Under the pieces are notes generated by a model. It was not told the origin of the DNA, made no database searches, and saw nothing but the letters and a program-made list of their open reading frames with translations. A stretch of 63,311 bases of DNA, filler included, from Gemmatimonadota bacterium (GTDB taxonomy: Bacteria; 4572-55; J002), in NCBI GenBank assembly GCA_003697105.1. It is 7 parts of 7 records of this genome, joined end to end, with 100 filler letters (N's around TTAATTAATTAA, not from the genome) between each part and the next. Parts side by side here need not be neighbours in the genome. Positions count along the whole stretch, not along the records: positions 28,225 to 43,964 come from RFFQ01000061.1; 6 more parts are not named here. One strand, written 5' to 3'. A program made the position numbers and the translations under genes. Below are positions 1 through 63,311 of the stretch, one piece after another. Each line of letters starts with the position of its first letter. Positions within the stretch are counted from its first letter, which is position 1.

Positions 1-127
1 AGGTAATGGAACAGGCCCTTCCGAAAACAATCCACGCGGTGATCCCACAGAATCTTGTGCTAAAAATAATGCTATTTTTCATCAGTTATTCAATTACCTG
101 TCTCAGCTTATAGGTAGCAACTTGGGT
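1..127 (+). mobile_element. Right end of an IS982-family element (transposase C-terminus plus terminal inverted repeat)
   Basis: Frame from nt 3 reads VMEQALPKTIHAVIPQNLVLKIMLFFISYSITCLSL* (TAG 111-113), resembling the IS982 transposase C-terminal PKxIHAV...LK motif. It is followed by GGTAGCAACTTGGGT (113-127), the reverse complement of ACCCAAGTTGCTACC found at three contig ends. IS982 IRs characteristically start with ACCC. Confidence 0.85.
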
Positions 128-147
128 TATTTTAAATGATTTAGGTA

Positions 148-244
148 TAGGACAGATACCCAATTTCCTTTGAGACCCTAAGGTCTTGAAGACGCTAGCG
201 TCTTTTTGCCATCAAGACGTATACCCAACTCTTTCTTGTCCCTA
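148..244. repeat. Cluster of short palindromes (REP-like)
   Basis: AGACC-CTAA-GGTCT (173-186) and perfect palindrome AAGACGCTAGCGTCTT (189-204), flanked by the direct repeat ATACCCAA and an imperfect outer inverted repeat. Confidence 0.45.
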
Positions 245-280
245 ACGAGGAAATCTACCACCAACTAATGAATTATGAGC

Positions 281-309
281 AATATAGATGGTTAATAAGG
301 TACTGTCAA
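281..309 (-). promoter_or_regulatory. Sigma70-type promoter pointing left
   Basis: Minus strand TTGACA-17 nt-TATATT. Confidence 0.6.
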
Positions 310-324
310 CCCGTTAAAAAAGGC

Positions 325-353
325 TTGACTTTGCCAGAAATGAGCTATATCGT
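325..353 (+). promoter_or_regulatory. Possible sigma70 promoter of the ABC transporter operon
   Basis: TTGACT-17 nt-TATCGT upstream of ATG 391. Confidence 0.4.
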
Positions 354-390
354 CAGAAAAGTTACTTCACTCAATAAGAGCATTTCCAAA

Positions 391-1245
391 ATGAATCAGA
401 CCCGTATGAACTGGGTGGGGGCACTACTTCTCGTCGTGTTGGTGGGCGGCAGTATCGCTGCAGAAGCCCCCCAGCGAATCATATCCCTTGCGCCCAACAT
501 CACTGAAATTCTTTTCGCCTTGGAGATAGAAGACCGCGTTGTGGGAGTAACAGACTACTGCATCTATCCCCCCAAAGCGGCTCAAAAAGCGAGTATTGGC
601 GATTTATTCAATCCCAATATTGAGCAAATATTCGCACTCCAACCCGATCTGGTGATTGGATTACCGGCAAGTACACCCCTTCTTAACACACTTGAACTTC
701 AAGGTATACCGGTACTTACGGTTCATAATGAAACTATTGCAGATATTTTAGCATCCATTGAACGTATTGGCGATAAAACCGCTACTTCCACACGTGCTAC
801 GGCACTAATTGACTCTATCCGCCACCACATTGAACCCCACTCACCAACCCCCTCAACTCCAATTTCAGCCATGATAATCATCGGGCGGGACCCGGGGCAA
901 CTTACCGGGATATACGTTGCCGGTGGAAAGACCTTTCTAAGTGAATTATTGGTTCGGGCGGGCGGTCAAAATGCCTTTGCGGATATCAAAGGATATTATA
1001 ATGAAGCCTCGTTAGAAGCCATCATTCAACGGAACCCCCGCGTGATCATCGAACTTCGTCCCGCAGCAGAACAACCTCAAGAAGCAGAGCTACGAGCCAA
1101 CTGGCAACCGTTAGCCCCACAGTTACAAGCGGTGCCCCAACACCTGGTATTTATTTTTGGAGATTACCTGTTGATCCCCGGACCTCGCCTCCCTCAGATT
1201 TACCACGCGCTTCTACAAGCATTAGCACCGGTGTCAAATGAGTAA
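391..1245 (+). CDS. Cobalamin/iron-siderophore ABC transporter substrate-binding protein (BtuF-like)
   Basis: Signal peptide then PQRIISLAPNITEILFAL...VVGVTDYCIYP and PGPR motifs. Start moved from 268 to ATG 391 so that the signal peptide is N-terminal. Confidence 0.85.
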   Translation: MNQTRMNWVGALLLVVLVGGSIAAEAPQRIISLAPNITEILFALEIEDRVVGVTDYCIYPPKAAQKASIGDLFNPNIEQIFALQPDLVIGLPASTPLLNTLELQGIPVLTVHNETIADILASIERIGDKTATSTRATALIDSIRHHIEPHSPTPSTPISAMIIIGRDPGQLTGIYVAGGKTFLSELLVRAGGQNAFADIKGYYNEASLEAIIQRNPRVIIELRPAAEQPQEAELRANWQPLAPQLQAVPQHLVFIFGDYLLIPGPRLPQIYHALLQALAPVSNE

Positions 1246-2047
1246 TACCCAATCGATCCTGACACTCCGTGATGTTTCGTACACTATCGAGGGACAACTC
1301 ATTTTATCATCGATCCATTGTGAAATTTACCCCCAAGAGTTTATCACCGTGATCGGTCCGAATGGTGCCGGAAAAAGCACCTTACTGAAACACTTAAACC
1401 GGTGGATCCCACATCAAACCGGTACAATTACTCTCCACCAAAAATCACTCCGGGCGTATTCCCCCAAAGCAATAGCCAAAGAAATCGCCTATGTCCCTCA
1501 AACTTACGCGGGTACCCTATCATTTACTGTAGAAGAATTTGTCAGTATGGGGCGTTATGCCCATTTAGACCCTTTAAGGTCTGTGGGAAAATCTGACATT
1601 ACCGCCATATATCCCATTTTGGAAACTACCCATTTGATCCCTTTCCGAAAACGAATCCTCAAAACACTGAGTGGTGGAGAACGGCAACGCGTATTTATTG
1701 CAGCAGCACTCGCGCAACAGGCTCAACTGGTGTTGCTTGATGAACCAACCTCATTTTTAGACCCCAAACACCGGATTGAAATTTATCAGTTGCTTAAAAC
1801 GATCAATGAAACTCAGAAAACAACCCTAATCATTGTCACCCACGACCTCAATTTTGCGCTACAATTTAGCGACCGAACAATGGCGCTTAAAAGCGGTCAA
1901 ATCCTGAAGTTCGATAAACCGGATTACTTAACAGCAGATTCGGCACTCAGCGCCATATTTGATGCCCCTTTTGACATCATAAACAGCGCCCAGAACACCC
2001 GATCTGCCATCATACCCCGCTATTATGTACCCGAAACCAAAAACTAA
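1238..2047 (+). CDS. ABC transporter ATP-binding protein (BtuD/FecE family)
   Basis: GPNGAGKST, LSGGERQR, LLDEPT and H-loop VTHD. Confidence 0.92.
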   Translation: MSNTQSILTLRDVSYTIEGQLILSSIHCEIYPQEFITVIGPNGAGKSTLLKHLNRWIPHQTGTITLHQKSLRAYSPKAIAKEIAYVPQTYAGTLSFTVEEFVSMGRYAHLDPLRSVGKSDITAIYPILETTHLIPFRKRILKTLSGGERQRVFIAAALAQQAQLVLLDEPTSFLDPKHRIEIYQLLKTINETQKTTLIIVTHDLNFALQFSDRTMALKSGQILKFDKPDYLTADSALSAIFDAPFDIINSAQNTRSAIIPRYYVPETKN

Positions 2048-3017
2048 GTTTATTACGCTGCTTTCCTGCCTTGCTCTGGCAGTTGCTCTCGGCTTACCCT
2101 TCATCGGGACTCAGGCCGTCTCTTGGCACGATCTAATTGGGAATAGCCGGTCAACGAGCTATTTTATTTTTTGGAATCTTCGTTTCCCGCGAGTCATGCT
2201 CGCGATGACCACCGGCGGCATTTTAGCGGCGGCAGGAGTGGCATTCCAAGCACTATTTCGGAACCCGTTAGCGACGCCTTACACATTGGGAGTGAGTAGT
2301 GGTGCGGCATTTGGCGCCGCTCTGACGATAAAATTAGGCATCACGATGTCTCTAATGGGTATTTCGGGGGTTTCCCTCGGCGCCTTTAGCGGAGCACTCC
2401 TCGTCGTACTGATCATTTACAGTTTTACCCAGATTCGGAATGATTTTTCAACCTCGACGATGCTTTTGGCAGGAGTCGCCATGAGTATCTTTTTCTCCTC
2501 ACTGATTCTACTCCTCCAATTTTTAGCCGATTTTACCCAAACCGTTCAGATTGTGCGGTGGTTAATGGGCAGTTTAGCAGTGATCGGATACCAACCCCTC
2601 GTCTCGATTTTACCCCTCGGATTGATCGGGTTAATTACCCTCTTTTGGCTGCGAATGGATATGAATATGATGCTGATGGGAGAAGAACTTGCCGCCAGCC
2701 GGGGAGTTCATGTCAACCGGACAAAGCTGTTGATCTTTCTGAGCGTTTCCCTCATGACCAGCGCGGTGGTCTCCGTTTGTGGTCCCATTGGATTTATCGG
2801 ATTGATCATTCCCCATGCGGTGCGCCGGTTTGTTGGGATCGACCATTTTATCTTACTGCCAAGTAGTATACTTGTGGGAGCAATCTTTCTGGCGCTGAGT
2901 GATACGCTCGCCCGAATGATGATCGCGCCCACCGAAATCCCCGTAGGTGTCATTACTGCTCTGGTGGGAGGTCCCTTTTTCTTATGGATTCTATTACGTA
3001 AAGATTTAGAGATGTAA
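2025..3017 (+). CDS. FecCD/BtuC-family ABC permease
   Basis: RFPRV, FQALFRNPLATPYTLGVSSGA, GPIGFIGLIIPH and EIPVGVITALVGGPFF motifs. Confidence 0.92.
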   Translation: MYPKPKTKFITLLSCLALAVALGLPFIGTQAVSWHDLIGNSRSTSYFIFWNLRFPRVMLAMTTGGILAAAGVAFQALFRNPLATPYTLGVSSGAAFGAALTIKLGITMSLMGISGVSLGAFSGALLVVLIIYSFTQIRNDFSTSTMLLAGVAMSIFFSSLILLLQFLADFTQTVQIVRWLMGSLAVIGYQPLVSILPLGLIGLITLFWLRMDMNMMLMGEELAASRGVHVNRTKLLIFLSVSLMTSAVVSVCGPIGFIGLIIPHAVRRFVGIDHFILLPSSILVGAIFLALSDTLARMMIAPTEIPVGVITALVGGPFFLWILLRKDLEM

Positions 3018-3023
3018 ACCCAC

Positions 3024-3056
3024 AAAAAAAGCACAGGATGGATTATCCTGTGCTTT
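3024..3056. terminator. Bidirectional intrinsic terminator between convergent permease and gcvPB
   Basis: AAAGCACAGGAT-ggatt-ATCCTGTGCTTT hairpin with an A7 tract on the left (U tract for the minus strand). Confidence 0.8.
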
Positions 3057-3082
3057 CGTAGGCATATGAATCGAGAGATAAC

Positions 3083-4540
3083 CTAAGACTCAAATTGATA
3101 TTTCAGTATGGGTTTTCGAGCGGCGGTTGCTTCATCCAATCGGGTCACCGGTGTATGTTGTGGCGCCTGACGTACTACTTCTGGTTCCGTAGCCGCCATT
3201 TTAGCAATCTGGATGAGGGCATCAGCGAATGTATCCAGCGTCTCTTTAGTTGTCGTTTCCGTAGGTTCGATCATCAAACATTCATGGACAATCAATGGGA
3301 AATAAATAGTCGGCGCATGGTAGCCCTTATCTAACAAAGCTTTGGCAATATCCAAAGCTCGGACACCTTGTTTTGCCTGCCGGTCTGCCGAGAGCACAAA
3401 TTCATGCTGGCAATGCCTTGGAAACGGAACATCAAAATAAGGCTCTAACTTTTTCATCAAATAGTTTGCATTTAGGATCGCCGTTTCACTGACATTCCGC
3501 AAACCCTTGGGACCCATCATACGGATATAAGTATATGCCCGCACAAACATACCAAAATTACCATAAAAGCTATGCACTTTCCCAATGGATTTGGGGCGGT
3601 CATAATCAAATGCAAAAGAACCATCCTCCTTTTTCGCTACCGTCGGTGTGGGCAAATACGGGATTAGTTCTTTTCGTACACCGACAGGACCCGATCCAGG
3701 ACCCCCACCACCATGCGGTGTGGTGAATGTCTTATGCAAATTAAAATGGACGACATCAAAACCCATATCCCCCGGGCGGGTAATACCCAAAAGGGCATTC
3801 AGATTTGCGCCATCCATATATAACAGCGCATCGACCTCGTGCAACATCCGCGACATCTCAGTAATTTGAGACTCAAAAATACCCAGCGTGTTTGGATTTG
3901 TCAGCATAATCCCCGCCGTATCCGAGTCAACCAACCGGCGCAGCATCTCCAAATCAACTTCACCTGCCTCCGTAGAGCGCACTTCAACGGTTTTGAAGCC
4001 TGCTAATGCGGCACTTGCCGGATTAGTCCCATGTGCCGCATCGGGAACGATAATTTTTGAGGGTGAACGCCCTCGATCCCGATGATACGCCCGCATCATC
4101 ATTAAACCGGTGTATTCACCCTGAGCACCGGCGGCGGGTTCAAGAGTCACCGCATCCATCCCAGAGATTTCTGCGAGAAGCTCCGACAGCTCGTACATTA
4201 ATTGTAGAGCACCTTGGGCGGTGCATTCATCTTGAAAAGGATGAATTCCCGAAAATCCGTCTAAACGACTCATATCTTCATTGACCTTAGGGTTGTACTT
4301 CATCGTACACGATCCAAGCGGATAAAACCCTTTATCAATATGATAATTAAGTGTTGATAGGCGGACAAAGTGGCGCACGACTTCCCCTTCGCTAACTTCT
4401 GGGAAACGGTAATCACTCTGCCGTTGCTGTTCCAAAGGCAAAACATCGGTTAGCGACTGGACCGGGACATCCAAAGGAGGCAAGCTATAGCCCTTTCGAC
4501 CCGGACGACTCATCTCAAAAATGGTATTTTCGAGGTACAT
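3083..4540 (-). CDS. gcvPB: Glycine dehydrogenase (decarboxylating) subunit 2
   Basis: [24 protein letters not shown] lysine in [22 protein letters not shown]. Confidence 0.95.
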
Positions 4541-4561
4541 ATTTGCTCCACAAAGGGAATG

Positions 4562-5005
4562 TTATGCTTTAACCACCCACACTTTAACTTTCGCTTCCAC
4601 TTCAGGATGAAGTTTGATCGGTATCACATACACACCCAACGCTTTCAACGGTTCATCCAGTTGAATTTTACGGCGATCAATGTCGATCCCTTGCGCTTTT
4701 AGCAGATTCGCAATATCCGCAGACGTAACCGAACCAAACAGCTTATCATCTTCACCGGCTTGAACGGCGGCGGTACACGACACATCTTCTAACTTATGCG
4801 CCAATTTTTCAGCTTCATGTTTTAATTTATCTTGGCGCAGTTTCGCTTGGGATTCCAAATGTTCAAAATAGCGCTGGTTGGACGGTGTATTTTTAACGGC
4901 TAATTTTTTCGGGAACAGATAATTCCGCGCGTAACCATCCGCAACACGCGTCACGTCACCTTTTGTTCCCAGACGTGCAACGTCTTCTAAGAGGATAATC
5001 TCCAT
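4562..5005 (-). CDS. rplI: 50S ribosomal protein L9
   Basis: MEIILLEDVARLG...VADGYARNYLFP and KLFGSVT. Confidence 0.97.
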   Translation of the reverse strand: MEIILLEDVARLGTKGDVTRVADGYARNYLFPKKLAVKNTPSNQRYFEHLESQAKLRQDKLKHEAEKLAHKLEDVSCTAAVQAGEDDKLFGSVTSADIANLLKAQGIDIDRRKIQLDEPLKALGVYVIPIKLHPEVEAKVKVWVVKA

Positions 5006-5066
5006 CTAAACCTCCTCAGCGTGATAACAACATCTTGATTAATATCCAACCGTCGTCACAACGGTG

Positions 5067-5336
5067 TTACTTCGGCTGGTCTGTAGCGTAAGGTAATAAT
5101 GCCATGAAACGCGCCCGTTTTACCGCTCGCGTCAATTCACGTTGATAATACGCACAGGTTCCCGTTACTCGCCGCGGAATAATCTTCCCCCGGTCGGTGA
5201 TAAACCGACGCAGAAACTTTTCATCTTTATAATCAAGAAGTTTCGTTCCGTTATTTCGCTTACACTTATAACCCTCTTTACAGAATTTGCAGACTTTCCG
5301 CCGCCGAGGATTATACAATTTACGCTTTCTAGCCAC
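5067..5336 (-). CDS. rpsR: 30S ribosomal protein S18
   Basis: CKFC...DYKD...[13 protein letters not shown]...[16 protein letters not shown] start with GGAGG RBS. Confidence 0.96.
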
Positions 5337-5361
5337 TCAAACCTCCATCACCATTTAAGCC

Positions 5362-5967
5362 TTAGGATGTTAAATCTTCACCAAGTTGAAACCGGACAAA
5401 ACGACGCACCACAATATTTTCACCCAAAGACGCCATCGCATCGGTGATCATCTCTTGCACGGTCTGATCTGGATTTTTAACAAAGGGTTGCTCCAACAAA
5501 CAAATTTGCGAATAATATTTTTCAATTTTGCCGTTTACAATTTTATCAATAATGTGTTCCGGCTTGCCTTCTTCACGCATTTGAGCGGCATAAATTTCGC
5601 GTTCTTTTGCGATAATCTCTTCAGGGACATCTTCCCGAGACACCGCTACGGGCTGTGAAGCGGCAATATGCATCGCTAAATCTTTTGCTAATGTTTTGAA
5701 GTCATCGGTACGGGCTACAAAATCGGTTTCACAATTGACTTCGACCAACACGCCAATTTTACCGCCCATGTGGATATAATGCCCCACCATACCTTCATTA
5801 GCGGAACGTTCCGCCCGTTTTGCGGCTTTTGCCATACCTTTTTTTCGCAAGAATTCAATGGCTTCTTCTACATTGCCATTCGCTTCAATGAGCGCTTTTT
5901 TACAGTCCATCATCCCCACGCCGGTTTTTTCACGCAGTTCGCGGACTTGTGCTGCAGTAACAGACAT
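5362..5967 (-). CDS. tsf: Elongation factor Ts (short form)
   Basis: LREKTGVGMMDCKKAL, EVNCETDFVA and RRFVRFQLGE. Confidence 0.97.
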   Translation of the reverse strand: MSVTAAQVRELREKTGVGMMDCKKALIEANGNVEEAIEFLRKKGMAKAAKRAERSANEGMVGHYIHMGGKIGVLVEVNCETDFVARTDDFKTLAKDLAMHIAASQPVAVSREDVPEEIIAKEREIYAAQMREEGKPEHIIDKIVNGKIEKYYSQICLLEQPFVKNPDQTVQEMITDAMASLGENIVVRRFVRFQLGEDLTS

Positions 5968-6007
5968 AAGAATAAATTCTCCTTAAACAAAAACAGGTGT
6001 TATCAGA

Positions 6008-6925
6008 TCAATCAGTTTTTTCTGAAGCCGGCGTTCGACGGCTCGAACGACGTTTATCTAAGACCTTCCGTTCCCGGCGTTCCTTACCCCGTTCATCTTC
6101 GCGGGAACGGCGGCGACGGCGATGTTCTTTTCGCCGCAATTCACCTTCCTCGGTCATCTCAACTTCTTCTACCTCATATTTGGCTTTCATTTCTTCTTGT
6201 TGACGTTCTTCCTCCCGAGCTTCCTCGCGAATTTTTGTCAACCGGTCTTTACCTTCGATTACGGCATCGGCAATGGTTCGGGCATACAACTGAATGGCTC
6301 GAATCGCATCATCATTGCCGGGGATCACATGATCCACATCATCCGGGTCGCAATTCGTATCGACGACGGCGATAACCGGAATACCCAATTTGGAAGCTTC
6401 GGCAACAGCAATATGCTCTTTCCGAACGTCAATCACAAAAACGAGGCTCGGTAATTGGCTTAAATTCCGAATCCCGTCCAATACAGATGATAATTTCTCT
6501 CGTTTTTTCTCTAGGCGAAGAACTTCCTTTTTCTTCAAAATGTCATAGGTGCCATCTTCTTTCATCTGTTCAATCTCACGGAGCCGGCGAACACTCTTTT
6601 TAATGGTTTGGAAATTCGTGAGCGTACCACCGAGCCACCGCTCTGTAACATAGTACATCCCGCAACGTTGCGCTTCTGCGAAAACAGTCTCTCGAGCTTG
6701 CTTTTTGGTACCCACAAACAGGACGGTACCGCCTTTAGAAACACTCTCTTGTACCAGATTATAAGCGTCCTCTAAGGCTTTCAGTGTTTTTTGCAGATCG
6801 ATAATATAGATTCCGTTACGTTCGGCAAAAATGTACTTTTTCATTTTGGGATTCCACTTCCGGGTTTGGTGTCCGAAGTGAATCCCCGCTTCCAGCAGAT
6901 CTCTCATCTGTACATTAAACGGCAT
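6008..6925 (-). CDS. rpsB: 30S ribosomal protein S2 with charged C-terminal extension
   Basis: [29 protein letters not shown] and [10 protein letters not shown]. Confidence 0.97.
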
Positions 6926-6934
6926 TCGTAATCA

Positions 6935-7028
6935 AACCTCCATCAAACAGGGTTCATCGCAACGCACCCTCATTTTCTCGATAAAATCCGAATACCGGAC
7001 ACCCCATCGAAAATCAGGTACGTGTGAA
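6935..7028 (-). ncRNA. rpsB 5' leader (t44 / S2 autoregulatory RNA)
   Basis: Minus strand CACACGUACCU-GA-UUUUCGAU-GGGGUG-UCCGG..UUCGGA-..-AUCGAGAAAA-UGA-GGGUGCGU...UGGAGG: nested stems with a GGGGUG bulge, directly upstream of rpsB, as in the E. coli t44/S2 leader. Confidence 0.8.
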
Positions 7029-7048
7029 ATAAAATAAAAAACCATAGA

Positions 7049-7444
7049 TTAACGTTTAGAGAATTGGAAACGCTTCCGGGCACGAGGCTGACCGTATTTT
7101 TTCCGTTCTTTCATGCGCGGATCGCGGGTCAGAAAACCCGCCGCTTTCAGCGGGGGGCGTAGAGACGGGTCCATTTCCGAGAGCGCCCGGGAAATACCGT
7201 GACGAACCGCACCTGCTTGCCCGGATTTGCCACCCCCGTGGACCCGGGCAATAATATCAACCTTGTCTGATACGGAAACCAACTCCATTGGCTGTTCCAC
7301 CAGCATCACCAACGTTTCCCGTTGAAAATAATCCAGTAAGGACACACCATTTACAATCTTCTTGCCGGTACCCGGCATAACTCTAACACGTGCTACCGAC
7401 GTTTTCCGACGACCCGTAGCCATATAAACGGCTTTCTCAGCCAC
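7049..7444 (-). CDS. rpsI: 30S ribosomal protein S9
   Basis: [30 protein letters not shown] and ERKKYG...QFSKR; GTG 7444 fits the GGAGG spacing. Confidence 0.97.
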
Positions 7445-7465
7445 AATCACACCTCCACAACTTGA

Positions 7466-7912
7466 CTAGGTTGTTAATGATAACGTTTCCGGCATTTGCG
7501 CGTGATGCGGGTGATCCGCACCAGCGTAAATTTTCAGTTTTTTGACCATTCGACGACCCAAACGATTATGCGGTAACATCCCCCAGACCGCCCGACGAAC
7601 GACTTCCGTGGGCTTGCGGTCCATAAGATGACGGGCGACTTCTTTGCGCAAACCACCCGGATAACCGCTGTAACGGGTATAAACCTTTTGGTCTAATTTC
7701 CGCCCAGTCAAAACGACTTTATCGGCATTAATCACAATTACAAAATCCCCCACATCCATGTGAGGAGAATAGGTCGGTTTGTGCTTTCCGCGCAAGATAC
7801 GAGCGACTTCAGTTGCCAAACGACCCAGCACCATACCTTCCGCATCCACCACATACCACTTCTTGTTCTCAACATCTTTCAGACTACCTGTAACGGTAAA
7901 GCCAGCCATCAT
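7466..7912 (-). CDS. rplM: 50S ribosomal protein L13
   Basis: WYVVDA...LGRLA...[24 protein letters not shown] and YSGYPGG. Confidence 0.97.
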
Positions 7913-7999
7913 AAACTCCTTGCACTAAAAACGATACATCAGATTCCAATATACAAAATTAAGCCTAAATTTTGGATGCTTTGACAGAATTGAAGGCTG

Positions 8000-8028
8000 A
8001 TATTAACGAATTCAATACCCGTTGTCAA
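8000..8028 (-). promoter_or_regulatory. Sigma70 promoter of the rplM operon
   Basis: Minus strand TTGACA-17 nt-TAATAT. Confidence 0.65.
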
Positions 8029-8101
8029 TGAGTTTTTTGAAAAAAATTACCTCAAGTTCTGAGAAAACCGTGAGGTACTTCCGCCCCCAAGCTCACAATC
8101 A

Positions 8102-8719
8102 TTATAAACGGCGCCAAAAATAATCAACTTGCTGCTGGGTAAGCTCTAAACCATTTGAATTATCAATCACATCATCGGCAAGGTCTGCTTTCACAGATAA
8201 TGGAAGTTGAGCCGAGATGCGTTGTAATGCCGCTGGCTGTGATAACTGGTCTCGCGCCATCAACCGGTTTAAGCGGACTTCATCCGTCGTATAAACCACA
8301 ACAATACGGTCAAAGAATTGCCTAGAGTGCCACTCAAAAATCAACGCGGCATCCACTACAACGACGGGTGTCTGGCTCCCACACGCCCGCCAACGCGCTA
8401 TCTGAATTTGGTTGCACAATTCTGCCCGGAGAGCTGGCCGGATCAATTGGTCAAGTTTTCGCTTTAATGCCGGATCGGCAAAAACCAATTGCCCTAAATA
8501 AGAACGATCTAACCTATTATCCGCGGTCAAAATGCGTGCTCCAAACGCCTGTACCAATTGATCCAGCACAACAGAACCCGGTTCAACCACTTGCCGGGCA
8601 ATCACATCCCCATGAATCACCTGTGCCCCTTTAGCAGCCAGCAACTGGGCAACCGTCGTTTGCCCGCTCGCAATACCGCCCGTTAAGCCGATCATCTTTA
8701 TTCGAGAAAGTGCGTTCAT
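8102..8719 (-). CDS. coaE: Dephospho-CoA kinase (atypical P-loop)
   Basis: IGLTGGIASGQTT, LDRSYLGQLVF, RLMARD and ADDVIDN; start ATG 8719 with GGAGGT RBS. Confidence 0.88.
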   Translation of the reverse strand: MNALSRIKMIGLTGGIASGQTTVAQLLAAKGAQVIHGDVIARQVVEPGSVVLDQLVQAFGARILTADNRLDRSYLGQLVFADPALKRKLDQLIRPALRAELCNQIQIARWRACGSQTPVVVVDAALIFEWHSRQFFDRIVVVYTTDEVRLNRLMARDQLSQPAALQRISAQLPLSVKADLADDVIDNSNGLELTQQQVDYFWRRL

Positions 8720-8731
8720 TCTACCTCCAGA

Positions 8732-8769
8732 AAAATGGAGTGCGGAGAACCATTCCGGCACTCCATTTT
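8732..8769. terminator. Intrinsic terminator after the large secreted protein gene
   Basis: AAAATGGAGTGC...GCACTCCATTTT hairpin. Confidence 0.75.
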
Positions 8770-8792
8770 CACCAACCGGACTCCAAAACAGG

Positions 8793-11700
8793 TCATCGCA
8801 ATAAGATCATCCGCCGGACAAATTGCTGTTGCTCGGTCTCCAAACGATACAAATAAATGCCGCTGGAAACCTTATGCCCGGTGCGATCATCCCCTTGCCA
8901 CTGTACTGAATACGAACCCGCATCAACAATGCCCGACATTAACGTTTGCACTAATTGACCGGACATATCGTACACCGCAAGGGTGACGTTCATCGATTGC
9001 GGTACCTCAAACCGGATGGTCGTCCGGGGATTAAACGGATTTGGATATGCCGGATAGAGCGCCACATGTTGAGGCAGTGCCACTTCCGGGATCACGGTTA
9101 CCGGTTGCTCGTTGATCTGTCCGGAAATAAGTTGCAAACTGGAAAGGTTTACGGATTCACTCAGATTTAAAAGTGCCCCATCCTGAAGCGGAGTAATACC
9201 AAAAGCACCCACAAACCACAGTACCGGACCCCGCCGGTGGGTTACCAATTGCCAATCTGCCGGAACGGTTTCCGCCAAGTCCACCTGAAGGTCATCTTCG
9301 CCGGCAATCAGAAACTGAAATGCAATCACATTCTCAACCGGGTCAACCTGTTGTAACTGGTGATTTGAAAATTTAATTCTGACATTCTGATTCTGAACCC
9401 CGAATTCGTTATTTTTCATTCTGAATGTGGGCGACCAATTGCCCGTAACTTCACCCATGAGTACCGCACTAAAATTTTGACCCGGCATATCCATTTGTAG
9501 CGGTTCATAATGATAACGTTCAGGAGTGAACATCCACTCTCCGGCGACAGAACTTTGCTCGATGCCTGCCGCAAATTGGGCAATACGAGCCGCATCAAAC
9601 GGATTTATACTGCCATTCTGAGTCACATCCGCCGCCAATATCTGGCACTCATTGAAGTCATACGAGCCGGCGGAATATTGCGCAACCCGTGCGGCATCAA
9701 AAGTGCTGATGCCGCTATTATCCCCTGTTTTAGAGGCACTCAAGGTCACAACTCCAGCGGGAGACGTCAAGCTGTACAACCCCTCTTCGCCGGTGGTGGT
9801 ATTCAAACCATTACTCAGTTGCAACAACACATCCGGTACGGCATCCGTGCCGTCACATGCCTGCCAGTATTGTACCTGCCCGGAAATAGTGAACACATCC
9901 CCGCCCGCACCAACGGTCACCCGACCGCTAATCGGCTGGCAGATGGGGTCTCGCTCGTTAAAAAACGCATCCACAAACCTTAAATCCGTCACTTGACCTT
10001 CACTACCGGTGACCGTTGCCCGTAGATAAATCAGCGTGCCATTTTCCGGCAATGGATTGGCACTAAAGCCATTGAGGATCACCCGTCCGGGGGTATGGGG
10101 ATTGATGTGGATCGTCCATCCCGCATCCGTCAAGCTATTATGGGTATCATAATCAAGGATGTGAATCACCGCGGGATCAAATACAATTTCCATCTGAAAC
10201 GCCAGAATATCCATACCAGCAACATCATCACATGGTAGTAAGATCGGGATCAGCAGGTTTGCACCCGGCTCTGCCTGTAATTCCGGCAAGCGTACATCTA
10301 CCCCAAACGGTAAACACGACCCATCATAAACCTCTGAGATTGTCAAATATTGGTTCACCGCGACATTTTGTAGATATTGCGTCACGCCGCTGGACCAATC
10401 CACCCGGATGGAATCAATTACCGTTGCGCTGCCGACGCCAAAAAGTGCTCGCCGGTCACTTTGGGCACTATAACCCCCACCGGATTGAGCTGAGATTTCT
10501 TGCATCTGCCATGTGCCACCCGCTTTAATCCATACTTTGGAACCGATGGCAGGGTGATTGGAGATAGTGCCGGTAAGTTCCGCACCAAACCAATTGTGAC
10601 CAAAGCCCCCATTATGATACAAAAAGTTATTACCATCATTGGCAACCACAAGGTCGGGGTCTCCGTCGTTATCCACATCTGCCCATGCATTTGCCAACGA
10701 TGCGCCTTGATCCTTATCCACGCGGCTCTCTTCAAATGCCGAAAACGTCAAATTACCGTTATTGAGGTAGAGCGTGTTGTTTTGCTCGCCCACAAATCCA
10801 CCATGCGAAACAAACACATCCGGTAACCCATCCTGATTGGCATCCATCCAACTGGCACCGTAACCATAACCGGGGTCATCAATGAGATCGCCAAAGGTTA
10901 CTCGCGAAAACCCCCCTTGCCCATTGTTGCGAAACAGGAAATTATCCATTTCCAGATTGGTTACAAACAGGTCCAGATCATGATCTCGATCAAAATCACA
11001 CCAACTACCACTGAGAGAAAACCCGTCCTCGGAAACCACATTACCGTGGCGGCGAGCTGTAAATGTACCATCCCCATTATTAATATAGAGTGAATTATTC
11101 CCACTGTTGGCCACAAACAAGTCTGGGTCACGATCCCCATCGATATCCCCCCAGCTACACGCGTTGGAATAGGTAAAATCCTGCTCGATTACGGAATCCG
11201 TGACGCGCTGAAACGTCCCACCGTAATTACGGTAGAGGAAATTATGCCCATAATTAACAATGACCAGATCAAGCCAACCATCGCCGTTGTAGTCACTCCA
11301 CGCCGCCGCAAGGGATGTTCCCCCATCGGTGGCAATCGGGCTATCCAACACCCGCGTAAAATTGCCATCCCCCTCATTATGATACAGAACATTATGTCCA
11401 TCATTGGCTACGACGACATCCGGCAAACCGTCATTATCGTAATCCCCCCAACTTGCACCGTAGGAGTTCCCCCCATCATTGACAAGGTCACCACTTGTCA
11501 CCGGTGTAAAGGTACCATCACCATTATTGTGATAAAGTCGATTATTGGCACCGTGTTGGTTGGTGAAAAAGAGGTCGGTGAACCCATCGTCATCATAATC
11601 AACCCAACAAACACCGGTGGAGGTTTCCGCCAGTTGCTCCAAGCCGTGCCAGCGGATGAAATACGCATCGGGTTCGATCACCCGTAACCGTTGATTCACC

Positions 11701-11807
11701 CGAACAGAGGGGATCACATCCACCGCACCATTCAGCCACTGCACCCGTACGGAATCTATGAGGTCAGTCATGCCGAGACCAAATTCCGCAATTAAATGGT
11801 TCTGCCC
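8793..11807 (-). CDS. Large secreted protein (5'-truncated): FG-GAP/CRTAC1 repeats, ASPIC-UnbV, cohesin-like, dockerin-like and FlgD/T9SS-A-type C-terminal domain
   Basis: Repeated WgDyDnDGxxDLfvaN motifs; SAQSDRRALFGVG (ASPIC/UnbV); duplicated FDAARxAQ dockerin-like repeats; terminal YPNPFNP...SSGIYLYRL. The frame is open to the contig edge. Confidence 0.85.
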   Translation of the reverse strand, partial: GQNHLIAEFGLGMTDLIDSVRVQWLNGAVDVIPSVRVNQRLRVIEPDAYFIRWHGLEQLAETSTGVCWVDYDDDGFTDLFFTNQHGANNRLYHNNGDGTFTPVTSGDLVNDGGNSYGASWGDYDNDGLPDVVVANDGHNVLYHNEGDGNFTRVLDSPIATDGGTSLAAAWSDYNGDGWLDLVIVNYGHNFLYRNYGGTFQRVTDSVIEQDFTYSNACSWGDIDGDRDPDLFVANSGNNSLYINNGDGTFTARRHGNVVSEDGFSLSGSWCDFDRDHDLDLFVTNLEMDNFLFRNNGQGGFSRVTFGDLIDDPGYGYGASWMDANQDGLPDVFVSHGGFVGEQNNTLYLNNGNLTFSAFEESRVDKDQGASLANAWADVDNDGDPDLVVANDGNNFLYHNGGFGHNWFGAELTGTISNHPAIGSKVWIKAGGTWQMQEISAQSGGGYSAQSDRRALFGVGSATVIDSIRVDWSSGVTQYLQNVAVNQYLTISEVYDGSCLPFGVDVRLPELQAEPGANLLIPILLPCDDVAGMDILAFQMEIVFDPAVIHILDYDTHNSLTDAGWTIHINPHTPGRVILNGFSANPLPENGTLIYLRATVTGSEGQVTDLRFVDAFFNERDPICQPISGRVTVGAGGDVFTISGQVQYWQACDGTDAVPDVLLQLSNGLNTTTGEEGLYSLTSPAGVVTLSASKTGDNSGISTFDAARVAQYSAGSYDFNECQILAADVTQNGSINPFDAARIAQFAAGIEQSSVAGEWMFTPERYHYEPLQMDMPGQNFSAVLMGEVTGNWSPTFRMKNNEFGVQNQNVRIKFSNHQLQQVDPVENVIAFQFLIAGEDDLQVDLAETVPADWQLVTHRRGPVLWFVGAFGITPLQDGALLNLSESVNLSSLQLISGQINEQPVTVIPEVALPQHVALYPAYPNPFNPRTTIRFEVPQSMNVTLAVYDMSGQLVQTLMSGIVDAGSYSVQWQGDDRTGHKVSSGIYLYRLETEQQQFVRRMILLR

Positions 11808-11907
11808 NNNNNNNNNNNNNNNNNNNNNNNNNNNNNNNNNNNNNNNNNNNNTTAATTAATTAANNNNNNNNNNNNNNNNNNNNNNNNNNNNNNNNNNNNN
11901 NNNNNNN
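11808..11907. other. Artificial contig linker
   Basis: N44-TTAATTAATTAA-N44 (stops in all six frames). Confidence 0.98.
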
Positions 11908-12205
11908 GTATAATATCTGGTTTCCGGTTTTTTATGATCCGAAGCAATTCTAAAATACGACCAATTCGCGACGATGGCTTGCCAAAATAGAAAACATCGA
12001 TACCTAATTCCTTAATTTTATCTTCCCAATATTCACCTTGAGTAAGACACACCACATAAGGTTCCGCTCCTGTATTTTTTAAGGTCTTAAGAATATAATA
12101 TAATTGCCGTTCAGCACCTCCTTGCCCTAACGTACCAGCTATAAAACAGATGCTTAAGCCAGAGATATAATTTGGATTTAAGGTGTGAGGGATAACGTTC
12201 CCCAT
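11908..12205 (-). CDS. GT4-family glycosyltransferase, N-terminal part (3'-truncated)
   Basis: ICFIAGTLGQGGAERQL...KPDII. Confidence 0.8.
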
Positions 12206-13344
12206 TGAACTTCCAACCGTTGTGCAATTAACGTTTTCCAAGCATCCAGCGTGTACTGTAAGCTGGTTTCTCGGGCACTTCGCGACATTGCTTGTACACG
12301 TGTTTCATCTGAAATAAGTGATAAAAGTTCACTTGCGATAGTTTCCGGGCGTGTATCTGCTAAAACAACACCATTTTGAGTACCGATCAAATGGGGTAAC
12401 ACTGAAACAGGTGATGTGATAACCGGCAACCCACAGGCTAAAGCCTCGTGAACCGCTTTCGGAAATCCTTCACGAACCCGAGTCGGAAAAACAAATAGAT
12501 GACTTTGAGAAAGAATCTGAATCACCCGGTCATGAGCCACATACCCGTGAAAATGAACGACATCTTCAAGACCTAACCTTACTGCCAAATCTTTCAAAGT
12601 ATCAAGATAATCCCCTCCACCCACAATATCAAACCGCAATTGAGGATACTGCTGCCGAACCAGAACCAGCGCATGTAACGTAGATTGGATATTTTTTTCT
12701 GCGGTGATCCGGCTCACCGTCACCAAGCGCAAGGGTTCACCCTTGGACCACGCGGAAGCTATCGGCAAAAACTTGATCTCTTGCTCAGATAACGTCGTAG
12801 AAAATATCCACTCTATTGCCAGATTTGAAGGACAAGGAGGTCGATCTCCCCCACCGGTTGCCATAACAACAGTACTACCCCCCGCAATTTTAGGCAATAA
12901 CCAACTTACAAAACGACTAACAAGAGTATCTTTATTTCCCCATGTACCACAATGACGAACAAACAGGGGTTTCTTTTGTATCAAAGTAACTAAAATACCA
13001 ATGGTACCAATATCACCTGGAATGGGAATATGTACCGCATCACTAGCACGGACATATCTCCAAATTCGGGGTAGATTTCGGAATAACCAAAACACAATCG
13101 ATAGTTTTCGACGGAAACCACTTCCAGTTGGCGGATCCAAGGGTACAATGGAAAGGTTATGCCCTACAAGCGGATGCACTCCCGCGGGTTTAGGGGGTTC
13201 AAAAATGGGCACGAGTATATGTGTTTGGTCAAATAGTTCTGAAATCGCCCGCATTTGATATGGAAATCCCCCAACAGTTGCATACCCGGAAGGAGAATGT
13301 GGGTCTTCCCAACATTCTTTATGAGAAATTACAACCAACTTCAT
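12178..13344 (-). CDS. GT4-family glycosyltransferase
   Basis: VSRITAEKN and EGFPKAVHEALACGLPVI. Confidence 0.88.
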   Translation of the reverse strand: MKLVVISHKECWEDPHSPSGYATVGGFPYQMRAISELFDQTHILVPIFEPPKPAGVHPLVGHNLSIVPLDPPTGSGFRRKLSIVFWLFRNLPRIWRYVRASDAVHIPIPGDIGTIGILVTLIQKKPLFVRHCGTWGNKDTLVSRFVSWLLPKIAGGSTVVMATGGGDRPPCPSNLAIEWIFSTTLSEQEIKFLPIASAWSKGEPLRLVTVSRITAEKNIQSTLHALVLVRQQYPQLRFDIVGGGDYLDTLKDLAVRLGLEDVVHFHGYVAHDRVIQILSQSHLFVFPTRVREGFPKAVHEALACGLPVITSPVSVLPHLIGTQNGVVLADTRPETIASELLSLISDETRVQAMSRSARETSLQYTLDAWKTLIAQRLEVQWGTLSLTP

Positions 13345-13360
13345 CGAGAACCTACTTCCG

Positions 13361-14326
13361 TTAGTAATAGGAATCCACTAATGCGGCACGGAGTCTCAGA
13401 AGAGCAAGTTTCAGCTGGGCAGGAAAGTTGAATGCAGAACCCGCTGTTGATAAGGTATAACCCAGGTCTTCCATTGAAGATTTACACAAGGATTCCATCA
13501 GCAAAACATCATTCGGATGCAGGTCGGATTTCCATTTTCCCACGGATACCGGAGAGATACCGGTAAATTCAGTTCGATTTGAAGAATTACCTCTCCAGGG
13601 AACTTTCCCGCCGCCTTTAGTGGGAGTCAGTAGGCATTCATTTTCCGTGATATTCAAAAAGTCAACTATTTTTTTGACATAGATTTCCGGGTTGGAAACA
13701 AACTTTTCGTAATACAAAATAAGATACCGGTCTGATCCAAATTTCTTTTCATTTTGAATCGCATAGTTAACACACTTTAACCATACATAGGATACCGTGG
13801 CAATAGAAGGTTGGGGACGGTTCCGTTTTTTAGCCCGACGGTTATATGTTGCAAGTAAATCACGCGGGTCACGGATCAAATGGATAAATTTTGTGTCTTC
13901 CCACCATCTAAAAATAGTCGGGGCATATTGTTCAACTAAGGGTGTTTTTTCCACCCAGCGAAGTGTAGCTGGCGTCAATGAGTTGCTGGCGGTACCGTAA
14001 GCAATAAAATAAGCTTCGATAATATCTTTCTCTGTGTTCTCTCGTTTTGTAAGTTCATCACTAAACAACTGATGAATCTTATCAATCGATATATGGGATA
14101 AATATTTTCGATAATAATGGTTTTCGGGGTCAAACTGATTTAGAAAATATTGCTTTGCAAAGTTAATCTTATCTATCTCGGTTTGCTGTCGTCTGAATTG
14201 AGGTAAAAATTTTCGAAAATAACTGAGTTCATCCTGACAAACGATCAATTGAGGATGACCATCTAATAAACTCGTTATAAGGGATGTGCCGGTACGGGGT
14301 AAACCACCAACAAAAACAGGGTTCAT
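13361..14326 (-). CDS. PAPS-dependent sulfotransferase
   Basis: 5'-PSB VFVGGLPRTGTSL, WVEKTP, 3'-PB IHLIRDPRD, YEKFVSNP. Confidence 0.88.
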   Translation of the reverse strand: MNPVFVGGLPRTGTSLITSLLDGHPQLIVCQDELSYFRKFLPQFRRQQTEIDKINFAKQYFLNQFDPENHYYRKYLSHISIDKIHQLFSDELTKRENTEKDIIEAYFIAYGTASNSLTPATLRWVEKTPLVEQYAPTIFRWWEDTKFIHLIRDPRDLLATYNRRAKKRNRPQPSIATVSYVWLKCVNYAIQNEKKFGSDRYLILYYEKFVSNPEIYVKKIVDFLNITENECLLTPTKGGGKVPWRGNSSNRTEFTGISPVSVGKWKSDLHPNDVLLMESLCKSSMEDLGYTLSTAGSAFNFPAQLKLALLRLRAALVDSYY

Positions 14327-14340
14327 AACGCTGGGTTTCC

Positions 14341-15600
14341 TTAACGTCGAGAATCTGATCGGAGTTCTGGCAAAATATGGTTCAAAAGTTCCGTTGCCAT
14401 TTTATAATAAGAGGCCTCAAAGCTATATTGGCGTTCAACCTGTTGTCGAGCCTTTTGACTCAGTACGTGCAGTTCTTGAGGATCGTCTAATAGTTCGAGT
14501 ACCCGATGTCCCATCGCCTGTTCCGATGTTTCCATGAAAAGACCTTCCTGGGGAGTCAAATTCATCCCATAAACAGCATCAGGAGTCGTGATCACCGGTA
14601 TACCGAGAGCCATCACTTCCACAATCCGGCTCCGAAAACCATATGTCCCTGACCAAGGAATCACCACAATAGAGATAGTCCTTAAAACATCTTGAACACG
14701 CTCCACAAATCCGGTAACGGTAACCCGCTTGTCATCTTTAGACAACGCTTGTATGGTAGCGGGGGGATTGCTCCCAATAATCCACAATTCCGCTTGGGGA
14801 TACTTTTCCCATACCAGAGGCATTATCTGATGATAAACTGTTAAAGCATCCTGTTGGTTATGAACACTACCCAAACCGCCATAGTAGGCAATTCGGGGCG
14901 GATCGGCAGGCTCCCAAGGGTCTGACCAGAGACGCAAATCAATGCCCATTGGAACATATGTCAGCCAAACCGAATCCGGAAGCCGTGATTTCATGTATTC
15001 ATATTCCGCGGCATTGATGGCAATAACGCCATCAAATTGCGTCCATGCCGCTTCCTCCCGGCGTCTATAGTGGGAAACCATCCGTTTTTTCCAGAATGCA
15101 GGTAGTCGTTTCATCTGCATTTGGCGCTCATAGGATTGCCACAAAATATTATGGGTGTCGATAATACAAGGTATATCGTTTTTTTTAAAAAGCGGAACAA
15201 GATCAGCGGTGTGCCAATATTCAAATAAAACGAGGTCAACAGACCGATTTTCAAGCGCTTTTTCGACCCGTTTTGGTGAAAATTCGAGTTTGCCCGTAAT
15301 GTAATTTGAAGATTTTAAACCGGTGACAATACTAAAAAAAAAGGCGATCCCCCGATGCCATATCCGGGACACCCTATTTTTAGAATAAAGCGAGTCCAGC
15401 AGAATCACATCATCACAGATTTTGTGTAGATTTTCGCTGATGCTGGGATGTTGGCTAAAGGGTGCTACCGTTAAAAAGGTAACATGAAATTGAGTTTTTA
15501 GCGCTTTTAACGTGTAATACACTCGTTGGCGTTGTCCAGAAGTCGCCGGGAATGGTAACACATGCGAAATAACTAATAACCGAGGCTTTGTCATTCTCAA
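14341..15600 (-). CDS. GT4-family glycosyltransferase
   Basis: HVLPFPATSGQRQR, IDTHNI and GFRSRIVEVMALGIPVITT. Confidence 0.85.
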   Translation of the reverse strand: MRMTKPRLLVISHVLPFPATSGQRQRVYYTLKALKTQFHVTFLTVAPFSQHPSISENLHKICDDVILLDSLYSKNRVSRIWHRGIAFFFSIVTGLKSSNYITGKLEFSPKRVEKALENRSVDLVLFEYWHTADLVPLFKKNDIPCIIDTHNILWQSYERQMQMKRLPAFWKKRMVSHYRRREEAAWTQFDGVIAINAAEYEYMKSRLPDSVWLTYVPMGIDLRLWSDPWEPADPPRIAYYGGLGSVHNQQDALTVYHQIMPLVWEKYPQAELWIIGSNPPATIQALSKDDKRVTVTGFVERVQDVLRTISIVVIPWSGTYGFRSRIVEVMALGIPVITTPDAVYGMNLTPQEGLFMETSEQAMGHRVLELLDDPQELHVLSQKARQQVERQYSFEASYYKMATELLNHILPELRSDSRR

Positions 15601-16493
15601 CCATTATCCGCCGTATAACCCAAAGCCGTCAAATTATCACCGATGAGGCGCAGGATGGTTTGTTTCTCCGCATCCGAAAGACGGCTGGTCTGATGTTGAT
15701 TAATTTGCGGATCGATAATATCGTAAATTCGATCTAATTCAAACCAATAATGTTTACCAATTTCAAACGAAGAACCGTGAGTCCCATCCGGTTGTAAATG
15801 CCCTTTAGCTTTAAATCGTAGCTTTTTCACTTTAGATAATTCTAAATGAGTCCACTTATACAACGTTTCTAAGGCGTGTTGCGGTTCTTTTAAGATGGAT
15901 TCAAAGGTGATCACATGATAATTCGGTAAGTTTTCGGCATCAAAAAGCATTTTACCGGTAATTTTGCGGTAAAATCGGGCAAATTGATCGGCAGAGGACA
16001 TAATTTTCCGCCGTTTATAGCTTTCGTATATGGCAAACGGATGTCGAACGAGAGCAATAAACGTGGCGTCTGGATACATATCCTGAAAAATGGGACTCAG
16101 AAAGGTTAAGCCATTGTTATTTTTTGCCACTAACCGGGATTGTTGAACTTCTTCAAGGGTATAAACTTCACCCTCATACTTGTATTTCATTTCCGGGTCG
16201 GAAAACGTGGTCAGTTTATACTCATACAACTTTTTATCAATAAAAAGTTGTGCGGCTTTCGGGATTGGCTTCCGCTCTTTGAGATTCCATTGGTCAAACA
16301 ACCCCCATTGGCGGCTCAAAATAACCGCTTGATAACCGGCTAATTTTGGGTTTTTCAAAGGATGTGTACGAAAAATTTCAAGAGTCTCGCGTTGAGGGGA
16401 ACACACATCTGGGTGGGTAATAAACAGGTTCCACAAGATATTACTCCCCCCACGAGAGAAGCAATTGAGAAAAATGGGGGCATGATTTCGCAT
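15597..16493 (-). CDS. Sulfotransferase-like protein
   Basis: IFLNCFSRGGSNIL (PSB-like), ALVRHPFAIYES and ITFESILKEP; start set at MRNHAP. Confidence 0.7.
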   Translation of the reverse strand: MRNHAPIFLNCFSRGGSNILWNLFITHPDVCSPQRETLEIFRTHPLKNPKLAGYQAVILSRQWGLFDQWNLKERKPIPKAAQLFIDKKLYEYKLTTFSDPEMKYKYEGEVYTLEEVQQSRLVAKNNNGLTFLSPIFQDMYPDATFIALVRHPFAIYESYKRRKIMSSADQFARFYRKITGKMLFDAENLPNYHVITFESILKEPQHALETLYKWTHLELSKVKKLRFKAKGHLQPDGTHGSSFEIGKHYWFELDRIYDIIDPQINQHQTSRLSDAEKQTILRLIGDNLTALGYTADNG

Positions 16494-16500
16494 AACAAGG

Positions 16501-17259
16501 TCAACTTTTTTTATGGGCGATAATATGTTTAGGATATACCCGCTGCCGCGGTTCAATGATGTTGTTTATCGAATATTGATTTAATTCTAAAATGTCGGTC
16601 ACTTTCCGATCATTATCTTCATCGTGAATTTCAATAACCCACGTTGGCGCATCTGGTCGTGAAAGTAAATGAGCGGCGCCCTTCAAAACCATGGACTCCG
16701 CCCCTTCTACATCCAGTTTGATGAGGTGGGGCAACGGGTGATCTTGGATAAAGTGGTCTAGGGTTTCAGTAGCAACTTCAACGCTGTCAAGGTTTGCCGT
16801 GTCACGCGTTAAACTGGGAGTAGCGCGGCTATCTGTGTTGAAATGAAGCAAAGCAGTACCGGTCTGATCGGAAATCGCTACGGATACCACATGGCAATTT
16901 TGAACCTGATTTGCAGATAGAACCTGCTCAATCCGCTGAATATTTTCTGGTAGCGGTTCAAAAGCGTAAACAGCGCCTCGATCTCCCACAAGCGTCGAGG
17001 CAAGCAAGCTAATATATCCGTAATTTGCACCAATATCGTAAAAAATATCCGCGGGTCGCAACTGTGCGCGAATCACTTCTTGTATCGCAATTTCATAAAT
17101 GCCTAATGTACAGGCAAGTCCCCCTTGAAAAGAAGCTCCTTTCAGGGGTCCAAACTGGATCGTGGACTGCTTTCCCCATAATCGACGAGCAATCGCTTCA
17201 AAGGGTCGGCGCAGGGGACCCCACCATAATTTAGAAAGTATAGTTTGTGATAAAGTCAT
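16501..17259 (-). CDS. FkbM-family methyltransferase
   Basis: FYDIGANYG, YAFEP and IKLDVEGAE. Confidence 0.9.
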   Translation of the reverse strand: MTLSQTILSKLWWGPLRRPFEAIARRLWGKQSTIQFGPLKGASFQGGLACTLGIYEIAIQEVIRAQLRPADIFYDIGANYGYISLLASTLVGDRGAVYAFEPLPENIQRIEQVLSANQVQNCHVVSVAISDQTGTALLHFNTDSRATPSLTRDTANLDSVEVATETLDHFIQDHPLPHLIKLDVEGAESMVLKGAAHLLSRPDAPTWVIEIHDEDNDRKVTDILELNQYSINNIIEPRQRVYPKHIIAHKKS

Positions 17260-18674
17260 CGTGCGTGTTCTGCTAAAAAGAGTAATTGGTGTGCAACGCG
17301 TTCTCCAGATTTTCCATCCAGAGTATCTCCGAACACACGGTTTATAAATGTTTTTCGTTTATCGCTATCTTCCTCAGGATGGGTTAGACCCTTTAGAAGA
17401 ATCGCTTTCATTTCTTCGGGTTTCCAAGCAACATTTACCCCACCACTATTTGCCACGGGCCAATAATGGTCGAATTTAATATGCCGAATCCAGCGGTAAA
17501 CCGGTGGTAAATCACTTCCCGGGGGATCAAACGCTAAATTCATCACCGGTTTATCAAACATCATCAACTCTAATGACACGGTCGATGCCGCATTGATACC
17601 CATTGCCGCATGTTTCACTAAACTGGTGTAAATCGAAAGGTCTTCGTACTGGGGAATCAACCACTTATGATCCCACAACACTTCTGGGAAATACACATCG
17701 GGTAAACCCCGCCTACCGATGGCTTTCATCTCCTCAGAAGTTCCTTTTGCATAAGTACGCACCACCAGTTGGGGTTTTTCCGGCAGGTCAAGTTCTTTGA
17801 GCAGTTCGATCAAATACTCAACGGTGCGGTGCTCGTCCGGGAAATCTTTTGCCATGCCGGTGGTATAAAGAATATATGGGCGGTTCGGATCAAAACCGAT
17901 TTTTGAAGCAAGTTCTTCCCGCGATAAAAGATATTCCGGCTTAAAATGATAATCAAATTGCGGCGTGCCAGTAATAAACACGCGTTTTTTATCAACATGG
18001 GGATAAATCTCCAACAATTTATCGTGCATTCCCTGATGCCATACCAAATAGTAATCATACGGCACAAAAATTCGACCGCGTGTCGTTAGGTTATCCCACG
18101 AAAAAATGAACCCTACCGTCGGAATTCCCAACTTATAACTGATCTTTGCCGGCAATTCACCGGCGGGACCATGAATATGGGACGTGTTAAATACCAGATC
18201 GGGCTTTAAGTCCTCAAATAATTGAACGAGGTCATCATTGGGGCGAAAATGCCAGCTTAAAAATTGATCGACTTTCGTTAAAAACTCTAATGTGGGACGG
18301 TTGGCCGCGAGCCGTGCTAAAAATTTAACGATAGCCCGTTGAAAGGTTCGACCCAGTTGCTTGGCTCTAGCATCGTGCATTTCCCAATTATTTTTGGCGG
18401 TTTCACCCCACATCCACCGGAAATGGGCATCATAGGTGATCAACCGTAACATATGGATAAACCGCTTTTCTGGGTACTGCTTTAACGGAATGATTCGCTC
18501 CACATAAGGTGAAAATTGAGCCATAAACCGGTCATCATCAATTACAGAAAGCAACGTTACCCGGGCGTTATCGCTCAAAATTTTCAGCGTATCGGAATAC
18601 AAAAAGTTGCGTACAGACTCACCCCGCGGGATGATCATCACAATATGCGGTTTTTTCGCAGATGATGGCGGCAT
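17256..18674 (-). CDS. GT-B fold transferase (CDP-glycerol glycerophosphotransferase-like; candidate nonulosonate transferase)
   Basis: FSWDNLTTRG, TGTPQFDY, INAASTVSLE...DKPV and DGKSGERV; directly downstream of neuB. Confidence 0.6.
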   Translation of the reverse strand: MPPSSAKKPHIVMIIPRGESVRNFLYSDTLKILSDNARVTLLSVIDDDRFMAQFSPYVERIIPLKQYPEKRFIHMLRLITYDAHFRWMWGETAKNNWEMHDARAKQLGRTFQRAIVKFLARLAANRPTLEFLTKVDQFLSWHFRPNDDLVQLFEDLKPDLVFNTSHIHGPAGELPAKISYKLGIPTVGFIFSWDNLTTRGRIFVPYDYYLVWHQGMHDKLLEIYPHVDKKRVFITGTPQFDYHFKPEYLLSREELASKIGFDPNRPYILYTTGMAKDFPDEHRTVEYLIELLKELDLPEKPQLVVRTYAKGTSEEMKAIGRRGLPDVYFPEVLWDHKWLIPQYEDLSIYTSLVKHAAMGINAASTVSLELMMFDKPVMNLAFDPPGSDLPPVYRWIRHIKFDHYWPVANSGGVNVAWKPEEMKAILLKGLTHPEEDSDKRKTFINRVFGDTLDGKSGERVAHQLLFLAEHAR

Positions 18675-19546
18675 TATTTCACCCGTCGGAGCCGGCGGAT
18701 CAAGGGTTTTTCGCTGTCATAGACTTTTTTAATGCCGTCACCCAGCGCTTGTTCAATAATACGAATATCCCGTACCAAGCGAAACAGACCATGCGGCTCA
18801 ATGGAAGCGGCTTGATCGCTACCCCACATAGCGCGATCCAATGTAATGTGGCGTTCCACAAAAGTTGCCCCCAGAACTACCGCCGCCACCGTGGTTTGTA
18901 ATCCCACTTCATGTCCAGAATAGCCAATCGGGCAATCAAACTTTTCGCCGAGTGTTTGAATCATACGTAGATTTAATTCAGAGGGATCACAGGGATAACT
19001 GCTGGTACTATGCGCGATCAACAGCCGGTCCATATCCATTAAGGAGACCGCATGATTAATTTCAGCGGTATTGGACATACCGGTTGACAGGATCAAGGGG
19101 CGTCCGGTATCCCGCTTGTGGCACAAGAGCGCATCATCCGTAAGGGACGCCGACGCTACCTTATAACAGACGGGGTCAAATTGCTCAATGAAGTCCACCG
19201 ACGGCTCATCCCAACAGGAGGCAAACCAATGAATGTTTTTTTCCCGGCAATACCGGTCAATTTCAGCGTATTCCTCTTTACCAAATTCAACCCGATAGCG
19301 GTAATCCATATACGTCATCAAGCCCCACGGGGTTTCGCGCATCACATTGCGTTGCTCTTCGGGCACACACAATTCTGGCGTCCGTTTTTGGAATTTGACC
19401 GCATCACAACCCGCAATAGCCGCGGCATCAATCAATTTTTTGGCAATATCCAAATCACCATTATGATTAATGCCGATTTCACCAATAATATAACACGGTT
19501 CGCCTTTCCCAACAGCGCGACCCCCGATGTTTACAATTTCACCCAT
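18674..19546 (-). CDS. neuB: NeuB-family nonulosonic acid synthase (short, no SAF domain)
   Basis: IIGEIGINHNGD, DAVKFQKR, GYSGHE and ERHITLDRAMWGSDQAAS; ATG 19546 with GAGAGG RBS. Confidence 0.9.
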   Translation of the reverse strand: MGEIVNIGGRAVGKGEPCYIIGEIGINHNGDLDIAKKLIDAAAIAGCDAVKFQKRTPELCVPEEQRNVMRETPWGLMTYMDYRYRVEFGKEEYAEIDRYCREKNIHWFASCWDEPSVDFIEQFDPVCYKVASASLTDDALLCHKRDTGRPLILSTGMSNTAEINHAVSLMDMDRLLIAHSTSSYPCDPSELNLRMIQTLGEKFDCPIGYSGHEVGLQTTVAAVVLGATFVERHITLDRAMWGSDQAASIEPHGLFRLVRDIRIIEQALGDGIKKVYDSEKPLIRRLRRVK

Positions 19547-19597
19547 TACAAACCTCTCTTTAATGCAAATTTCCAAGAATAAATTAACCTTGAATCC

Positions 19598-20269
19598 CTA
19601 AGAGCGGAGCTCTAGTAGTTTTTCTATCAATGTTAGGTCTGTGGGTTCATCTACCTGAAATGAATCCAGCGGATTCATGACATACAAGGAGATTTTACCC
19701 CCCAGACGGTTTTTTTGTTCTAATAAAATTTCCGGTTTGAAGATATAAATCGATCCATTTTCGATAAAGTCTTGAGGTGCATCTTGTCGGCGTTGGCGGT
19801 GCCGGTAGTCATAACTAAACGATGAAATTTGATCGCCAGTTTTGCGCCAGACAAAGCCGTGAATTGGGGAAACGGAAAGGAGCGAATCCGCTTGTTCGGC
19901 TTCAAATTGTTCCAGAGCATTTTGAATGTCATCCGGTTGCCGGATGGGTGAAGTTGCCTGCAAAAATACAACGACATCCGGTTGGTAGTCTTCATTCTGC
20001 TGGAGATGCTGGAGAACATGAATTAGCGCTGATTCTGAACTCGCCGTATCATTGCTGATGACCTCAGGACGCCAAACCACCTCTGCCCCATATTGTTTGG
20101 CGATGTCTGCAATTTCGGGGTCATCCGTAGAGACGATTATACGGGAAATTGCCGGTGTTTGCTGGGCATGTTCAATGGAATAAGCAAGCAGGGGCTTCCC
20201 AGCAATCTGGCAGATATTCTTCCGGTGAATACCTTTAGAGCCTCCCCGTGCGGGGATAATGGCGAGAAC
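19598..20269 (-). CDS. neuA: Acylneuraminate cytidylyltransferase (5'-truncated)
   Basis: Frame open to the contig edge: VLAIIPARGGSKGIHRKN...VSTDD...LQATSP...ENGSIY. Confidence 0.92.
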   Translation of the reverse strand, partial: VLAIIPARGGSKGIHRKNICQIAGKPLLAYSIEHAQQTPAISRIIVSTDDPEIADIAKQYGAEVVWRPEVISNDTASSESALIHVLQHLQQNEDYQPDVVVFLQATSPIRQPDDIQNALEQFEAEQADSLLSVSPIHGFVWRKTGDQISSFSYDYRHRQRRQDAPQDFIENGSIYIFKPEILLEQKNRLGGKISLYVMNPLDSFQVDEPTDLTLIEKLLELRS

Positions 20270-20369
20270 NNNNNNNNNNNNNNNNNNNNNNNNNNNNNNN
20301 NNNNNNNNNNNNNTTAATTAATTAANNNNNNNNNNNNNNNNNNNNNNNNNNNNNNNNNNNNNNNNNNNN
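20270..20369. other. Artificial contig linker
   Basis: N-run with TTAATTAATTAA. Confidence 0.98.
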
Positions 20370-20554
20370 CTCATAAGGGGATGTTTTTTTTGCATATAGC
20401 TTTCGGGATCAAACATCAAGTGGAATTTCACCGCATTCAGACCCATTTCGGCCATATCATCGATCATGCGGATTAAATAATCCATATCGCCTTCATGATG
20501 ATAAGCCGTTTCGCCGATAATATAAGGGTATTGTGGGTTCAATGCTTTTTTCAT
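20370..20554 (-). CDS. Third, divergent NeuB-family synthase (3'-truncated)
   Basis: PYIIGETAYHHEGD...NAVKFH, a variant of the IAEAGVNHNGD...AVKFQ motif. Confidence 0.75.
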
Positions 20555-21369
20555 GAGCCTATATCCCTTTGAATCTGTTGGTAGGTTTTGGAATATAAGT
20601 CGGAAATCGGGAGGTTCACTGCGCTCGGTAACCCTGATTTTATTTTTTGGAGAACGATCATATATTCATAAAATTGAGCCGGCATTTCTGTAGTGTAATT
20701 ATTCTTAGCAAAGTCGCCGCGCCGGTGATAATAACGTCCCGAAACCAGCGAAAACCCGAAATCATCCAAATGAGAAAAAAGAAGAGGAATATCCGTAAAG
20801 TAATTGGGGTGCCCTTTTTTTCGAGCATTTTTTTCTGCAATCAAGGCGTGTTCATCATCGGCAAAATACCGATCATTTTTTCCGGTGATCAGCACCGTAC
20901 CACCGGTTTTAAGAACCCGATTGATTTCTAGCAAGGTTTGATTCTGGTATGTCGTGTCAAACATTGCATAGCAAATCACATGATCAAAAAAATCGGAGTC
21001 AAACCCGGTGTGTTCCGCTTCTACAACCTTAAATTGAACGTGTTCATATGCTTGACAAGTTTCCTTGGCGGCATCAACCATTGCCTGAGAAATATCAATA
21101 GCGTAAATATTCTGAGTTTTAGTATACAAAAACGGGATGCTACGTCCAAAGCCACAACCCATTTCCAGTATATTCGCCCCCTCGTGAATATTTAAGCTAT
21201 CGATAGCATCAAAATAGATCTGATCGCTGGCACAGGCGTTGTCATTTTTGACTAATGTTGATTGACTGCCCGGTTTTTGATTCGCTTCTTCAACCCGTGC
21301 TTTCCAATATTGATAATAAGTATCGTTCCAATAGTGTTTTCGGGCTTCGGGATCGATTGTTTTTTTCAT
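20551..21369 (-). CDS. Class I SAM-dependent methyltransferase
   Basis: ILEMGCGFGR, AIDISQAM and EINRVLKTGG; the start overlaps the upstream stop (ATGA). Confidence 0.88.
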   Translation of the reverse strand: MKKTIDPEARKHYWNDTYYQYWKARVEEANQKPGSQSTLVKNDNACASDQIYFDAIDSLNIHEGANILEMGCGFGRSIPFLYTKTQNIYAIDISQAMVDAAKETCQAYEHVQFKVVEAEHTGFDSDFFDHVICYAMFDTTYQNQTLLEINRVLKTGGTVLITGKNDRYFADDEHALIAEKNARKKGHPNYFTDIPLLFSHLDDFGFSLVSGRYYHRRGDFAKNNYTTEMPAQFYEYMIVLQKIKSGLPSAVNLPISDLYSKTYQQIQRDIGS

Positions 21370-22361
21370 GAGACATCTTCCTGGGTGGGGGGTTCTTCGT
21401 ATGCGCCGGGTGTGTCGGGGTAGGCTTGCACCCCATCCCCATGCGTTAACCAATACCTGTATCGCTTATGCAAAAAGTCCGTATGAAGCATGTCATAGAG
21501 TTGGTACCATTCTTCTGAATTTAGATCGATACCGGTGAAATCGTAGCCATATGTTTTGAGTTTGTCTTTTAACACCATTTCGGTGAGGTAAATTTCAATC
21601 GGAGATAAGGTGTTCTGCCACAGATGGGCTGTTGTGCTATCAATGGTTGCTCGATTTCCGGTATGAGACGAATTTCCGTCAAATGGATTACCGAGTTGAT
21701 CCTGAAATGAGCTTACATCCAGCATCTGGGGTATAAAATCAATCTCCAAAAAATCACAAACGGATTTGAGGGTATGTTCGGGGTTTGCAACCAAATTTTC
21801 GTATTTCAACAGATAAATCTGAGGATGGTTGCGGATGCTTTCTTGACCAATGAAATTAAACATTGCCAAAGACGCAAAAATGGAATCCATATACATCAAA
21901 CCCGGATGATACGTCATTTTTTTATAAGAAGCTAATACCGCTCTCGGGTCACGATACGTATGAATAACTTTTCCCTGAGGAAACATATTCAGAAAATGGG
22001 GAATAGATTCCCATTTGACCGCCGTCCGGTCAAGCCACCGTTCACCGGGTTTTAAGTCCAAAAAAGAGCGCATAATTTCGTCATAAACAACGCCTTCGGT
22101 AATCACCTCATGGCGGCGAATCGCGGACTCAATTTGATCGAGTTTTAACTCAATGCCACGACGTTCTTTTACCCGTTGGAAGGTATCGGCGAGAAGCTCT
22201 GGGAATCGTTCTGCTATGGGATGATACTTTCCGTAAGAAAACCGCATAAAATGGACAGTATCATAAGAAATTTTGATCTGAGGGCTTTGTCCTAGTGCCA
22301 GAATGAGGACGGTGCTCCCACTGCGATATAATAAACTAATAAAAATGGGACTTGAATTCAT
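21366..22361 (-). CDS. PAPS-dependent sulfotransferase
   Basis: ISLLYRSGSTV, IHTYRDPRAVLAS and KYENLVANP. Confidence 0.82.
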   Translation of the reverse strand: MNSSPIFISLLYRSGSTVLILALGQSPQIKISYDTVHFMRFSYGKYHPIAERFPELLADTFQRVKERRGIELKLDQIESAIRRHEVITEGVVYDEIMRSFLDLKPGERWLDRTAVKWESIPHFLNMFPQGKVIHTYRDPRAVLASYKKMTYHPGLMYMDSIFASLAMFNFIGQESIRNHPQIYLLKYENLVANPEHTLKSVCDFLEIDFIPQMLDVSSFQDQLGNPFDGNSSHTGNRATIDSTTAHLWQNTLSPIEIYLTEMVLKDKLKTYGYDFTGIDLNSEEWYQLYDMLHTDFLHKRYRYWLTHGDGVQAYPDTPGAYEEPPTQEDVS

Positions 22362-23725
22362 GATGTATGCACAGACTCTTGATTGTGAACGGTTCGGCGG
22401 AGGGTTCCGGATGCAACATCCAGATTGACGACCTCAACAACACCTGCTGATGTATTTGCCGCGATACCGATGGTCTCGATCTGGTCAATCCATACGTTAT
22501 TGAAATCGAAAGTGTATGACCATTGTTGCGTATCATCAAAGTCCAGATTTTCCCAGTAAAACTGATTCCCCCGGGTCTTCAGGGCGAGGAAGGGTTGGGG
22601 ACCAAAAATGGGGTGCTGACTTCGAACGGTCAGTACTGACGCCGCTTTTTTTCGCTGAAGTTCCACCTCAAATTCTGGAGCATATAGGTCATTTATTCCC
22701 AACGTCTTACGCATCCCTTCAATGGCGGTAACATGCTTAAATTTCACCTTGGGATATTGTCGGTCCACCTTCACGATCATGTTCCAGACTTTATCAATTT
22801 CAGGACTCATATCCCGAAAGTCATGGTTAGTGAAGGATAATAAGGATGCACCATGTGTTTGGGCTTCACGATACGCGAGATCAATATCAGCGTGGGTAAT
22901 TTCACGTAATCGGGCTTCCATATTCAAACAACGGGCAATCCACCTCCGGCAATTTCCCGGCGTTTGGTAATCATCATGGCTAGGGTGGTACGGGATCCAT
23001 GTTTTCGGTGCCCGGCGCCAATCACCGAAACGGGACCCAGAGAGGTCAGGTTGCCCTTGATAATTCTCCGTTGCCTGATTAGCGTAATCGAAAGGAATCC
23101 ATTGTTCCAAAAAAAAGTTGGAGTCGGGGCGTTCTGTGTGAAAGCCCGGACGGTAAACGGCAGGAAACCACTCTCGTTCAATTACCCGGCGGGTCAAAAT
23201 ATTATAGATGTGGTCAGAATTTAAGAAGGTCGTACCGGAGCGGTGGGCATCTTTATTGATGGGCAACGGGTGAAAATGCCATTGAATGGAGTCACAGGTA
23301 ATCCCGTGATACCGGTTGTAACGCCGATAATGGTCGAAAACGTTATGGTAGCCTAAATCCCGACGGCGAGGATTCAAACCCGTGTAGCCCACATTATCCA
23401 AACAAAACCAATTGTAAATCCAGCCGTTACCGTAGGAATCGGCATATCGCGCCCGAAATTCGGCAGAGGTAATCCGATCCAGCATGGCATCAATTTGATC
23501 CCAAGTCTCATTCATCTGAATTCGTTTTGGTGCGACTAAATTGGCAACGGCATCTTCATTACCGTTCAAATCAATTTCTTTATTTTGAAGTTTTTTCAAA
23601 GTGGATTTCGAGGGCTCAAAATCATAGCCAAAAATATCGTGAATGCGTTCAAAGGTTGCTTCCAAAGATTCATATACGGGTCCTTCGGTATCAATACAAT
23701 GGACCACATAGACTATATTTTCCAC
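22358..23725 (-). CDS. Uncharacterised protein with polysaccharide-deacetylase-like (NodB/WalW-type) motifs
   Basis: VVHCIDTEG, IQWHFHP (HxH), YRPG and FTNHDF. Confidence 0.5.
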   Translation of the reverse strand: MENIVYVVHCIDTEGPVYESLEATFERIHDIFGYDFEPSKSTLKKLQNKEIDLNGNEDAVANLVAPKRIQMNETWDQIDAMLDRITSAEFRARYADSYGNGWIYNWFCLDNVGYTGLNPRRRDLGYHNVFDHYRRYNRYHGITCDSIQWHFHPLPINKDAHRSGTTFLNSDHIYNILTRRVIEREWFPAVYRPGFHTERPDSNFFLEQWIPFDYANQATENYQGQPDLSGSRFGDWRRAPKTWIPYHPSHDDYQTPGNCRRWIARCLNMEARLREITHADIDLAYREAQTHGASLLSFTNHDFRDMSPEIDKVWNMIVKVDRQYPKVKFKHVTAIEGMRKTLGINDLYAPEFEVELQRKKAASVLTVRSQHPIFGPQPFLALKTRGNQFYWENLDFDDTQQWSYTFDFNNVWIDQIETIGIAANTSAGVVEVVNLDVASGTLRRTVHNQESVHTS

Positions 23726-23729
23726 GAGG

Positions 23730-24770
23730 TTATGCTCCTAAAAAATGGTCCCACGTTAAAGGTTCGCCCGGGTGTATATCCACAAGAACGGTTTTACCTA
23801 TAATTCGGTCAATCTCCGTTGGAGTGATGCCGGTTCCGGGGCGTTTGATAGCAATTTTATCAGGAGTAATACGCTCTCCAGCAGAAATAAGTTGAGTGGC
23901 AACAAGGCTTTTCCGAACGGCAAACATGATTTCCATTTCACTCGGGTTAGGTTGTTTAATCCCTGTACCTAAGCTGGTTTCCACATGACGGATTGCAGAA
24001 ACCATCTGCTTGAGTTCATGGGGCTCTAACGAGGCTTTATGATCCGGCCCAGGCAACGTTCGATCCAGAGTAAAATGTTTTTCGATCACGGTTGCACCCA
24101 GTGCGGCTGCCGCTGTTGGAATTTCGATCCCCATCGTATGATCAGAATATCCTACTGGCAGTTGAAAAGCATTTTTCAAGGTTTGCATTGCACGCAAATT
24201 AACCTCTTCATAGGGGCACGGGTAATTGGTGGTACAGTGTAGTAAGGTCAGGGGAGAAAAGGCGGTTGGGGGGGTGGTGCTAGATTGAACCGTCTGAATG
24301 GTTTGTACCGCACGTTCTACTTCACCTAAGTTACACATGCCGGTGGAGAGGATAATCGGCTTTCCTTTTGTGGCAATGTGCTTTAAAAACGGCAAATTGA
24401 TAACTTCACCAGAGGATATTTTATATATCTTGACTAAATCTTCAATAAAATCAGCACTTTCCCGGTCAAAAGGTGTAGTCAAAAACTGGATTCCAGCGTG
24501 GTCGCAGTCGGTTTTTAGTTGAACAAACTCATTATAAGTTAATTCGAGTGCTCGAAGCATTTCGAGTTGTGACGCTTGACCATCTCCCATATTGTCAATT
24601 TGATATTGGGCGCGCTCGGCATATTGCGAAACCAATGCTTCGGCTTTGAATGTTTGAAATTTAACAGCATCCACTTTTGCTTCTACGGCGACATCTATCA
24701 ATTGGCGCGCGAGATTAATATCACCATTATGGTTAACGCCAGCTTCGGCGATAATGAATACACGGGGCAT
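23730..24770 (-). CDS. neuB: NeuB-family synthase with SAF domain (LegI-like)
   Basis: IIAEAGVNHNGD, LLHCTTNYP, GYSDHT, EKHFTLD, GPDHKASLEP and KRPGTG. Confidence 0.9.
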   Translation of the reverse strand: MPRVFIIAEAGVNHNGDINLARQLIDVAVEAKVDAVKFQTFKAEALVSQYAERAQYQIDNMGDGQASQLEMLRALELTYNEFVQLKTDCDHAGIQFLTTPFDRESADFIEDLVKIYKISSGEVINLPFLKHIATKGKPIILSTGMCNLGEVERAVQTIQTVQSSTTPPTAFSPLTLLHCTTNYPCPYEEVNLRAMQTLKNAFQLPVGYSDHTMGIEIPTAAAALGATVIEKHFTLDRTLPGPDHKASLEPHELKQMVSAIRHVETSLGTGIKQPNPSEMEIMFAVRKSLVATQLISAGERITPDKIAIKRPGTGITPTEIDRIIGKTVLVDIHPGEPLTWDHFLGA

Positions 24771-25936
24771 CAGTTCTCCGGGAAATCGAGTACTTTACGA
24801 ATAAATTGTTGATTAATATCTATCGATTTGATGCTGTTCACAATTTTCGGTGCCGCCTGACCGTTGCCAAATTTGAAAGTCATCTTTGTTAATGATTTTC
24901 GAAATTCAACATCTTGTGCTTTATGGATTCCAGACATGATTGACGGCACACTGTAATCGGTGTCGATGATACTCAGATGCCGCAACCGGCCTTGCTGACG
25001 GTCACCGATGTTAACCGTAGGTATACGGAAAAAGGGAACTTCTAAAATACCACTTGATGAATTACCGATAACAAATAAACAATGGGGAATCAAGCTATGG
25101 TAGCGTAAAACACCTAGGGAATCGAAGTAGTGATAATGGTCGTTTTTAGCAACATTTTCCTTGATTAGTCGAAGTAATTTATCTCGATTGACTTCAATAT
25201 TGGGAGCCGTAACAACCACTTGAAACTTAAAATGGCTTAACGCTTCAAATAGGTTCGAAATTTGTTTTTCAGGAGGCACTTCAAATTCTAGCGTAACAGG
25301 ATGATATGTCAGTAGGACGGTTTGTTGATCGGGGTTTAATCCTAAATTTTCATATAGATCGCTTTTGGGTATTTTTTTAAGGTTGACGATATTATCGATT
25401 CCAAGGGCACCGGTTATGATAATCCGATTCGCAGGCTCACCCATTCGGCGCACATTCTGGGCATATTCCTCACATGCCACAAAATGAAGATGGGAGGCTT
25501 TTGTCACCATGTGCCGAATCTGTTCATCAATGACCCCCTCGGTTTTTTCTCCTCCATTAATGTGAAAAATGGGTTTTTTGAATAAAATAGCAGTCGTAAC
25601 AATTGGTAATAACTCATAACGGTCACCTAAAATACAGATGGCATCAAAGGAATAGTGCTGAAATAGATGTGCTAATTCAATCGAGGCAACTCCCATTGAT
25701 CGAGAAAGTGAAAAACTTGTATTTTCATTCAATAGATAATCAAAAGTGTCAGTGACAGGATATTTCTGTTCCTGAATTTCAGTTAAGGTATACCCGTGTT
25801 CAACTGCCAGATGTGTTCCTCCCACAAACAATAAGTAACGGAGGTCTGGGTCAGCATTGATCGCTTGTAAAAGAGGTAAAAATAGTCCAAATTCCGCCCG
25901 TGTCGTTGTAAAAATAGCGATAGTACGTTGTGTCAT
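24770..25936 (-). CDS. neuC: Hydrolysing NDP-HexNAc 2-epimerase (NeuC/LegG-like)
   Basis: TTRAEFG, LGDRYE, DEQIRHMVTK, TYHPVT, GNSSSG and NIGDRQQGR. Confidence 0.9.
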   Translation of the reverse strand: MTQRTIAIFTTTRAEFGLFLPLLQAINADPDLRYLLFVGGTHLAVEHGYTLTEIQEQKYPVTDTFDYLLNENTSFSLSRSMGVASIELAHLFQHYSFDAICILGDRYELLPIVTTAILFKKPIFHINGGEKTEGVIDEQIRHMVTKASHLHFVACEEYAQNVRRMGEPANRIIITGALGIDNIVNLKKIPKSDLYENLGLNPDQQTVLLTYHPVTLEFEVPPEKQISNLFEALSHFKFQVVVTAPNIEVNRDKLLRLIKENVAKNDHYHYFDSLGVLRYHSLIPHCLFVIGNSSSGILEVPFFRIPTVNIGDRQQGRLRHLSIIDTDYSVPSIMSGIHKAQDVEFRKSLTKMTFKFGNGQAAPKIVNSIKSIDINQQFIRKVLDFPEN

Positions 25937-26168
25937 AAAATACTACCAACCTGAAGTCTCCAAACAACTCCATAACGCACTGATAAAAAAGATATTATAA
26001 AATTATAACGAAATATAGGGTTTACAACTTGACGGGAAAACATTCTGAAATCCAGTAACCGTCTATGTTTTCGGCGATCGTATCTTGAGATATTTCAAGA
26101 CAAATTAGAAGTCAAAAACCCTAGATTCCGTCTCATTTTCCAGACTTCTGCAGAGACTTCAGCATTTT

Positions 26169-26798
26169 TCATTGTAAGCCTCTTGCAGGGATTCCGAGAT
26201 AAGTGCCGGCACATAACAGATCCGTGGTGACAACCGAACCGGCTCCGACAACACACCCTGAACAGATTTTTTTGTATTGAATTACGGTAGCTCCGGTACC
26301 GATTAAACAATCATCCTCAATGGTCACGCCTCCACTGAGCGTCACGCCTGGGGCAACATGGACAAAATTTCCCACCTGGCAGTCATGATCAATGGATGAA
26401 CGGGTATTCACGATCGAAAAACACCCAATACGAGACCCCGAATTTACGACTACGCCATCCATGACCACCGTGCCGGCGCCGATATGAACATCTTCGTTAA
26501 TAATGGCTGTTGGCGATATAACCGCTGGAAACACATAACCGATTTTGATCGCTTTATCACGCAATCGACGCCTTAATTCTGCTGTTTTTAGCTGGCCGAT
26601 TCCCAAAGTAGCCAGGTTCGTACCTCGAGCAAACTGTCCCGGTAAAACATCATCGGTCCCTAAATAGGGTACACCTAAAATAACACCGTGATTTACGGTA
26701 TCCACGTAACCGACAACCTGATACTCTCTGATTTTATTCAATAGGGAAATCACGACTTTCGCATGACCTCCCCCGCCAATAACGAGTATTCTAGGCAT
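26169..26798 (-). CDS. NeuD/PglD-family hexapeptide-repeat acetyltransferase
   Basis: IGGGGHAKVV, IDHDC, left-handed beta-helix repeats and GIPAR. Confidence 0.9.
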   Translation of the reverse strand: MPRILVIGGGGHAKVVISLLNKIREYQVVGYVDTVNHGVILGVPYLGTDDVLPGQFARGTNLATLGIGQLKTAELRRRLRDKAIKIGYVFPAVISPTAIINEDVHIGAGTVVMDGVVVNSGSRIGCFSIVNTRSSIDHDCQVGNFVHVAPGVTLSGGVTIEDDCLIGTGATVIQYKKICSGCVVGAGSVVTTDLLCAGTYLGIPARGLQ

Positions 26799-27945
26799 GT
26801 TTCAACACCGATACCACATACGCCACATCATTGGGAGTTAAATCCACCGAACAGGGAAGATTCAAGGTTTTTTCCCATAAGGCCCAAGCGGTCTCAATTT
26901 GATACGACTGGCAATGGCGGTACGGCTTTTGGCGATGATTCAAATACCAGACTGGCCGGGCTTGAACCCCTTTGGCGGCTAAAAATGCCATCAATTGTTC
27001 GCGATCCTTGCCATAAATATCTTTATCAATTTGAAGACAATAAAACCAATAATTGGAACAAGCATAATTCGGTGTTTCGGCAATATGTAACCCGCGAATG
27101 TGCTCGATTTCCTGTTGATACCGTTTGTAATTTCGGGTTTTAATCTCAATATATTCTGCTAATTTTTCCAATTGTGCCACGCCCATCGCTGCCTGAATAT
27201 TGGTGAGTCTGAAATTATAACCCACCTCATGGTGAATATACCGCACGGGATCATCTTTTGCCTGAGTGGTTAAGTAGCGTGCTTTTTGGGCAACGGCTTC
27301 GTTGGAAGTGACGATCATTCCCCCTCCACCGGTGGTAATGATCTTATTACCATTAAAGGAATAGCACCCGACATCTCCAATTGTTCCCGTATACTGTCCG
27401 TTCAAGTTCCCTTGTGTATAATATGTTCCTAAACTCTCGGTGGCATCCTCGACGATTTTAATATTCCGCTCTTGGCAGATCGGAACCAGCGATTCTAAAT
27501 CCACTGCATTTCCGTAGATATGAACCGGAATAATGGCTGAAATCCGTTTCCCACTGGTTTTATTATAACTGAAACCCTCTCGAAAAACCGTTTCGTTCTG
27601 GATAAATTGAATGGTTTTCTCAACATCAATATTGTAAAACGCATCGGCATCCATAAAAATTGGATTTGCATTTAAATAGCGAATGGTATTGACCGGCGCA
27701 ATAAACGTGAGGGTCGGGACCATCACTTCGTCGTCTGCTTGAACACCCACCACCTGCAGCGCAACTTGAAGTGCCGCTGAGCCGTTGACACATGCTACGG
27801 CATAATCGGCACCGGTGACCCGGCAAATATCCTGTTCAAAGCGCTCGACGTACGCCCCCGCAGAGGAAACCCAACCGGTATCCAGACAGTCTTTGATATA
27901 CACCCATTCATTACCCCGAATGGAAGGAACAGATAAAGGGATCAT
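26791..27945 (-). CDS. legC: DegT/LegC-family PLP aminotransferase
   Basis: MIPLSVP...TGWVSSAGAYV, EDATESLG, SFNGNKIITTGGGG and GYNFRLTNIQAAMG. Confidence 0.8.
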   Translation of the reverse strand: MIPLSVPSIRGNEWVYIKDCLDTGWVSSAGAYVERFEQDICRVTGADYAVACVNGSAALQVALQVVGVQADDEVMVPTLTFIAPVNTIRYLNANPIFMDADAFYNIDVEKTIQFIQNETVFREGFSYNKTSGKRISAIIPVHIYGNAVDLESLVPICQERNIKIVEDATESLGTYYTQGNLNGQYTGTIGDVGCYSFNGNKIITTGGGGMIVTSNEAVAQKARYLTTQAKDDPVRYIHHEVGYNFRLTNIQAAMGVAQLEKLAEYIEIKTRNYKRYQQEIEHIRGLHIAETPNYACSNYWFYCLQIDKDIYGKDREQLMAFLAAKGVQARPVWYLNHRQKPYRHCQSYQIETAWALWEKTLNLPCSVDLTPNDVAYVVSVLKHA

Positions 27946-28027
27946 GCTATTTATCTTACGACCTCAATGTATAAAGGTCTTTCAGGACAAATATTATCAA
28001 ATTTAGACCCGCTAATTTCATATTATA

Positions 28028-28124
28028 ACCCAAGTTGCTACCAAAGAAAGTCTTGAAATAGGCCACTCCTTTCATGTAGACTTATCATATCTATATCTTA
28101 TTGATAACTCTAACGTCTAACGAA
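28028..28124 (+). mobile_element. IS982-family left end, copy 1
   Basis: Begins ACCCAAGTTGCTACC; 97 bp identical to 43868-43964 and 53067-53163; preceded by TATTATA. Confidence 0.85.
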
Positions 28125-28224
28125 NNNNNNNNNNNNNNNNNNNNNNNNNNNNNNNNNNNNNNNNNNNNTTAATTAATTAANNNNNNNNNNNNNNNNNNNN
28201 NNNNNNNNNNNNNNNNNNNNNNNN
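28125..28224. other. Artificial contig linker
   Basis: N-run with TTAATTAATTAA. Confidence 0.98.
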
Positions 28225-28770
28225 TGTTGGAAATACGTTTCTGAATTATGAGGAGGGTATCTTTGATGGAGAGGGCAGTGCTTTACTCATCGCCTATAAC
28301 CATTTTATCCGAACAGCTACCGGCATATTTTACACTGAGGGTGGTCGTCCAACCTATATTTATCGCAATCACTTTGAATCTGAAGATACTGGAATTGAGG
28401 CTCATTTTAGCACTGTCGATGTGGTCGACAATTATTTGGTCAACTATCAAATAGAGGTGCAAAGTTTACAGAGAAAAGCTCACTATTACCTGTTCACTAT
28501 TCACTATCCAACTATCCCAATCCGTTTAATGCCGCAACAACGATCCAATATGAACTTCCCACCCCTTCTCATGTGTCTATTAATGTCTATGATGTAATGG
28601 GGCGACGAGTTACTACATTGGTCAATGAAAATAAAGAAGCAGGATTTCATACGGTGACATGGAACGGTCGAAACGATCAGCAGAAATTCGTCCCTTCCGG
28701 TATTTATATCTATCGTTTGGAGAATGAATCCGGTCTAAACCTGAGTAAACCAATGGTTTTGTTGAAATAA
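28225..28770 (+). pseudogene. C-terminal part of a secreted beta-helix protein with FlgD/T9SS-A-type CTD, frameshifted near 28435
   Basis: Frame from 28226 gives parallel beta-helix repeats (VGNTF..GIF, AYNHF..GIF, YRNHF..GIE, VDNY). The -1 frame continues GQLSNRGAK...NYPNPFNAATTIQYELP...PSGIYIYRL to TAA 28770. Confidence 0.65.
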
Positions 28771-28777
28771 ACTGGGA

Positions 28778-30286
28778 TCATTGATAGTTTAGGACATGAA
28801 TCTTCATTTTGCCAATGAGGGGCAGTAATTTCGGGTACTGGTCAAATTCACCTTCCAGCAATTTAAGATGGGTAGCATCGGCGATCATATCGCCGAACGT
28901 GGGGTCCATCGCCACCCATCGTGTGCCTGTCCAAACCTCGGGCCACGCATGGTAATAAAAGGCATTGTCCAAATAGACAACGCCGAGCGCAATTCGGGTC
29001 GGAATACCCACCGCCCGGGCAAGAGCGGTGAACAGCGTGGTGTGTTCGTTACAATCACCTTGCATTGTGCGGAGAACCTCAATTGCCGAAGGGATGCTCA
29101 TGGTGGGCACTTTTTCCACGTGTTTAAACACCCATTTTCCCAACCGATTTGCGGCAGACCAAGCCTGCGGATGGTCTTCTCCCAGAATCTGCCGGGCTAA
29201 ATGGCGAATGGTATCAGCATCGGCTTGAATGAAATCGGTCGGCATTAGCCACGAGTCCAACCCGTGGGTATCTAACGGAAGGCAAAGGCTATCATTTAGG
29301 TCAGGGCGGGTTTGGCTTATTTTCACCGTCACCGAACTATCTGTTCGGGCAAGGATCGTCTGCCGCTCTGTTTCCAGTAAAAATTGAGACCAATCAACCC
29401 CTTTTGAAACCAACCGGAGTGTCACTGAGCGAGTAAAGCGGGAATCGGGAATGAGGCGGCTCACCGGAATAGACACATCCACCAACAAATCACTGGTAGT
29501 CGCTACAATTTCCGGTGGCGGGGCTATTTTCATCGCCGCTTCTTTGCTTTCCCGCAACATGACCAAGCCTAGCAAGGTTTCTTCCCGTTTGACACTCTGT
29601 CCGGTAGGGTCAATCCAGGTGTAAGAATCCATGCCATTCAGGGTCATGCGGATTTTAGTGGCATAAATGGTCTCTCCCAGGACGGTTAAAAGTGTCCGTT
29701 CAACCAATTCGACTTCCACGGGAGCGGTTTTCTGCGACAGCGGATCAAACATATCAAAGGTGTAGGTTTTACCGGGTTTTAGATCGAGATTGGGCACCAT
29801 GTGTTCAAAAGCCAGTGGCATCGTAAATTTCCCTTTAATGGGAATATGCCGTTGGCTGTGTTGTCCGGCGGCATTGATGTCCAGCCGCAACATCTTTTCG
29901 CTAACATGACCCTCAAACTCCATCGTTTGACCGGCGGAAACCACTGTCATGGAAAAGTCAAGGGGGCGAAAATCCGGGCGAGTGTTGATGTAGCCTTCAA
30001 TGCGGGTATCAAGGAGGTGTTGCATTACCGGTAACCGCATGAACCAATTTTGCTCAAAGCGATAATTTCCATCCGGCAAAATATAAGTCGATGAACCGAC
30101 AAAACCGATTTTGACTCCATCTTTGTAAACCCCCATCCACTCTTCGCGGGCTTCTAGTTGTGCGATCACGTTTTGGATATCCAGACGTTCATGTTTACCG
30201 CTATAAAATCGCTGGAGCAGCATCCCGATCAATACCAGCCAGATCAGGATGAACAGAACGTTGAGGAGTTTAAACGCCAGTTTCAT
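28778..30286 (-). CDS. Membrane-anchored transglutaminase-like protein
   Basis: N-terminal TM helix; Cys-His-Asp triad in GDCNEHT, YYHAWPEV and MDPT. Confidence 0.85.
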   Translation of the reverse strand: MKLAFKLLNVLFILIWLVLIGMLLQRFYSGKHERLDIQNVIAQLEAREEWMGVYKDGVKIGFVGSSTYILPDGNYRFEQNWFMRLPVMQHLLDTRIEGYINTRPDFRPLDFSMTVVSAGQTMEFEGHVSEKMLRLDINAAGQHSQRHIPIKGKFTMPLAFEHMVPNLDLKPGKTYTFDMFDPLSQKTAPVEVELVERTLLTVLGETIYATKIRMTLNGMDSYTWIDPTGQSVKREETLLGLVMLRESKEAAMKIAPPPEIVATTSDLLVDVSIPVSRLIPDSRFTRSVTLRLVSKGVDWSQFLLETERQTILARTDSSVTVKISQTRPDLNDSLCLPLDTHGLDSWLMPTDFIQADADTIRHLARQILGEDHPQAWSAANRLGKWVFKHVEKVPTMSIPSAIEVLRTMQGDCNEHTTLFTALARAVGIPTRIALGVVYLDNAFYYHAWPEVWTGTRWVAMDPTFGDMIADATHLKLLEGEFDQYPKLLPLIGKMKIHVLNYQ

Positions 30287-30290
30287 GAGC

Positions 30291-30713
30291 TTATGGTTCG
30301 ACTAGGGTACAACTAAATTCAACGCTGGCAACACGCTTTCCGGCTACCCGAACAGTGCCTTTCATAAAGTAAGCACCGCCGATGGTTTCGACCAGCTCGA
30401 CCGTCATTTCCATCGTATCCCCCGGGCGAAGAAACCGTTTAAACTTGGCATTTTGGAGCCGGGTCAGGGCGGGGATTCCTGCTTTTTGATCCGGCAAGGC
30501 TTTTTTGAGGAAAATCGCACCGGATTGAGCAACTGCCTCGCAAATTAATACGCCGGGCATGATCGGATTACCGGGCATGTGACCCTTAAAGAAAGGTTCA
30601 TCCTGCCGCAAGGTGCGCCGGGTGCGGATCGAATTCCCGGTCAGTTCAACAATTTCATCCACAAATAGAAACGGTTCGCGCTGCGGGATGGCGTCGTAAA
30701 TATCGGTGTTCAC
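30291..30713 (-). CDS. fabZ: FabZ-family 3-hydroxyacyl-ACP dehydratase
   Basis: IPQREPFLFVD and FFKGHMPGNPIMPGVLICEAVAQ (catalytic His/Glu). Confidence 0.88.
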   Translation of the reverse strand: MNTDIYDAIPQREPFLFVDEIVELTGNSIRTRRTLRQDEPFFKGHMPGNPIMPGVLICEAVAQSGAIFLKKALPDQKAGIPALTRLQNAKFKRFLRPGDTMEMTVELVETIGGAYFMKGTVRVAGKRVASVEFSCTLVEP

Positions 30714-30744
30714 AGGTTATCCTCACTTAATAGAGTGAATAATA

Positions 30745-31485
30745 TCAAAGCCCACCGGTAATCTCTAAGACCGTACCAGTGATGTAACTCGCCTCTTGAG
30801 AGGCTAAAAAGAGTACACCCGCGGCAATTTCCGCCGGTGTACCGAATCGTTTCAGCGGGACTTGGTTTTTATATAATTTTTTTTGTTCCGTGGAAAGATC
30901 GGCAATCAATTCAGTCTCAACAAAGCCTGGAGAGACACAATTGACCGTGATGTTGCGCTTGGCAACTTCCTTAGCAAGGGACTTGGTTAAGGCAACCTGC
31001 CCCGCTTTGGAAGCGGCATAATTCGCTTGTCCCGCAAAACCATGCTCGCCAGAAGGCGACGTAATATTAATAATCCGCCCGTAGCGATGTTTCATCATCG
31101 CCTGCACCGCAAATTTACACATGTGATAGGTACCGGTCAAATTGGTGTCGATGACCTGTTGCCATTGTTCTGGGGGCATCATGGCGAGCACCGCATCTTG
31201 ACGAATACCGGCATTGTTAATGCAGATATGAATTTGGTTATACTCGGTTTCGATTTTTTCAAAGAAGCTTTTGACGCTTTTGTAGTGGGTAATATCAAAA
31301 TTATGTAAATTTAGATTATCAGCTTGACTCCCCTGCGCTGCTTTGAACGCTGTTGCCGCCGCGTGATTGCGGGCGTAGGTTGCCAATACCGTCGCACCGG
31401 CACTTAAAAACGCGGCCGTGATGGCGCCCCCAATCCCGCGCGTACCGCCGGTGACAATAACAACTTGATCCGTAAAATTGAACAT
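30745..31485 (-). CDS. fabG: 3-oxoacyl-ACP reductase
   Basis: TGGTRGIG, NNAGI, YAASK and VSPGFVET. Confidence 0.9.
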   Translation of the reverse strand: MFNFTDQVVIVTGGTRGIGGAITAAFLSAGATVLATYARNHAAATAFKAAQGSQADNLNLHNFDITHYKSVKSFFEKIETEYNQIHICINNAGIRQDAVLAMMPPEQWQQVIDTNLTGTYHMCKFAVQAMMKHRYGRIINITSPSGEHGFAGQANYAASKAGQVALTKSLAKEVAKRNITVNCVSPGFVETELIADLSTEQKKLYKNQVPLKRFGTPAEIAAGVLFLASQEASYITGTVLEITGGL

Positions 31486-31532
31486 AACTGATCCTTTAGA
31501 TTAAAATGGAAGGGATATACCGATAGACACCC

Positions 31533-32936
31533 CTACGCGCGAAGATATTTATCGACGTTATTACTGGTGATCACCCCGTAGTTGATCGCCCCCAACCAGC
31601 CAGACATGATGATCGCCACCGAACCGGCATGATATAAGCCGGGCACTTGTTCCGGCAAACCCTGACTGATTTTAAGCCCTTCAAACTTAGTACCAAAAGA
31701 GGTTCCCGCGGGGTGAAGGGTATAGTGCTTAAAGGTACAGGGTGTGGAGGCTTCGAGGTGGTCCACTTTGGCACGAATATCCGGCAAATACTTCTCCAGA
31801 CAATTTAGCGTATCTTCAATCAGATGGTCTTTTGCCTGTTGATATTCCGCTTTGCTAAGCCGGTTCCAATCGTCAAAACGGGCGTTGGTGGACGAGACAA
31901 TCGAAAACTTTCCCGACCGAAGGGTATCATAATAGACCGAAAATGTCCGGCTGGTGACCTTCATATCCAGCATAGCATCCGTGTTATATTCTGGAGCCGT
32001 GGAAGTGAAAATCAAGTCGCCAATGTATGGAATAGATTCGCCTTGCCGGATACCAATATACACCTGACAGGAGCTGGTATTAACCCGTACCTTGCGGGCT
32101 TCTTCAATAAAATCAGGCGAAAAATATTCCTCTCCGGTGAGCTTAAAAATGGTGGATAACACGTTGGCGTTGGAGAGTACCGCTTTGCATTTAATAACCC
32201 GTCCATTTGCCGCAATACCGGCCACTTTACCCCCCTCTACAATCACTCGTTCCACCCGAACATTTTTCCGCAGGTCAACCCCGTTGGATTTGAGCACCTT
32301 GACCATCTCTCCGATAAGCTGATCCGTGCCATAATCAAAGGTAAATACCCCTTTATTCATAAAATTGGAAAAGACAATTCCGTACGATATAGCGGGATCG
32401 TCCAGTGTTGAGCCGTTGGCATAGGTGATCGGCTCCATCAGCAATCGCCAGACATCCGTACGTCCGGGGAAAAATTGTTGGAATAACTCGCGCGTGGTCA
32501 TTTGCTGGTCATCATAAAAATTCATGCTCCGGGCGGTATCAAAAAAATTTTCGACCGTTTGGGGGTCTATCCCAAATTTATCAACCATAATCCGGGAGAA
32601 GTCTTTCCGATCAAACGTCGTTTCCAGTTTGAATTGCGGGTTATCAAAAATCACACCTTTCAGTTGATGAATATGACTGGCAATCTCCTTCGTCCAATAT
32701 TTCCGGCACGATTTGACCATCCCATACGGGAATCCGTGCAAGGAAATATCAAAAATATGCCCACCCTTACGGTGAAACCACGTCGCTAAACCACCAAATT
32801 GGTAATGATGCTCCAATAAGAGGACACTATGCCCGGCTTTCGCTAAAATATTAGCAGAAGTCAAGCCTCCAAGCCCACTACCGATGACCACCACGTCATA
32901 ATAATCCTTTGCACCTTTTAAAAAATCTTTTGCCAT
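31533..32936 (-). CDS. CrtI/phytoene-dehydrogenase-superfamily FAD oxidoreductase (B)
   Basis: [10 protein letters not shown]...[21 protein letters not shown] and GLYHAGS...GWLGAINYG. Confidence 0.8.
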
Positions 32937-32950
32937 TCGTGAATTCCTTT

Positions 32951-32986
32951 GAGTTTTACGAGTTTTACGAGTTTTATGAGTTTAGA
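32951..32986. repeat. 9-bp tandem repeat (GAGTTTTAC) x~4
   Basis: GAGTTTTAC GAGTTTTAC GAGTTTTAT GAGTTTAGA, just upstream of the RBS of the second flavoprotein gene. Confidence 0.8.
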
Positions 32987-33005
32987 AGTTTGATGCGTTT
33001 GGGAG

Positions 33006-34397
33006 TTATTGTAGTACATGCAAATTTGCCATAGAGATACCACTAAGCATTGCGCCGACAATACCCAAAAAGCCTTGATCCGTCCCAATGATAAAGAGAT
33101 TCTTAAAAGGTGTTCGACCGTCTTTGACCTTATCGGGGGCACCATAAACCGCTCCGTTGATATGACCCGTATACCGCTGGATGGTTAGCGGAGTGAATGC
33201 ATCTGTATAAATAACATGGTCACGAAAAGGAGGGATCAGTTGCTCTACCGCGTCGATCATCTGGCGGATGACCCGCTCTTTGGCGGCATAATAAGCTTCT
33301 GAATCTGATTGAAGTGATTGCCACACCTCAAAATTGGAGATACAGGTTAATCGTAGCAAATTATCCTTTAAGGGACGGTCATACTGGTAATTATTGGGCG
33401 AACAAATCACCCCACTTTTAACATCTACTAAACCCTCGGCTTTGCGATACCGGAATTGTTCCCCCAAATTATAAAAGGTAATCGTTGCGTCATGTCCCCA
33501 ATCCGCCGGAGGTTGGTCTAGCACAAAAATCGTCTCGATAAATGTCATTACTCCGGCATTGGATTGAGGGTTCGTCACCGGCAAGGGGTCGATCAACGCC
33601 AATGTTTCATAATAACCGGCGGAGGAAAGAATTTTATCCGCGGTTAATATCTCACCATCTTCAAGTTCAACAGCTTGGATCCGGTCATCGGTGCATTTTA
33701 AAGATCGAACTCCGGCACGCATCCGCATTTCACCACCCTGTTTCCGATACTGGCGGACAAGCGCACTCGTTATTTGCCGGACACCCTGCCACGGCCGTGC
33801 AAATCCTTCATTAAAAATACTTTTGAACATGATTACAAACTGCCCGAATTCCATATCATCTTCTATTGCGCTGCCATAGTACATTAGCGGGCAAAAAAGC
33901 ATATCGATCAATAGCGGATTGGATAAATAGCGGGATACGATGTTCCGTGCCGATACCGGTTTGCGTTGTAGGTTTAGTTCGTCATAACTTAAAATTATGT
34001 CAACTAAATTATGGAAACCTTCCATCTGATCCGGAAAGTGTAACCGTACCTGAGCCACCAATTCATCAAAATTATTGGTAAAGCGCAACCGGCAATTTGG
34101 AAAGAGAATCTCTGAATAATTCTGCTCCCGAAGATCAAACGCTTCATAAGGAAGTTTAAGTTGGCGCAACAGTTTATTCAACGGGGCACGGCGTGCGGTT
34201 TTGGGAACGAAATTCGTCATTGCGTGCAACCCCACATCAAACGAATAGCCATCTTTTGTGTAAAACGAATTAAGCCCGCCGTACATGTAATGCTTTTCCA
34301 GAATCAGGACGGTTTTATCGTAGTAGGCACAACGGACACCCGCCGCCAAACCAGACATCCCTGCCCCAATGATAATGACATCATAATGGTTTGCCAT
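33006..34397 (-). CDS. CrtI/phytoene-dehydrogenase-superfamily FAD oxidoreductase (A)
   Basis: IIIGAGMSGL...LEKH..YGG, FDVGLH, FTPLTIQRYT..NGAVYG and GIVGAMLSG. Confidence 0.8.
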   Translation of the reverse strand: MANHYDVIIIGAGMSGLAAGVRCAYYDKTVLILEKHYMYGGLNSFYTKDGYSFDVGLHAMTNFVPKTARRAPLNKLLRQLKLPYEAFDLREQNYSEILFPNCRLRFTNNFDELVAQVRLHFPDQMEGFHNLVDIILSYDELNLQRKPVSARNIVSRYLSNPLLIDMLFCPLMYYGSAIEDDMEFGQFVIMFKSIFNEGFARPWQGVRQITSALVRQYRKQGGEMRMRAGVRSLKCTDDRIQAVELEDGEILTADKILSSAGYYETLALIDPLPVTNPQSNAGVMTFIETIFVLDQPPADWGHDATITFYNLGEQFRYRKAEGLVDVKSGVICSPNNYQYDRPLKDNLLRLTCISNFEVWQSLQSDSEAYYAAKERVIRQMIDAVEQLIPPFRDHVIYTDAFTPLTIQRYTGHINGAVYGAPDKVKDGRTPFKNLFIIGTDQGFLGIVGAMLSGISMANLHVLQ

Positions 34398-35607
34398 CTC
34401 GGTCTCCCTTCGCTTCTGCCGATAAACGAGAATTCAAACCAAGTGCGGCGGCGCGTTTTTCCCATTGCTTGCGCGCAAGTGCTTGCATATCTTCAACTTC
34501 ATCCATTTCATCGACAATTTCCATACCAAGTAACGTTTCAACCACATCTTCTAAGGTCACCAACCCCTCCGTTCCCCCATATTCATTGATCACCAAAGCA
34601 ATATGCTGGCGTTGATCCAGCAAAAATTCCAACAAATTGGAGAGCCGCATCTCTGCTGGAACGGGTGGTAAATGCCGCTTCAAGTGAGCCAGCGGAATCT
34701 GATCCCGGTTTTGGACTTTTGCCAACAGCATATCCCGTTTTAGGACAAAACCGGTCATATCATCGATATGTTTGCCATAGACCAAAACTCGGGAAAATGG
34801 ATTTTCCGGATCGGCTGCCCATGCTTGCGCAACGGTTATATCCTCCTGAAAGGCATGAATTACCGTCCGCGGGGTCATAATATCTTTTGCCCTTATAAGA
34901 CCAAAGCGAAATAAATTAGAAATAATACGCGACTCATGTTCATGGATTTTACCCGTCTCCTTACCCATACCTGCCATAGCGAGAAATTCATCCCGGCTGA
35001 ACACCTGAACGGGGTCATTTCGGGAAATCCAGCGGGTGAGTCGCTCTGAAATCCAGATTAACGGGTACAATACCCAAATTAATCCTTGCACAAAATACGC
35101 TGTTGGACGCGCCAGCGCCCGCCAATAAACGGCACCTAACGTTTTGGGGATAATTTCAGATAAAAATAGAATGGCAAGCGTCATCAACGCTGAAAATAGG
35201 CCGAACCAAGCGTTACCAAACACGATGGTTGCTTTCGCTCCGGCACCGATAGCACCGACCGTATGAGCAATGGTGTTCAATGTTAGAATCGCCGCAAGAG
35301 AGCGGTCAACATTCGCCAGTTTTAACTGCTTCAGTTTTGCCGCCAAATGGGGTTGGTGAGTATCCAAACCGGCGATATAAGATGGGGTAATACTTAACAA
35401 CACCGCCTCTGAAACCGAACAGAGAAACGAAAAGATCAAGGCTAACAGAATGTAAAGAACCAACATCACAACATCCCAGCGGGTGTAATCTGCGGCATTA
35501 CCATCGCCCAGATTACCGGTACCCACAGCAAAAGTACTGCTGGCGATGATCACCCCCACCACGACAAACCATGCTTGGATCGAGTATTGCCTCACACTTA
35601 GCCTCAC
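34381..35607 (-). CDS. CNNM/DUF21 + CBS membrane protein (hemolysin/CorB-like)
   Basis: SFLCSVSEAVLLS, SEIIPKTLG, DIMTPR and EYGGTEGLVTLEDVVE; no CorC C-terminal domain. Confidence 0.88.
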   Translation of the reverse strand: MRLSVRQYSIQAWFVVVGVIIASSTFAVGTGNLGDGNAADYTRWDVVMLVLYILLALIFSFLCSVSEAVLLSITPSYIAGLDTHQPHLAAKLKQLKLANVDRSLAAILTLNTIAHTVGAIGAGAKATIVFGNAWFGLFSALMTLAILFLSEIIPKTLGAVYWRALARPTAYFVQGLIWVLYPLIWISERLTRWISRNDPVQVFSRDEFLAMAGMGKETGKIHEHESRIISNLFRFGLIRAKDIMTPRTVIHAFQEDITVAQAWAADPENPFSRVLVYGKHIDDMTGFVLKRDMLLAKVQNRDQIPLAHLKRHLPPVPAEMRLSNLLEFLLDQRQHIALVINEYGGTEGLVTLEDVVETLLGMEIVDEMDEVEDMQALARKQWEKRAAALGLNSRLSAEAKGDRDGKPL

Positions 35608-35641
35608 CGGTATAACGTGCTAAAAATCACAGCATAAATAA

Positions 35642-35683
35642 TGATTAAACCTTGCAAAGGTCAATTTCTGCAAGGTTTAATCA
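35642..35683. terminator. 15-bp stem-loop downstream of ACP
   Basis: TGATTAAACCTTGCA...TGCAAGGTTTAATCA. Confidence 0.65.
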
Positions 35684-35709
35684 AAAGTAGATCATATTGA
35701 GATGCCGGT

Positions 35710-35979
35710 TTACCGGTCACCTTCATAAGGAACATCTTTTAATTTATCATAAAGATATTCTGCACTGCTGTTTAGTGTTGCTAATTCCATGTAATCGTCC
35801 TCTGGAACTTCAATTTTATAGCGTTTCCGAAGTTCCATCACAATATCCAGAAAGTCCATAGAATCGAGGTCCATTTGCTCCCGCAGGCGCACATCCGGAT
35901 CGATATTACTTAAATCTTCGTCGGGGACAATATCCTCTACAATGTCTAGCACCAATTTTTTGATTTCCTCTTTACTCAT
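35710..35979 (-). CDS. Acyl carrier protein (cluster-dedicated)
   Basis: Acidic 89 aa with LDSMDFLDIVMEL phosphopantetheine serine motif. Confidence 0.92.
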   Translation of the reverse strand: MSKEEIKKLVLDIVEDIVPDEDLSNIDPDVRLREQMDLDSMDFLDIVMELRKRYKIEVPEDDYMELATLNSSAEYLYDKLKDVPYEGDR

Positions 35980-36038
35980 TACACCCTCTCTAAACTGAAA
36001 ATGATAAAGTAAATCGCCAGTATTTAGCGGTCATAAAA

Positions 36039-37295
36039 TTAGGTTTCGTCATACTTTTTGATAATTACCACCGAATTAATTCCCATCATTCCAAATGAGC
36101 TCGCCAAAATATAATTAACGTGCCCGATCTCTTTCGGTTCGTTCAGCACTAAATTAACACCTTCACAATTTGGGTCGAGGTCATCCACATTAATGGTCGG
36201 ATGAACAATTCCATCATCAAAGGAGGGCAGATTTCCCGCCAATTCCAGCGCACCGGCAGCACCCATCGCATGCCCAATATAGCTTTTTGTATTGTTAACA
36301 TAAGGGCGGCGATCCGGTGAAAAGATAGATCGAATCGCTTCACACTCCTGAATATCACCGGCGGTGGTGCCTGTAGCATGCGTATTAACAATATCGATCT
36401 GTTCGGGTTGAAGATGTGCTTTTTGGAGCGCCAATTTCATGCACTGGGCTTGCTGGATGGGATTTGGCAATACGGGATCGGTGGCATCCGAAGTGATTCC
36501 ATACCCGACGAGTTCACCGTAAATACGGGCACCTCGTGCTTTCGCATCGCGAAGGCGTTCTAACGTATAAACACAGCCGCCTTCCGAGATTACAATCCCA
36601 TTTCGATTCATGTCGAACGGGCGGCTTGCTTTTGCCGGGTCTGTATGTTTCGCTAAAGCACCTTGACTTTGAAAAGCGGCAAAAATACCAAAGGTATGGA
36701 TACTTTCGGAAATTCCTCCGGCGAGCGCGAGGTCAACTTCCCCCAACCGGAGCATTTGCACCCCTTGGATCAAGCCCATATTTCCGGCGGCACATGCCGC
36801 GCCGATGGTGTAGTGCGGTCCCGTGATGCCCATATTCAAAGTAACTTCGCCTGCCGGATTATTGGCAACTGTGCGGGGGTTGTGATGGTGTGTCCAGAAC
36901 CGGACATCATAATCATATTGAGACAAATTATAAACTTCATTCTCGGTTTCGACATTGCCGTGTTCGGTGATGCCCAAATAGACACCGATTCGAGCGGTAT
37001 CCAGCGTTCCGATATCCAATCCGGCATCCTTCATTGCCTCATGGGCACAATAAACCGCTACCGAACCCGCCCGTGTCCCTCGCCGGATTTCTTTTCGATT
37101 TTGATATTTGCGCGGGTCAAAATCACATACGCCAGCGATAGTTTTGCCAATGTACCGGATTTCGTATTCTTGGACACCGGAACGGCGTTCCAGCAAGCTC
37201 CGCCGGAATGTCGTTAAATCATTATTGGAACCGGGGGCGGTCAAGCCAACTCCGGTAATCACAATCCGTTGTATATCTGAATTCTTCTGTTCCAT
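36039..37295 (-). CDS. Beta-ketoacyl-ACP synthase (FabF/FabB-type KS)
   Basis: RIVITGVG; Cys-His-His triad in AACAAG, NTHATGT and KSYIGHAMGAAG. Confidence 0.9.
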   Translation of the reverse strand: MEQKNSDIQRIVITGVGLTAPGSNNDLTTFRRSLLERRSGVQEYEIRYIGKTIAGVCDFDPRKYQNRKEIRRGTRAGSVAVYCAHEAMKDAGLDIGTLDTARIGVYLGITEHGNVETENEVYNLSQYDYDVRFWTHHHNPRTVANNPAGEVTLNMGITGPHYTIGAACAAGNMGLIQGVQMLRLGEVDLALAGGISESIHTFGIFAAFQSQGALAKHTDPAKASRPFDMNRNGIVISEGGCVYTLERLRDAKARGARIYGELVGYGITSDATDPVLPNPIQQAQCMKLALQKAHLQPEQIDIVNTHATGTTAGDIQECEAIRSIFSPDRRPYVNNTKSYIGHAMGAAGALELAGNLPSFDDGIVHPTINVDDLDPNCEGVNLVLNEPKEIGHVNYILASSFGMMGINSVVIIKKYDET

Positions 37296-37388
37296 AAGCT
37301 ATTGAAAGTAGTCTAAAAAGGTTATTAGGTCTTTAAGTTCACTGGATTCAACATTTCAGTTACCCATTAATTGCAAAAATGCGGCGTT

Positions 37389-37417
37389 AATGTAATACGC
37401 CTACCGGTCTCTGGCAA
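37389..37417 (-). promoter_or_regulatory. Possible internal sigma70 promoter for KS-ACP genes
   Basis: Minus strand TTGCCA-17 nt-TACATT in the oleD-KS intergenic region. Confidence 0.5.
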
Positions 37418-37424
37418 CAGTTTT

Positions 37425-38420
37425 TCAACGGTGCTGCCGGTAGTAGGCGAATAAGCGGTCAAGCGCCGTTTGCGGGTCAATTTTTGGCGAAAAATGAAAG
37501 TCACGCCGGGCGGCGGCGGTATTAAAATAGTGGGATTTTGCAAGTTGGGAGGCTAAAAAGCGGGTCATTTTAGGCTCTGATGAAATGCCAAACATGCGGT
37601 ATATCCCTTCCATTATCTGCCCGATCCGGTAAGCTGTTGGATAGGAAATTGTCCGCTTAATGGGTGGTAAATCTAAATTTTTTAACACATTTGCGATCCA
37701 GTCCCACAGGTTAACAGGGGTATCATCATTGATAAAATAACACTTCCCCGCCACCGCAGAACCCGGGTATAAGGCGTCCGCCGCTTGCAGATGTCCTTCT
37801 GCCACATTTTCCACGTAAGCAATACTGACCTGATTGGTGCCATCACCAACTTGCACCAATTGATTACGTTTTGCACGCTGAATCAAGCGCGGGATCAAAT
37901 GATTATCGCGTGGACCCCAAATTAAATGTGGGCGCAGAGATACCGTCGCCAGCCCATGCTGCCCGTTCGCGGCGATCACAGCTTGTTCCGCAAGCGCTTT
38001 TGTATGGGGATAATGAGCCAGATAACAAGCTGGGTAGGGCAAGGATTCATCACCGTTTATAATGTCATCATCACCAAAAACAACCGAAGGTGAACTGGTA
38101 TATATCAGTTTGGAGACCCCGTTCTGCCAGCATCCCTCAATAACGTTTTGAGTACCCGTGACGTTGATCGAATAGAACGTATCCCATTTACCCCACACTC
38201 CCGGTAGTGCGGCGGCATGAAAGACACAATCCATACCTTGGCACGCCGCCATAACGGCGTCACGCTGACGAATATCCGCCTGAAACGTTTCCACCCCGAG
38301 GCGTTCAAGTTCAGGATACGCCCCTCGACTCAAAGAGCGAACCTGCCATCCCCGGCTTAAACAGCCTTCCACAAGGTAGCGACCCAAAAATCCGCCGCCG
38401 CCGGTAACTAAAACATTCAT
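37425..38420 (-). CDS. oleD: OleD-like 2-alkyl-3-oxoalkanoate reductase (3beta-HSD/extended SDR)
   Basis: TGGGGFLG, YTSSPSVVF, HYPHTKALAEQ, LRPHLIWGPRDNHLIP; next to an OleC-like gene. Confidence 0.78.
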   Translation of the reverse strand: MNVLVTGGGGFLGRYLVEGCLSRGWQVRSLSRGAYPELERLGVETFQADIRQRDAVMAACQGMDCVFHAAALPGVWGKWDTFYSINVTGTQNVIEGCWQNGVSKLIYTSSPSVVFGDDDIINGDESLPYPACYLAHYPHTKALAEQAVIAANGQHGLATVSLRPHLIWGPRDNHLIPRLIQRAKRNQLVQVGDGTNQVSIAYVENVAEGHLQAADALYPGSAVAGKCYFINDDTPVNLWDWIANVLKNLDLPPIKRTISYPTAYRIGQIMEGIYRMFGISSEPKMTRFLASQLAKSHYFNTAAARRDFHFSPKIDPQTALDRLFAYYRQHR

Positions 38421-38453
38421 GTGCGGGTCACTCCTCTGTCTCGCATCCTGAAC

Positions 38454-38807
38454 TCATTCCTCACCACCGCCATACGCGGGCTCTATGATGGCACTCATCG
38501 AGCCTTTACAGCGGGGAATCCACGGATCGGGACCATAAGCGTGGATTTGGTCACGTTTCAGTTCGGCTCGCTCTTTGGTAGTGGTATCCACAATTACCCG
38601 TCCGGTATCGTCCACTTCGCACGCCATCAAATACGCCAGTTCGGCACTATGTCCGAAAATATCCATCAGCATCACGATCACATACTCATACGTATGATCG
38701 TCATCGTCCAGCAACACCACATGGTACGGTGGGATTTGGCTTAGATCGGGACGGCGGGGCTCAATCTTCGGTTGGGTAATTTCGATGGGTTCGATAGTAG
38801 TTGGCAT
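38454..38807 (-). CDS. clpS: ATP-dependent Clp protease adaptor ClpS family
   Basis: PPYHVVLLDDDDHTYEYVIVML...GRVIV...ERAELKRDQI; start set at MPTTIEP. Confidence 0.8.
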   Translation of the reverse strand: MPTTIEPIEITQPKIEPRRPDLSQIPPYHVVLLDDDDHTYEYVIVMLMDIFGHSAELAYLMACEVDDTGRVIVDTTTKERAELKRDQIHAYGPDPWIPRCKGSMSAIIEPAYGGGEE

Positions 38808-38818
38808 GATCGTATGAT

Positions 38819-40483
38819 TTACGCTGCCACGTGTTGGGCAGCCCAAAGGGCAAGTTTTTCACGAAAAATTTTGGCGTTATGCCGGATATCTGTTGGGAAA
38901 ACACCGGGATAAATTAAAACGGTTTTGATCGATTTTGTCAACGGATTCGCCGCCGCCATCTTCTGTATGTCGTCAACCAGTTGGGTATCGCTGATATTGC
39001 GGGTGCTTTCCTTTTGCTTTTCAATCAGGATTACCGGTTGTTGGTTTGGGCGTTCGCCAACCCCCACTAAAGCGGAACGAAATACGGCAGGATGGTCATT
39101 AAAAATGCCTTCGCACGGAACGGTAAACAGGGTTCCACTGGCGGTAATTACGCGATGGCTCTTCCGGCCGCAATACCAAATTCGACCCAGCTCGTCAAAA
39201 TAGCCCACATCGCCGATGCGATGCCGGATCGTACCCTGAGCGTCATAAATTTTTGCCAACCGGGTATGGTCTGGGCGTTGATAATAAGCGGGCGTCACTA
39301 TATCGCCTTTGATGACGATTTCCCCGATAGTTCCGGGCGGCACACAAAGCGACCCATTCCACGTTTCAATGGGTTCATCACTAATGCGGATAATCTTCAC
39401 CTCAACATCTGGGAAGGGCATCCCGACGCATGTTCCAGCACCACGTTTGGTTTTTTCCGCCGTTTCGGTCACAACCTGACTCCCCGCAATTGAGGCGACC
39501 GGTAAGGCTTCTGTGGCGCCATACGCCGTATGTGTATCCGCCGCCGGGGTTAAAATATGCCGGTAAAAGCGCTCCAAAATATCCGGACGAACCGGCGCGC
39601 CGAACATCAAAATCCGTTTGAGAGAAGGCAATTTTATCTGATGGTCCACACTATATTTCCCGACACGATCCCAGATGGCAGGTGAGCCTGCCGCGGAGGT
39701 AATCCCTAAATTTTCAATCGTTTCTACGATTTTATGCGGGTCCACCTCTGCCGGACGGGTCGGGTCCATATCGGGAATAACACACGTCATACCCATTGCC
39801 ACATCAAATAGGGCAAATAGCGGGAATCCGGCAAGGTCGAGTTCACCTTCCTTAATCTGGTAAAAATCTCGGATATAGCGCACTTGGGCGTCAAAAATAC
39901 CGTGGGTGAACATCACGCCCTTCGGTGGACCGGTTGAACCGGTAGTAAAAATGATCGCGGCGAGGTCATCCGCCTGTGTCTCCGCTAACGGGAACTCTGG
40001 ACACGATGTCGGGCGGATCGAATCCAATGTGATCCCCGGTAGAATCCCCTTTTTACCGACAATCACCGCTTGTTTAACGGTCTGAAATGGTTTCCGGTAG
40101 ATCAATTTTGCCACATGGGCACGTGGTATGCCGATTAAGGCGTCCGGCTGTACCTCCGCCACACAATTGAGCAGATTATCTTTACCCATACCCGGGTCAA
40201 TCAAGACCGGCACCGTCCCCATTTTGAATAACGCAAATGTGAGGGCAATAAACTCTAAACTTGGCGTCACAGCCAGCAGGACTTTTGTCCCCCGTGAAAT
40301 TCCAATGGAATGCAATCCGTGACAGTAGCGGTCACACTCTTGATTCAATTGCCGGTAGGTCAGGTGAGTATATGCAACCCGTCCGGTATGATCGCGCCCT
40401 TCCGGGAAGACAACGGCTCGCTGGTAAGGTAATTTTTGCGCCATTTCCGGCAGATATTTCGCAATGTTACATAATGTCGGCAT
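38819..40483 (-). CDS. oleC: OleC-like beta-lactone synthetase (ANL adenylate-forming enzyme)
   Basis: CNIA, VPVLIDPGMG, IFTTGSTGPPKGV, FPLFALF, IPDMDPTRPA, YGATEALPV, WYCGRKSHRV and DIRHNAKIFREKL. Confidence 0.85.
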   Translation of the reverse strand: MPTLCNIAKYLPEMAQKLPYQRAVVFPEGRDHTGRVAYTHLTYRQLNQECDRYCHGLHSIGISRGTKVLLAVTPSLEFIALTFALFKMGTVPVLIDPGMGKDNLLNCVAEVQPDALIGIPRAHVAKLIYRKPFQTVKQAVIVGKKGILPGITLDSIRPTSCPEFPLAETQADDLAAIIFTTGSTGPPKGVMFTHGIFDAQVRYIRDFYQIKEGELDLAGFPLFALFDVAMGMTCVIPDMDPTRPAEVDPHKIVETIENLGITSAAGSPAIWDRVGKYSVDHQIKLPSLKRILMFGAPVRPDILERFYRHILTPAADTHTAYGATEALPVASIAGSQVVTETAEKTKRGAGTCVGMPFPDVEVKIIRISDEPIETWNGSLCVPPGTIGEIVIKGDIVTPAYYQRPDHTRLAKIYDAQGTIRHRIGDVGYFDELGRIWYCGRKSHRVITASGTLFTVPCEGIFNDHPAVFRSALVGVGERPNQQPVILIEKQKESTRNISDTQLVDDIQKMAAANPLTKSIKTVLIYPGVFPTDIRHNAKIFREKLALWAAQHVAA

Positions 40484-40706
40484 GCACGGCTCAGATTAAA
40501 AGTGGGAGTATAAATCAATTGTTCCGCGATAATAACATAGATGGAGATCAACGTCAATACCTTTCCTAACCCGTTGATATAGAATACATTAAAAGAAAGA
40601 TGAGAAAACGTTAAATTTTTAAGTTGACGGATGATCTTTTTTCGGGTACAATGTTCACCGGAGGTAAAATTTTGCCACCTCATCATTTATTTTCGGGAAA
40701 AGAGCC

Positions 40707-41285
40707 ATGGCAGACCTGACCGATCTACCGCATTTAATCCAGTTACTTGATGATGAATCCCCGCAGATTCGGAAAGCGGTCCTGGAAGCGCTCCACGATT
40801 TGGGTAGCCAATTAGATATCGAGCTTGAAAAAAAACCCGAATTGCTCAATCCGGTTCAGCGGGAACATTTGCAGAATGTGCTAGCACATCTAAAAGACCC
40901 TCCCCTCCCCAACATCCGGTTTGCTCCGGAAGTATCTAAAGAGATCACAAAATTTCAAATTGGAGAGATGGTGAAACATAAACGATACGGTTATCGAGGG
41001 GTTATTGTAGATTATGACCGCATCTGTCAGGCGGATGAAATCTGGTATTATGGAAATCGGTACCAGCCCCGCCGGAACCAGCCTTGGTACCATATTTTGG
41101 TACACCAATCAAACCAAACCACGTATGCCGCGCAGAGCAGTTTAACATGGGATACGTCCCTCCAACAGATTCAACATCCGCTACTCCGGTATTTTTTCCA
41201 CCATTTTGAAAATGGGCGTTACGAACGCAACAACGAACCGTGGCCCTATCGCTGGAATATTTCCAAAAATGATCAAAATACCTGA
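40707..41285 (+). CDS. HspQ/YccV-like domain protein with N-terminal HEAT-like helical segment
   Basis: KFQIGEMVKHKRYGYRGVIVDYD...QPWYHILV..TTYAAQSSL..IQHP; N-terminal LIQLLDDESPQIRKAV. Confidence 0.8.
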   Translation: MADLTDLPHLIQLLDDESPQIRKAVLEALHDLGSQLDIELEKKPELLNPVQREHLQNVLAHLKDPPLPNIRFAPEVSKEITKFQIGEMVKHKRYGYRGVIVDYDRICQADEIWYYGNRYQPRRNQPWYHILVHQSNQTTYAAQSSLTWDTSLQQIQHPLLRYFFHHFENGRYERNNEPWPYRWNISKNDQNT

Positions 41286-41303
41286 GTCATTCAGCCGCAT
41301 TCT

Positions 41304-42557
41304 ATGAACCTTACCTCCGGTTTGAAACAGCATTATCATACGCTTTTACGGATAGCTACTGGCATGATGGCAGTGATTGCTGGACTGTGGTTAAGCTACG
41401 AAATCTGGCGTTTTTTATGGGAACCCGATTATTTGGGACCCCTCCCTATCCATCCCGGGGCAATCGACCTCAAAATGCGATTTAACGAGGTTAATGCGTG
41501 GTTTCAAGGCACCCCGGTATATAAGACTATTGGGTCCGCGGTGTATCCCCCAGCCAGTTATGTGATCTTTTGGTTGCTATTGGGGTGGCTAAGCCTACCT
41601 TACGCCAAACTACTCTGGTTGGCCGCCTCGCTCTTCGTGGTATGGATATTCAGCCGGCAACTCATCCGGTATAGTTTAGCGTCTTCCCCGTTAGAAAAAC
41701 GGTTTATCGGCTGGCTACCCTTTGCCGCCTATGCCACCGGTGCGACTATCGGAAATGGACAAGTAATTGTCTTCGTGTTGCCCCTACTCCTTGCCGGAAT
41801 TTGGAATATCTGCCACTCCTCAATTCCGGCAATACGGCGCAAGCTTGGAAACGTTGCGATTCTACTGGCATTAGTTCAACCGACCATTGCCGCGCCGTTT
41901 TTTTGGCTGATCATGTTCGTACCTAGAACCATCAAGCCGGCGGCAATCATTGTCATGAGTTACGTGCTCTTAACCGGTTTCGCCCTTATGTTTCAAACCA
42001 TGGGAACCGCTAAAAAATTAGATTCAGCGTCATCGATGAAATCGATTGAGAATTGGACGTCACATGCCTCTGGCGGGATTAAAGCCGGTTCGGTTTCCGG
42101 TGGTTATAACAATATTCATACCCTTTTGACCTCCACCGGACTGGCAAAATGGAACATACCCGCTTCATTAATCATCCTACTCGCATTGGGTATCTGGATA
42201 TTTCTCTACCGTCACGCAGAAATCGGGTTGCTGATTGGCATGACTGCCATCATTGCTCGTCTTTGGATATACCATCGCTGGTATAATGATTTACTAATCG
42301 TATTGCCATTGGTTACGCTTTTTCGGATCACTCACCAAGCGCATTATTCTAGCAAAGCAAAATACGTAGCCACAGTGCTATTCATCATCGGTTGGCTGGT
42401 AACATTAGCTCCGGGTGGGCTATATCTTCTGCCGTCACCGCTCGATACCGTTTGGATGATGGCGCAGGTGGTTTTATGGCTGGGTATGTTAGTGTTCTTA
42501 ATGCAACAAATCTATACTCAATACACCCCTCAATTTCGGATATTAAATTTAAGGTAA
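41304..42557 (+). CDS. GT87/DUF2029-like polytopic membrane glycosyltransferase (GT-C)
   Basis: Many TM helices; IDL..R, VYPPASY, GNGQ and YHRWYND motifs. Confidence 0.65.
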   Translation: MNLTSGLKQHYHTLLRIATGMMAVIAGLWLSYEIWRFLWEPDYLGPLPIHPGAIDLKMRFNEVNAWFQGTPVYKTIGSAVYPPASYVIFWLLLGWLSLPYAKLLWLAASLFVVWIFSRQLIRYSLASSPLEKRFIGWLPFAAYATGATIGNGQVIVFVLPLLLAGIWNICHSSIPAIRRKLGNVAILLALVQPTIAAPFFWLIMFVPRTIKPAAIIVMSYVLLTGFALMFQTMGTAKKLDSASSMKSIENWTSHASGGIKAGSVSGGYNNIHTLLTSTGLAKWNIPASLIILLALGIWIFLYRHAEIGLLIGMTAIIARLWIYHRWYNDLLIVLPLVTLFRITHQAHYSSKAKYVATVLFIIGWLVTLAPGGLYLLPSPLDTVWMMAQVVLWLGMLVFLMQQIYTQYTPQFRILNLR

Positions 42558-42562
42558 TTCTT

Positions 42563-43741
42563 ATGGACATCAAACTTTCTAAGCTAGTCTCCCCCCGAAC
42601 AACATACGCCTTTGCGGAGGTCGATAAGCAGGTTGCCGCATTAAAGGCACAAGGTGTTCAGGTCATTGATTTTGGTGTCGGTGACCCCAAAGACCCCACA
42701 CCGGATTTTGTCATTCACGCCCTGAACGAGGCAAGCCGTATTTATGCCGCTTCGGGTTATCCCAGCTATATTGGCGCACCCTTTTTTCGATCCGCTGCGG
42801 CGGACTATCTCCGGCGGATGTACGGTGTCGAAATCGATCCGGAAACGGAAGTCTCCTCAACTATTGGTTCAAAAGAATCGGTGTTTCACTTTCCACGGGC
42901 ATTTATTGATCCGGGAGATGTGGTCATTTGCCCCACTCCGGGCTACCCGCCGTATAAGGTCGGCACAATATACGCCGGCGGAATTCCGTATTTCGTCCCA
43001 TTAACGGAAAAAACAGACTTTTTGATCGATTTGGAGGCAATTCCGGCGGATATTTGCGCCAAAGCCAAAATCATCTGGACGAATTATCCCAACTCCCCCA
43101 CCGGTAAACTCGCTCCGCGTGACTGGCTGGAAAAACTAGCAGAATGGGCACACCAGCATAATATTATTATCGCCGCAGATGAAGGCTGTTACCATGATAT
43201 TTATTTTGGGGCAGAGAAACCCCTCAGCATGTTAGAGGTCACGAAAGAAGGTGTGGTAGTCTTTTACAGCCTTTCTAAAGGCTTTAACATGACGGGTTAT
43301 CGGGTAGGCTTTGTCGCCGGCGACGCCCGCATCATCGATGCCTTTCGCAAGGTCAAAACGCAAATGGACTCCGGTACACCCACCTTCATCCAACACGCCG
43401 CCATGGTAGCGTTACAAGATACGGCGTTTGTGGCTCAAAATCGCGAAATGTACCGGCAAAAGCGAGCGTTGATGCTGGAAGCGTTACAATCGGCGGGGTT
43501 GCCTGCCTGTGAAAACGAAGGTACATTTTACATTTGGCAAAAAGCACCCCAAGGGATGACCGGTGAAGAGCTAGCACAACGCCTGTTAAAACTCGGAATT
43601 GTGGTTACACCCGGACAATGGATTTCAGACCCCACCGCCGAGGGATTCAATCCGGGAGAGCACTACGTCCGGATTGCCCTCGTCCCAACACTCACCGAAA
43701 TTGAAGAAGCATGCCAGCGACTGAAAAAAAGTACCCTGTAA
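42563..43741 (+). CDS. Class I/II PLP aminotransferase (LL-diaminopimelate aminotransferase-like)
   Basis: FGVGDP, IGSKE, NYPNSPTG, SLSKGFNMTGYRVGF and YVRIAL; start ATG 42563. Confidence 0.8.
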   Translation: MDIKLSKLVSPRTTYAFAEVDKQVAALKAQGVQVIDFGVGDPKDPTPDFVIHALNEASRIYAASGYPSYIGAPFFRSAAADYLRRMYGVEIDPETEVSSTIGSKESVFHFPRAFIDPGDVVICPTPGYPPYKVGTIYAGGIPYFVPLTEKTDFLIDLEAIPADICAKAKIIWTNYPNSPTGKLAPRDWLEKLAEWAHQHNIIIAADEGCYHDIYFGAEKPLSMLEVTKEGVVVFYSLSKGFNMTGYRVGFVAGDARIIDAFRKVKTQMDSGTPTFIQHAAMVALQDTAFVAQNREMYRQKRALMLEALQSAGLPACENEGTFYIWQKAPQGMTGEELAQRLLKLGIVVTPGQWISDPTAEGFNPGEHYVRIALVPTLTEIEEACQRLKKSTL

Positions 43742-43747
43742 TAATGT

Positions 43748-43794
43748 GTCTGGGGCGTCAAAGCTCGTTTTGGCGACCCAGACGTCGACTTTTC
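43748..43794 (+). terminator. Probable intrinsic terminator
   Basis: GTCTGGG-GCGTCAAA...TTTGGCGA-CCCAGAC imperfect hairpin followed by a T tract. Confidence 0.5.
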
Positions 43795-43867
43795 AATATT
43801 CCACCCGTTAATTTGTTTTTAACCATCGAATAAATCCTTGATCATCCGCTGGCGGAGTATTATTCTA

Positions 43868-43964
43868 ACCCAAGTTGCTACCAAAGAAAGTCTTGAAATA
43901 GGCCACTCCTTTCATGTAGACTTATCATATCTATATCTTATTGATAACTCTAACGTCTAACGAA
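43868..43964 (+). mobile_element. IS982-family left end, copy 2
   Basis: Identical 97-bp ACCCAAGTTGCTACC... segment; preceded by TATTCTA. Confidence 0.85.
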
Positions 43965-44064
43965 NNNNNNNNNNNNNNNNNNNNNNNNNNNNNNNNNNNN
44001 NNNNNNNNTTAATTAATTAANNNNNNNNNNNNNNNNNNNNNNNNNNNNNNNNNNNNNNNNNNNN
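43965..44064. other. Artificial contig linker
   Basis: N-run with TTAATTAATTAA. Confidence 0.98.
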
Positions 44065-45824
44065 GCATTGATCAGACCATCACCATCCCAGTCAGCACTA
44101 ACTGCCGTACCATTATGGGTACCACCAATAACGAAGTCCAAACCACCATTTTCACCATACGTGGTACAACCCGGGAAGCTCACACCTGCCGGAATGCGTG
44201 CCATCACCGCTATAAGGGAATCACGCGGCAACCCTTCGTTGATACCATCACCATCGGTATCAAAGTCTGCCGCGGCATTTTTATAACTGGTTTTATAAAT
44301 TAAGGCTTCGCTTTCATCGGGAATACCGTCACAATCGTTATCATTAAACCCTAAGGGATTGGTTTTAAGATAGTTGACTTCATCACCGTCACCCACATAA
44401 TCTCCAAAATAGTAATCAGAAGAAAATTGAGTCGGATCTGTTTCTGAAGGGTTCGCAACAGACCCCCAAGCAGAACTATCCGTACTTACATCTGATGCCC
44501 AATTAACCCACAAAGTTCCTTTATTCGTATCCGAATTGGGAAGAAAAGCACCTTGAGCACCATTACGGTCAAAGTCTTCTCCTTCGCCATAGTTAGTGTC
44601 GCTGGCACCAGAAAGATTAGCATAACCATCAATCCAACCATCAGGTAAACCATCCCGGTCAGTATCAATGTGAGTGGGGTCTGTCGTTGACGTAGAGTCG
44701 TTATCACCGCCAACACTGATGAAGTCAAACTGACTGGCACCATCTTCAGTCCCAACAACAGTGATGGTGGCAGTACCCCCATTATAGGGAATACTTTTAG
44801 AAGAAGCCGTACCATACACCATGGTGGAAGGGAGGTCATTTAATGTGTAGCCAACTTCCACCCCGTCAGCGATACCGTCGCCATCGGTATCGAGGTCACG
44901 AGGGTCTAAATAACGCCAGGGCTCATCCGCATCACGGGTGTGATTATTATTATAATCGTAATAATTCCCAAGAGTCAATTGGTCAGCCGTGCCGGCATTG
45001 ATGGTATAAGAATACTGCCCTAGGTTTGTCTCATCGGTTCCATCGAGGTCTTTATCAAACGAAGCACCGATTTCTTCCCCATCAATAATCCCATCATCAT
45101 CAGAGTCACGGTCTAAAGGGCTAGTACCATAACCGGGTTCCCAACTATCGATAATCCCATCGGCATCCGTATCGAGCTTATAGGGGTCGGTCGTCCACCC
45201 CATCCCCCATGTCGTTACCACTTCAACTTGGTCTGGAATCGCATCATTATCCGAATCTTTATCCATAGCATTGTTCAACCCGTCACCATCCACATCGAAA
45301 CGCGCTTTAACCGCGGCACTGGCATTCCAGTTGATGGCGGTTACCAGCCCGTTGGCATCCACCGTAACCATCCCGTCGGTATCCGCGGCCCAATTATCGG
45401 CCACCGCATCCGCGGCGGTATTATACCCTAAAAAATAACCGAACAATTCAAAGAAGTCGGAAATCCCATCACCATCAGAGTCATCCAACGCCGGATCGGT
45501 TTCCCACGTGGTAACATCTGTTGGGTCTGGATAGGGATTCACAATACCGAAAGTACCATATTGGTTATCGGCACCGCCATTTGACACATTACGGTCATAC
45601 AATTTGCCTTTCTCAGCTTGAACTTCCGCACCGTCACTAATACCGTCACCATCGGTATCCATATTGTACGGGTCCGTACCATATAAGAACTCCGTCGTAT
45701 CATACAGGCCGTCATTGTCCGAATCAACAACCTCAGCCATTACCGGCGATAAAACCGCCACCGATAATAAGAGAACTATGGCACTTAACAGCGAAAACCG
45801 ACTTAGTGTATCATTGGAAAACAC
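44065..45824 (-). CDS. Large secreted acidic protein with DxDxDG Ca-binding repeats (3'-truncated)
   Basis: GTG 45824 with GAGGAGGT RBS, then a signal peptide; repeated TDP...DTDGDGxxDGxE units. Confidence 0.8.
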
Positions 45825-46033
45825 AGTCGTTACCTCCTCTAAAGGTGAAAAATGAAAGTTATTATTGTACTTATAAGGTCTGTAACCATCACTACATTCT
45901 GACTTGTTAGAAGCACGTCGGAGGAATGAAAAATTATTTTTCACACCATCCATATCGGCTACTCCTTAACGTTAGTTTAGCGTTCAAAATTCTAGAAGTC
46001 TTATTTTAGAGCATAATCCTAGAATGAGGGTGC

Positions 46034-46062
46034 ATTTTATCATATAAAAGCGAGGCTGTCAA
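46034..46062 (-). promoter_or_regulatory. Strong sigma70 promoter of the Ca-repeat protein gene
   Basis: Minus strand TTGACA-17 nt-TAAAAT with an extended -10 TG. Confidence 0.7.
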
Positions 46063-46155
46063 CAAAAAAGTTGTTCAAAATGCAGTCGTTTGCTGTACCA
46101 ACACCAAGTGCATTTTGAATTCTCTTAATGAGCAATACAAGACTCATGCCGAAAA

Positions 46156-47514
<1,359 letters not shown>

Positions 47515-47589
47515 TCAAGCAAAAAGTTGATAACTGAAAAATAATCAACCAGGCGCAATAACACCCGAAAATTCAATAGGAAAGAAACG

Positions 47590-48180
47590 TTATGCAGATA
47601 AAAAGTTTTCAGATAACTGCTTCCACACTTCCGTCTTTCCCGCACGTGTTTTTGCCGAAAATGGAATGACTAAATCCGGTGGAAGCACCGCCTGCCGTTG
47701 AAATTGACCGTGTTGTTGTCGAATTTGATGTCTGGATAATTTATCCGCTTTGGTAGCCACAATAACGTGGGGTAAAGAAAATGACCGAACCCACTGAATA
47801 AAATCAATATCCAATTTAGAAAGTGGGTGTCGAATATCGGTGACCACCACAACGCCATTCAGAACCTCACGAACCGAAAAATAATCATTCATCAGGCTCA
47901 CCCATTGTCTCCGCATCGCTTTGCTAACTTTGGAATAGCCATATCCCGGCAGGTCAACAAAAAAAAAGGCATTATTGATCCGGTAAAAATTGAGGGTCTG
48001 TGTTCGCCCCGGCGTGGAACTCGTAAAAGCAAGCCGCTTCCGGTTCAGCAGCGCATTAATCGCCGACGACTTCCCGACATTAGAGCGACCCGCAAAGGCA
48101 ATTTCCGGTAAACCTTGCTTTGGAAATTGAGCAGGCGACGCGGCACTGATTACAAAATCAACGGTTTTTATCGTGACCAT
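47590..48180 (-). CDS. engB: Ribosome biogenesis GTPase YihA/EngB
   Basis: GRSNVGKSS, TPGRTQ, DLPGYG and TKADK. Confidence 0.95.
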   Translation of the reverse strand: MVTIKTVDFVISAASPAQFPKQGLPEIAFAGRSNVGKSSAINALLNRKRLAFTSSTPGRTQTLNFYRINNAFFFVDLPGYGYSKVSKAMRRQWVSLMNDYFSVREVLNGVVVVTDIRHPLSKLDIDFIQWVRSFSLPHVIVATKADKLSRHQIRQQHGQFQRQAVLPPDLVIPFSAKTRAGKTEVWKQLSENFLSA

Positions 48181-48514
48181 TGGACCGCTTTATAAAACGA
48201 TACACCACTTCCCCACTCTGAACCATCCCTAAGTCTTGGCGTGCAAGAGCTTCAATAGAAACCATATTTGTCGCTAAATCACGGTTGCGGTACAAAAGGT
48301 GATCGTTCTTTACTTGCAGATCAGAAATTGAACTCTGGAGGCGATCCCGCTCATGTTGTAACTGAAGAATCCGCACTAATCCAAAATCACCACCAATAAA
48401 CATATAAAGCAGGATTCCCACACCCATTAAACCTATAAATTTGAGCAGGGAAAAATGCCATTTTGGCCGCTCTCGACGTTCAGATAACCGGTTGATAGAC
48501 GGGTTTGAAGCCAT
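48158..48514 (-). CDS. Septum formation initiator (FtsB/DivIC family)
   Basis: TM helix, coiled coil, IEALARQDLGMV..GEVVY; follows eno as is typical. Confidence 0.85.
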   Translation of the reverse strand: MASNPSINRLSERRERPKWHFSLLKFIGLMGVGILLYMFIGGDFGLVRILQLQHERDRLQSSISDLQVKNDHLLYRNRDLATNMVSIEALARQDLGMVQSGEVVYRFIKRSNGHDKNR

Positions 48515-48519
48515 AAAAC

Positions 48520-49800
<1,281 letters not shown>

Positions 49801-49929
49801 CTAACGTTCTCCTTAATTTTGCAAAATGTGATTACACCTACCCGAACAACCCAACGTAGTCATTACTAAACATAGAGTAAAAAGTCAAGTATTTTTTGGT
49901 AAGCCCCATGCTTGAAAAAAGTATCCGGT

Positions 49930-52900
49930 TTAAAATTCAGCACCAAGGCTAAATAAGTGTTTGGGGTCGGATTGGGAGGAAAAATCAGTTGTCCAGGCAA
50001 TGTCATACTTCAGGATAAAGGGCAGAACGACCATCCAACTGCGAAAACCCACACCCCAACTGGCTTTCAGGTCTCGCAACCGGAATCTCGAACCCTCACG
50101 TTCGGAGCCCCGCCATAAATCTTCGTTGTTCCACGCACTACCTATATCAAAAAAACCAACACCGCGAATCCCTTGAACCGCTAAACCGGGTAATGGAAAT
50201 GCCATCAACACCACATCCAAAAACGGAAATCGGAATTCCGTGTTCAATAACGCCACCCGACTCCCCCGCACCTCATCATAATTATATCCCCGTAACAGCC
50301 ACGGGCTCCCAATATAAAATTGGCGACGATCTTCACCATAACTGGCGCTTGTTAGAAAACGATAAGCAAAATTATAGCGTTGCCAGAACAAGTGATACCG
50401 GTGATAGAAGAACGTCACATTCGTATAATTCCAAGAACTTAACACCGAGGTATCTAAACTGATCCGCCATCGCGACCCGTTAACGGGACCCATGGACCCC
50501 CAAATCGTGTTATCCTTGACAAGAGAAATCCCCGGCGAGAGTATGGTTCGGCGTTCCACATCCCCAGAAGGGCGGTAGTAGCCATCCAAACCGCGTTCAA
50601 ACAATTCTTGCTCCAACCGCATTGTGGTAAACCCGGCTTCCAAGCGCCGAAACCGGTCAAACGGACGGCTCAATTTGCCGGTTATTCCGTACATACGTTC
50701 CGAAAATAACTGATTGGAGTCAAAAAACTCACCAAAGGTACTCACCCGACCATAGTAATAGCTTTTATAGTGAAACAGTTGCAAACTATAATCCACCCGG
50801 CGAGGTAGATACCAGTATGCTAAAAAAAGGTCTGAATCTTCCAGCGTATTACTAAGGCTGGACATTCCCATCCGAATTTGATGATTTCCGAGAACATCGC
50901 TTAATGCCACAGCAATTTGAGTCGCCCAGCCATACTCGGTATCATAACCACCTCCGGCGGTAATGTAATCCGGCTCAAAACGGAGCTTGTACTTTTTTGA
51001 ACGGAGATTGATCTCACCTTGCGTTAAAAGGGTCTCAGAAGAGTCTGTAGGGGTGGGTTTCAGGTAAACCGGTTTTAACGGCTCCAAAGGGAACGGCATC
51101 TTGGAAGTGGACATGTCTTTTTCGTCCCGCTCACCGGTAGAAGATGAAACAAACGAATCAACCGTATCAACCTCAACCCGATCGCGGTCAGAAGAGATGG
51201 ATTGCAAAGAGTCACGATCAGCCACCTGCAAACTATCGGCATCCATTTCAAGCAAATGTTCCGGGTCATTCACCAGAAACACATCCCAACCGGCATAGCG
51301 AAATCCGGCAAACGCCAACCGTTTCCCATCAGATGACCATGTCGGCATAGCGACCCCAGTGGCAACGTTTGTCATCGCTTCAATGGTGTTCTCCGCAAAA
51401 TTCAATCGATAAAGATTTGGAACCCCATTTTGATCGGAAACAAAAACCAGCCCTTCGCCGTGAGGTAACCATTCTGGATGTTCTTCTTTAGAGGGCAGAT
51501 CGACCACACGCTGGATGCTGTAGTCCTTCATATTCATCGTAAAAATATCATATTGACCGACATCAGAGCGTTGTTCCGTCGAAGGATGATCGGAAGAAAA
51601 GGCAATTTGCGAACCATCCGGCGACCATGAGGGCCAATTATCGTCCCACATATCATGGGTCAATCGTTGAAGATTGGCACGCAGATCGGCTTCCGAAACC
51701 TCACCGCGCAAGTACAAATCCACATCCCTCACCACATACAAATCTGAATATCCATTTTTCAGACCCACAAATACAATTTGGGAGCCATCCGGAGACCAAT
51801 CTGGAGAATATAACCCATCCAGATCAAACTTTAACAGATAGTGTTTGTCGCCATTTTTGACCGTTACGATGTGCAACCCATCTTGATCACCCGCTTTGGC
51901 AGCAAACGCCAGATATCTGCTATCCGGTGACCACGTCAGTTTATTCCGGTCGGTGTGAAGATGTTCAAAATGCCCTGTCCGCTCGCCGGTTACCAAACTT
52001 TTATCAATAATTTTCCCATTGATGGCAGACATCAGAATAATCCGGCTATACTGATTCCAACTTCCCGATTGCACAAACGCAATTTTATCCCCTTCTGGGG
52101 AGAGTGACGGCGCAATGTTGATAAAAAATGTCCGGTCTTCTTCATGCTTTGTCATCTCTTTGGCGATTTCATGGGGCATATCCCGGTCAACGAGTACGGG
52201 CCAATACCGCCGTTGCAACCAAAGTTCCCACTCATTCGTTAGTTCTTTTTTATCCACCCCAAACACCGCTTCCAAAGTGCGGTCAAAATTGCGAAATTTC
52301 CGCAAACTATGGACAAGCTCAATCACCTTTTCACGCCCATAACGCTCTTCCATAAACTCAAAAATGGACTGTCCCTCTTTATAAATGATGAAACCGTTCG
52401 CATATTCCAATTGGGGTATTGGGATTAAATAATCTGAAATGACGGCATCCCGCATAAACATATCATCACTGTTATCCCATGTTTTGGAGAAATACTCCGC
52501 CATACCTTCCATCACCCAGAGAGGCAACGGAAACACATATGCCCGCCCCACCACAGAATCTAGCAAACTTCCGTAAATGAGGTCAAATTGGAATACGTGC
52601 ACCAATTCATGCGTCAATACATGCTCAAACTCCGCGTATGAACCGGTAAAGGGGATCACCACTCGCGTGCGGAATACTGTCGTGAACGCCCCCACACCTT
52701 CTTCAATCATTTCCAGCGAGACGTTCGTCTGTTTGAAATCATTGTGCGAATCATACAGAATAATCGGCGTACGGCGGGAAAGTTTGTGCTCCATTTTTTT
52801 ACTCAGACGGTGGTAAGCATCCTCCGCCATTTCGGCGGTTCTTTGCGCCAATTCTTCCGAGCCGGGATAATAAAAAATATCAAAATTTTCGGTTTTAAGG

Positions 52901-53010
52901 ATATACCAATCAAATGTTTTGTATTGAACTTTATTCTGACCATAACCCTGTGCCCACACTGGAGTGGTGGCAGTGAACACCCACAAAAAGATGAAAACGT
53001 ACCGAACCAT
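49930..53010 (-). CDS. Outer-membrane protein: zincin metallopeptidase + PD40 beta-propeller + Omp85-type barrel
   Basis: Signal peptide; THELVH...WVMEGMAEY; repeated PxWSPDG; LRGY and terminal Phe (SLGAEF). Confidence 0.82.
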   Translation of the reverse strand: MVRYVFIFLWVFTATTPVWAQGYGQNKVQYKTFDWYILKTENFDIFYYPGSEELAQRTAEMAEDAYHRLSKKMEHKLSRRTPIILYDSHNDFKQTNVSLEMIEEGVGAFTTVFRTRVVIPFTGSYAEFEHVLTHELVHVFQFDLIYGSLLDSVVGRAYVFPLPLWVMEGMAEYFSKTWDNSDDMFMRDAVISDYLIPIPQLEYANGFIIYKEGQSIFEFMEERYGREKVIELVHSLRKFRNFDRTLEAVFGVDKKELTNEWELWLQRRYWPVLVDRDMPHEIAKEMTKHEEDRTFFINIAPSLSPEGDKIAFVQSGSWNQYSRIILMSAINGKIIDKSLVTGERTGHFEHLHTDRNKLTWSPDSRYLAFAAKAGDQDGLHIVTVKNGDKHYLLKFDLDGLYSPDWSPDGSQIVFVGLKNGYSDLYVVRDVDLYLRGEVSEADLRANLQRLTHDMWDDNWPSWSPDGSQIAFSSDHPSTEQRSDVGQYDIFTMNMKDYSIQRVVDLPSKEEHPEWLPHGEGLVFVSDQNGVPNLYRLNFAENTIEAMTNVATGVAMPTWSSDGKRLAFAGFRYAGWDVFLVNDPEHLLEMDADSLQVADRDSLQSISSDRDRVEVDTVDSFVSSSTGERDEKDMSTSKMPFPLEPLKPVYLKPTPTDSSETLLTQGEINLRSKKYKLRFEPDYITAGGGYDTEYGWATQIAVALSDVLGNHQIRMGMSSLSNTLEDSDLFLAYWYLPRRVDYSLQLFHYKSYYYGRVSTFGEFFDSNQLFSERMYGITGKLSRPFDRFRRLEAGFTTMRLEQELFERGLDGYYRPSGDVERRTILSPGISLVKDNTIWGSMGPVNGSRWRISLDTSVLSSWNYTNVTFFYHRYHLFWQRYNFAYRFLTSASYGEDRRQFYIGSPWLLRGYNYDEVRGSRVALLNTEFRFPFLDVVLMAFPLPGLAVQGIRGVGFFDIGSAWNNEDLWRGSEREGSRFRLRDLKASWGVGFRSWMVVLPFILKYDIAWTTDFSSQSDPKHLFSLGAEF

Positions 53011-53066
53011 GAAGTATCTCCTTGTATATTATGTTTTTGAATAGGGTAAAGGTCTGGCATATTTTA

Positions 53067-53163
53067 ACCCAAGTTGCTACCAAAGAAAGTCTTGAAATAG
53101 GCCACTCCTTTCATGTAGACTTATCATATCTATATCTTATTGATAACTCTAACGTCTAACGAA
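53067..53163 (+). mobile_element. IS982-family left end, copy 3
   Basis: Identical 97-bp segment; preceded by TATTTTA. Confidence 0.85.
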
Positions 53164-53263
53164 NNNNNNNNNNNNNNNNNNNNNNNNNNNNNNNNNNNNN
53201 NNNNNNNTTAATTAATTAANNNNNNNNNNNNNNNNNNNNNNNNNNNNNNNNNNNNNNNNNNNN
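53164..53263. other. Artificial contig linker
   Basis: N-run with TTAATTAATTAA. Confidence 0.98.
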
Positions 53264-53388
53264 CTGCAATTGGTTTGATTAGCCCTGTTCTCATTAAGTA
53301 TCGGTTTACTATTATTTGGGTTCTTCTGTTTGCGTCCACTAATTTTTTAGTTACTAAAGCTCTGCATCGCTATGAACTTGCGACGTAA
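53264..53388 (+). CDS. C-terminus of a membrane protein (possibly O-antigen polymerase/ligase), 5'-truncated
   Basis: AIGLISPVLIKYRFTIIWVLLFASTNFLVTKALHRYELAT*, overlapping the flippase start. Confidence 0.4.
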
Positions 53389-54823
53389 AACAATTTCAAG
53401 CCTCATTTGGGCTTTTTTTTTCACCTTTGTAGGGCGATCAGGCAATTTTATCACCACACTGGTTTTAGCAAAATTACTAACGACAGACGTTTTTGGTATC
53501 ATCGCACTATGTATGCTCTTTTTGGAGGTACTTTCACTTTTTCGGGATGCGGGTTATTCTCAAGCATTGATTCATTGGCAAGGTGAGCTGAAAAGCGCTG
53601 CCGGTGTCGCTCTATTTATAATGATGATTATCGGTAGCATTCTTTTTGGTATCGGTTACATTTTAGCACCATTTTTCGCCGCATTTTTCCGAACCCCTGA
53701 GATAATTACCGCATTTCGGGTATTATCCTTGAATTTGATCATCACATCGGCGGGGATGATTCCCGCCGCTTTACTGGAAAAAGAACTTTTATTTCAGAAA
53801 AAAGTCTATGCCGAGACCATCCCTGTGTTTGTTTATGCCATCGTTGCGATTGGATTGGCGTGGCTCGGTTGGGATGTGTGGAGTATCGTTTATGCCGCCG
53901 TCATCAAGGAACTGCTTCAAACCACGTTACTTTGGATCTCCTTAACATGGAAACCCGTTCCTAAGTTTGACCTGAAACTAGCCGTTGAACTTTTCCGATT
54001 TGGAAAATTTGTTATGGGTAGCGGATTTACCATTTTTTTATTTCATAACATCGATTATATGGTTATCGGTCGGTTGTTGGGCAACCATGCCTTGGGTGTT
54101 TATACGTTTGGGTATCGATTGGCGAATTTTCCAGCACTCAATATCACTTCAGTGGTTGGCAAAGTGATGTTTCCGGCGTATGCTCAACTCCAAAATGATC
54201 GACTGGCATTACTACGTTCCTATTTGAAAGTCGTACTTTGGGTTTCTATCCTTGCCTTCCCTTTATCATGGGGATTGATGGTATTTGGTCATTCTTTTTT
54301 AACTGTTTTTTATGGGGATAAATGGCTGGAAGCTGTACCGGTATTACAGGTATTAGCCTTTTATGGGCTATTTCGGAGCTTTGGAATGACCACCGGTAGT
54401 ATTTATATGGCGATTGGCAAACCTCATTGGTTATTGCGGATTTCTATCTTACAACTTATGGTTATGTTTATACTGATTTACCCGTTGATTATATCCTATG
54501 GGATTACTGGTGTCGCTATTGCGGGTACGGTAGCAATGGGGTTCGGAATTATTATGGCGGTTTATGTTGCCGGACGGCTGATCGACATTTCGTTTAAGGC
54601 GTATGGACAACGGGTACTTTTGCCGGCGGTTCTGTCGCTAAGCTTGGTACTTGCCAGTTATTACGGATTTGCTTTTGTTAGTCCCCATTCCGGAATGTTA
54701 CTGTTCATAGAGCAAATTGTATTTTGCCTGATAAGCTATCCGGTTATCCTTTATATAATTAATCCGTTTGACTTAACAACAGATGTTATCTCAATCTTCC
54801 AATTACGTGGGTTAACTCAATGA
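53372..54823 (+). CDS. wzx: Wzx-type polysaccharide flippase
   Basis: LAKLL..FG, DAGYSQALI, IDYMVIGRLLG..ALGVY and VMFPAYA. Confidence 0.88.
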   Translation: MNLRRKTISSLIWAFFFTFVGRSGNFITTLVLAKLLTTDVFGIIALCMLFLEVLSLFRDAGYSQALIHWQGELKSAAGVALFIMMIIGSILFGIGYILAPFFAAFFRTPEIITAFRVLSLNLIITSAGMIPAALLEKELLFQKKVYAETIPVFVYAIVAIGLAWLGWDVWSIVYAAVIKELLQTTLLWISLTWKPVPKFDLKLAVELFRFGKFVMGSGFTIFLFHNIDYMVIGRLLGNHALGVYTFGYRLANFPALNITSVVGKVMFPAYAQLQNDRLALLRSYLKVVLWVSILAFPLSWGLMVFGHSFLTVFYGDKWLEAVPVLQVLAFYGLFRSFGMTTGSIYMAIGKPHWLLRISILQLMVMFILIYPLIISYGITGVAIAGTVAMGFGIIMAVYVAGRLIDISFKAYGQRVLLPAVLSLSLVLASYYGFAFVSPHSGMLLFIEQIVFCLISYPVILYIINPFDLTTDVISIFQLRGLTQ

Positions 54824-55788
54824 ATCCACCCGTTGATTTGTCTATCATAATCGTGAATTATAATACGTGTGATTTACTTCGGGAGTGCTTATCTTCGATT
54901 TATGAGAATACGGGTACGTTGGCCATGGAGGTATTTGTCGTAGATAATGCCTCCGAAGATGGTAGTTCATCAATGGTCAAAACCGATTTTCCACAGGTGG
55001 TTTTAATTGAAAATTCTAAAAATGTTGGTTTTGCCAAAGCCAATAATCAGGCAATCCGAAGGAGTCAAGGGAGATTTGTACTGCTGCTGAATTCGGATAC
55101 CATTGTGGTAGGTGATGCCTTACCAAAAATGGTTCGGTTTTTAGCTGAAACGCCGCAAGCAGGCGTGGTGGGTTGTAAATTACTCAATAGCGACCTGACC
55201 ATACAACATACCATCAAGCATTTTCCGACGCTAGTGAATACGGTGTCTCGATATTTTTACCTGAGTCGCTTGTTTCCGTTTTCCAGAATGAAAATGTTTA
55301 TCGGCACCATCGAAACGGATTCATACTATGAAGACATCCATCGGGTGGAATTTTTACTTGGGGCATGTCTGATGGTCAAGCATCAGGTTATTGAGGATGT
55401 CGGGCTATTAGACGAAGATTTTTTCCTTTACGGGGAAGAAACTGACTGGTGCTATCGGATTAAAAAAGCCGGTTGGGAGATTTTTTATTATCCTCATGCC
55501 CAGATTATCCACCACCGGGGGCAATCTGTTAAAGCAACTCAAAAAGAACGCTGGTGGGTCATTTCCCGTCATTTAAAGGCAGAATATCAGTTTATCGCTA
55601 AACATCATTCTGCACTATACACCGGGTGTTATACCTTTATTATTTCACTAAAATATGGCATAGCTTATCTCAAAAACATGATTTTAGCCCGTATATTCTC
55701 GTCACAGCACCGGCAGTATTATGATTTAATGCAAGATTACCGGGTGTTTTTGGGGTGGTTATTTTCTACTCACATTAAATGGGGGTAA
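54820..55788 (+). CDS. GT2-family glycosyltransferase (WbbL-like)
   Basis: SIIIVNYN, VVDNASED, NVGFAKANN, LLNSD and DEDFFLYGEETDWCYR. Confidence 0.9.
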   Translation: MNPPVDLSIIIVNYNTCDLLRECLSSIYENTGTLAMEVFVVDNASEDGSSSMVKTDFPQVVLIENSKNVGFAKANNQAIRRSQGRFVLLLNSDTIVVGDALPKMVRFLAETPQAGVVGCKLLNSDLTIQHTIKHFPTLVNTVSRYFYLSRLFPFSRMKMFIGTIETDSYYEDIHRVEFLLGACLMVKHQVIEDVGLLDEDFFLYGEETDWCYRIKKAGWEIFYYPHAQIIHHRGQSVKATQKERWWVISRHLKAEYQFIAKHHSALYTGCYTFIISLKYGIAYLKNMILARIFSSQHRQYYDLMQDYRVFLGWLFSTHIKWG

Positions 55789-56923
55789 ATGATGAGATTT
55801 TGTTTTATGACACTAACTTGTATGATTACGCTCGGAGGATTTTTGGGTTGTGAAGATGATACGTCGTCCCCCCCGCAAGATTGTTCGGTTAACTCCGGTT
55901 GAACTTTCGGGAGAAATAGCGAAATGGTACAATAATCATACGGCGGCAATTTCGCTGACATATGACATCGGTGCTCCAGACACCCAATTAGATCGGGATG
56001 TTCAGCAAGCCGTTTTAGAGCGAGGACTTCATCTGGATTATGAGTTAGTCACTTACAATATCTGGCAAGAAAAAGCGGAATATATCTCTGAGGTGATGAT
56101 TCCGAACGGTTTTCAGTTTTTTGGTCATGGACATTGGCACATTAACCATGATCAACTGTCGTATGAGCGGTCAAAAGAGTCATTTCAACTTTGTTACGGT
56201 GCAATGACCGGTTTGGGGATAACGCCTGTTGCCTATGCCTATCCGGGAGGACATGGACGAACACAGTCAACTCATCAGGCATTAGCGGATGCCGGTTTTT
56301 TGTCAGGGCGAATGTTCGAAGCAAGTGATAGCCGCAATAATCCATATATTATGTCGAATGAGGAAACTGAACCGGAAAACTGGTTTGCTTTACCTTCTCT
56401 GGTAATGATGTCTTCCGATTTTTCGGAAAATCCGGACGTCATCCATGATACTGCTGAGTTAATCCCGTTTTTAGAAGGTGCTATCAAGCGGCGAGCTTGG
56501 TTGATTACGACCTATCATGCCATCGGCAATCCGGAAGGCTGAGGTTATTATCATTTTGATGATTTTCTGGGGGATTTAGACGCCGTGATGGAATATGATT
56601 TTTGGGTGGCATCCATGAATGATGTTACACTTTATACCCGTGAGCGAAATGCCGCTGAGTTAAGTATTACTGCATTTGAAGATACTGACGGTAACACCCA
56701 CTACATCGAAATTCTGCTATTGGACCGATTGCCAGACACATTGTATAACCACCCTTTGACACTCATGTTTGATTTGCCCCTAAGCTGGGTAGCAAAATCA
56801 TCAAGTTTGTATCGGGGAGATACCCGTATTGGACAATATTACCATGAGAGTTTATCATCATTCCACCTTTCTATTCCACCGGATGGAATTGTTTATCGAC
56901 TTGTTTTGGATGAGGATATGTAA
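55789..56923 (+). pseudogene. Lipoprotein polysaccharide deacetylase interrupted by a C7 frameshift and an in-frame TGA
   Basis: ATG 55789 encodes a lipobox (FLGC) signal; a +1 shift at C7 (55868-55874) joins AISLTYD...GHGHWH...YAYPGG...TTYHAI; TGA at 56540-56542 is read through in frame to TAA 56923. Confidence 0.75.
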
Positions 56924-56926
56924 TTT

Positions 56927-58087
56927 TTGAGGAAGATTTTGTATTTGCAAACGGAGTCCATCTTGGGTGGAGCAGAGGTTAGTCTTTTATCGCTGATTAA
57001 ATATCTTGATAAAGATCAATTTCACCCCGTAGTGGTTTGCCCTAAAGGGGGCGATTTTGAACGTGCTCTTCAACAATCGGGAATTTGTTACCGGACTATA
57101 TCCTCGCAAACGATAAAACAAGCTGGTTTTTGGTGGGGAAAAATGCGTTTATATAATCCGGTCGTATTACTGGAAAACGCAATTGGTACGCTGCCTATCC
57201 TATTTGAGCTAAAAAAAATTGTTCGTATTGAGTCCATTGAACTGATACATGTAAATACGTTGAAGGGTGTTTTTTATGGAGCATTGATTTCGTGGATATG
57301 TCGTATTCCAATGATTTGGCATATGCGCGATTATTTTACGTGGTATTCACCTTTACAAAAATGTCTATTTCGATTTTATGGCTTCTTTTCGACACGAATC
57401 ATTGTTAATTCAAAACAAGCGATGCAGTATTTGATGAAGTTACCACTTTCATCCTCAAAAATGGTGTGCATTTACAATGGTGTAGACCTTTCTCGGTTTG
57501 AAAGGATAAAACCCCGATCCAAAAATAGAAACGCACCGGTCTTGGGAGCAATGGGGCGTCTTGTACCCCATAAAGGGTTTCATTTCATCATTGAAGCAAT
57601 GCCCCGTATTCTGGAGGTATTTCCGATGGCGACGTTGATCATTGCCGGAGAAGACCCCACCCCAGACCATACTTATTACAATGACTTAATATCACGTGTC
57701 AACCGGCTAAGGTTAGCTTCTCATGTTCGTTTTGAGGGGTTTGTCAATAACCCTATAACCCTCTATCAACAAATCGACCTTTTTGTGCATACACCCTTGA
57801 ATGAGCCGTTTGGGCGGGTTATTATTGAGGCGATGGCGGCAAAAGTTCCAGTGGTTGCCTCAAATGTTGGCGGTATTCCCGAAATTATTACAGAGGGTCT
57901 AAATGGTATGTTAGTACCGGCTGGAAATCCCGATAGCCTTGCTGAAACGGTAATTACTCTTCTTCAATCTAAGGATATTCAATCGAAATTAATTCAAAAT
58001 GCGTGTCAGACTATCCAACAACAATTTACGATTCAAGCCCATGTTTCGCAGGTGCAACACCTCTATTTCCAGATGTTGAACGCATAA
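56927..58087 (+). CDS. GT4-family glycosyltransferase
   Basis: LGGAEVSL, GRLVPHKG and EPFGRVIIEAMAAKVPVVASNVGGIPE. Confidence 0.9.
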   Translation: MRKILYLQTESILGGAEVSLLSLIKYLDKDQFHPVVVCPKGGDFERALQQSGICYRTISSQTIKQAGFWWGKMRLYNPVVLLENAIGTLPILFELKKIVRIESIELIHVNTLKGVFYGALISWICRIPMIWHMRDYFTWYSPLQKCLFRFYGFFSTRIIVNSKQAMQYLMKLPLSSSKMVCIYNGVDLSRFERIKPRSKNRNAPVLGAMGRLVPHKGFHFIIEAMPRILEVFPMATLIIAGEDPTPDHTYYNDLISRVNRLRLASHVRFEGFVNNPITLYQQIDLFVHTPLNEPFGRVIIEAMAAKVPVVASNVGGIPEIITEGLNGMLVPAGNPDSLAETVITLLQSKDIQSKLIQNACQTIQQQFTIQAHVSQVQHLYFQMLNA

Positions 58088-58233
58088 TTTTCCACGGTTA
58101 TAAAGGCAAAATAGTTTGATTTGATAAAATGAAAGTAACTACACAGCCTGCTCAGCTGTAAAGGTAAGTGTCAATGTTTCGAGAATATTTTGCTTTCGTT
58201 TTTTGAGCGTCGAAATGTATCCTCGAATTCGAC

Positions 58234-58333
58234 NNNNNNNNNNNNNNNNNNNNNNNNNNNNNNNNNNNNNNNNNNNNTTAATTAATTAANNNNNNNNNNN
58301 NNNNNNNNNNNNNNNNNNNNNNNNNNNNNNNNN
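58234..58333. other. Artificial contig linker
   Basis: N-run with TTAATTAATTAA. Confidence 0.98.
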
Positions 58334-60400
58334 AAATTTACCGAAGATTTTGAGTATCCCACGATGGAGATGTGGCGGGAGGCGGTTGTTCAATCGCTCA
58401 AAGGGCTTCCCTTTGAAAAACTCCTGACCAAAACGTATGAAAATATCACGATTCAGCCCATGTACTCCCAAGAGGTTATGGCAACGCTCCCCCACACCGC
58501 TAGCATCCCCGGTAGCGGGGGGTATGTGCGGGGAACACACCCGTTGGGCTATCTCCAAAAATTATGGCATGTGAGCCAAGAATTACCGTATGCCGCACCG
58601 GCGGAGGTAAATTCTGCTGCCAAACATGATCTGCAACGAGGGCAAACCGAACTCCATATTGTGCTAGATGCCGCCACGCGTGCCGGAAAGGATGCCGACC
58701 GTGCCCCGACGGATCAGGTGGGTCGGGGGGGAACATCTATTTCGTGTTTACCCGATGTGACAACGTTGCTCGATCACATCGATCTACCTGCAACGTCGAT
58801 TTTTGTTCAAGCGGGTACCCAAGGCTTACCCCTATTAGCCCTCTTTGCGGCGTATTTGAAGGAGCATAACGTGCCCCGAGACACCATGCAAGGGTGCATC
58901 GGCAGTGACCCGCTGGGTGTATTGGTACAAGAGGGTGAATTGGCTCACCTTACCTCATGGTACGACCAGTTAGCCGTTACGACGCGGTGGGCTACCCAAC
59001 ATGCGCCACGGCTGCAGACGATTCTGGTGCAAGGTAACCCGTATCGGGAAGCCGGGGGTAGTGCGGTGCAGGAACTGGCATTTACCCTCGCGACCGGCGT
59101 GGCGTATATCCGCGAATTGCAACACCGGGGATTATCAATTGATGAGATTGCCCCCCGGATGCGGTTCTCCTTCGCTATTGGCTCGGATTTCTTCATGGAA
59201 GTGGCAAAGTTTCGCACGGCACGGTTGCTATGGGCACAGATTGTCAACGCCTTTGGGGGGAGCGAAGACGCGCAAAAAATGGCAATCCATGCCCGGACAT
59301 GCCGTTGGAACAAAACGGTGTTCGACCCTTACGTGAACATGCTCCGCGTTACGGTGGAAGCACTTGCCGCCGTTCTGGGGGGATGTGATAGTTTGCATAT
59401 TAGTCCCTTTGATGAAATTATTCGCCATCCCGATGAATTTTCCCGCCGGATCGCCCGCAATGTACATATCATTTTGCGGGAGGAATCCAATTTATATCGA
59501 CTGGTTGATCCGGCGGGGGGTTCGTGGTATGTGGAGCAGCTTACCGGTGAGGTGGGACAACAGGCATGGCGGCTCTTCCAACAGATTGAGTCCGAAGGGG
59601 GTATGCTTAATGCCTTAAAAGCGGGTATCCCCCAACGTCAGGTTCAGGCGGTGGCGAATCAGCGCCGGAAACATCTTTCCACCCGGAAAGACCGGATTGT
59701 CGGGACAAACATGTACCCCAATCTCGTGGAAAAGAAGGTTGAGCGGCGTCCCTTTGACCATCAAGCCTTTCAGGCACTGCGCCGGGAACAGCTTACCACC
59801 GTGCGGAAAACCGCTGCTCCAGACCGCTGGATTCAATTTGACCCGAATCGTCCTATTGAAACAGGAATGGAGGCTGTCCGAAACGGGGCAACCCTCGGTG
59901 AATTTGGGACACACCTGACCGCTGGCGGGGAATCGATTACCATTACGCCACTTGGGATTCATCGCGGTGCTGAATTTTATGAAGAACTGCGGCAAAAAGT
60001 GGAAGCGATGCCCGAACGTCCAACGGTGATTTTGCTCAAAATGGGAGCGGTCAAATACCATAAGGCGCGTGCCGATTTTTCACGCGGCTTTTTTGAGGTC
60101 GGCGCCTTTACGGTGATGGATGAACACGTCTTTGACTCTCCAGAAGCCGCCGCTTCCGCGGCTGTGACTTCAGGGGCACATATCGCGGTTATTTGCTCTA
60201 CGGATGATCAGTATCCAGAACTCGTACCGCCCATCGCCCAGTCTATTAAGGCGGAAAAACCGGAGATGCACGTGATCTTGGCAGGCTATCCCAAAGACCA
60301 GATCGAGACGTACAACGCCGCCGGAGTGGATGAATTTATCCATGTGAAGGCTAATGTTTACGAGATTTTGAGCCATCTCGTTCAGACTATCGCCCGCTAA
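58334..60400 (+). CDS. mutA: Methylmalonyl-CoA mutase small (non-catalytic) subunit, slightly 5'-truncated
   Basis: DFFMEVAKFRTAR, DPYVNMLR, RRIARN, DPAGGSWYVE and ICSTDDQY; lacks DxHxxG. Confidence 0.88.
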   Translation, partial: KFTEDFEYPTMEMWREAVVQSLKGLPFEKLLTKTYENITIQPMYSQEVMATLPHTASIPGSGGYVRGTHPLGYLQKLWHVSQELPYAAPAEVNSAAKHDLQRGQTELHIVLDAATRAGKDADRAPTDQVGRGGTSISCLPDVTTLLDHIDLPATSIFVQAGTQGLPLLALFAAYLKEHNVPRDTMQGCIGSDPLGVLVQEGELAHLTSWYDQLAVTTRWATQHAPRLQTILVQGNPYREAGGSAVQELAFTLATGVAYIRELQHRGLSIDEIAPRMRFSFAIGSDFFMEVAKFRTARLLWAQIVNAFGGSEDAQKMAIHARTCRWNKTVFDPYVNMLRVTVEALAAVLGGCDSLHISPFDEIIRHPDEFSRRIARNVHIILREESNLYRLVDPAGGSWYVEQLTGEVGQQAWRLFQQIESEGGMLNALKAGIPQRQVQAVANQRRKHLSTRKDRIVGTNMYPNLVEKKVERRPFDHQAFQALRREQLTTVRKTAAPDRWIQFDPNRPIETGMEAVRNGATLGEFGTHLTAGGESITITPLGIHRGAEFYEELRQKVEAMPERPTVILLKMGAVKYHKARADFSRGFFEVGAFTVMDEHVFDSPEAAASAAVTSGAHIAVICSTDDQYPELVPPIAQSIKAEKPEMHVILAGYPKDQIETYNAAGVDEFIHVKANVYEILSHLVQTIAR

Positions 60401-60570
60401 AGGCGGGGGAATGACGCCATCATTGAAAAACGGCATCTGTGCCGGCTCATCGATCCGAAAATCGGTTTTGCAACGGGAGTACTTCCTGATATTTTTTACA
60501 TATTTATTTTATAAATTAAAATTTTACATAGATAAACCTGTAGGGTTTTTAAGCCATAAGGAGCAACTCG

Positions 60571-62727
60571 ATGAAATCTCCTGATTTTACCCAACTCCAT
60601 TATACTGATTTTGCTTTCACACCCTCCGGTGTGCCCCAAATCGACTTAGATGATCATCTGTGGCACACGATGGAACAAATTGATGTGAAACCGTATTACA
60701 CCCATCACGATGTAGAAGGCATGGAACATCTTGGTTATGTTGCCGGATTGCCACCTTTTTTGCGTGGACCGTACCCCAGTATGTACGTCACCCGTCCGTG
60801 GACGGTGCGCCAGTATGCCGGATTTTCCACCGCCGAAGAAAGTAACGCTTTTTATCGCCGGAACTTAGCGGCTGGGCAAATGGGCTTATCGATTGCCTTC
60901 GATTTGGCGACCCATCGCGGCTATGACTCCGACCATCCGCGTGTCGTCGGTGATGTCGGCAAAGCAGGCGTCGCGATTGATTCGATCTTGGATATGAAAA
61001 TTCTGTTTGATGGTATTCCGCTTGATAAAATGTCTGTTTCTATGACCATGAACGGCGCGGTAATGCCGGTGATGGCATTTTACATTGTGGCGGCTGAAGA
61101 ACAAGGCGTCAAGTGGGAGCAATTAACCGGCACGATTCAGAATGACATCCTGAAAGAATACATGGTGCGCAATACATACATCTACCCGCCGGCGGGCTCC
61201 ATGCGGATTATTTCGGATATTTTTAAGTTTACCTCGCAATATATGCCCAAATTTAACAGCATCAGTATCTCCGGGTATCACATGCAAGAAGCGGGAGCCA
61301 CGGCTGATATCGAAATGGGATATACCTTGGCTGATGGGCTGGAGTATGTCCGCACCGGGATCAATGCCGGAATTGATATTGATGCATTTGCGCCGCGTCT
61401 CTCCTTTTTTTGGGCGGTGGGGATGAACTATTTTATGGAAATTGCGAAGATGCGGGCGGCTCGTGTGCTCTGGGCAAAACTGATTAAGCAATTTAATCCT
61501 AAAAATCCCAAATCGATGGCGTTACGCACGCACTCCCAAACATCGGGCTGGAGTTTGGCAGAGCAGGACCCGTTCAATAATGTTGCCCGCACCTGTATTG
61601 AGGCGATGGCAGCGGCACTGGGGCATACGCAATCGCTCCACACCAACTCTTTGGATGAAGCGATTGCCCTACCAACGGATTTCTCTGCCCGAATTGCCCG
61701 CAATACCCAGCTATTTTTGCAAGATGAAACCGGTATTTGCCGTGTCGTTGACCCGTGGGGTGGCTCATATCTAGTCGAATATTTAACCGACCAACTTCTG
61801 AAACGGGCATGGCGTCACATTCAGGAGGTGGAATCTTTGGGCGGCATGGCAAAAGCCATTGAAACCGGTTTGCCGAAAATGCGTATTGAGGAAGCTGCCG
61901 CACGACGTCAAGCACACATTGATTCCGGTAAAGAGACGATTGTTGGTGTCAACAAATATCGTCTCGAATATGAAGACCCCATCGACATTTTAGAGGTGGA
62001 TAACACTGCTGTCCGCGAGGCGCAGATTGCCCGGCTTAAAAAACTGCGGGCAGAACGGGACGAGGCGAAATGTCAAGCGGCACTGAACGCGATCACTCAA
62101 GCGGCGGCAAGTGGTGAAGGAAATCTATTGTTACTCTCCGTGGAAGCCGCACGAGCACGGGCATCACTCGGGGAAATCTCCGACGCTATGGAAAAAGTTT
62201 TTGGACGCCATAAAGCGGTTATTCGTTCCATTTCAGGGGTTTACAGCGCCGAATTTGGGGACGCCGCTGAAGTTGCCCGGGTGCGCCAAATGGCAGATGA
62301 ATTTGAAGCATGGGAGGGTCGCCGCCCGCGTATCCTGATCGCTAAAATTGGACAGGATGGGCATGACCGCGGCGCAAAAGTGATTGCCACCGCTTTTGCC
62401 GACTTGGGTTTTGATGTGGATATTGGACCCTTGTTCCAAACGCCCGCCGAAACCGCACGACAAGCTGTGGAAAATGATGTCCATGTGGTGGGGATGAGTT
62501 CCCTTGCCGCCGGGCACAAAACGCTTTTGCCAGAATTGGTTGCAGAATTGAAAAAACTTGACCGCCAAGATATTATGGTCGTGGTGGGAGGAGTCATCCC
62601 AGCACAAGATTACCAATTTTTGTATGATCACGGTGCGAGTGCGGTTTTTGGTCCGGGCACCGTGATTCCTGTCGCGGCGCAGAAAATTCTGGAAGAATTG
62701 AAACGGCGGGTAGGGCTTGATTCGTAA
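60571..62727 (+). CDS. mutB: Methylmalonyl-CoA mutase large (B12-binding) subunit
   Basis: [30 protein letters not shown] and the B12 motif [10 protein letters not shown]. Confidence 0.96.
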
Positions 62728-62789
62728 CCGTTATGGGTAGGTCTATCGGTTGGGCGCAGCCAGTCCGCTGCAGCCGGTATTGGCACGCC

Positions 62790-63311
62790 TTACTCTTTCT
62801 CAAAGGCATCGTCGTCGATGTTATTTTGGATACGGAATCGTTGTACGGCGTTGGTGATGAGCAGCTTTTGCCGCCCCATGAGAAAGAAGTACCGGGTGAT
62901 TTTACCTTTACCATCGCCAAGGTCGCACACCCACTGGATGGTTTTGTTTTGGGTAGGGTACGCCGTCAAATTGCCGATCCAGCACATGACAGAGCCATCG
63001 CTCCGAATCGGTCTGTTTGAAGGTTTAATTCACCCGCCGGAGTTGGTCTTTGAAAATGGAATTCAGATTGTAGTTCTCGTTAGGTTCTCGAGATGGATTC
63101 ATTAATCCAAAACAGAGGCGCCTCTCCCATTGATGAGACGATGGGAACGCTCGTAAGCCAGACTATTTTCACTCTGAGGCCATAACCGCGCCGTCCGGTG
63201 TTCGATCATTTTTTTATCATCACTTGAATGTTGGCACGGACACGCTTATCGCTAAAACCACCCTCTAACACGGATACATAGGAGTCAAGCATCATAATCA
63301 ACATCCTCATC
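62790..63311 (-). pseudogene. Degenerate IS4-like transposase remnant
   Basis: Fragments in different frames: ...FSDKRVRANIQVMIKK / MIEHRTARLW...YERSHRLING / CHVLDRQFDG (DDE-like) / ...QRFRIQNNIDDDAFEKE*, with stops and frameshifts. Confidence 0.5.

Follow-up and report, generated by a model that had tools for sequence, protein, structure and literature searches.

The stretch of DNA analysed here (the window, 63,311 nucleotides including filler) is made up of contigs of a Gemmatimonadota MAG (GCA_003697105.1) chained by N spacers. On contig C128 (15.7 kb; window 28225-43964) there are eleven co-oriented genes, all on the minus strand, at 28778-40483 of the window. Neighbouring genes of the run either overlap or are separated by 4 to 129 nt, and their 5' to 3' order is oleC-clpS-oleD-KS-ACP-CNNM-flavoenzyme A-flavoenzyme B-fabG-fabZ-transglutaminase-like. 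The features are:

40529..40557, minus strand, promoter-like site 5' of oleC, TTGACG-17-TATTAT (10/12), by pattern scan only
38819..40483, minus strand, OleC-like AMP-dependent ligase of 554 aa, of the olefin beta-lactone synthetase type, scoring 688.5 bits for NCBIfam PRK09274 (cut-off 478)
38454..38846, minus strand, 130-aa ClpS-like protein whose gene shares 28 nt with oleC, Pfam ClpS 60.4 bits
37425..38420, minus strand, 331-aa extended SDR, OleD-like and of the 2-alkyl-3-oxoalkanoate reductase type, best matched by the NCBIfam OleD models though below their cut-offs
36039..37295, minus strand, FabF-like ketosynthase (KS), 418 aa, Cys-His-His present, fabF model 307.9 bits (cut-off 493.75)
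35710..35979, minus strand, dedicated acyl carrier protein (ACP), 89 aa, with the DSM serine motif, Pfam PP-binding 44.1 bits
35642..35683, minus strand, terminator-like hairpin between ACP and CNNM, a 17-bp stem then a T-rich tail, by pattern scan only
34381..35607, minus strand, 408-aa CNNM/CBS membrane protein whose gene shares 17 nt with that of flavoenzyme A, Pfam CNNM 95.6 bits plus CBS
33006..34397, minus strand, CrtI/CrtISO-fold flavoenzyme A, 463 aa, Amino_oxidase and NAD_binding_8 domains
31533..32936, minus strand, CrtI/CrtISO-fold flavoenzyme B of 467 aa, distantly paralogous to A (21% identical, E 1e-23)
30745..31485, minus strand, FabG-type ketoreductase, 246 aa, YAASK, 3oxo_ACP_reduc 285.8 bits (cut-off 297.75)
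30291..30713, minus strand, FabZ-type dehydratase, 140 aa, GHMPG...EAVAQ, PRK00006 117.5 bits (cut-off 113)
28778..30286, minus strand, transglutaminase-core protein, 502 aa, 4 nt 3' of fabZ, Pfam Transglut_core 78.8 bits

Gene order, strand, families and translated motifs agree with the sequence-only reading of the region, which had described eleven co-oriented genes with intact KS, ACP, KR and DH catalytic residues. Catalytic motifs for KS, ACP, FabG, FabZ, OleD and OleC were read by their usual definitions. The KS has AACAAG, HATGT and KSYIGH, the OleC-like translation has TTGSTGPPKG, and the OleD-like translation has GGGGFLG and YPHTK.

The ClpS-like, CNNM/CBS and transglutaminase-like genes had been counted as part of the cluster, yet none is found at 40% or greater identity in any of 74 related loci; for ClpS there is a single 27% match, in locus L033. 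These three genes are passengers and are not conserved parts of the module. As a separate observation, the same genome has another ClpS on contig C88 and a CNNM/CBS paralogue, 40% identical, on contig C112.

The OleC-like ligase shares 41-50% identity with OleC proteins encoded in OleA-OleB-OleC-OleD runs at related loci, and its orthology is backed by position in such runs in six loci. Against the OleC models NF045786 and NF045785 it scores 573.7 and 563.4 bits, below the cut-offs of 900 and 850. The OleD-like protein scores 372.1 and 344.3 bits against NF042422 and NF042423, below the cut-offs of 580, with the next family, HpnA, at 131 bits; OleD adjoins OleC in related loci.

The absence of an enoyl reductase, OleA and OleB noted previously holds for contig C128 but not for the genome, which has an oleA-oleB pair on contig C87, outside the window, and a FabI-like fragment on contig C147. 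The C87 OleA-type thiolase matches the X. campestris OleA structures (3ROW and others) over its full length at E 6e-61, with FabH at only 1e-14, and scores 457.9 bits for PRK09258 (cut-off 285). In alignment with OleA its NAC, LEP, HQV and GN(V/I)G match at the Cys, Glu, His and Asn positions, the Cys/His/Asn catalytic residues and the Glu base. OleB starts 19 nt after OleA and is a 293 aa hydrolase whose best families are haloalkane dehalogenases, below their cut-offs. A putative decarboxylase of the OleB type, it carries an HDWGG nucleophile motif and is 48-53% identical to the OleB adjoining OleA in 16 loci. The OleABCD pathway of this genome appears to be split, with oleAB apart from oleCD. 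It resembles canonical oleABCD (Xanthomonas campestris, Micrococcus) in that the OleA catalytic residues align and that OleB, OleC and OleD are each the best-matching family; it differs in that oleAB and oleCD are on separate contigs and that OleC and OleD are below curated cut-offs. In the canonical organisms there is no private module, and the chains used are ordinary fatty acyl ones.

Lipstatin- and nocardiolactone-type clusters have OleA, OleC and OleD homologues without OleB, and a beta-lactone lipid, made by OleC and OleD without OleB, had been put forward as an alternative product here. Contig C128 does lack oleB, and its OleC is of the beta-lactone synthetase type. However, the HDWGG hydrolase directly follows OleA on C87, of the 32 related loci showing OleA, 16 also have OleB beside it, and NRPS or other tailoring genes were not found on contig C128. 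Since the genome or the family does have OleA, OleB and an enoyl reductase, a beta-lactone end product is highly improbable.

The fatty acid genes of the run are dedicated, as had been suggested, and are not the only FAS II of the genome. A separate acpP-fabF, a second fabF, and fabG, fabD, fabH, lpxC-fabZ and FabL are present elsewhere, all above curated cut-offs. The module KS is 32-34% identical to the two true fabF of the genome and 62-70% identical to the module KS of other phyla. The module ACP falls below every acpP cut-off, the housekeeping acpP being on C140; the housekeeping FabG is on C65 (363 bits) and the housekeeping FabZ is an lpxC-fabZ fusion on C150. The module FabG is present in 20 of the 74 related loci, as the non-PVC type, and the module FabZ in 46. 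The gene after FabZ encodes a FabI-like reductase in 35 of the 74, and the modules of relatives hold this reductase and sometimes a PPTase. Here the FabI-like gene is a 111-residue C-terminal fragment at the end of contig C147, its N-terminal half being cut by the contig end and absent from the assembly. The module has one KS and one ACP, without a chain-length factor. OleA uses acyl-CoA in vitro, and no conserved thioesterase or ligase bridging acyl-ACP to acyl-CoA was found in the module.

The two flavoenzymes share only their fold with the carotenoid CrtI/CrtISO desaturase-isomerase family. Flavoenzyme A scores 60.2 bits for crtI_fam (TIGR02734; cut-off 238) and 98.6 for carot_isom (cut-off 586.9); for flavoenzyme B the scores are 76.1 and 94.4 bits, again below both cut-offs. 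The annotated genes of contig C128 include none for carotenoids. The predicted model of A is poor (pLDDT 49.6) and unusable; that of B has a pLDDT of 86.6, and its best solved fold is the carotenoid desaturase 4REP (TM 0.73). Relatives of A number at least 8000 at E<=0.001, with 56-64% identity among the matches listed, and the gene is present at no fewer than 706 GTDB species loci. Flavoenzyme B is present in 51 of the 74 related loci.

The core KS-ACP-flavoenzyme A-flavoenzyme B-(FabG)-FabZ-(FabI-like) adjoins ole genes in Chloroflexota, Planctomycetota, Opitutales, Nitrospinota and Bacteriovoracaceae, so that the linkage of ole and CrtI-like genes is kept across phyla, as the sequence-only reading had proposed to check. 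Among the 40 loci with at least 4 kb either side of flavoenzyme A, KS and ACP are present in 34, flavoenzyme B in 30, FabZ in 31 and at least one ole gene in 27, all of these 27 being among the 34 with KS and ACP. At six loci KS and ACP lie next to a complete OleA-B-C-D run. Flavoenzyme A is without a nearby KS or ACP in five of the 40. In most loci the flavoenzyme genes are directly 3' of the ACP gene.

It could be argued that this juxtaposition is meaningless, the module making membrane fatty acids, such as anaerobically produced unsaturated ones, independently of Ole. The run also carries the unrelated ClpS, CNNM and transglutaminase-like genes, the strong hairpin (by pattern scan) splits ACP from the downstream genes, and in 7 of the 34 KS and ACP loci no ole gene was found within 10 kb. 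Against this, ole genes are present at the other 27, and a survey of 201 Planctomycetota genomes found OleA in all 37 genomes with flavoenzyme A, including those with the genes megabases apart, versus 34 of the 164 others. Pfa is, moreover, replaced by the module specifically in OleA genomes. Independence from Ole has, on this evidence, little to recommend it.

The genome itself is without PfaA (TIGR02813, cut-off 1010 bits), the best match of 123.5 bits being the discrete FabD, in keeping with the Pfa-independent supply first suggested. The alternation of the module with Pfa among OleA genomes lends this further support. In the 71 Planctomycetota genomes with OleA there is the module only in 35, a PfaA-like protein only in 33, both in two and neither in one, a pattern uncorrected for shared ancestry. 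The only two relatives of the same class have OleA (44-46% identity) and PfaA above the cut-off, without flavoenzyme A. In Opitutales, flavoenzyme A is present in 83 of 101 genomes and PfaA above the cut-off in none of the 101. The simplest explanation for the alternation is an equivalent product.

CrtI-type desaturases are known to generate conjugated double bonds, and are not known for methylene-interrupted ones as in C31:9. Given the CrtI fold of both flavoenzymes and the carotenoid desaturase as best solved fold, the module might feed OleA with chains that are conjugated or otherwise modified rather than PUFA-like, or the flavoenzymes might work at a stage later than condensation, with the OleA product or the olefin as substrate, as phytoene is for CrtI; a different hydrocarbon or a ketone lipid would result. 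Within the order to which the Dehalococcoidia chromosome G003 belongs, OleA is present in 16 of 17 genomes with flavoenzyme A and an OleC-type ligase (E<=1e-40) in 0 of 50, so the end product there cannot be the standard Ole olefin. However, the flavoenzymes are retained where OleBCD is missing and so do not need the olefin; their position directly after ACP in most loci and the alternation with Pfa also count against these readings. Such chemistry deserves consideration but is unlikely.

A route from FASII and a 'phytoene dehydrogenase' is not a new idea, having been proposed by Rattray et al. in 2009 as an anaerobic path to C31:8 and C31:9 hydrocarbons (PMC2649909). In that report, Desulfotalea psychrophila makes both hydrocarbons without a PKS-type PUFA route, and its FASII clusters include three pfam01593 'phytoene dehydrogenase-like' genes, DP1860, DP2405 and DP2406. 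Radical SAM genes are described in synteny, and there is no link to Ole, which was then unknown. The present module is alike, by description, in joining FASII genes to pfam01593 flavoproteins in a Pfa-less genome. No experimental test of the FASII-flavoenzyme route was found in the literature searched. The n-C31:9 alkene is reported to be frequent in planctomycetes (PMC6995999), and Shewanella C31:9 derives from Pfa-made 16:4 and OleABCD (PMC4882568). As in Shewanella and the pfa-ole tandem of Geobacter bemidjiensis, a dedicated acyl supplier adjoins ole genes whose products make a long olefin from two chains (PMC4882568, PMC3098273). Unlike Pfa, a multidomain megasynthase with FabA-like dehydratase domains, the supplier here consists of discrete type II proteins and two CrtI-fold flavoenzymes.

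The candidate ladderane clusters of anammox bacteria (kuste3603-3608, kuste3335-3352) include a CrtI-like flavoprotein that reportedly does not act in vivo as a phytoene desaturase (PMC4790861). ACP, a FabF-like KS, FabZ and a CrtI-like flavoprotein are common to kuste3603-3608 and the present run, and a ladderane-type pathway had been raised as an analogy. The anammox clusters are characterised by radical SAM/SAM-methylase genes and a non-canonical FabF (PMC2649909, PMC4790861), whereas no such gene was found among the annotated genes of C128 and the KS has a normal Cys-His-His. In seven genomes that are probably anammox, as called by HzsA-sized HZS_alpha proteins, flavoenzyme A (E<=1e-60) and OleA (E<=1e-50) are both absent. 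The analogy is thus distant, and the chance of a ladderane-type pathway here is vanishingly small.

The preferred reading, to which we give a probability of about 0.65, is that the operon-like run combines one half, OleC-OleD, of a split OleABCD pathway for head-to-head olefins with a dedicated type II acyl-ACP module supplying unsaturated, probably polyunsaturated, chains in place of Pfa. Its observed basis is the gene content, the intact motifs, the kept linkage and the pattern across genomes, in which the module co-occurs with OleA and alternates with Pfa. We infer polyunsaturated chains, a role for each flavoenzyme, an acyl-ACP route to OleA and a final product as follows. The module would elongate acyl chains on its own ACP, and the two flavoenzymes would introduce double bonds or shift their position, with neither O2-dependent desaturases nor a Pfa megasynthase involved. 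OleA would join two such chains, OleD would reduce the product, OleC would close the beta-lactone, and OleB would decarboxylate this lactone, giving a long-chain polyolefin of C31:8/C31:9 type.

More tentatively, and at slightly less than even odds, the module may be a second O2-independent and megasynthase-independent route to PUFA chains that has changed places with Pfa on several occasions, one of them within the window's own small class. It would then be the source of C31:8 and C31:9 in Pfa-less Desulfotalea, many planctomycetes and Opitutales, while the OleA-only version in Dehalococcoidia would make something else, perhaps a 2-alkyl-3-oxo acid lipid or a long-chain ketone.

For the origin of polyunsaturated C31 hydrocarbons in Pfa-less bacteria, a question that goes back to at least 2009, the module is a concrete and widespread candidate. 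From comparative genomics, an Ole pathway coupled to a flavoenzyme type II module is a candidate alternative to Pfa across many bacteria. The OleA-only form in Dehalococcoidia hints at a further lipid. If PUFA-like chains are made, this would be a new O2-free flavoenzyme chemistry for double bonds on acyl-ACPs. It would also provide a genetic marker of C31:9 producers for lipid-biomarker work, and small discrete enzymes, instead of megasynthases, with which to engineer unsaturated hydrocarbons.

The cluster lies on C128, a 15,740 bp contig of the source genome (G000) that corresponds to window 28225-43964. Eleven tightly packed genes are present on its minus strand at window 28778-40483, in the order already given by the sequence-only reading. 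Their families were assigned with Pfam and NCBIfam profiles.

Genes of the cluster, listed from oleC
OleC-like, 554 aa, minus strand: PRK09274 at 688.5 bits; OleC models at 573.7 and 563.4 bits, below their cut-offs
ClpS-like, 130 aa, minus strand: Pfam ClpS
OleD-like, 331 aa, minus strand: 372.1 bits, below the cut-off of 580
FabF-like ketosynthase (KS), 418 aa, minus strand: 307.9 bits, below the cut-off of 493.75
ACP, 89 aa, minus strand: PP-binding
CNNM/CBS, 408 aa, minus strand: membrane protein
Flavoenzyme A, window 33006-34397, 463 aa, minus strand: CrtI/CrtISO fold
Flavoenzyme B, window 31533-32936, 467 aa, minus strand: CrtI/CrtISO fold
FabG, 246 aa, minus strand: ketoreductase type
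FabZ, 140 aa, minus strand: dehydratase type
Transglutaminase-core protein, 502 aa, minus strand: Transglut_core

The expected motifs were found in the KS, ACP, FabG, FabZ, OleD and OleC translations, in agreement, for the first four, with the claim that the catalytic residues are intact. By pattern scan only, there is a promoter-like site immediately 5' of oleC and a putative hairpin with a 17-bp stem between the ACP and CNNM genes. The cluster has no GC anomaly (0.480, against 0.485 for the genome). It occurs in two DNA runs with the label hot springs metagenome, and no RNA dataset containing it was listed.

The two flavoenzymes are distant paralogues (21% identical, E 1e-23), each with an N-terminal GxGxxG FAD motif. 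CrtI (4DGK) and the carotenoid desaturase 4REP are among the solved structures nearest to them in sequence. The predicted model of B (pLDDT 86.6) has 4REP as its best solved fold (TM 0.73); that of A (pLDDT 49.6) is too poor for use. Both score far below the curated carotenoid-family cut-offs, and although they have the fold of carotenoid enzymes they cannot be filed among them.

The sequence-only reading found no OleA, OleB or enoyl reductase. This holds for contig C128, but not for the organism, the genome of which is 4.18 Mb in 199 contigs and 96.85% complete. Contig C87 encodes a PRK09258-type thiolase, OleA (457.9 bits, cut-off 285), which matches the X. campestris OleA structures over its full length (E 6e-61) with the Cys, Glu, His and Asn positions aligned. 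A haloalkane-dehalogenase-like hydrolase, OleB, starts 19 nt after it. Around this pair are a 228-aa protein without a family match directly upstream of oleA (G000:C87:14599-15285), preceded by a methyl-accepting chemotaxis protein (G000:C87:12461-14599), and a response regulator downstream of oleB; none of the three is conserved in related loci. As for the enoyl reductase, 35 of 74 related loci have a FabI-like reductase of approximately 266 aa after FabZ, followed in 13 of the 74 by a PPTase. A fragment of such a reductase (73% identical, residues 156-266) is found at the extreme end of contig C147. The N-terminal half of the gene is absent from the assembly, and no assembly-graph neighbour was found for this contig end. 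Positions C128:1-553 were ruled out as the missing half, as they hold the tail of a convergent T9SS-sorted gene.

The window consists of separate MAG contigs (C125, C126, C127, C128, C129, C148 and perhaps more), with N spacers between them at 11808-11907, 20270-20369, 28125-28224, 43965-44064, 53164-53263 and 58234-58333, and genes flanking a spacer are therefore not neighbours. An identical 99-nt sequence terminates contigs C127, C128 and C129 (window 28026-28124, 43866-43964 and 53065-53163), and several further contig ends are also common. These shared ends look like k-mer overlaps from branch points of the assembly graph and not like a biological feature. The start of C128 (window 28225-28770, plus strand) encodes a C-terminal T9SS sorting domain with an NYPNPFN-type tail, and an endonuclease-like protein with a Por_Secre_tail is present at G000:C147:7113-8219. 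Together with an lpxC-fabZ fusion, the T9SS sorting domains hint at an FCB-like affiliation of the lineage. Outside the genome itself, the best matches to its PurA reach no more than 52-56% identity and are scattered across many phyla. Contigs other than C128 carry a nonulosonic (sialic-acid-like) sugar set of two NeuB-type synthases, a NeuC-type 2-epimerase and a DegT-type aminotransferase (window 18674-27945) and a pair of methylmalonyl-CoA mutase small and large subunits (window 58364-62727, plus strand). On the contig after C128 is a 646-aa protein with bacterial TSP3 repeats (window 44013-45953, minus strand), whose similarity to the calcium-binding domain of binary-toxin B / PA-type proteins is weak (E 2e-5).

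The KS, ACP, flavoenzymes, FabG and FabZ form a module that is separate from housekeeping FAS II. A full second fab set is present elsewhere in the genome, each gene scoring above its curated cut-off: acpP adjoining fabF (644 bits) on C140, a second fabF (566 bits) on C105, fabG on C65 and C45, fabD on C89, fabH beside plsX on C81, the lpxC-fabZ fusion on C150 and a FabL-type reductase on C118. The genome has no PfaA, the multidomain PUFA synthase; the highest score is 123.5 bits (cut-off 1010).

At least 8000 relatives of flavoenzyme A were found, all scored candidates being at E ≤ 0.001; among the matches listed, identity is 56-64% and the length mostly 461 aa. At least 706 GTDB species genomes encode one (706 of 716 pattern matches). 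The best 80 of the 706 gave the 74 related loci, which were surveyed by tblastn with the window proteins and the C87 OleA and OleB at ≥40% identity and ≥40% coverage. KS was found in 55 of the 74, ACP in 59, flavoenzyme B in 51, FabZ in 46, FabG in 20, OleA in 32, OleB in 16, OleC in 11 and OleD in 15. In forty loci, A is flanked by 4 kb or more on each side. KS and ACP are both present in 34 of these, and A has neither nearby in five. At least one ole gene accompanies 27 of the 34, so that the linkage of ole and CrtI-like genes is conserved in other genomes, across several phyla.

Typical gene layouts in related loci
Dehalococcoidia: OleA-KS-ACP-A-B-FabG-FabZ-FabI-like-PPTase
Several Planctomycetota: OleA-OleB-OleC-OleD-KS-ACP-A-B-(FabZ)
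Phycisphaerae and others (window-like): OleC-OleD-KS-ACP-A-B-FabZ
Opitutales: KS-ACP-A-B-FabZ-OleA-OleB
One Bacteriovoracaceae MAG: KS-ACP-A-OleA-B-C-D

The ClpS, CNNM and transglutaminase-like genes are translationally close to their neighbours in the window. Neither they nor the upstream neighbours were found in any of the 74 loci at the same tblastn thresholds, and the three genes are treated as lineage-specific inserts. A ClpS-like ORF, 27% identical to that of the window, lies directly after A in an Opitutales MAG (L033:11652-11882). It makes a second, independent case of a ClpS-like gene within a module of this kind, and may be a chance coincidence.

One set of 201 Planctomycetota species genomes was searched for A, OleA and PfaA. 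A is present in 37 (E ≤ 1e-60), OleA in 71 (E ≤ 1e-50) and a PfaA-like protein in 42 (E ≤ 1e-100), 31 of these above cut-off. All 37 genomes with A have OleA, as against 34 of the 164 others, uncorrected for shared ancestry; in some, A and OleA are megabases apart. Of the 71 OleA genomes, 35 have A without a PfaA-like protein, 33 the reverse, 2 both and 1 neither, again uncorrected for shared ancestry, and in one of the two with both the PfaA-like protein is only a 370-bit KS-AT match. Bythopirellula (G002), which belongs to the same family as Lacipirellula, has the module and lacks PfaA. OleA itself is split in sequence according to supplier: its identity to the G000 OleA is 47-59% in A genomes (E ≤ 2e-97 except for one fragment) and 38-48% in Pfa genomes (E ≥ 2.9e-95). 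In many Pfa genomes OleA is on the pfaA contig, within about 10-15 kb. The HZS_alpha domain is not anammox-specific, with matches in 32 of the 201 genomes; seven with HzsA-sized HZS_alpha ORFs (809-826 aa) were classified, by inference, as probable anammox. In three of the seven (G094, G158 and G176), ORFs of 2777-2915 aa score 800-830 bits as PfaA-like, and no OleA was found in these three.

The alternation of A and Pfa recurs independently in the lineage of the source genome, in Opitutales and in named carriers. The only two same-class relatives in the collection, 99% and 93% complete, both encode OleA (44-46% identity) as well as PfaA above cut-off, and A is absent from both; acquisition of the module by transfer is possible. 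Among the 101 Opitutales genomes sampled, 83 have A (full length at ≥41% identity in 79), and in none of the 101 is PfaA above cut-off. Nor is PfaA above cut-off in any of five named carriers.

A Chloroflexota-wide sample was uninformative, with 1 positive in 151, and 50 genomes from the order of the Dehalococcoidia chromosome G003 were sampled instead. OleA is present in 19 of them and A in 17; of these 17, 16 also encode OleA, often as two copies. At E ≤ 1e-40 none of the 50 has a match to the OleC model, on which the window OleC scores E 3e-172. The complete chromosome G003 and the genome G006 have generic ligases only (26-28% identical). OleA is therefore the constant partner of the module, and the end product in these Dehalococcoidia must differ from that made with the full Ole set. 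Tandem duplicated OleA-KS(-ACP) units are found upstream of the flavoenzymes in three Dehalococcoidia loci (L018, L023 and L041).

No published description of the module beside ole genes was found in the literature search. According to Rattray et al. 2009 (PMC2649909), Desulfotalea psychrophila produces the hydrocarbons C31:8 and C31:9 although it has no PUFA route of the PKS type, and three pfam01593 'phytoene dehydrogenase-like' genes (DP1860, DP2405 and DP2406) are part of its FASII clusters. An anaerobic desaturase extension of FASII was proposed there, earlier than the Ole pathway. Other papers report n-C31:9 in Lacipirellula, such alkenes being called common in planctomycetes (PMC6995999); 16:4 chains, made by Pfa, on which Ole acts in Shewanella, and pfa-ole linkage (PMC4882568, PMC3098273); and anammox CrtI-like proteins that are not phytoene desaturases in vivo (PMC4790861).

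The genome has a split yet complete Ole set and a private type II elongation set with two flavoenzymes. Across genomes, the linkage of this set with OleA is conserved, and the set alternates with Pfa. The module would use its own ACP to build chains that are unsaturated and probably polyunsaturated, with A and B providing the double-bond chemistry, the role of the FabA-like domains in Pfa. OleA would then condense two module chains, and OleD, OleC and OleB would turn its product into a polyolefin. The beta-lactone that had been considered as the other possible end product is argued against by the OleB on C87. Carriers of the module include Dehalococcoidia, and Thermoguttaceae MAGs with contig names suggesting goat rectum. 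The route is plausibly independent of O2, which the sequence-only reading had considered possible.

Follow-up and report, generated by a model that had tools for sequence, protein, structure and literature searches.

Paired CrtI-Superfamily Flavoproteins in a Type II Acyl-Chain Module That Tracks the Ole Olefin Pathway

Introduction

The closest described counterpart of the module reported here, in which two CrtI-superfamily flavoproteins (A and B) are encoded among fatty acid synthesis genes, is the combination of Pfa and OleABCD in Shewanella oneidensis, which yields the C31:9 hydrocarbon hentriacontanonaene and likewise features a dedicated acyl-chain supplier tied to ole genes. The synthesis of polyunsaturated hydrocarbons (PUHC) in Shewanella needs Pfa, and the chain that OleA condenses is predicted to be 16:4n-3 (PMC6463001; PMC3098273). 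Pfa is a multidomain megasynthase, whereas the A/B module consists of separate small type II proteins; moreover, no equivalent of the FabA-like dehydratase/isomerase domain of Pfa was found in the module, which possesses the two flavoproteins in its stead.

A further precedent stems from FASII clusters. Rattray 2009 proposed desaturation of acyl chains by phytoene-dehydrogenase-like proteins encoded in such clusters, with Desulfotalea psychrophila, which makes C31:8 and C31:9 hydrocarbons, as an organism featuring these genes and no pfa route (PMC2649909). Two phytoene-desaturase homologues of Kuenenia FAS clusters, Kuste3336 and Kuste3607, led to no lycopene in E. coli (PMC4790861). Like A and B, the products of DP1860, DP2405 and DP2406 as well as Kuste3336 and Kuste3607 are amine-oxidase-family flavoproteins encoded inside fatty acid synthase clusters, and the genes of Rattray 2009 were proposed to add double bonds leading to polyunsaturated hydrocarbons, as in our reading of A and B. 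The D. psychrophila pair is adjacent by locus tags, as A and B are. Neither a published link between ole and phytoene-desaturase genes nor a biochemical or genetic test of any module member was found in the literature. To our knowledge, no explanation has followed since 2009 for the phytoene-dehydrogenase-like genes that anammox and sulfate-reducing bacteria carry in FAS clusters, and we know of no source of the polyunsaturated precursor in C31:9 makers without a Pfa synthase.

Two more groups of enzymes invite comparison. FabA/FabB, FabM and FabX resemble the module as proposed below in combining an isomerase with a KS that takes the isomerised intermediate, independently of oxygen, and FabX is also a flavoenzyme. 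Nevertheless, their folds are unrelated to those of A and B, and they serve housekeeping membrane lipids via the general ACP, whereas the module has its own ACP and tracks ole. CrtI and CrtISO/CrtH share the FAD Rossmann fold, the family PF01593 and a conserved C-terminal FAD motif with A and B. In contrast to these carotenoid enzymes, A and B occur in an acyl-ACP and not an isoprenoid context, score far below the family cut-offs and form a strict pair that is sometimes fused.

The Gene Row of the Cluster Contig

The DNA analysed (the window, 63,311 nucleotides of a Gemmatimonadota bacterium, assembly GCA_003697105.1) consists of several contigs joined by N44-TTAATTAATTAA-N44 linkers. The gene cluster is located on the piece 28225-43964, enclosed by artificial linkers at 28125..28224 (low end) and 43965..44064 (high end). 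As this contig comprises 15.7 kb of the concatenated window, any statement on nearby genes covers 15.7 kb only. The sugar genes of the window are situated on separate joined pieces and are not neighbours of the flavoprotein row.

The row is encoded entirely on the minus strand and reads OleC-like, ClpS, OleD-like, KS, ACP, CNNM, A, B, FabG and FabZ. Upstream of the OleC-like gene lies the best sigma-70-like promoter match (40529..40557, minus strand; TTGACG-17-TATTAT with TG, 10/12), which is a consensus match only. The OleC-like gene (38819..40483, PF00501) encodes a homologue of acyl-AMP ligases and beta-lactone synthetases which passes the NCBIfam model PRK09274 (688.5, cut-off 478); the OleC models match it over the full length with 573.7 and 563.4, short of the required 900 and 850. 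In five related loci (L006, L013, L044, L071 and L047), OleC-like genes adjoining the module share 41-50% identity with it. The small ClpS-like gene (38454..38846; PF02617, E 1.5e-16) is placed between the OleC-like and OleD-like genes and shares 28 nt with the 3' end of the former; it gave no tblastn match in 80 related loci (E 1e-8, 50% query coverage). The OleD-like reductase of the 3-beta-HSD family (37425..38420, PF01073) is matched over its full length by the OleD models with 372.1 and 344.3, below the cut-off of 580, and is 43-56% identical to OleD-like genes adjoining the module in 14 loci, some of these genes being truncated at contig ends.

The FabF-like beta-ketoacyl-ACP synthase of the module (KS; 36039..37295, PF00109 and PF02801) contains the motifs of the Cys (AACAAG), His306 (HATGT) and His342 (KSYIGH) and shares 62-70% identity with its counterparts preceding A in other phyla. 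It is followed by a dedicated ACP (35710..35979, PF00550) with the DSM serine motif at residues 39-41. Directly after the ACP gene, a 17-pair hairpin with a T-rich tail (35642..35683, minus strand) represents the strongest terminator-like site of the scan, again as a consensus match only. The subsequent gene for a CNNM/CBS membrane protein (34381..35607, PF01595 and PF00571) overlaps A by 17 nt and, by tblastn, has no counterpart in the 80 related loci. Flavoproteins A (33006..34397, 463 aa) and B (31533..32936, 467 aa) come next and precede a FabG-type 3-oxoacyl-ACP reductase (30745..31485, PF13561 and PF00106), which reaches 285.8 with TIGR01830 (cut-off 297.75) and 250.5 with NF009466 (cut-off 222), and a FabZ-type 3-hydroxyacyl-ACP dehydratase (30291..30713, PF07977; NF000582 FabZ 117.5, cut-off 113). 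The last gene of the row on the contig encodes a transglutaminase-like protein (28778..30286, PF01841) whose membership is doubtful and for which tblastn gave no match in the 80 related loci. A FabI-like gene had no tblastn match in the window. Unlike the gene sets of Rattray 2009, the window has no radical SAM genes. An aminotransferase encoded on the cluster contig had its best named hits in a mixture of phyla and gave no taxonomic signal for the window.

Family Assignment of the Two Flavoproteins

A and B are paralogues with 21% identity over about 430 residues (E 1e-23). Both exceed the cut-off of the Pfam family Amino_oxidase (PF01593; 49.7 and 53.7 bits, cut-off 19.8), and FAD Rossmann families were matched as well. 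Each contains a GxGxxG motif and a TPxT motif, the latter as TPLT at residues 402-405 of A and as TPCT at 397-400 of B, and both motifs are invariant in alignments of 20 A-type and 22 B-type sequences. A has more than 8000 relatives, at about 58% identity and 461 aa in length; orthologues of B are 56-67% identical across four phyla. The best NCBIfam match of both proteins is the carotenoid isomerase model CrtISO/CrtH (TIGR02730; 98.6 bits for A, 94.4 for B), far short of its cut-off of 586.9 and only slightly above the desaturase-model scores, such as those of TIGR02734 (CrtI; 60.2 and 76.1 bits, cut-off 238.1).

The initial annotation had described two divergent paralogues of these lengths and motifs between ACP and fabG, with no crtB or crtE nearby. 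The paralogues and their motifs were confirmed. ACP and FabG do flank the pair, although the CNNM/CBS gene between ACP and A had gone unmentioned. The phytoene synthase and polyprenyl synthase families expected for crtB and crtE were found in none of the window ORFs scanned.

Conserved Synteny, Pairing and Fusion

The 80 related loci belong to Planctomycetota, Opitutales, Nitrospinota, Dehalococcoidia and Bdellovibrionota. Of 78 loci, 67 have an ACP gene as the immediate upstream neighbour of A, and a FabF-like KS precedes A in 59 of 72. B comes downstream of A in 38 of 75 loci and adjoins it in 29; roughly half of the loci do not have B beside A. FabZ comes after B in 29 of 30 loci, and of the 28 with enough sequence, 23 have a FabI-like gene behind FabZ. 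The resulting order, KS-ACP-A and then B-(FabG)-FabZ-FabI-like, recurs in several phyla, and the window (KS, ACP, the CNNM gene, A, B, FabG, FabZ) shows the order of the related loci. By annotation, the module-bearing lineages include Dehalococcoidia, Thermodesulfobacteriota and gut Thermoguttaceae.

In the genomes sampled, A and B come as a one-to-one pair. Exactly one A and one B were present in each of five genomes, even when unlinked, and A accompanies B in all 27 B-bearing Planctomycetota and all 26 B-bearing Verrucomicrobiota genomes. In addition, two natural A-B fusion proteins of 988 and 1020 aa exist; they share 62% identity, which extends across a conserved linker.

Linkage to ole Genes and Alternation With Pfa

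The distribution of the module follows that of the Ole pathway for head-to-head olefins, and this connection is the main functional clue to A and B, which the initial annotation had missed. In the window, the OleC-like and OleD-like genes lead into KS-ACP, and in locus L047 a canonical oleABCD row continues the module in the order KS-ACP-A-OleA-OleB-OleC-OleD. Against the cut-off of 285 set for NF006720, the OleA of L047 scores 343.8. The OleB of this locus resembles haloalkane dehalogenases, and the OleC and OleD reach 416.8 and 348.2 with the NCBI models. As the OleC of this canonical row scores below that of the window, the OleC cut-offs appear to be clade-specific. Opitutales loci finish with FabZ-FabI-like-OleA-OleB and Dehalococcoidia loci begin with OleA-KS-ACP-A-B. 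Altogether, at least one ole gene is present in 25 of the 80 related loci. With the L047 proteins as queries, tblastn detected neither OleA nor OleB in the window, of which the cluster contig covers only 15.7 kb; the link of this particular organism to Ole thus rests on the OleC-like and OleD-like genes, both of which stay below the cut-offs.

The association also holds at the level of genomes, in which OleA was called by NF006720. Across four phylum samples, 127 of 138 B-bearing genomes contain OleA. This includes all 27 in Planctomycetota (background 55/151), 25 of 26 in Verrucomicrobiota, where B is conversely found in 25 of 26 OleA-bearing genomes, the single one in Chloroflexota, and 74 of 84 in Nitrospinota, a sample of 101 genomes with B in 84 and OleA in 79. 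OleA was accordingly not called in 10 of the 84 B-bearing Nitrospinota and 1 of the 26 B-bearing Verrucomicrobiota, genomes that may be incomplete. Fisher tests of the co-occurrence of B and OleA gave p values from 2e-6 to 1e-23, uncorrected for kinship. Likewise, all ten genomes reached via related loci (G001-G006 and G277-G280) feature an NF006720 match above cut-off.

Presence of the module alternates with that of Pfa. With PfaA called by TIGR02813, the 55 OleA-bearing Planctomycetota genomes divide into 27 with B, 26 with PfaA, none with both and two with neither. The sole OleA-bearing Verrucomicrobiota genome without B carries pfaA 7 kb from oleA, and both the A/B module and Pfa are often situated within about 12 kb of oleA. 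The module itself is not a Pfa-type megasynthase, as the window KS attains 81.9 bits with TIGR02813 (cut-off 1010), the dehydratase is FabZ-type and the proteins are separate. A role in housekeeping synthesis of unsaturated fatty acids was considered and rejected, since B is confined to 27 of the 151 Planctomycetota and 26 of the 121 Verrucomicrobiota in the samples (18-21%) and since the module has its own ACP and tracks ole.

Proposed Function and Alternatives

On balance, A and B are likely to act as an obligate FAD pair within a dissociated type II acyl-chain synthase that supplies unsaturated chains to Ole. Judged from their sequences and genomic setting, their probable role is to place double bonds in the chains which the Ole pathway joins. 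The module would hence replace Pfa as the supplier of unsaturated acyl chains for olefins: KS, FabG, FabZ and the FabI-like protein would perform ordinary elongation, and the unsaturated chain would be condensed by OleA and converted by OleD, OleC and OleB to a long polyunsaturated hydrocarbon. As A and B are the only extra catalysts, they would decide which double bonds stay. What the sequences show is how the genes are ordered and conserved, that A and B are paired and at times fused, and that the module is linked to ole genes and co-occurs with them; the product, the ACP-bound substrate and the type of reaction are inferred.

Concerning that reaction, the preferred reading makes A and B flavin-dependent enzymes, either double-bond isomerases or dehydrogenase-isomerases, whose substrates would be enoyl intermediates carried on ACP while the chain is being elongated. 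One flavoprotein might convert trans-2 to cis-3 and the other trans-2 to cis-2 bonds, which would be both steps that the logic of PUFA synthesis needs. A private KS, ACP, dehydratase and reductase would make no sense unless double-bond chemistry were interleaved with elongation. The choice of isomerase over desaturase is a matter of reasoning. In its most specific form, with A and B as redox-neutral, reduced-flavin enoyl-ACP isomerases of a dissociated, oxygen-independent PUFA synthase feeding hydrocarbon synthesis, the proposal is tentative and less likely than not.

The membership of A and B in the CrtI superfamily would also suit oxidative CrtI-type desaturases of the finished chain, either a full-length acyl-ACP or the hydrocarbon made by Ole, with electrons passed to quinone or another acceptor. 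Such an Ole hydrocarbon resembles phytoene in its length and in having a cis double bond at its centre, the link to Ole and the mutual exclusion with Pfa fit equally well, and the idea corresponds to the original proposal of Rattray 2009 (PMC2649909), which did not tie its genes to oleABCD. Nevertheless, we regard it as rather unlikely. We infer that the private set of KS, ACP, FabZ and FabI-like protein would be superfluous for enzymes acting after synthesis, and the position of A directly after ACP in most loci and of B directly before FabZ argues in the same direction. Moreover, oxygen is excluded as the general acceptor, given the lineages that carry the module (Dehalococcoidia, Thermodesulfobacteriota and gut Thermoguttaceae by annotation). 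Besides, the double bonds of the known C31:9 are methylene-interrupted, according to a title cited in PMC6463001, whereas CrtI-type chemistry lengthens a conjugated system.

Two further functions were considered for the pair. Saturases exist in the CrtI superfamily, and A and/or B could accordingly be flavin-dependent enoyl-ACP reductases, comparable to RetSat or CrtISO-like saturases, which fill a missing reductive step; the contig of the window indeed lacks a FabI-like gene. However, this contig stops about 2 kb after FabZ, so the gene may lie elsewhere, and the module usually carries its own FabI-like gene, which renders a reductase role improbable. In addition, a single reduction would not call for two conserved flavoproteins in a one-to-one ratio, and a module for saturated chains only would not need to exclude Pfa; taken together, we give this function very little credence. 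Ordinary carotenoid desaturases or isomerases placed among lipid genes by chance appear hardly credible at all. In favour of this view are weak hits to models of carotenoid isomerase and of CrtD/CrtI, and to the structures 4dgk and 4rep, but every carotenoid model remains far below its cut-off (60-99 bits compared to 238-640), no crt genes were found in the window, the gene order with KS and ACP is retained in different phyla, and Kuste3336 and Kuste3607, possible orthologues of A and B, did not produce lycopene (PMC4790861).

The interpretation given by the initial annotation is therefore partly supported. Its suggestion of acyl-ACP instead of carotenoid chemistry agrees with the frequencies of ACP, FabF-like KS and FabZ around the pair, and the homologues stand beside these genes rather than mostly in crt operons. 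A heteromeric assembly, mentioned there as possible, gains support from the one-to-one co-occurrence and the natural A-B fusions. Its option of a missing enoyl reductase is weak in view of the 23 loci with a FabI-like gene, and its claim of new chemistry was overstated, such desaturation having been proposed in 2009 (PMC2649909).

If the isomerase reading were true, a dissociated PUFA synthase widespread in Planctomycetota, Opitutales and Nitrospinota would join oxygen-dependent desaturases and Pfa megasynthases as the third way of making polyunsaturated chains. Whether as isomerases or desaturases, an action of A and B on acyl-ACP would be new chemistry for the CrtI superfamily, would offer a compact toolkit for oxygen-independent polyunsaturated lipids and hydrocarbons and would provide a genetic marker with which to trace such hydrocarbons in marine groups, Nitrospinota among them. 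The either/or with Pfa, the strict pairing and the natural fusions make the question of 2009 experimentally concrete with a small set of genes.

Variants Among the Related Genomes

A MAG of 7.4 Mb labelled Kuenenia (G001) contains one A after KS-ACP, one B standing alone and six more genes of the amine-oxidase family; in the short loci around these six, no KS, ACP or FabZ was found. The small ORFs upstream of a lone B in two loci (L090 and L091) matched no Pfam family and showed no mutual similarity. The protein P0244 (950 aa, B plus a FabI-like part) was examined as a further fusion; its middle 200 residues have no FabZ match and look like read-through, so it was not counted. Another composite protein, P0242, consists of B and a galactokinase domain.

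The Flavoprotein Pair and Its Gene Cluster

The two minus-strand open reading frames which the initial annotation had assigned to the CrtI superfamily are real genes. The encoded proteins A (33006-34397, 463 aa) and B (31533-32936, 467 aa) both match the Pfam Amino_oxidase and FAD Rossmann families and are paralogues of 21% identity (E 1e-23). The GxGxxG and TPxT motifs claimed for them were found in both and show no variation among 20 aligned A-type and 22 aligned B-type sequences. NCBIfam models for carotenoid isomerase, CrtD and CrtI yielded only 60-99 bits for the pair vs. cut-offs of 238-640, and the closest solved structures, CrtI (4dgk) and gamma-carotene desaturase (4rep), were matched at E 1e-9 or weaker. 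More than 8000 relatives of A were found, typically 461 aa long and about 58% identical, most of them unnamed or termed "phytoene dehydrogenase-like." Two orthologues of B (L080, 11416-12822; G478:C10:62240-63643) feature an internal stop codon, one of them TAA, and may be pseudogenes or sequencing errors.

Both genes belong to a row on the minus strand with small or negative intergenic gaps, whose members were identified by profile matches. It comprises, in order, an OleC-like AMP ligase (38819-40483), a ClpS-like protein (38454-38846, overlapping its neighbor by 28 nt), an OleD-like reductase (37425-38420), a FabF-like KS with its Cys-His-His motifs (36039-37295), an ACP with its serine motif (35710-35979), a CNNM/CBS membrane protein (34381-35607, overlapping its neighbor by 17 nt), A, B, FabG (30745-31485), FabZ (30291-30713) and a transglutaminase-like protein (28778-30286). 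As judged by consensus match, the OleC-like gene is immediately preceded by the top promoter-like site, and directly behind the ACP gene lies a 17-pair hairpin (35642-35683, minus strand) with a T-rich tail. This hairpin may act in partial termination or in RNA stabilization and thereby adjust how much KS and ACP is made compared with the products of the genes that follow. Among the open reading frames scanned in all pieces of the window, no phytoene synthase, polyprenyl synthase, OleA-type thiolase or OleB-type hydrolase was detected.

Conservation of the Module in Related Loci

A search with A in one genome per species resulted in 434 confirmed places, the best 80 of which were analyzed. They originate from Planctomycetota, Opitutales, Nitrospinota, Dehalococcoidia/Chloroflexota, and one Bacteriovoracaceae and one deltaproteobacterial MAG. 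Gene order was counted by tblastn with the window proteins, the denominators being loci with enough flanking sequence. Among these best 80 of 434 places, ACP is encoded directly upstream of A in 67 of 78 loci and KS at most 1.5 kb upstream in 59 of 72, while B lies downstream of A in 38 of 75, adjoining it in 29. FabZ follows B in nearly every case (29/30), FabG in 9 of 30, and a FabI-like SDR comes after FabZ in 23 of 28 loci, reaching 160-182 bits on FabI models vs. cut-offs near 300-440. Given this conserved synteny of KS, ACP, B and FabZ and an identity of 56-70% for KS and B across phyla, homologues in the 80 loci are clearly not found mostly in crt operons, which agrees with the acyl-ACP context proposed initially. 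The ClpS, CNNM and transglutaminase-like genes, for which tblastn with the window proteins detected no equivalent in any of the 80 loci, seem to have been added locally.

A and B form a strict pair. Five genomes reached via the loci each contain exactly one strong match to B and one A, with both genes far apart in two of them. Of 151 sampled Planctomycetota genomes, 27 contain B and 28 contain A, i.e., the same 27 and one further genome with a partial A, and in 121 Verrucomicrobiota genomes both occur in the same 26. A search for longer proteins revealed four, two of which are A-B fusions in gene order, P0241 (988 aa) and P0243 (1020 aa). Toward A, the N-terminal halves show an identity of 47 and 44%, respectively. 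The C-terminal half of P0241 is 58% identical to B by direct comparison, and P0243 shows 55% identity over 99% of B in the search table, its C-terminal half aligning with that of P0241. As both fusions are 62% identical through a shared, conserved Pro/Ala-rich linker, they were inherited and are not an assembly accident. The other two long proteins were rejected, one resembling a read-through and one bearing an unrelated kinase domain. Strict pairing and natural fusions thus lend support to the earlier suggestion of a possible heteromer, and P0241 and P0243 are good expression candidates, since a single polypeptide is predicted to carry both activities.

Association With Ole Genes and Complementarity With Pfa

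The module is repeatedly found beside genes of the OleABCD head-to-head olefin pathway. In locus L047, KS-ACP-A is followed by a thiolase (343.8 bits on the OleA profile NF006720 vs. a cut-off of 285), a haloalkane-dehalogenase-like hydrolase, OleC and OleD, and thus a canonical oleABCD row is fused to the module. OleC and OleD of L047, like the OleC-like and OleD-like proteins of the window, which align over their full length to the NCBI OleC/OleD models, score below the cut-offs of these models. Opitutales loci end with FabZ-FabI-like-OleA-OleB, Dehalococcoidia loci start with OleA-KS-ACP-A-B, and several Planctomycetota loci feature OleC-OleD upstream and OleA downstream on the other strand. 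In L002, L004, and L026, the OleA-like genes also exceed the NF006720 cut-off. This profile is not a generic FabH model, as it gave no match in any of 14 control genomes bearing FabH. Altogether, at least one ole gene was present in 25 of the best 80 of 434 loci, and in 12 of the 34 with full 10 kb flanks.

At the genome level, OleA was found in 127 of 138 B-bearing genomes from four phylum samples. All 27 B-bearing Planctomycetota genomes (151 sampled) are among the 55 with OleA (53 over cut-off), one of the 27 having an OleA truncated at the edge of a contig. Of 121 Verrucomicrobiota genomes, 26 carry B and 26 OleA over cut-off, with 25 of the 26 B-bearing genomes featuring OleA; the sole exception is a 1.7 Mb genome with B truncated at a contig end. 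The single B-bearing genome among 151 Chloroflexota has OleA, which is over cut-off in 10; Ole is thus present there in genomes lacking the module, in line with olefins being formed from ordinary fatty acids. Module and Ole look near-universal in Nitrospinota (101 genomes; G006, G431-G530), where B occurs in 84 and OleA in 79, both in 74, B only in 10, OleA only in 5 and neither in 12. To our knowledge, hydrocarbons of Nitrospinota have not been described. Fisher tests of the association gave p values of 2e-6 to 1e-23, which overstate independence, as kinship is ignored and genome completeness is not reported.

The profile TIGR02813 for PfaA of the polyketide-type PUFA synthase matched 28 of the same 151 Planctomycetota genomes. 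Of the 55 with OleA, 27 have B without PfaA, 26 PfaA without B, two neither (one of these with only a weak OleA match) and none both; two further PfaA genomes lack OleA. Of the 27 genomes with B, 13 have OleA at most 16 kb away from it, and in at least 12 PfaA genomes OleA is at most 12 kb from pfaA. Likewise, the single Verrucomicrobiota OleA genome without B carries a full pfaA 7 kb from oleA. No PfaA was found in five further module-bearing genomes, including a Gimesia sp., and OleA was present in all three of these tested for it. The module occupies the place of Pfa relative to Ole. NF006720 scores of Planctomycetota OleA range from 391 to 488 bits (23 of 26 at least 433) in PfaA-bearing and from 390 to 448 bits in B-bearing genomes, and the data suggest two OleA clades matching two suppliers, Pfa and the A/B module.

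A 7.4 Mb MAG labeled Candidatus Kuenenia stuttgartiensis (G001; L019, L090, L104-L111) contains, besides one A after KS-ACP and a lone B, an OleA scoring above cut-off and another six genes of the amine-oxidase family. As both size and OleA are unexpected for Kuenenia, this bin may be mixed or mislabeled.

Proposed Function of the Module

Planctomyces maris and an Opitutaceae strain are reported to make the hydrocarbon C31:9. In Shewanella, C31:9 is stated to require Pfa, the acyl chain condensed by OleA being predicted as 16:4n-3 (Shulse and Allen, 2011, PMC3098273; Allemann et al., 2019, PMC6463001), and ole genes with olefins, "especially nonaenes," are reported for Proteobacteria, Planctomycetes, Chloroflexi, and Verrucomicrobia in a further source (PMC7158056). 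Rattray et al. (2009, PMC2649909) described "phytoene dehydrogenase"-like genes within the FASII clusters of both Kuenenia and Desulfotalea psychrophila. The latter contains C31:8 and C31:9 hydrocarbons and lacks a pfa route, and these flavoproteins were proposed to add the double bonds. A and B are likely orthologous to the adjacent pair DP2405/DP2406 of that paper, a putative assignment. Javidpour et al. (2016, PMC4790861) reported that Kuste3336 and Kuste3607 cannot replace CrtI for lycopene formation in E. coli, and a 2026 review lists the PDH-like enzyme still as proposed (PMC13459092). Our literature searches found no publication connecting ole genes with genes of the phytoene-desaturase-like kind.

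The module comprises a condensing enzyme, a carrier, in some lineages a ketoreductase, a FabZ-type dehydratase and usually a FabI-like reductase, with A and B as the sole other conserved catalysts. Its product would be an acyl chain for OleA with double bonds, probably several of them. Oxidative desaturation by A/B, as envisaged in 2009, either of acyl-ACP or even of the completed olefin, is a serious rival. Still, the module would have no need of its own KS, ACP, dehydratase and reductase unless unusual intermediates were to be elongated out of reach of the housekeeping reductase, which points to double-bond chemistry during elongation and not on the finished chain. A methylene-interrupted 16:4n-3 chain would need two kinds of step on trans-2-enoyl intermediates, one moving the double bond to cis-3 and one inverting it to cis-2, and the co-inherited A and B would fit these two kinds. 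Their superfamily includes flavin-dependent cis-trans isomerases. The enoyl-reductase role, which the initial annotation had offered to fill a missing step, is unlikely, as a FabI-like gene is usual in the module and two proteins would be redundant for one step. Thus, the observation of the initial annotation is confirmed and its interpretation supported in part: the acyl-ACP context and the possible heteromer gain support, whereas the enoyl reductase is unlikely. With its local insertions (ClpS, CNNM), the window cluster is a further instance of a widespread putative Ole-linked flavoenzyme acyl synthase, most fittingly regarded as a type II version of the Pfa-Ole system.

Further Contents of the Window

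Six N44-TTAATTAATTAA-N44 linkers (11808-11907, 20270-20369, 28125-28224, 43965-44064, 53164-53263, and 58234-58333) identify the window as seven contigs pasted together and not one genome stretch. Neighborhood across linkers is therefore meaningless, and open reading frames spanning them (e.g., 44013-45953) are partly artifacts. The cluster lies on the piece 28225-43964, together with an aminotransferase frame (42392-43741, plus strand) whose 449 aa from a TTG start are over-extended, the identical database protein having 392 aa. Another contig encodes an FG-GAP/ASPIC protein with a type IX secretion sorting domain (8793-11771, minus strand), which, together with the polysaccharide loci of 12178-27945, hints at a member of the FCB group. 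Genes for DegT, NeuB and sulfotransferases at positions below 28124 likewise lie on other contigs and are no neighbors of the cluster; polysaccharide loci at 12178-27945 comprise three sulfotransferases, two NeuB-family, NeuC-, PglD-, and DegT-like genes as well as methyltransferases, which hints at a sulfated nonulosonic-acid glycan.
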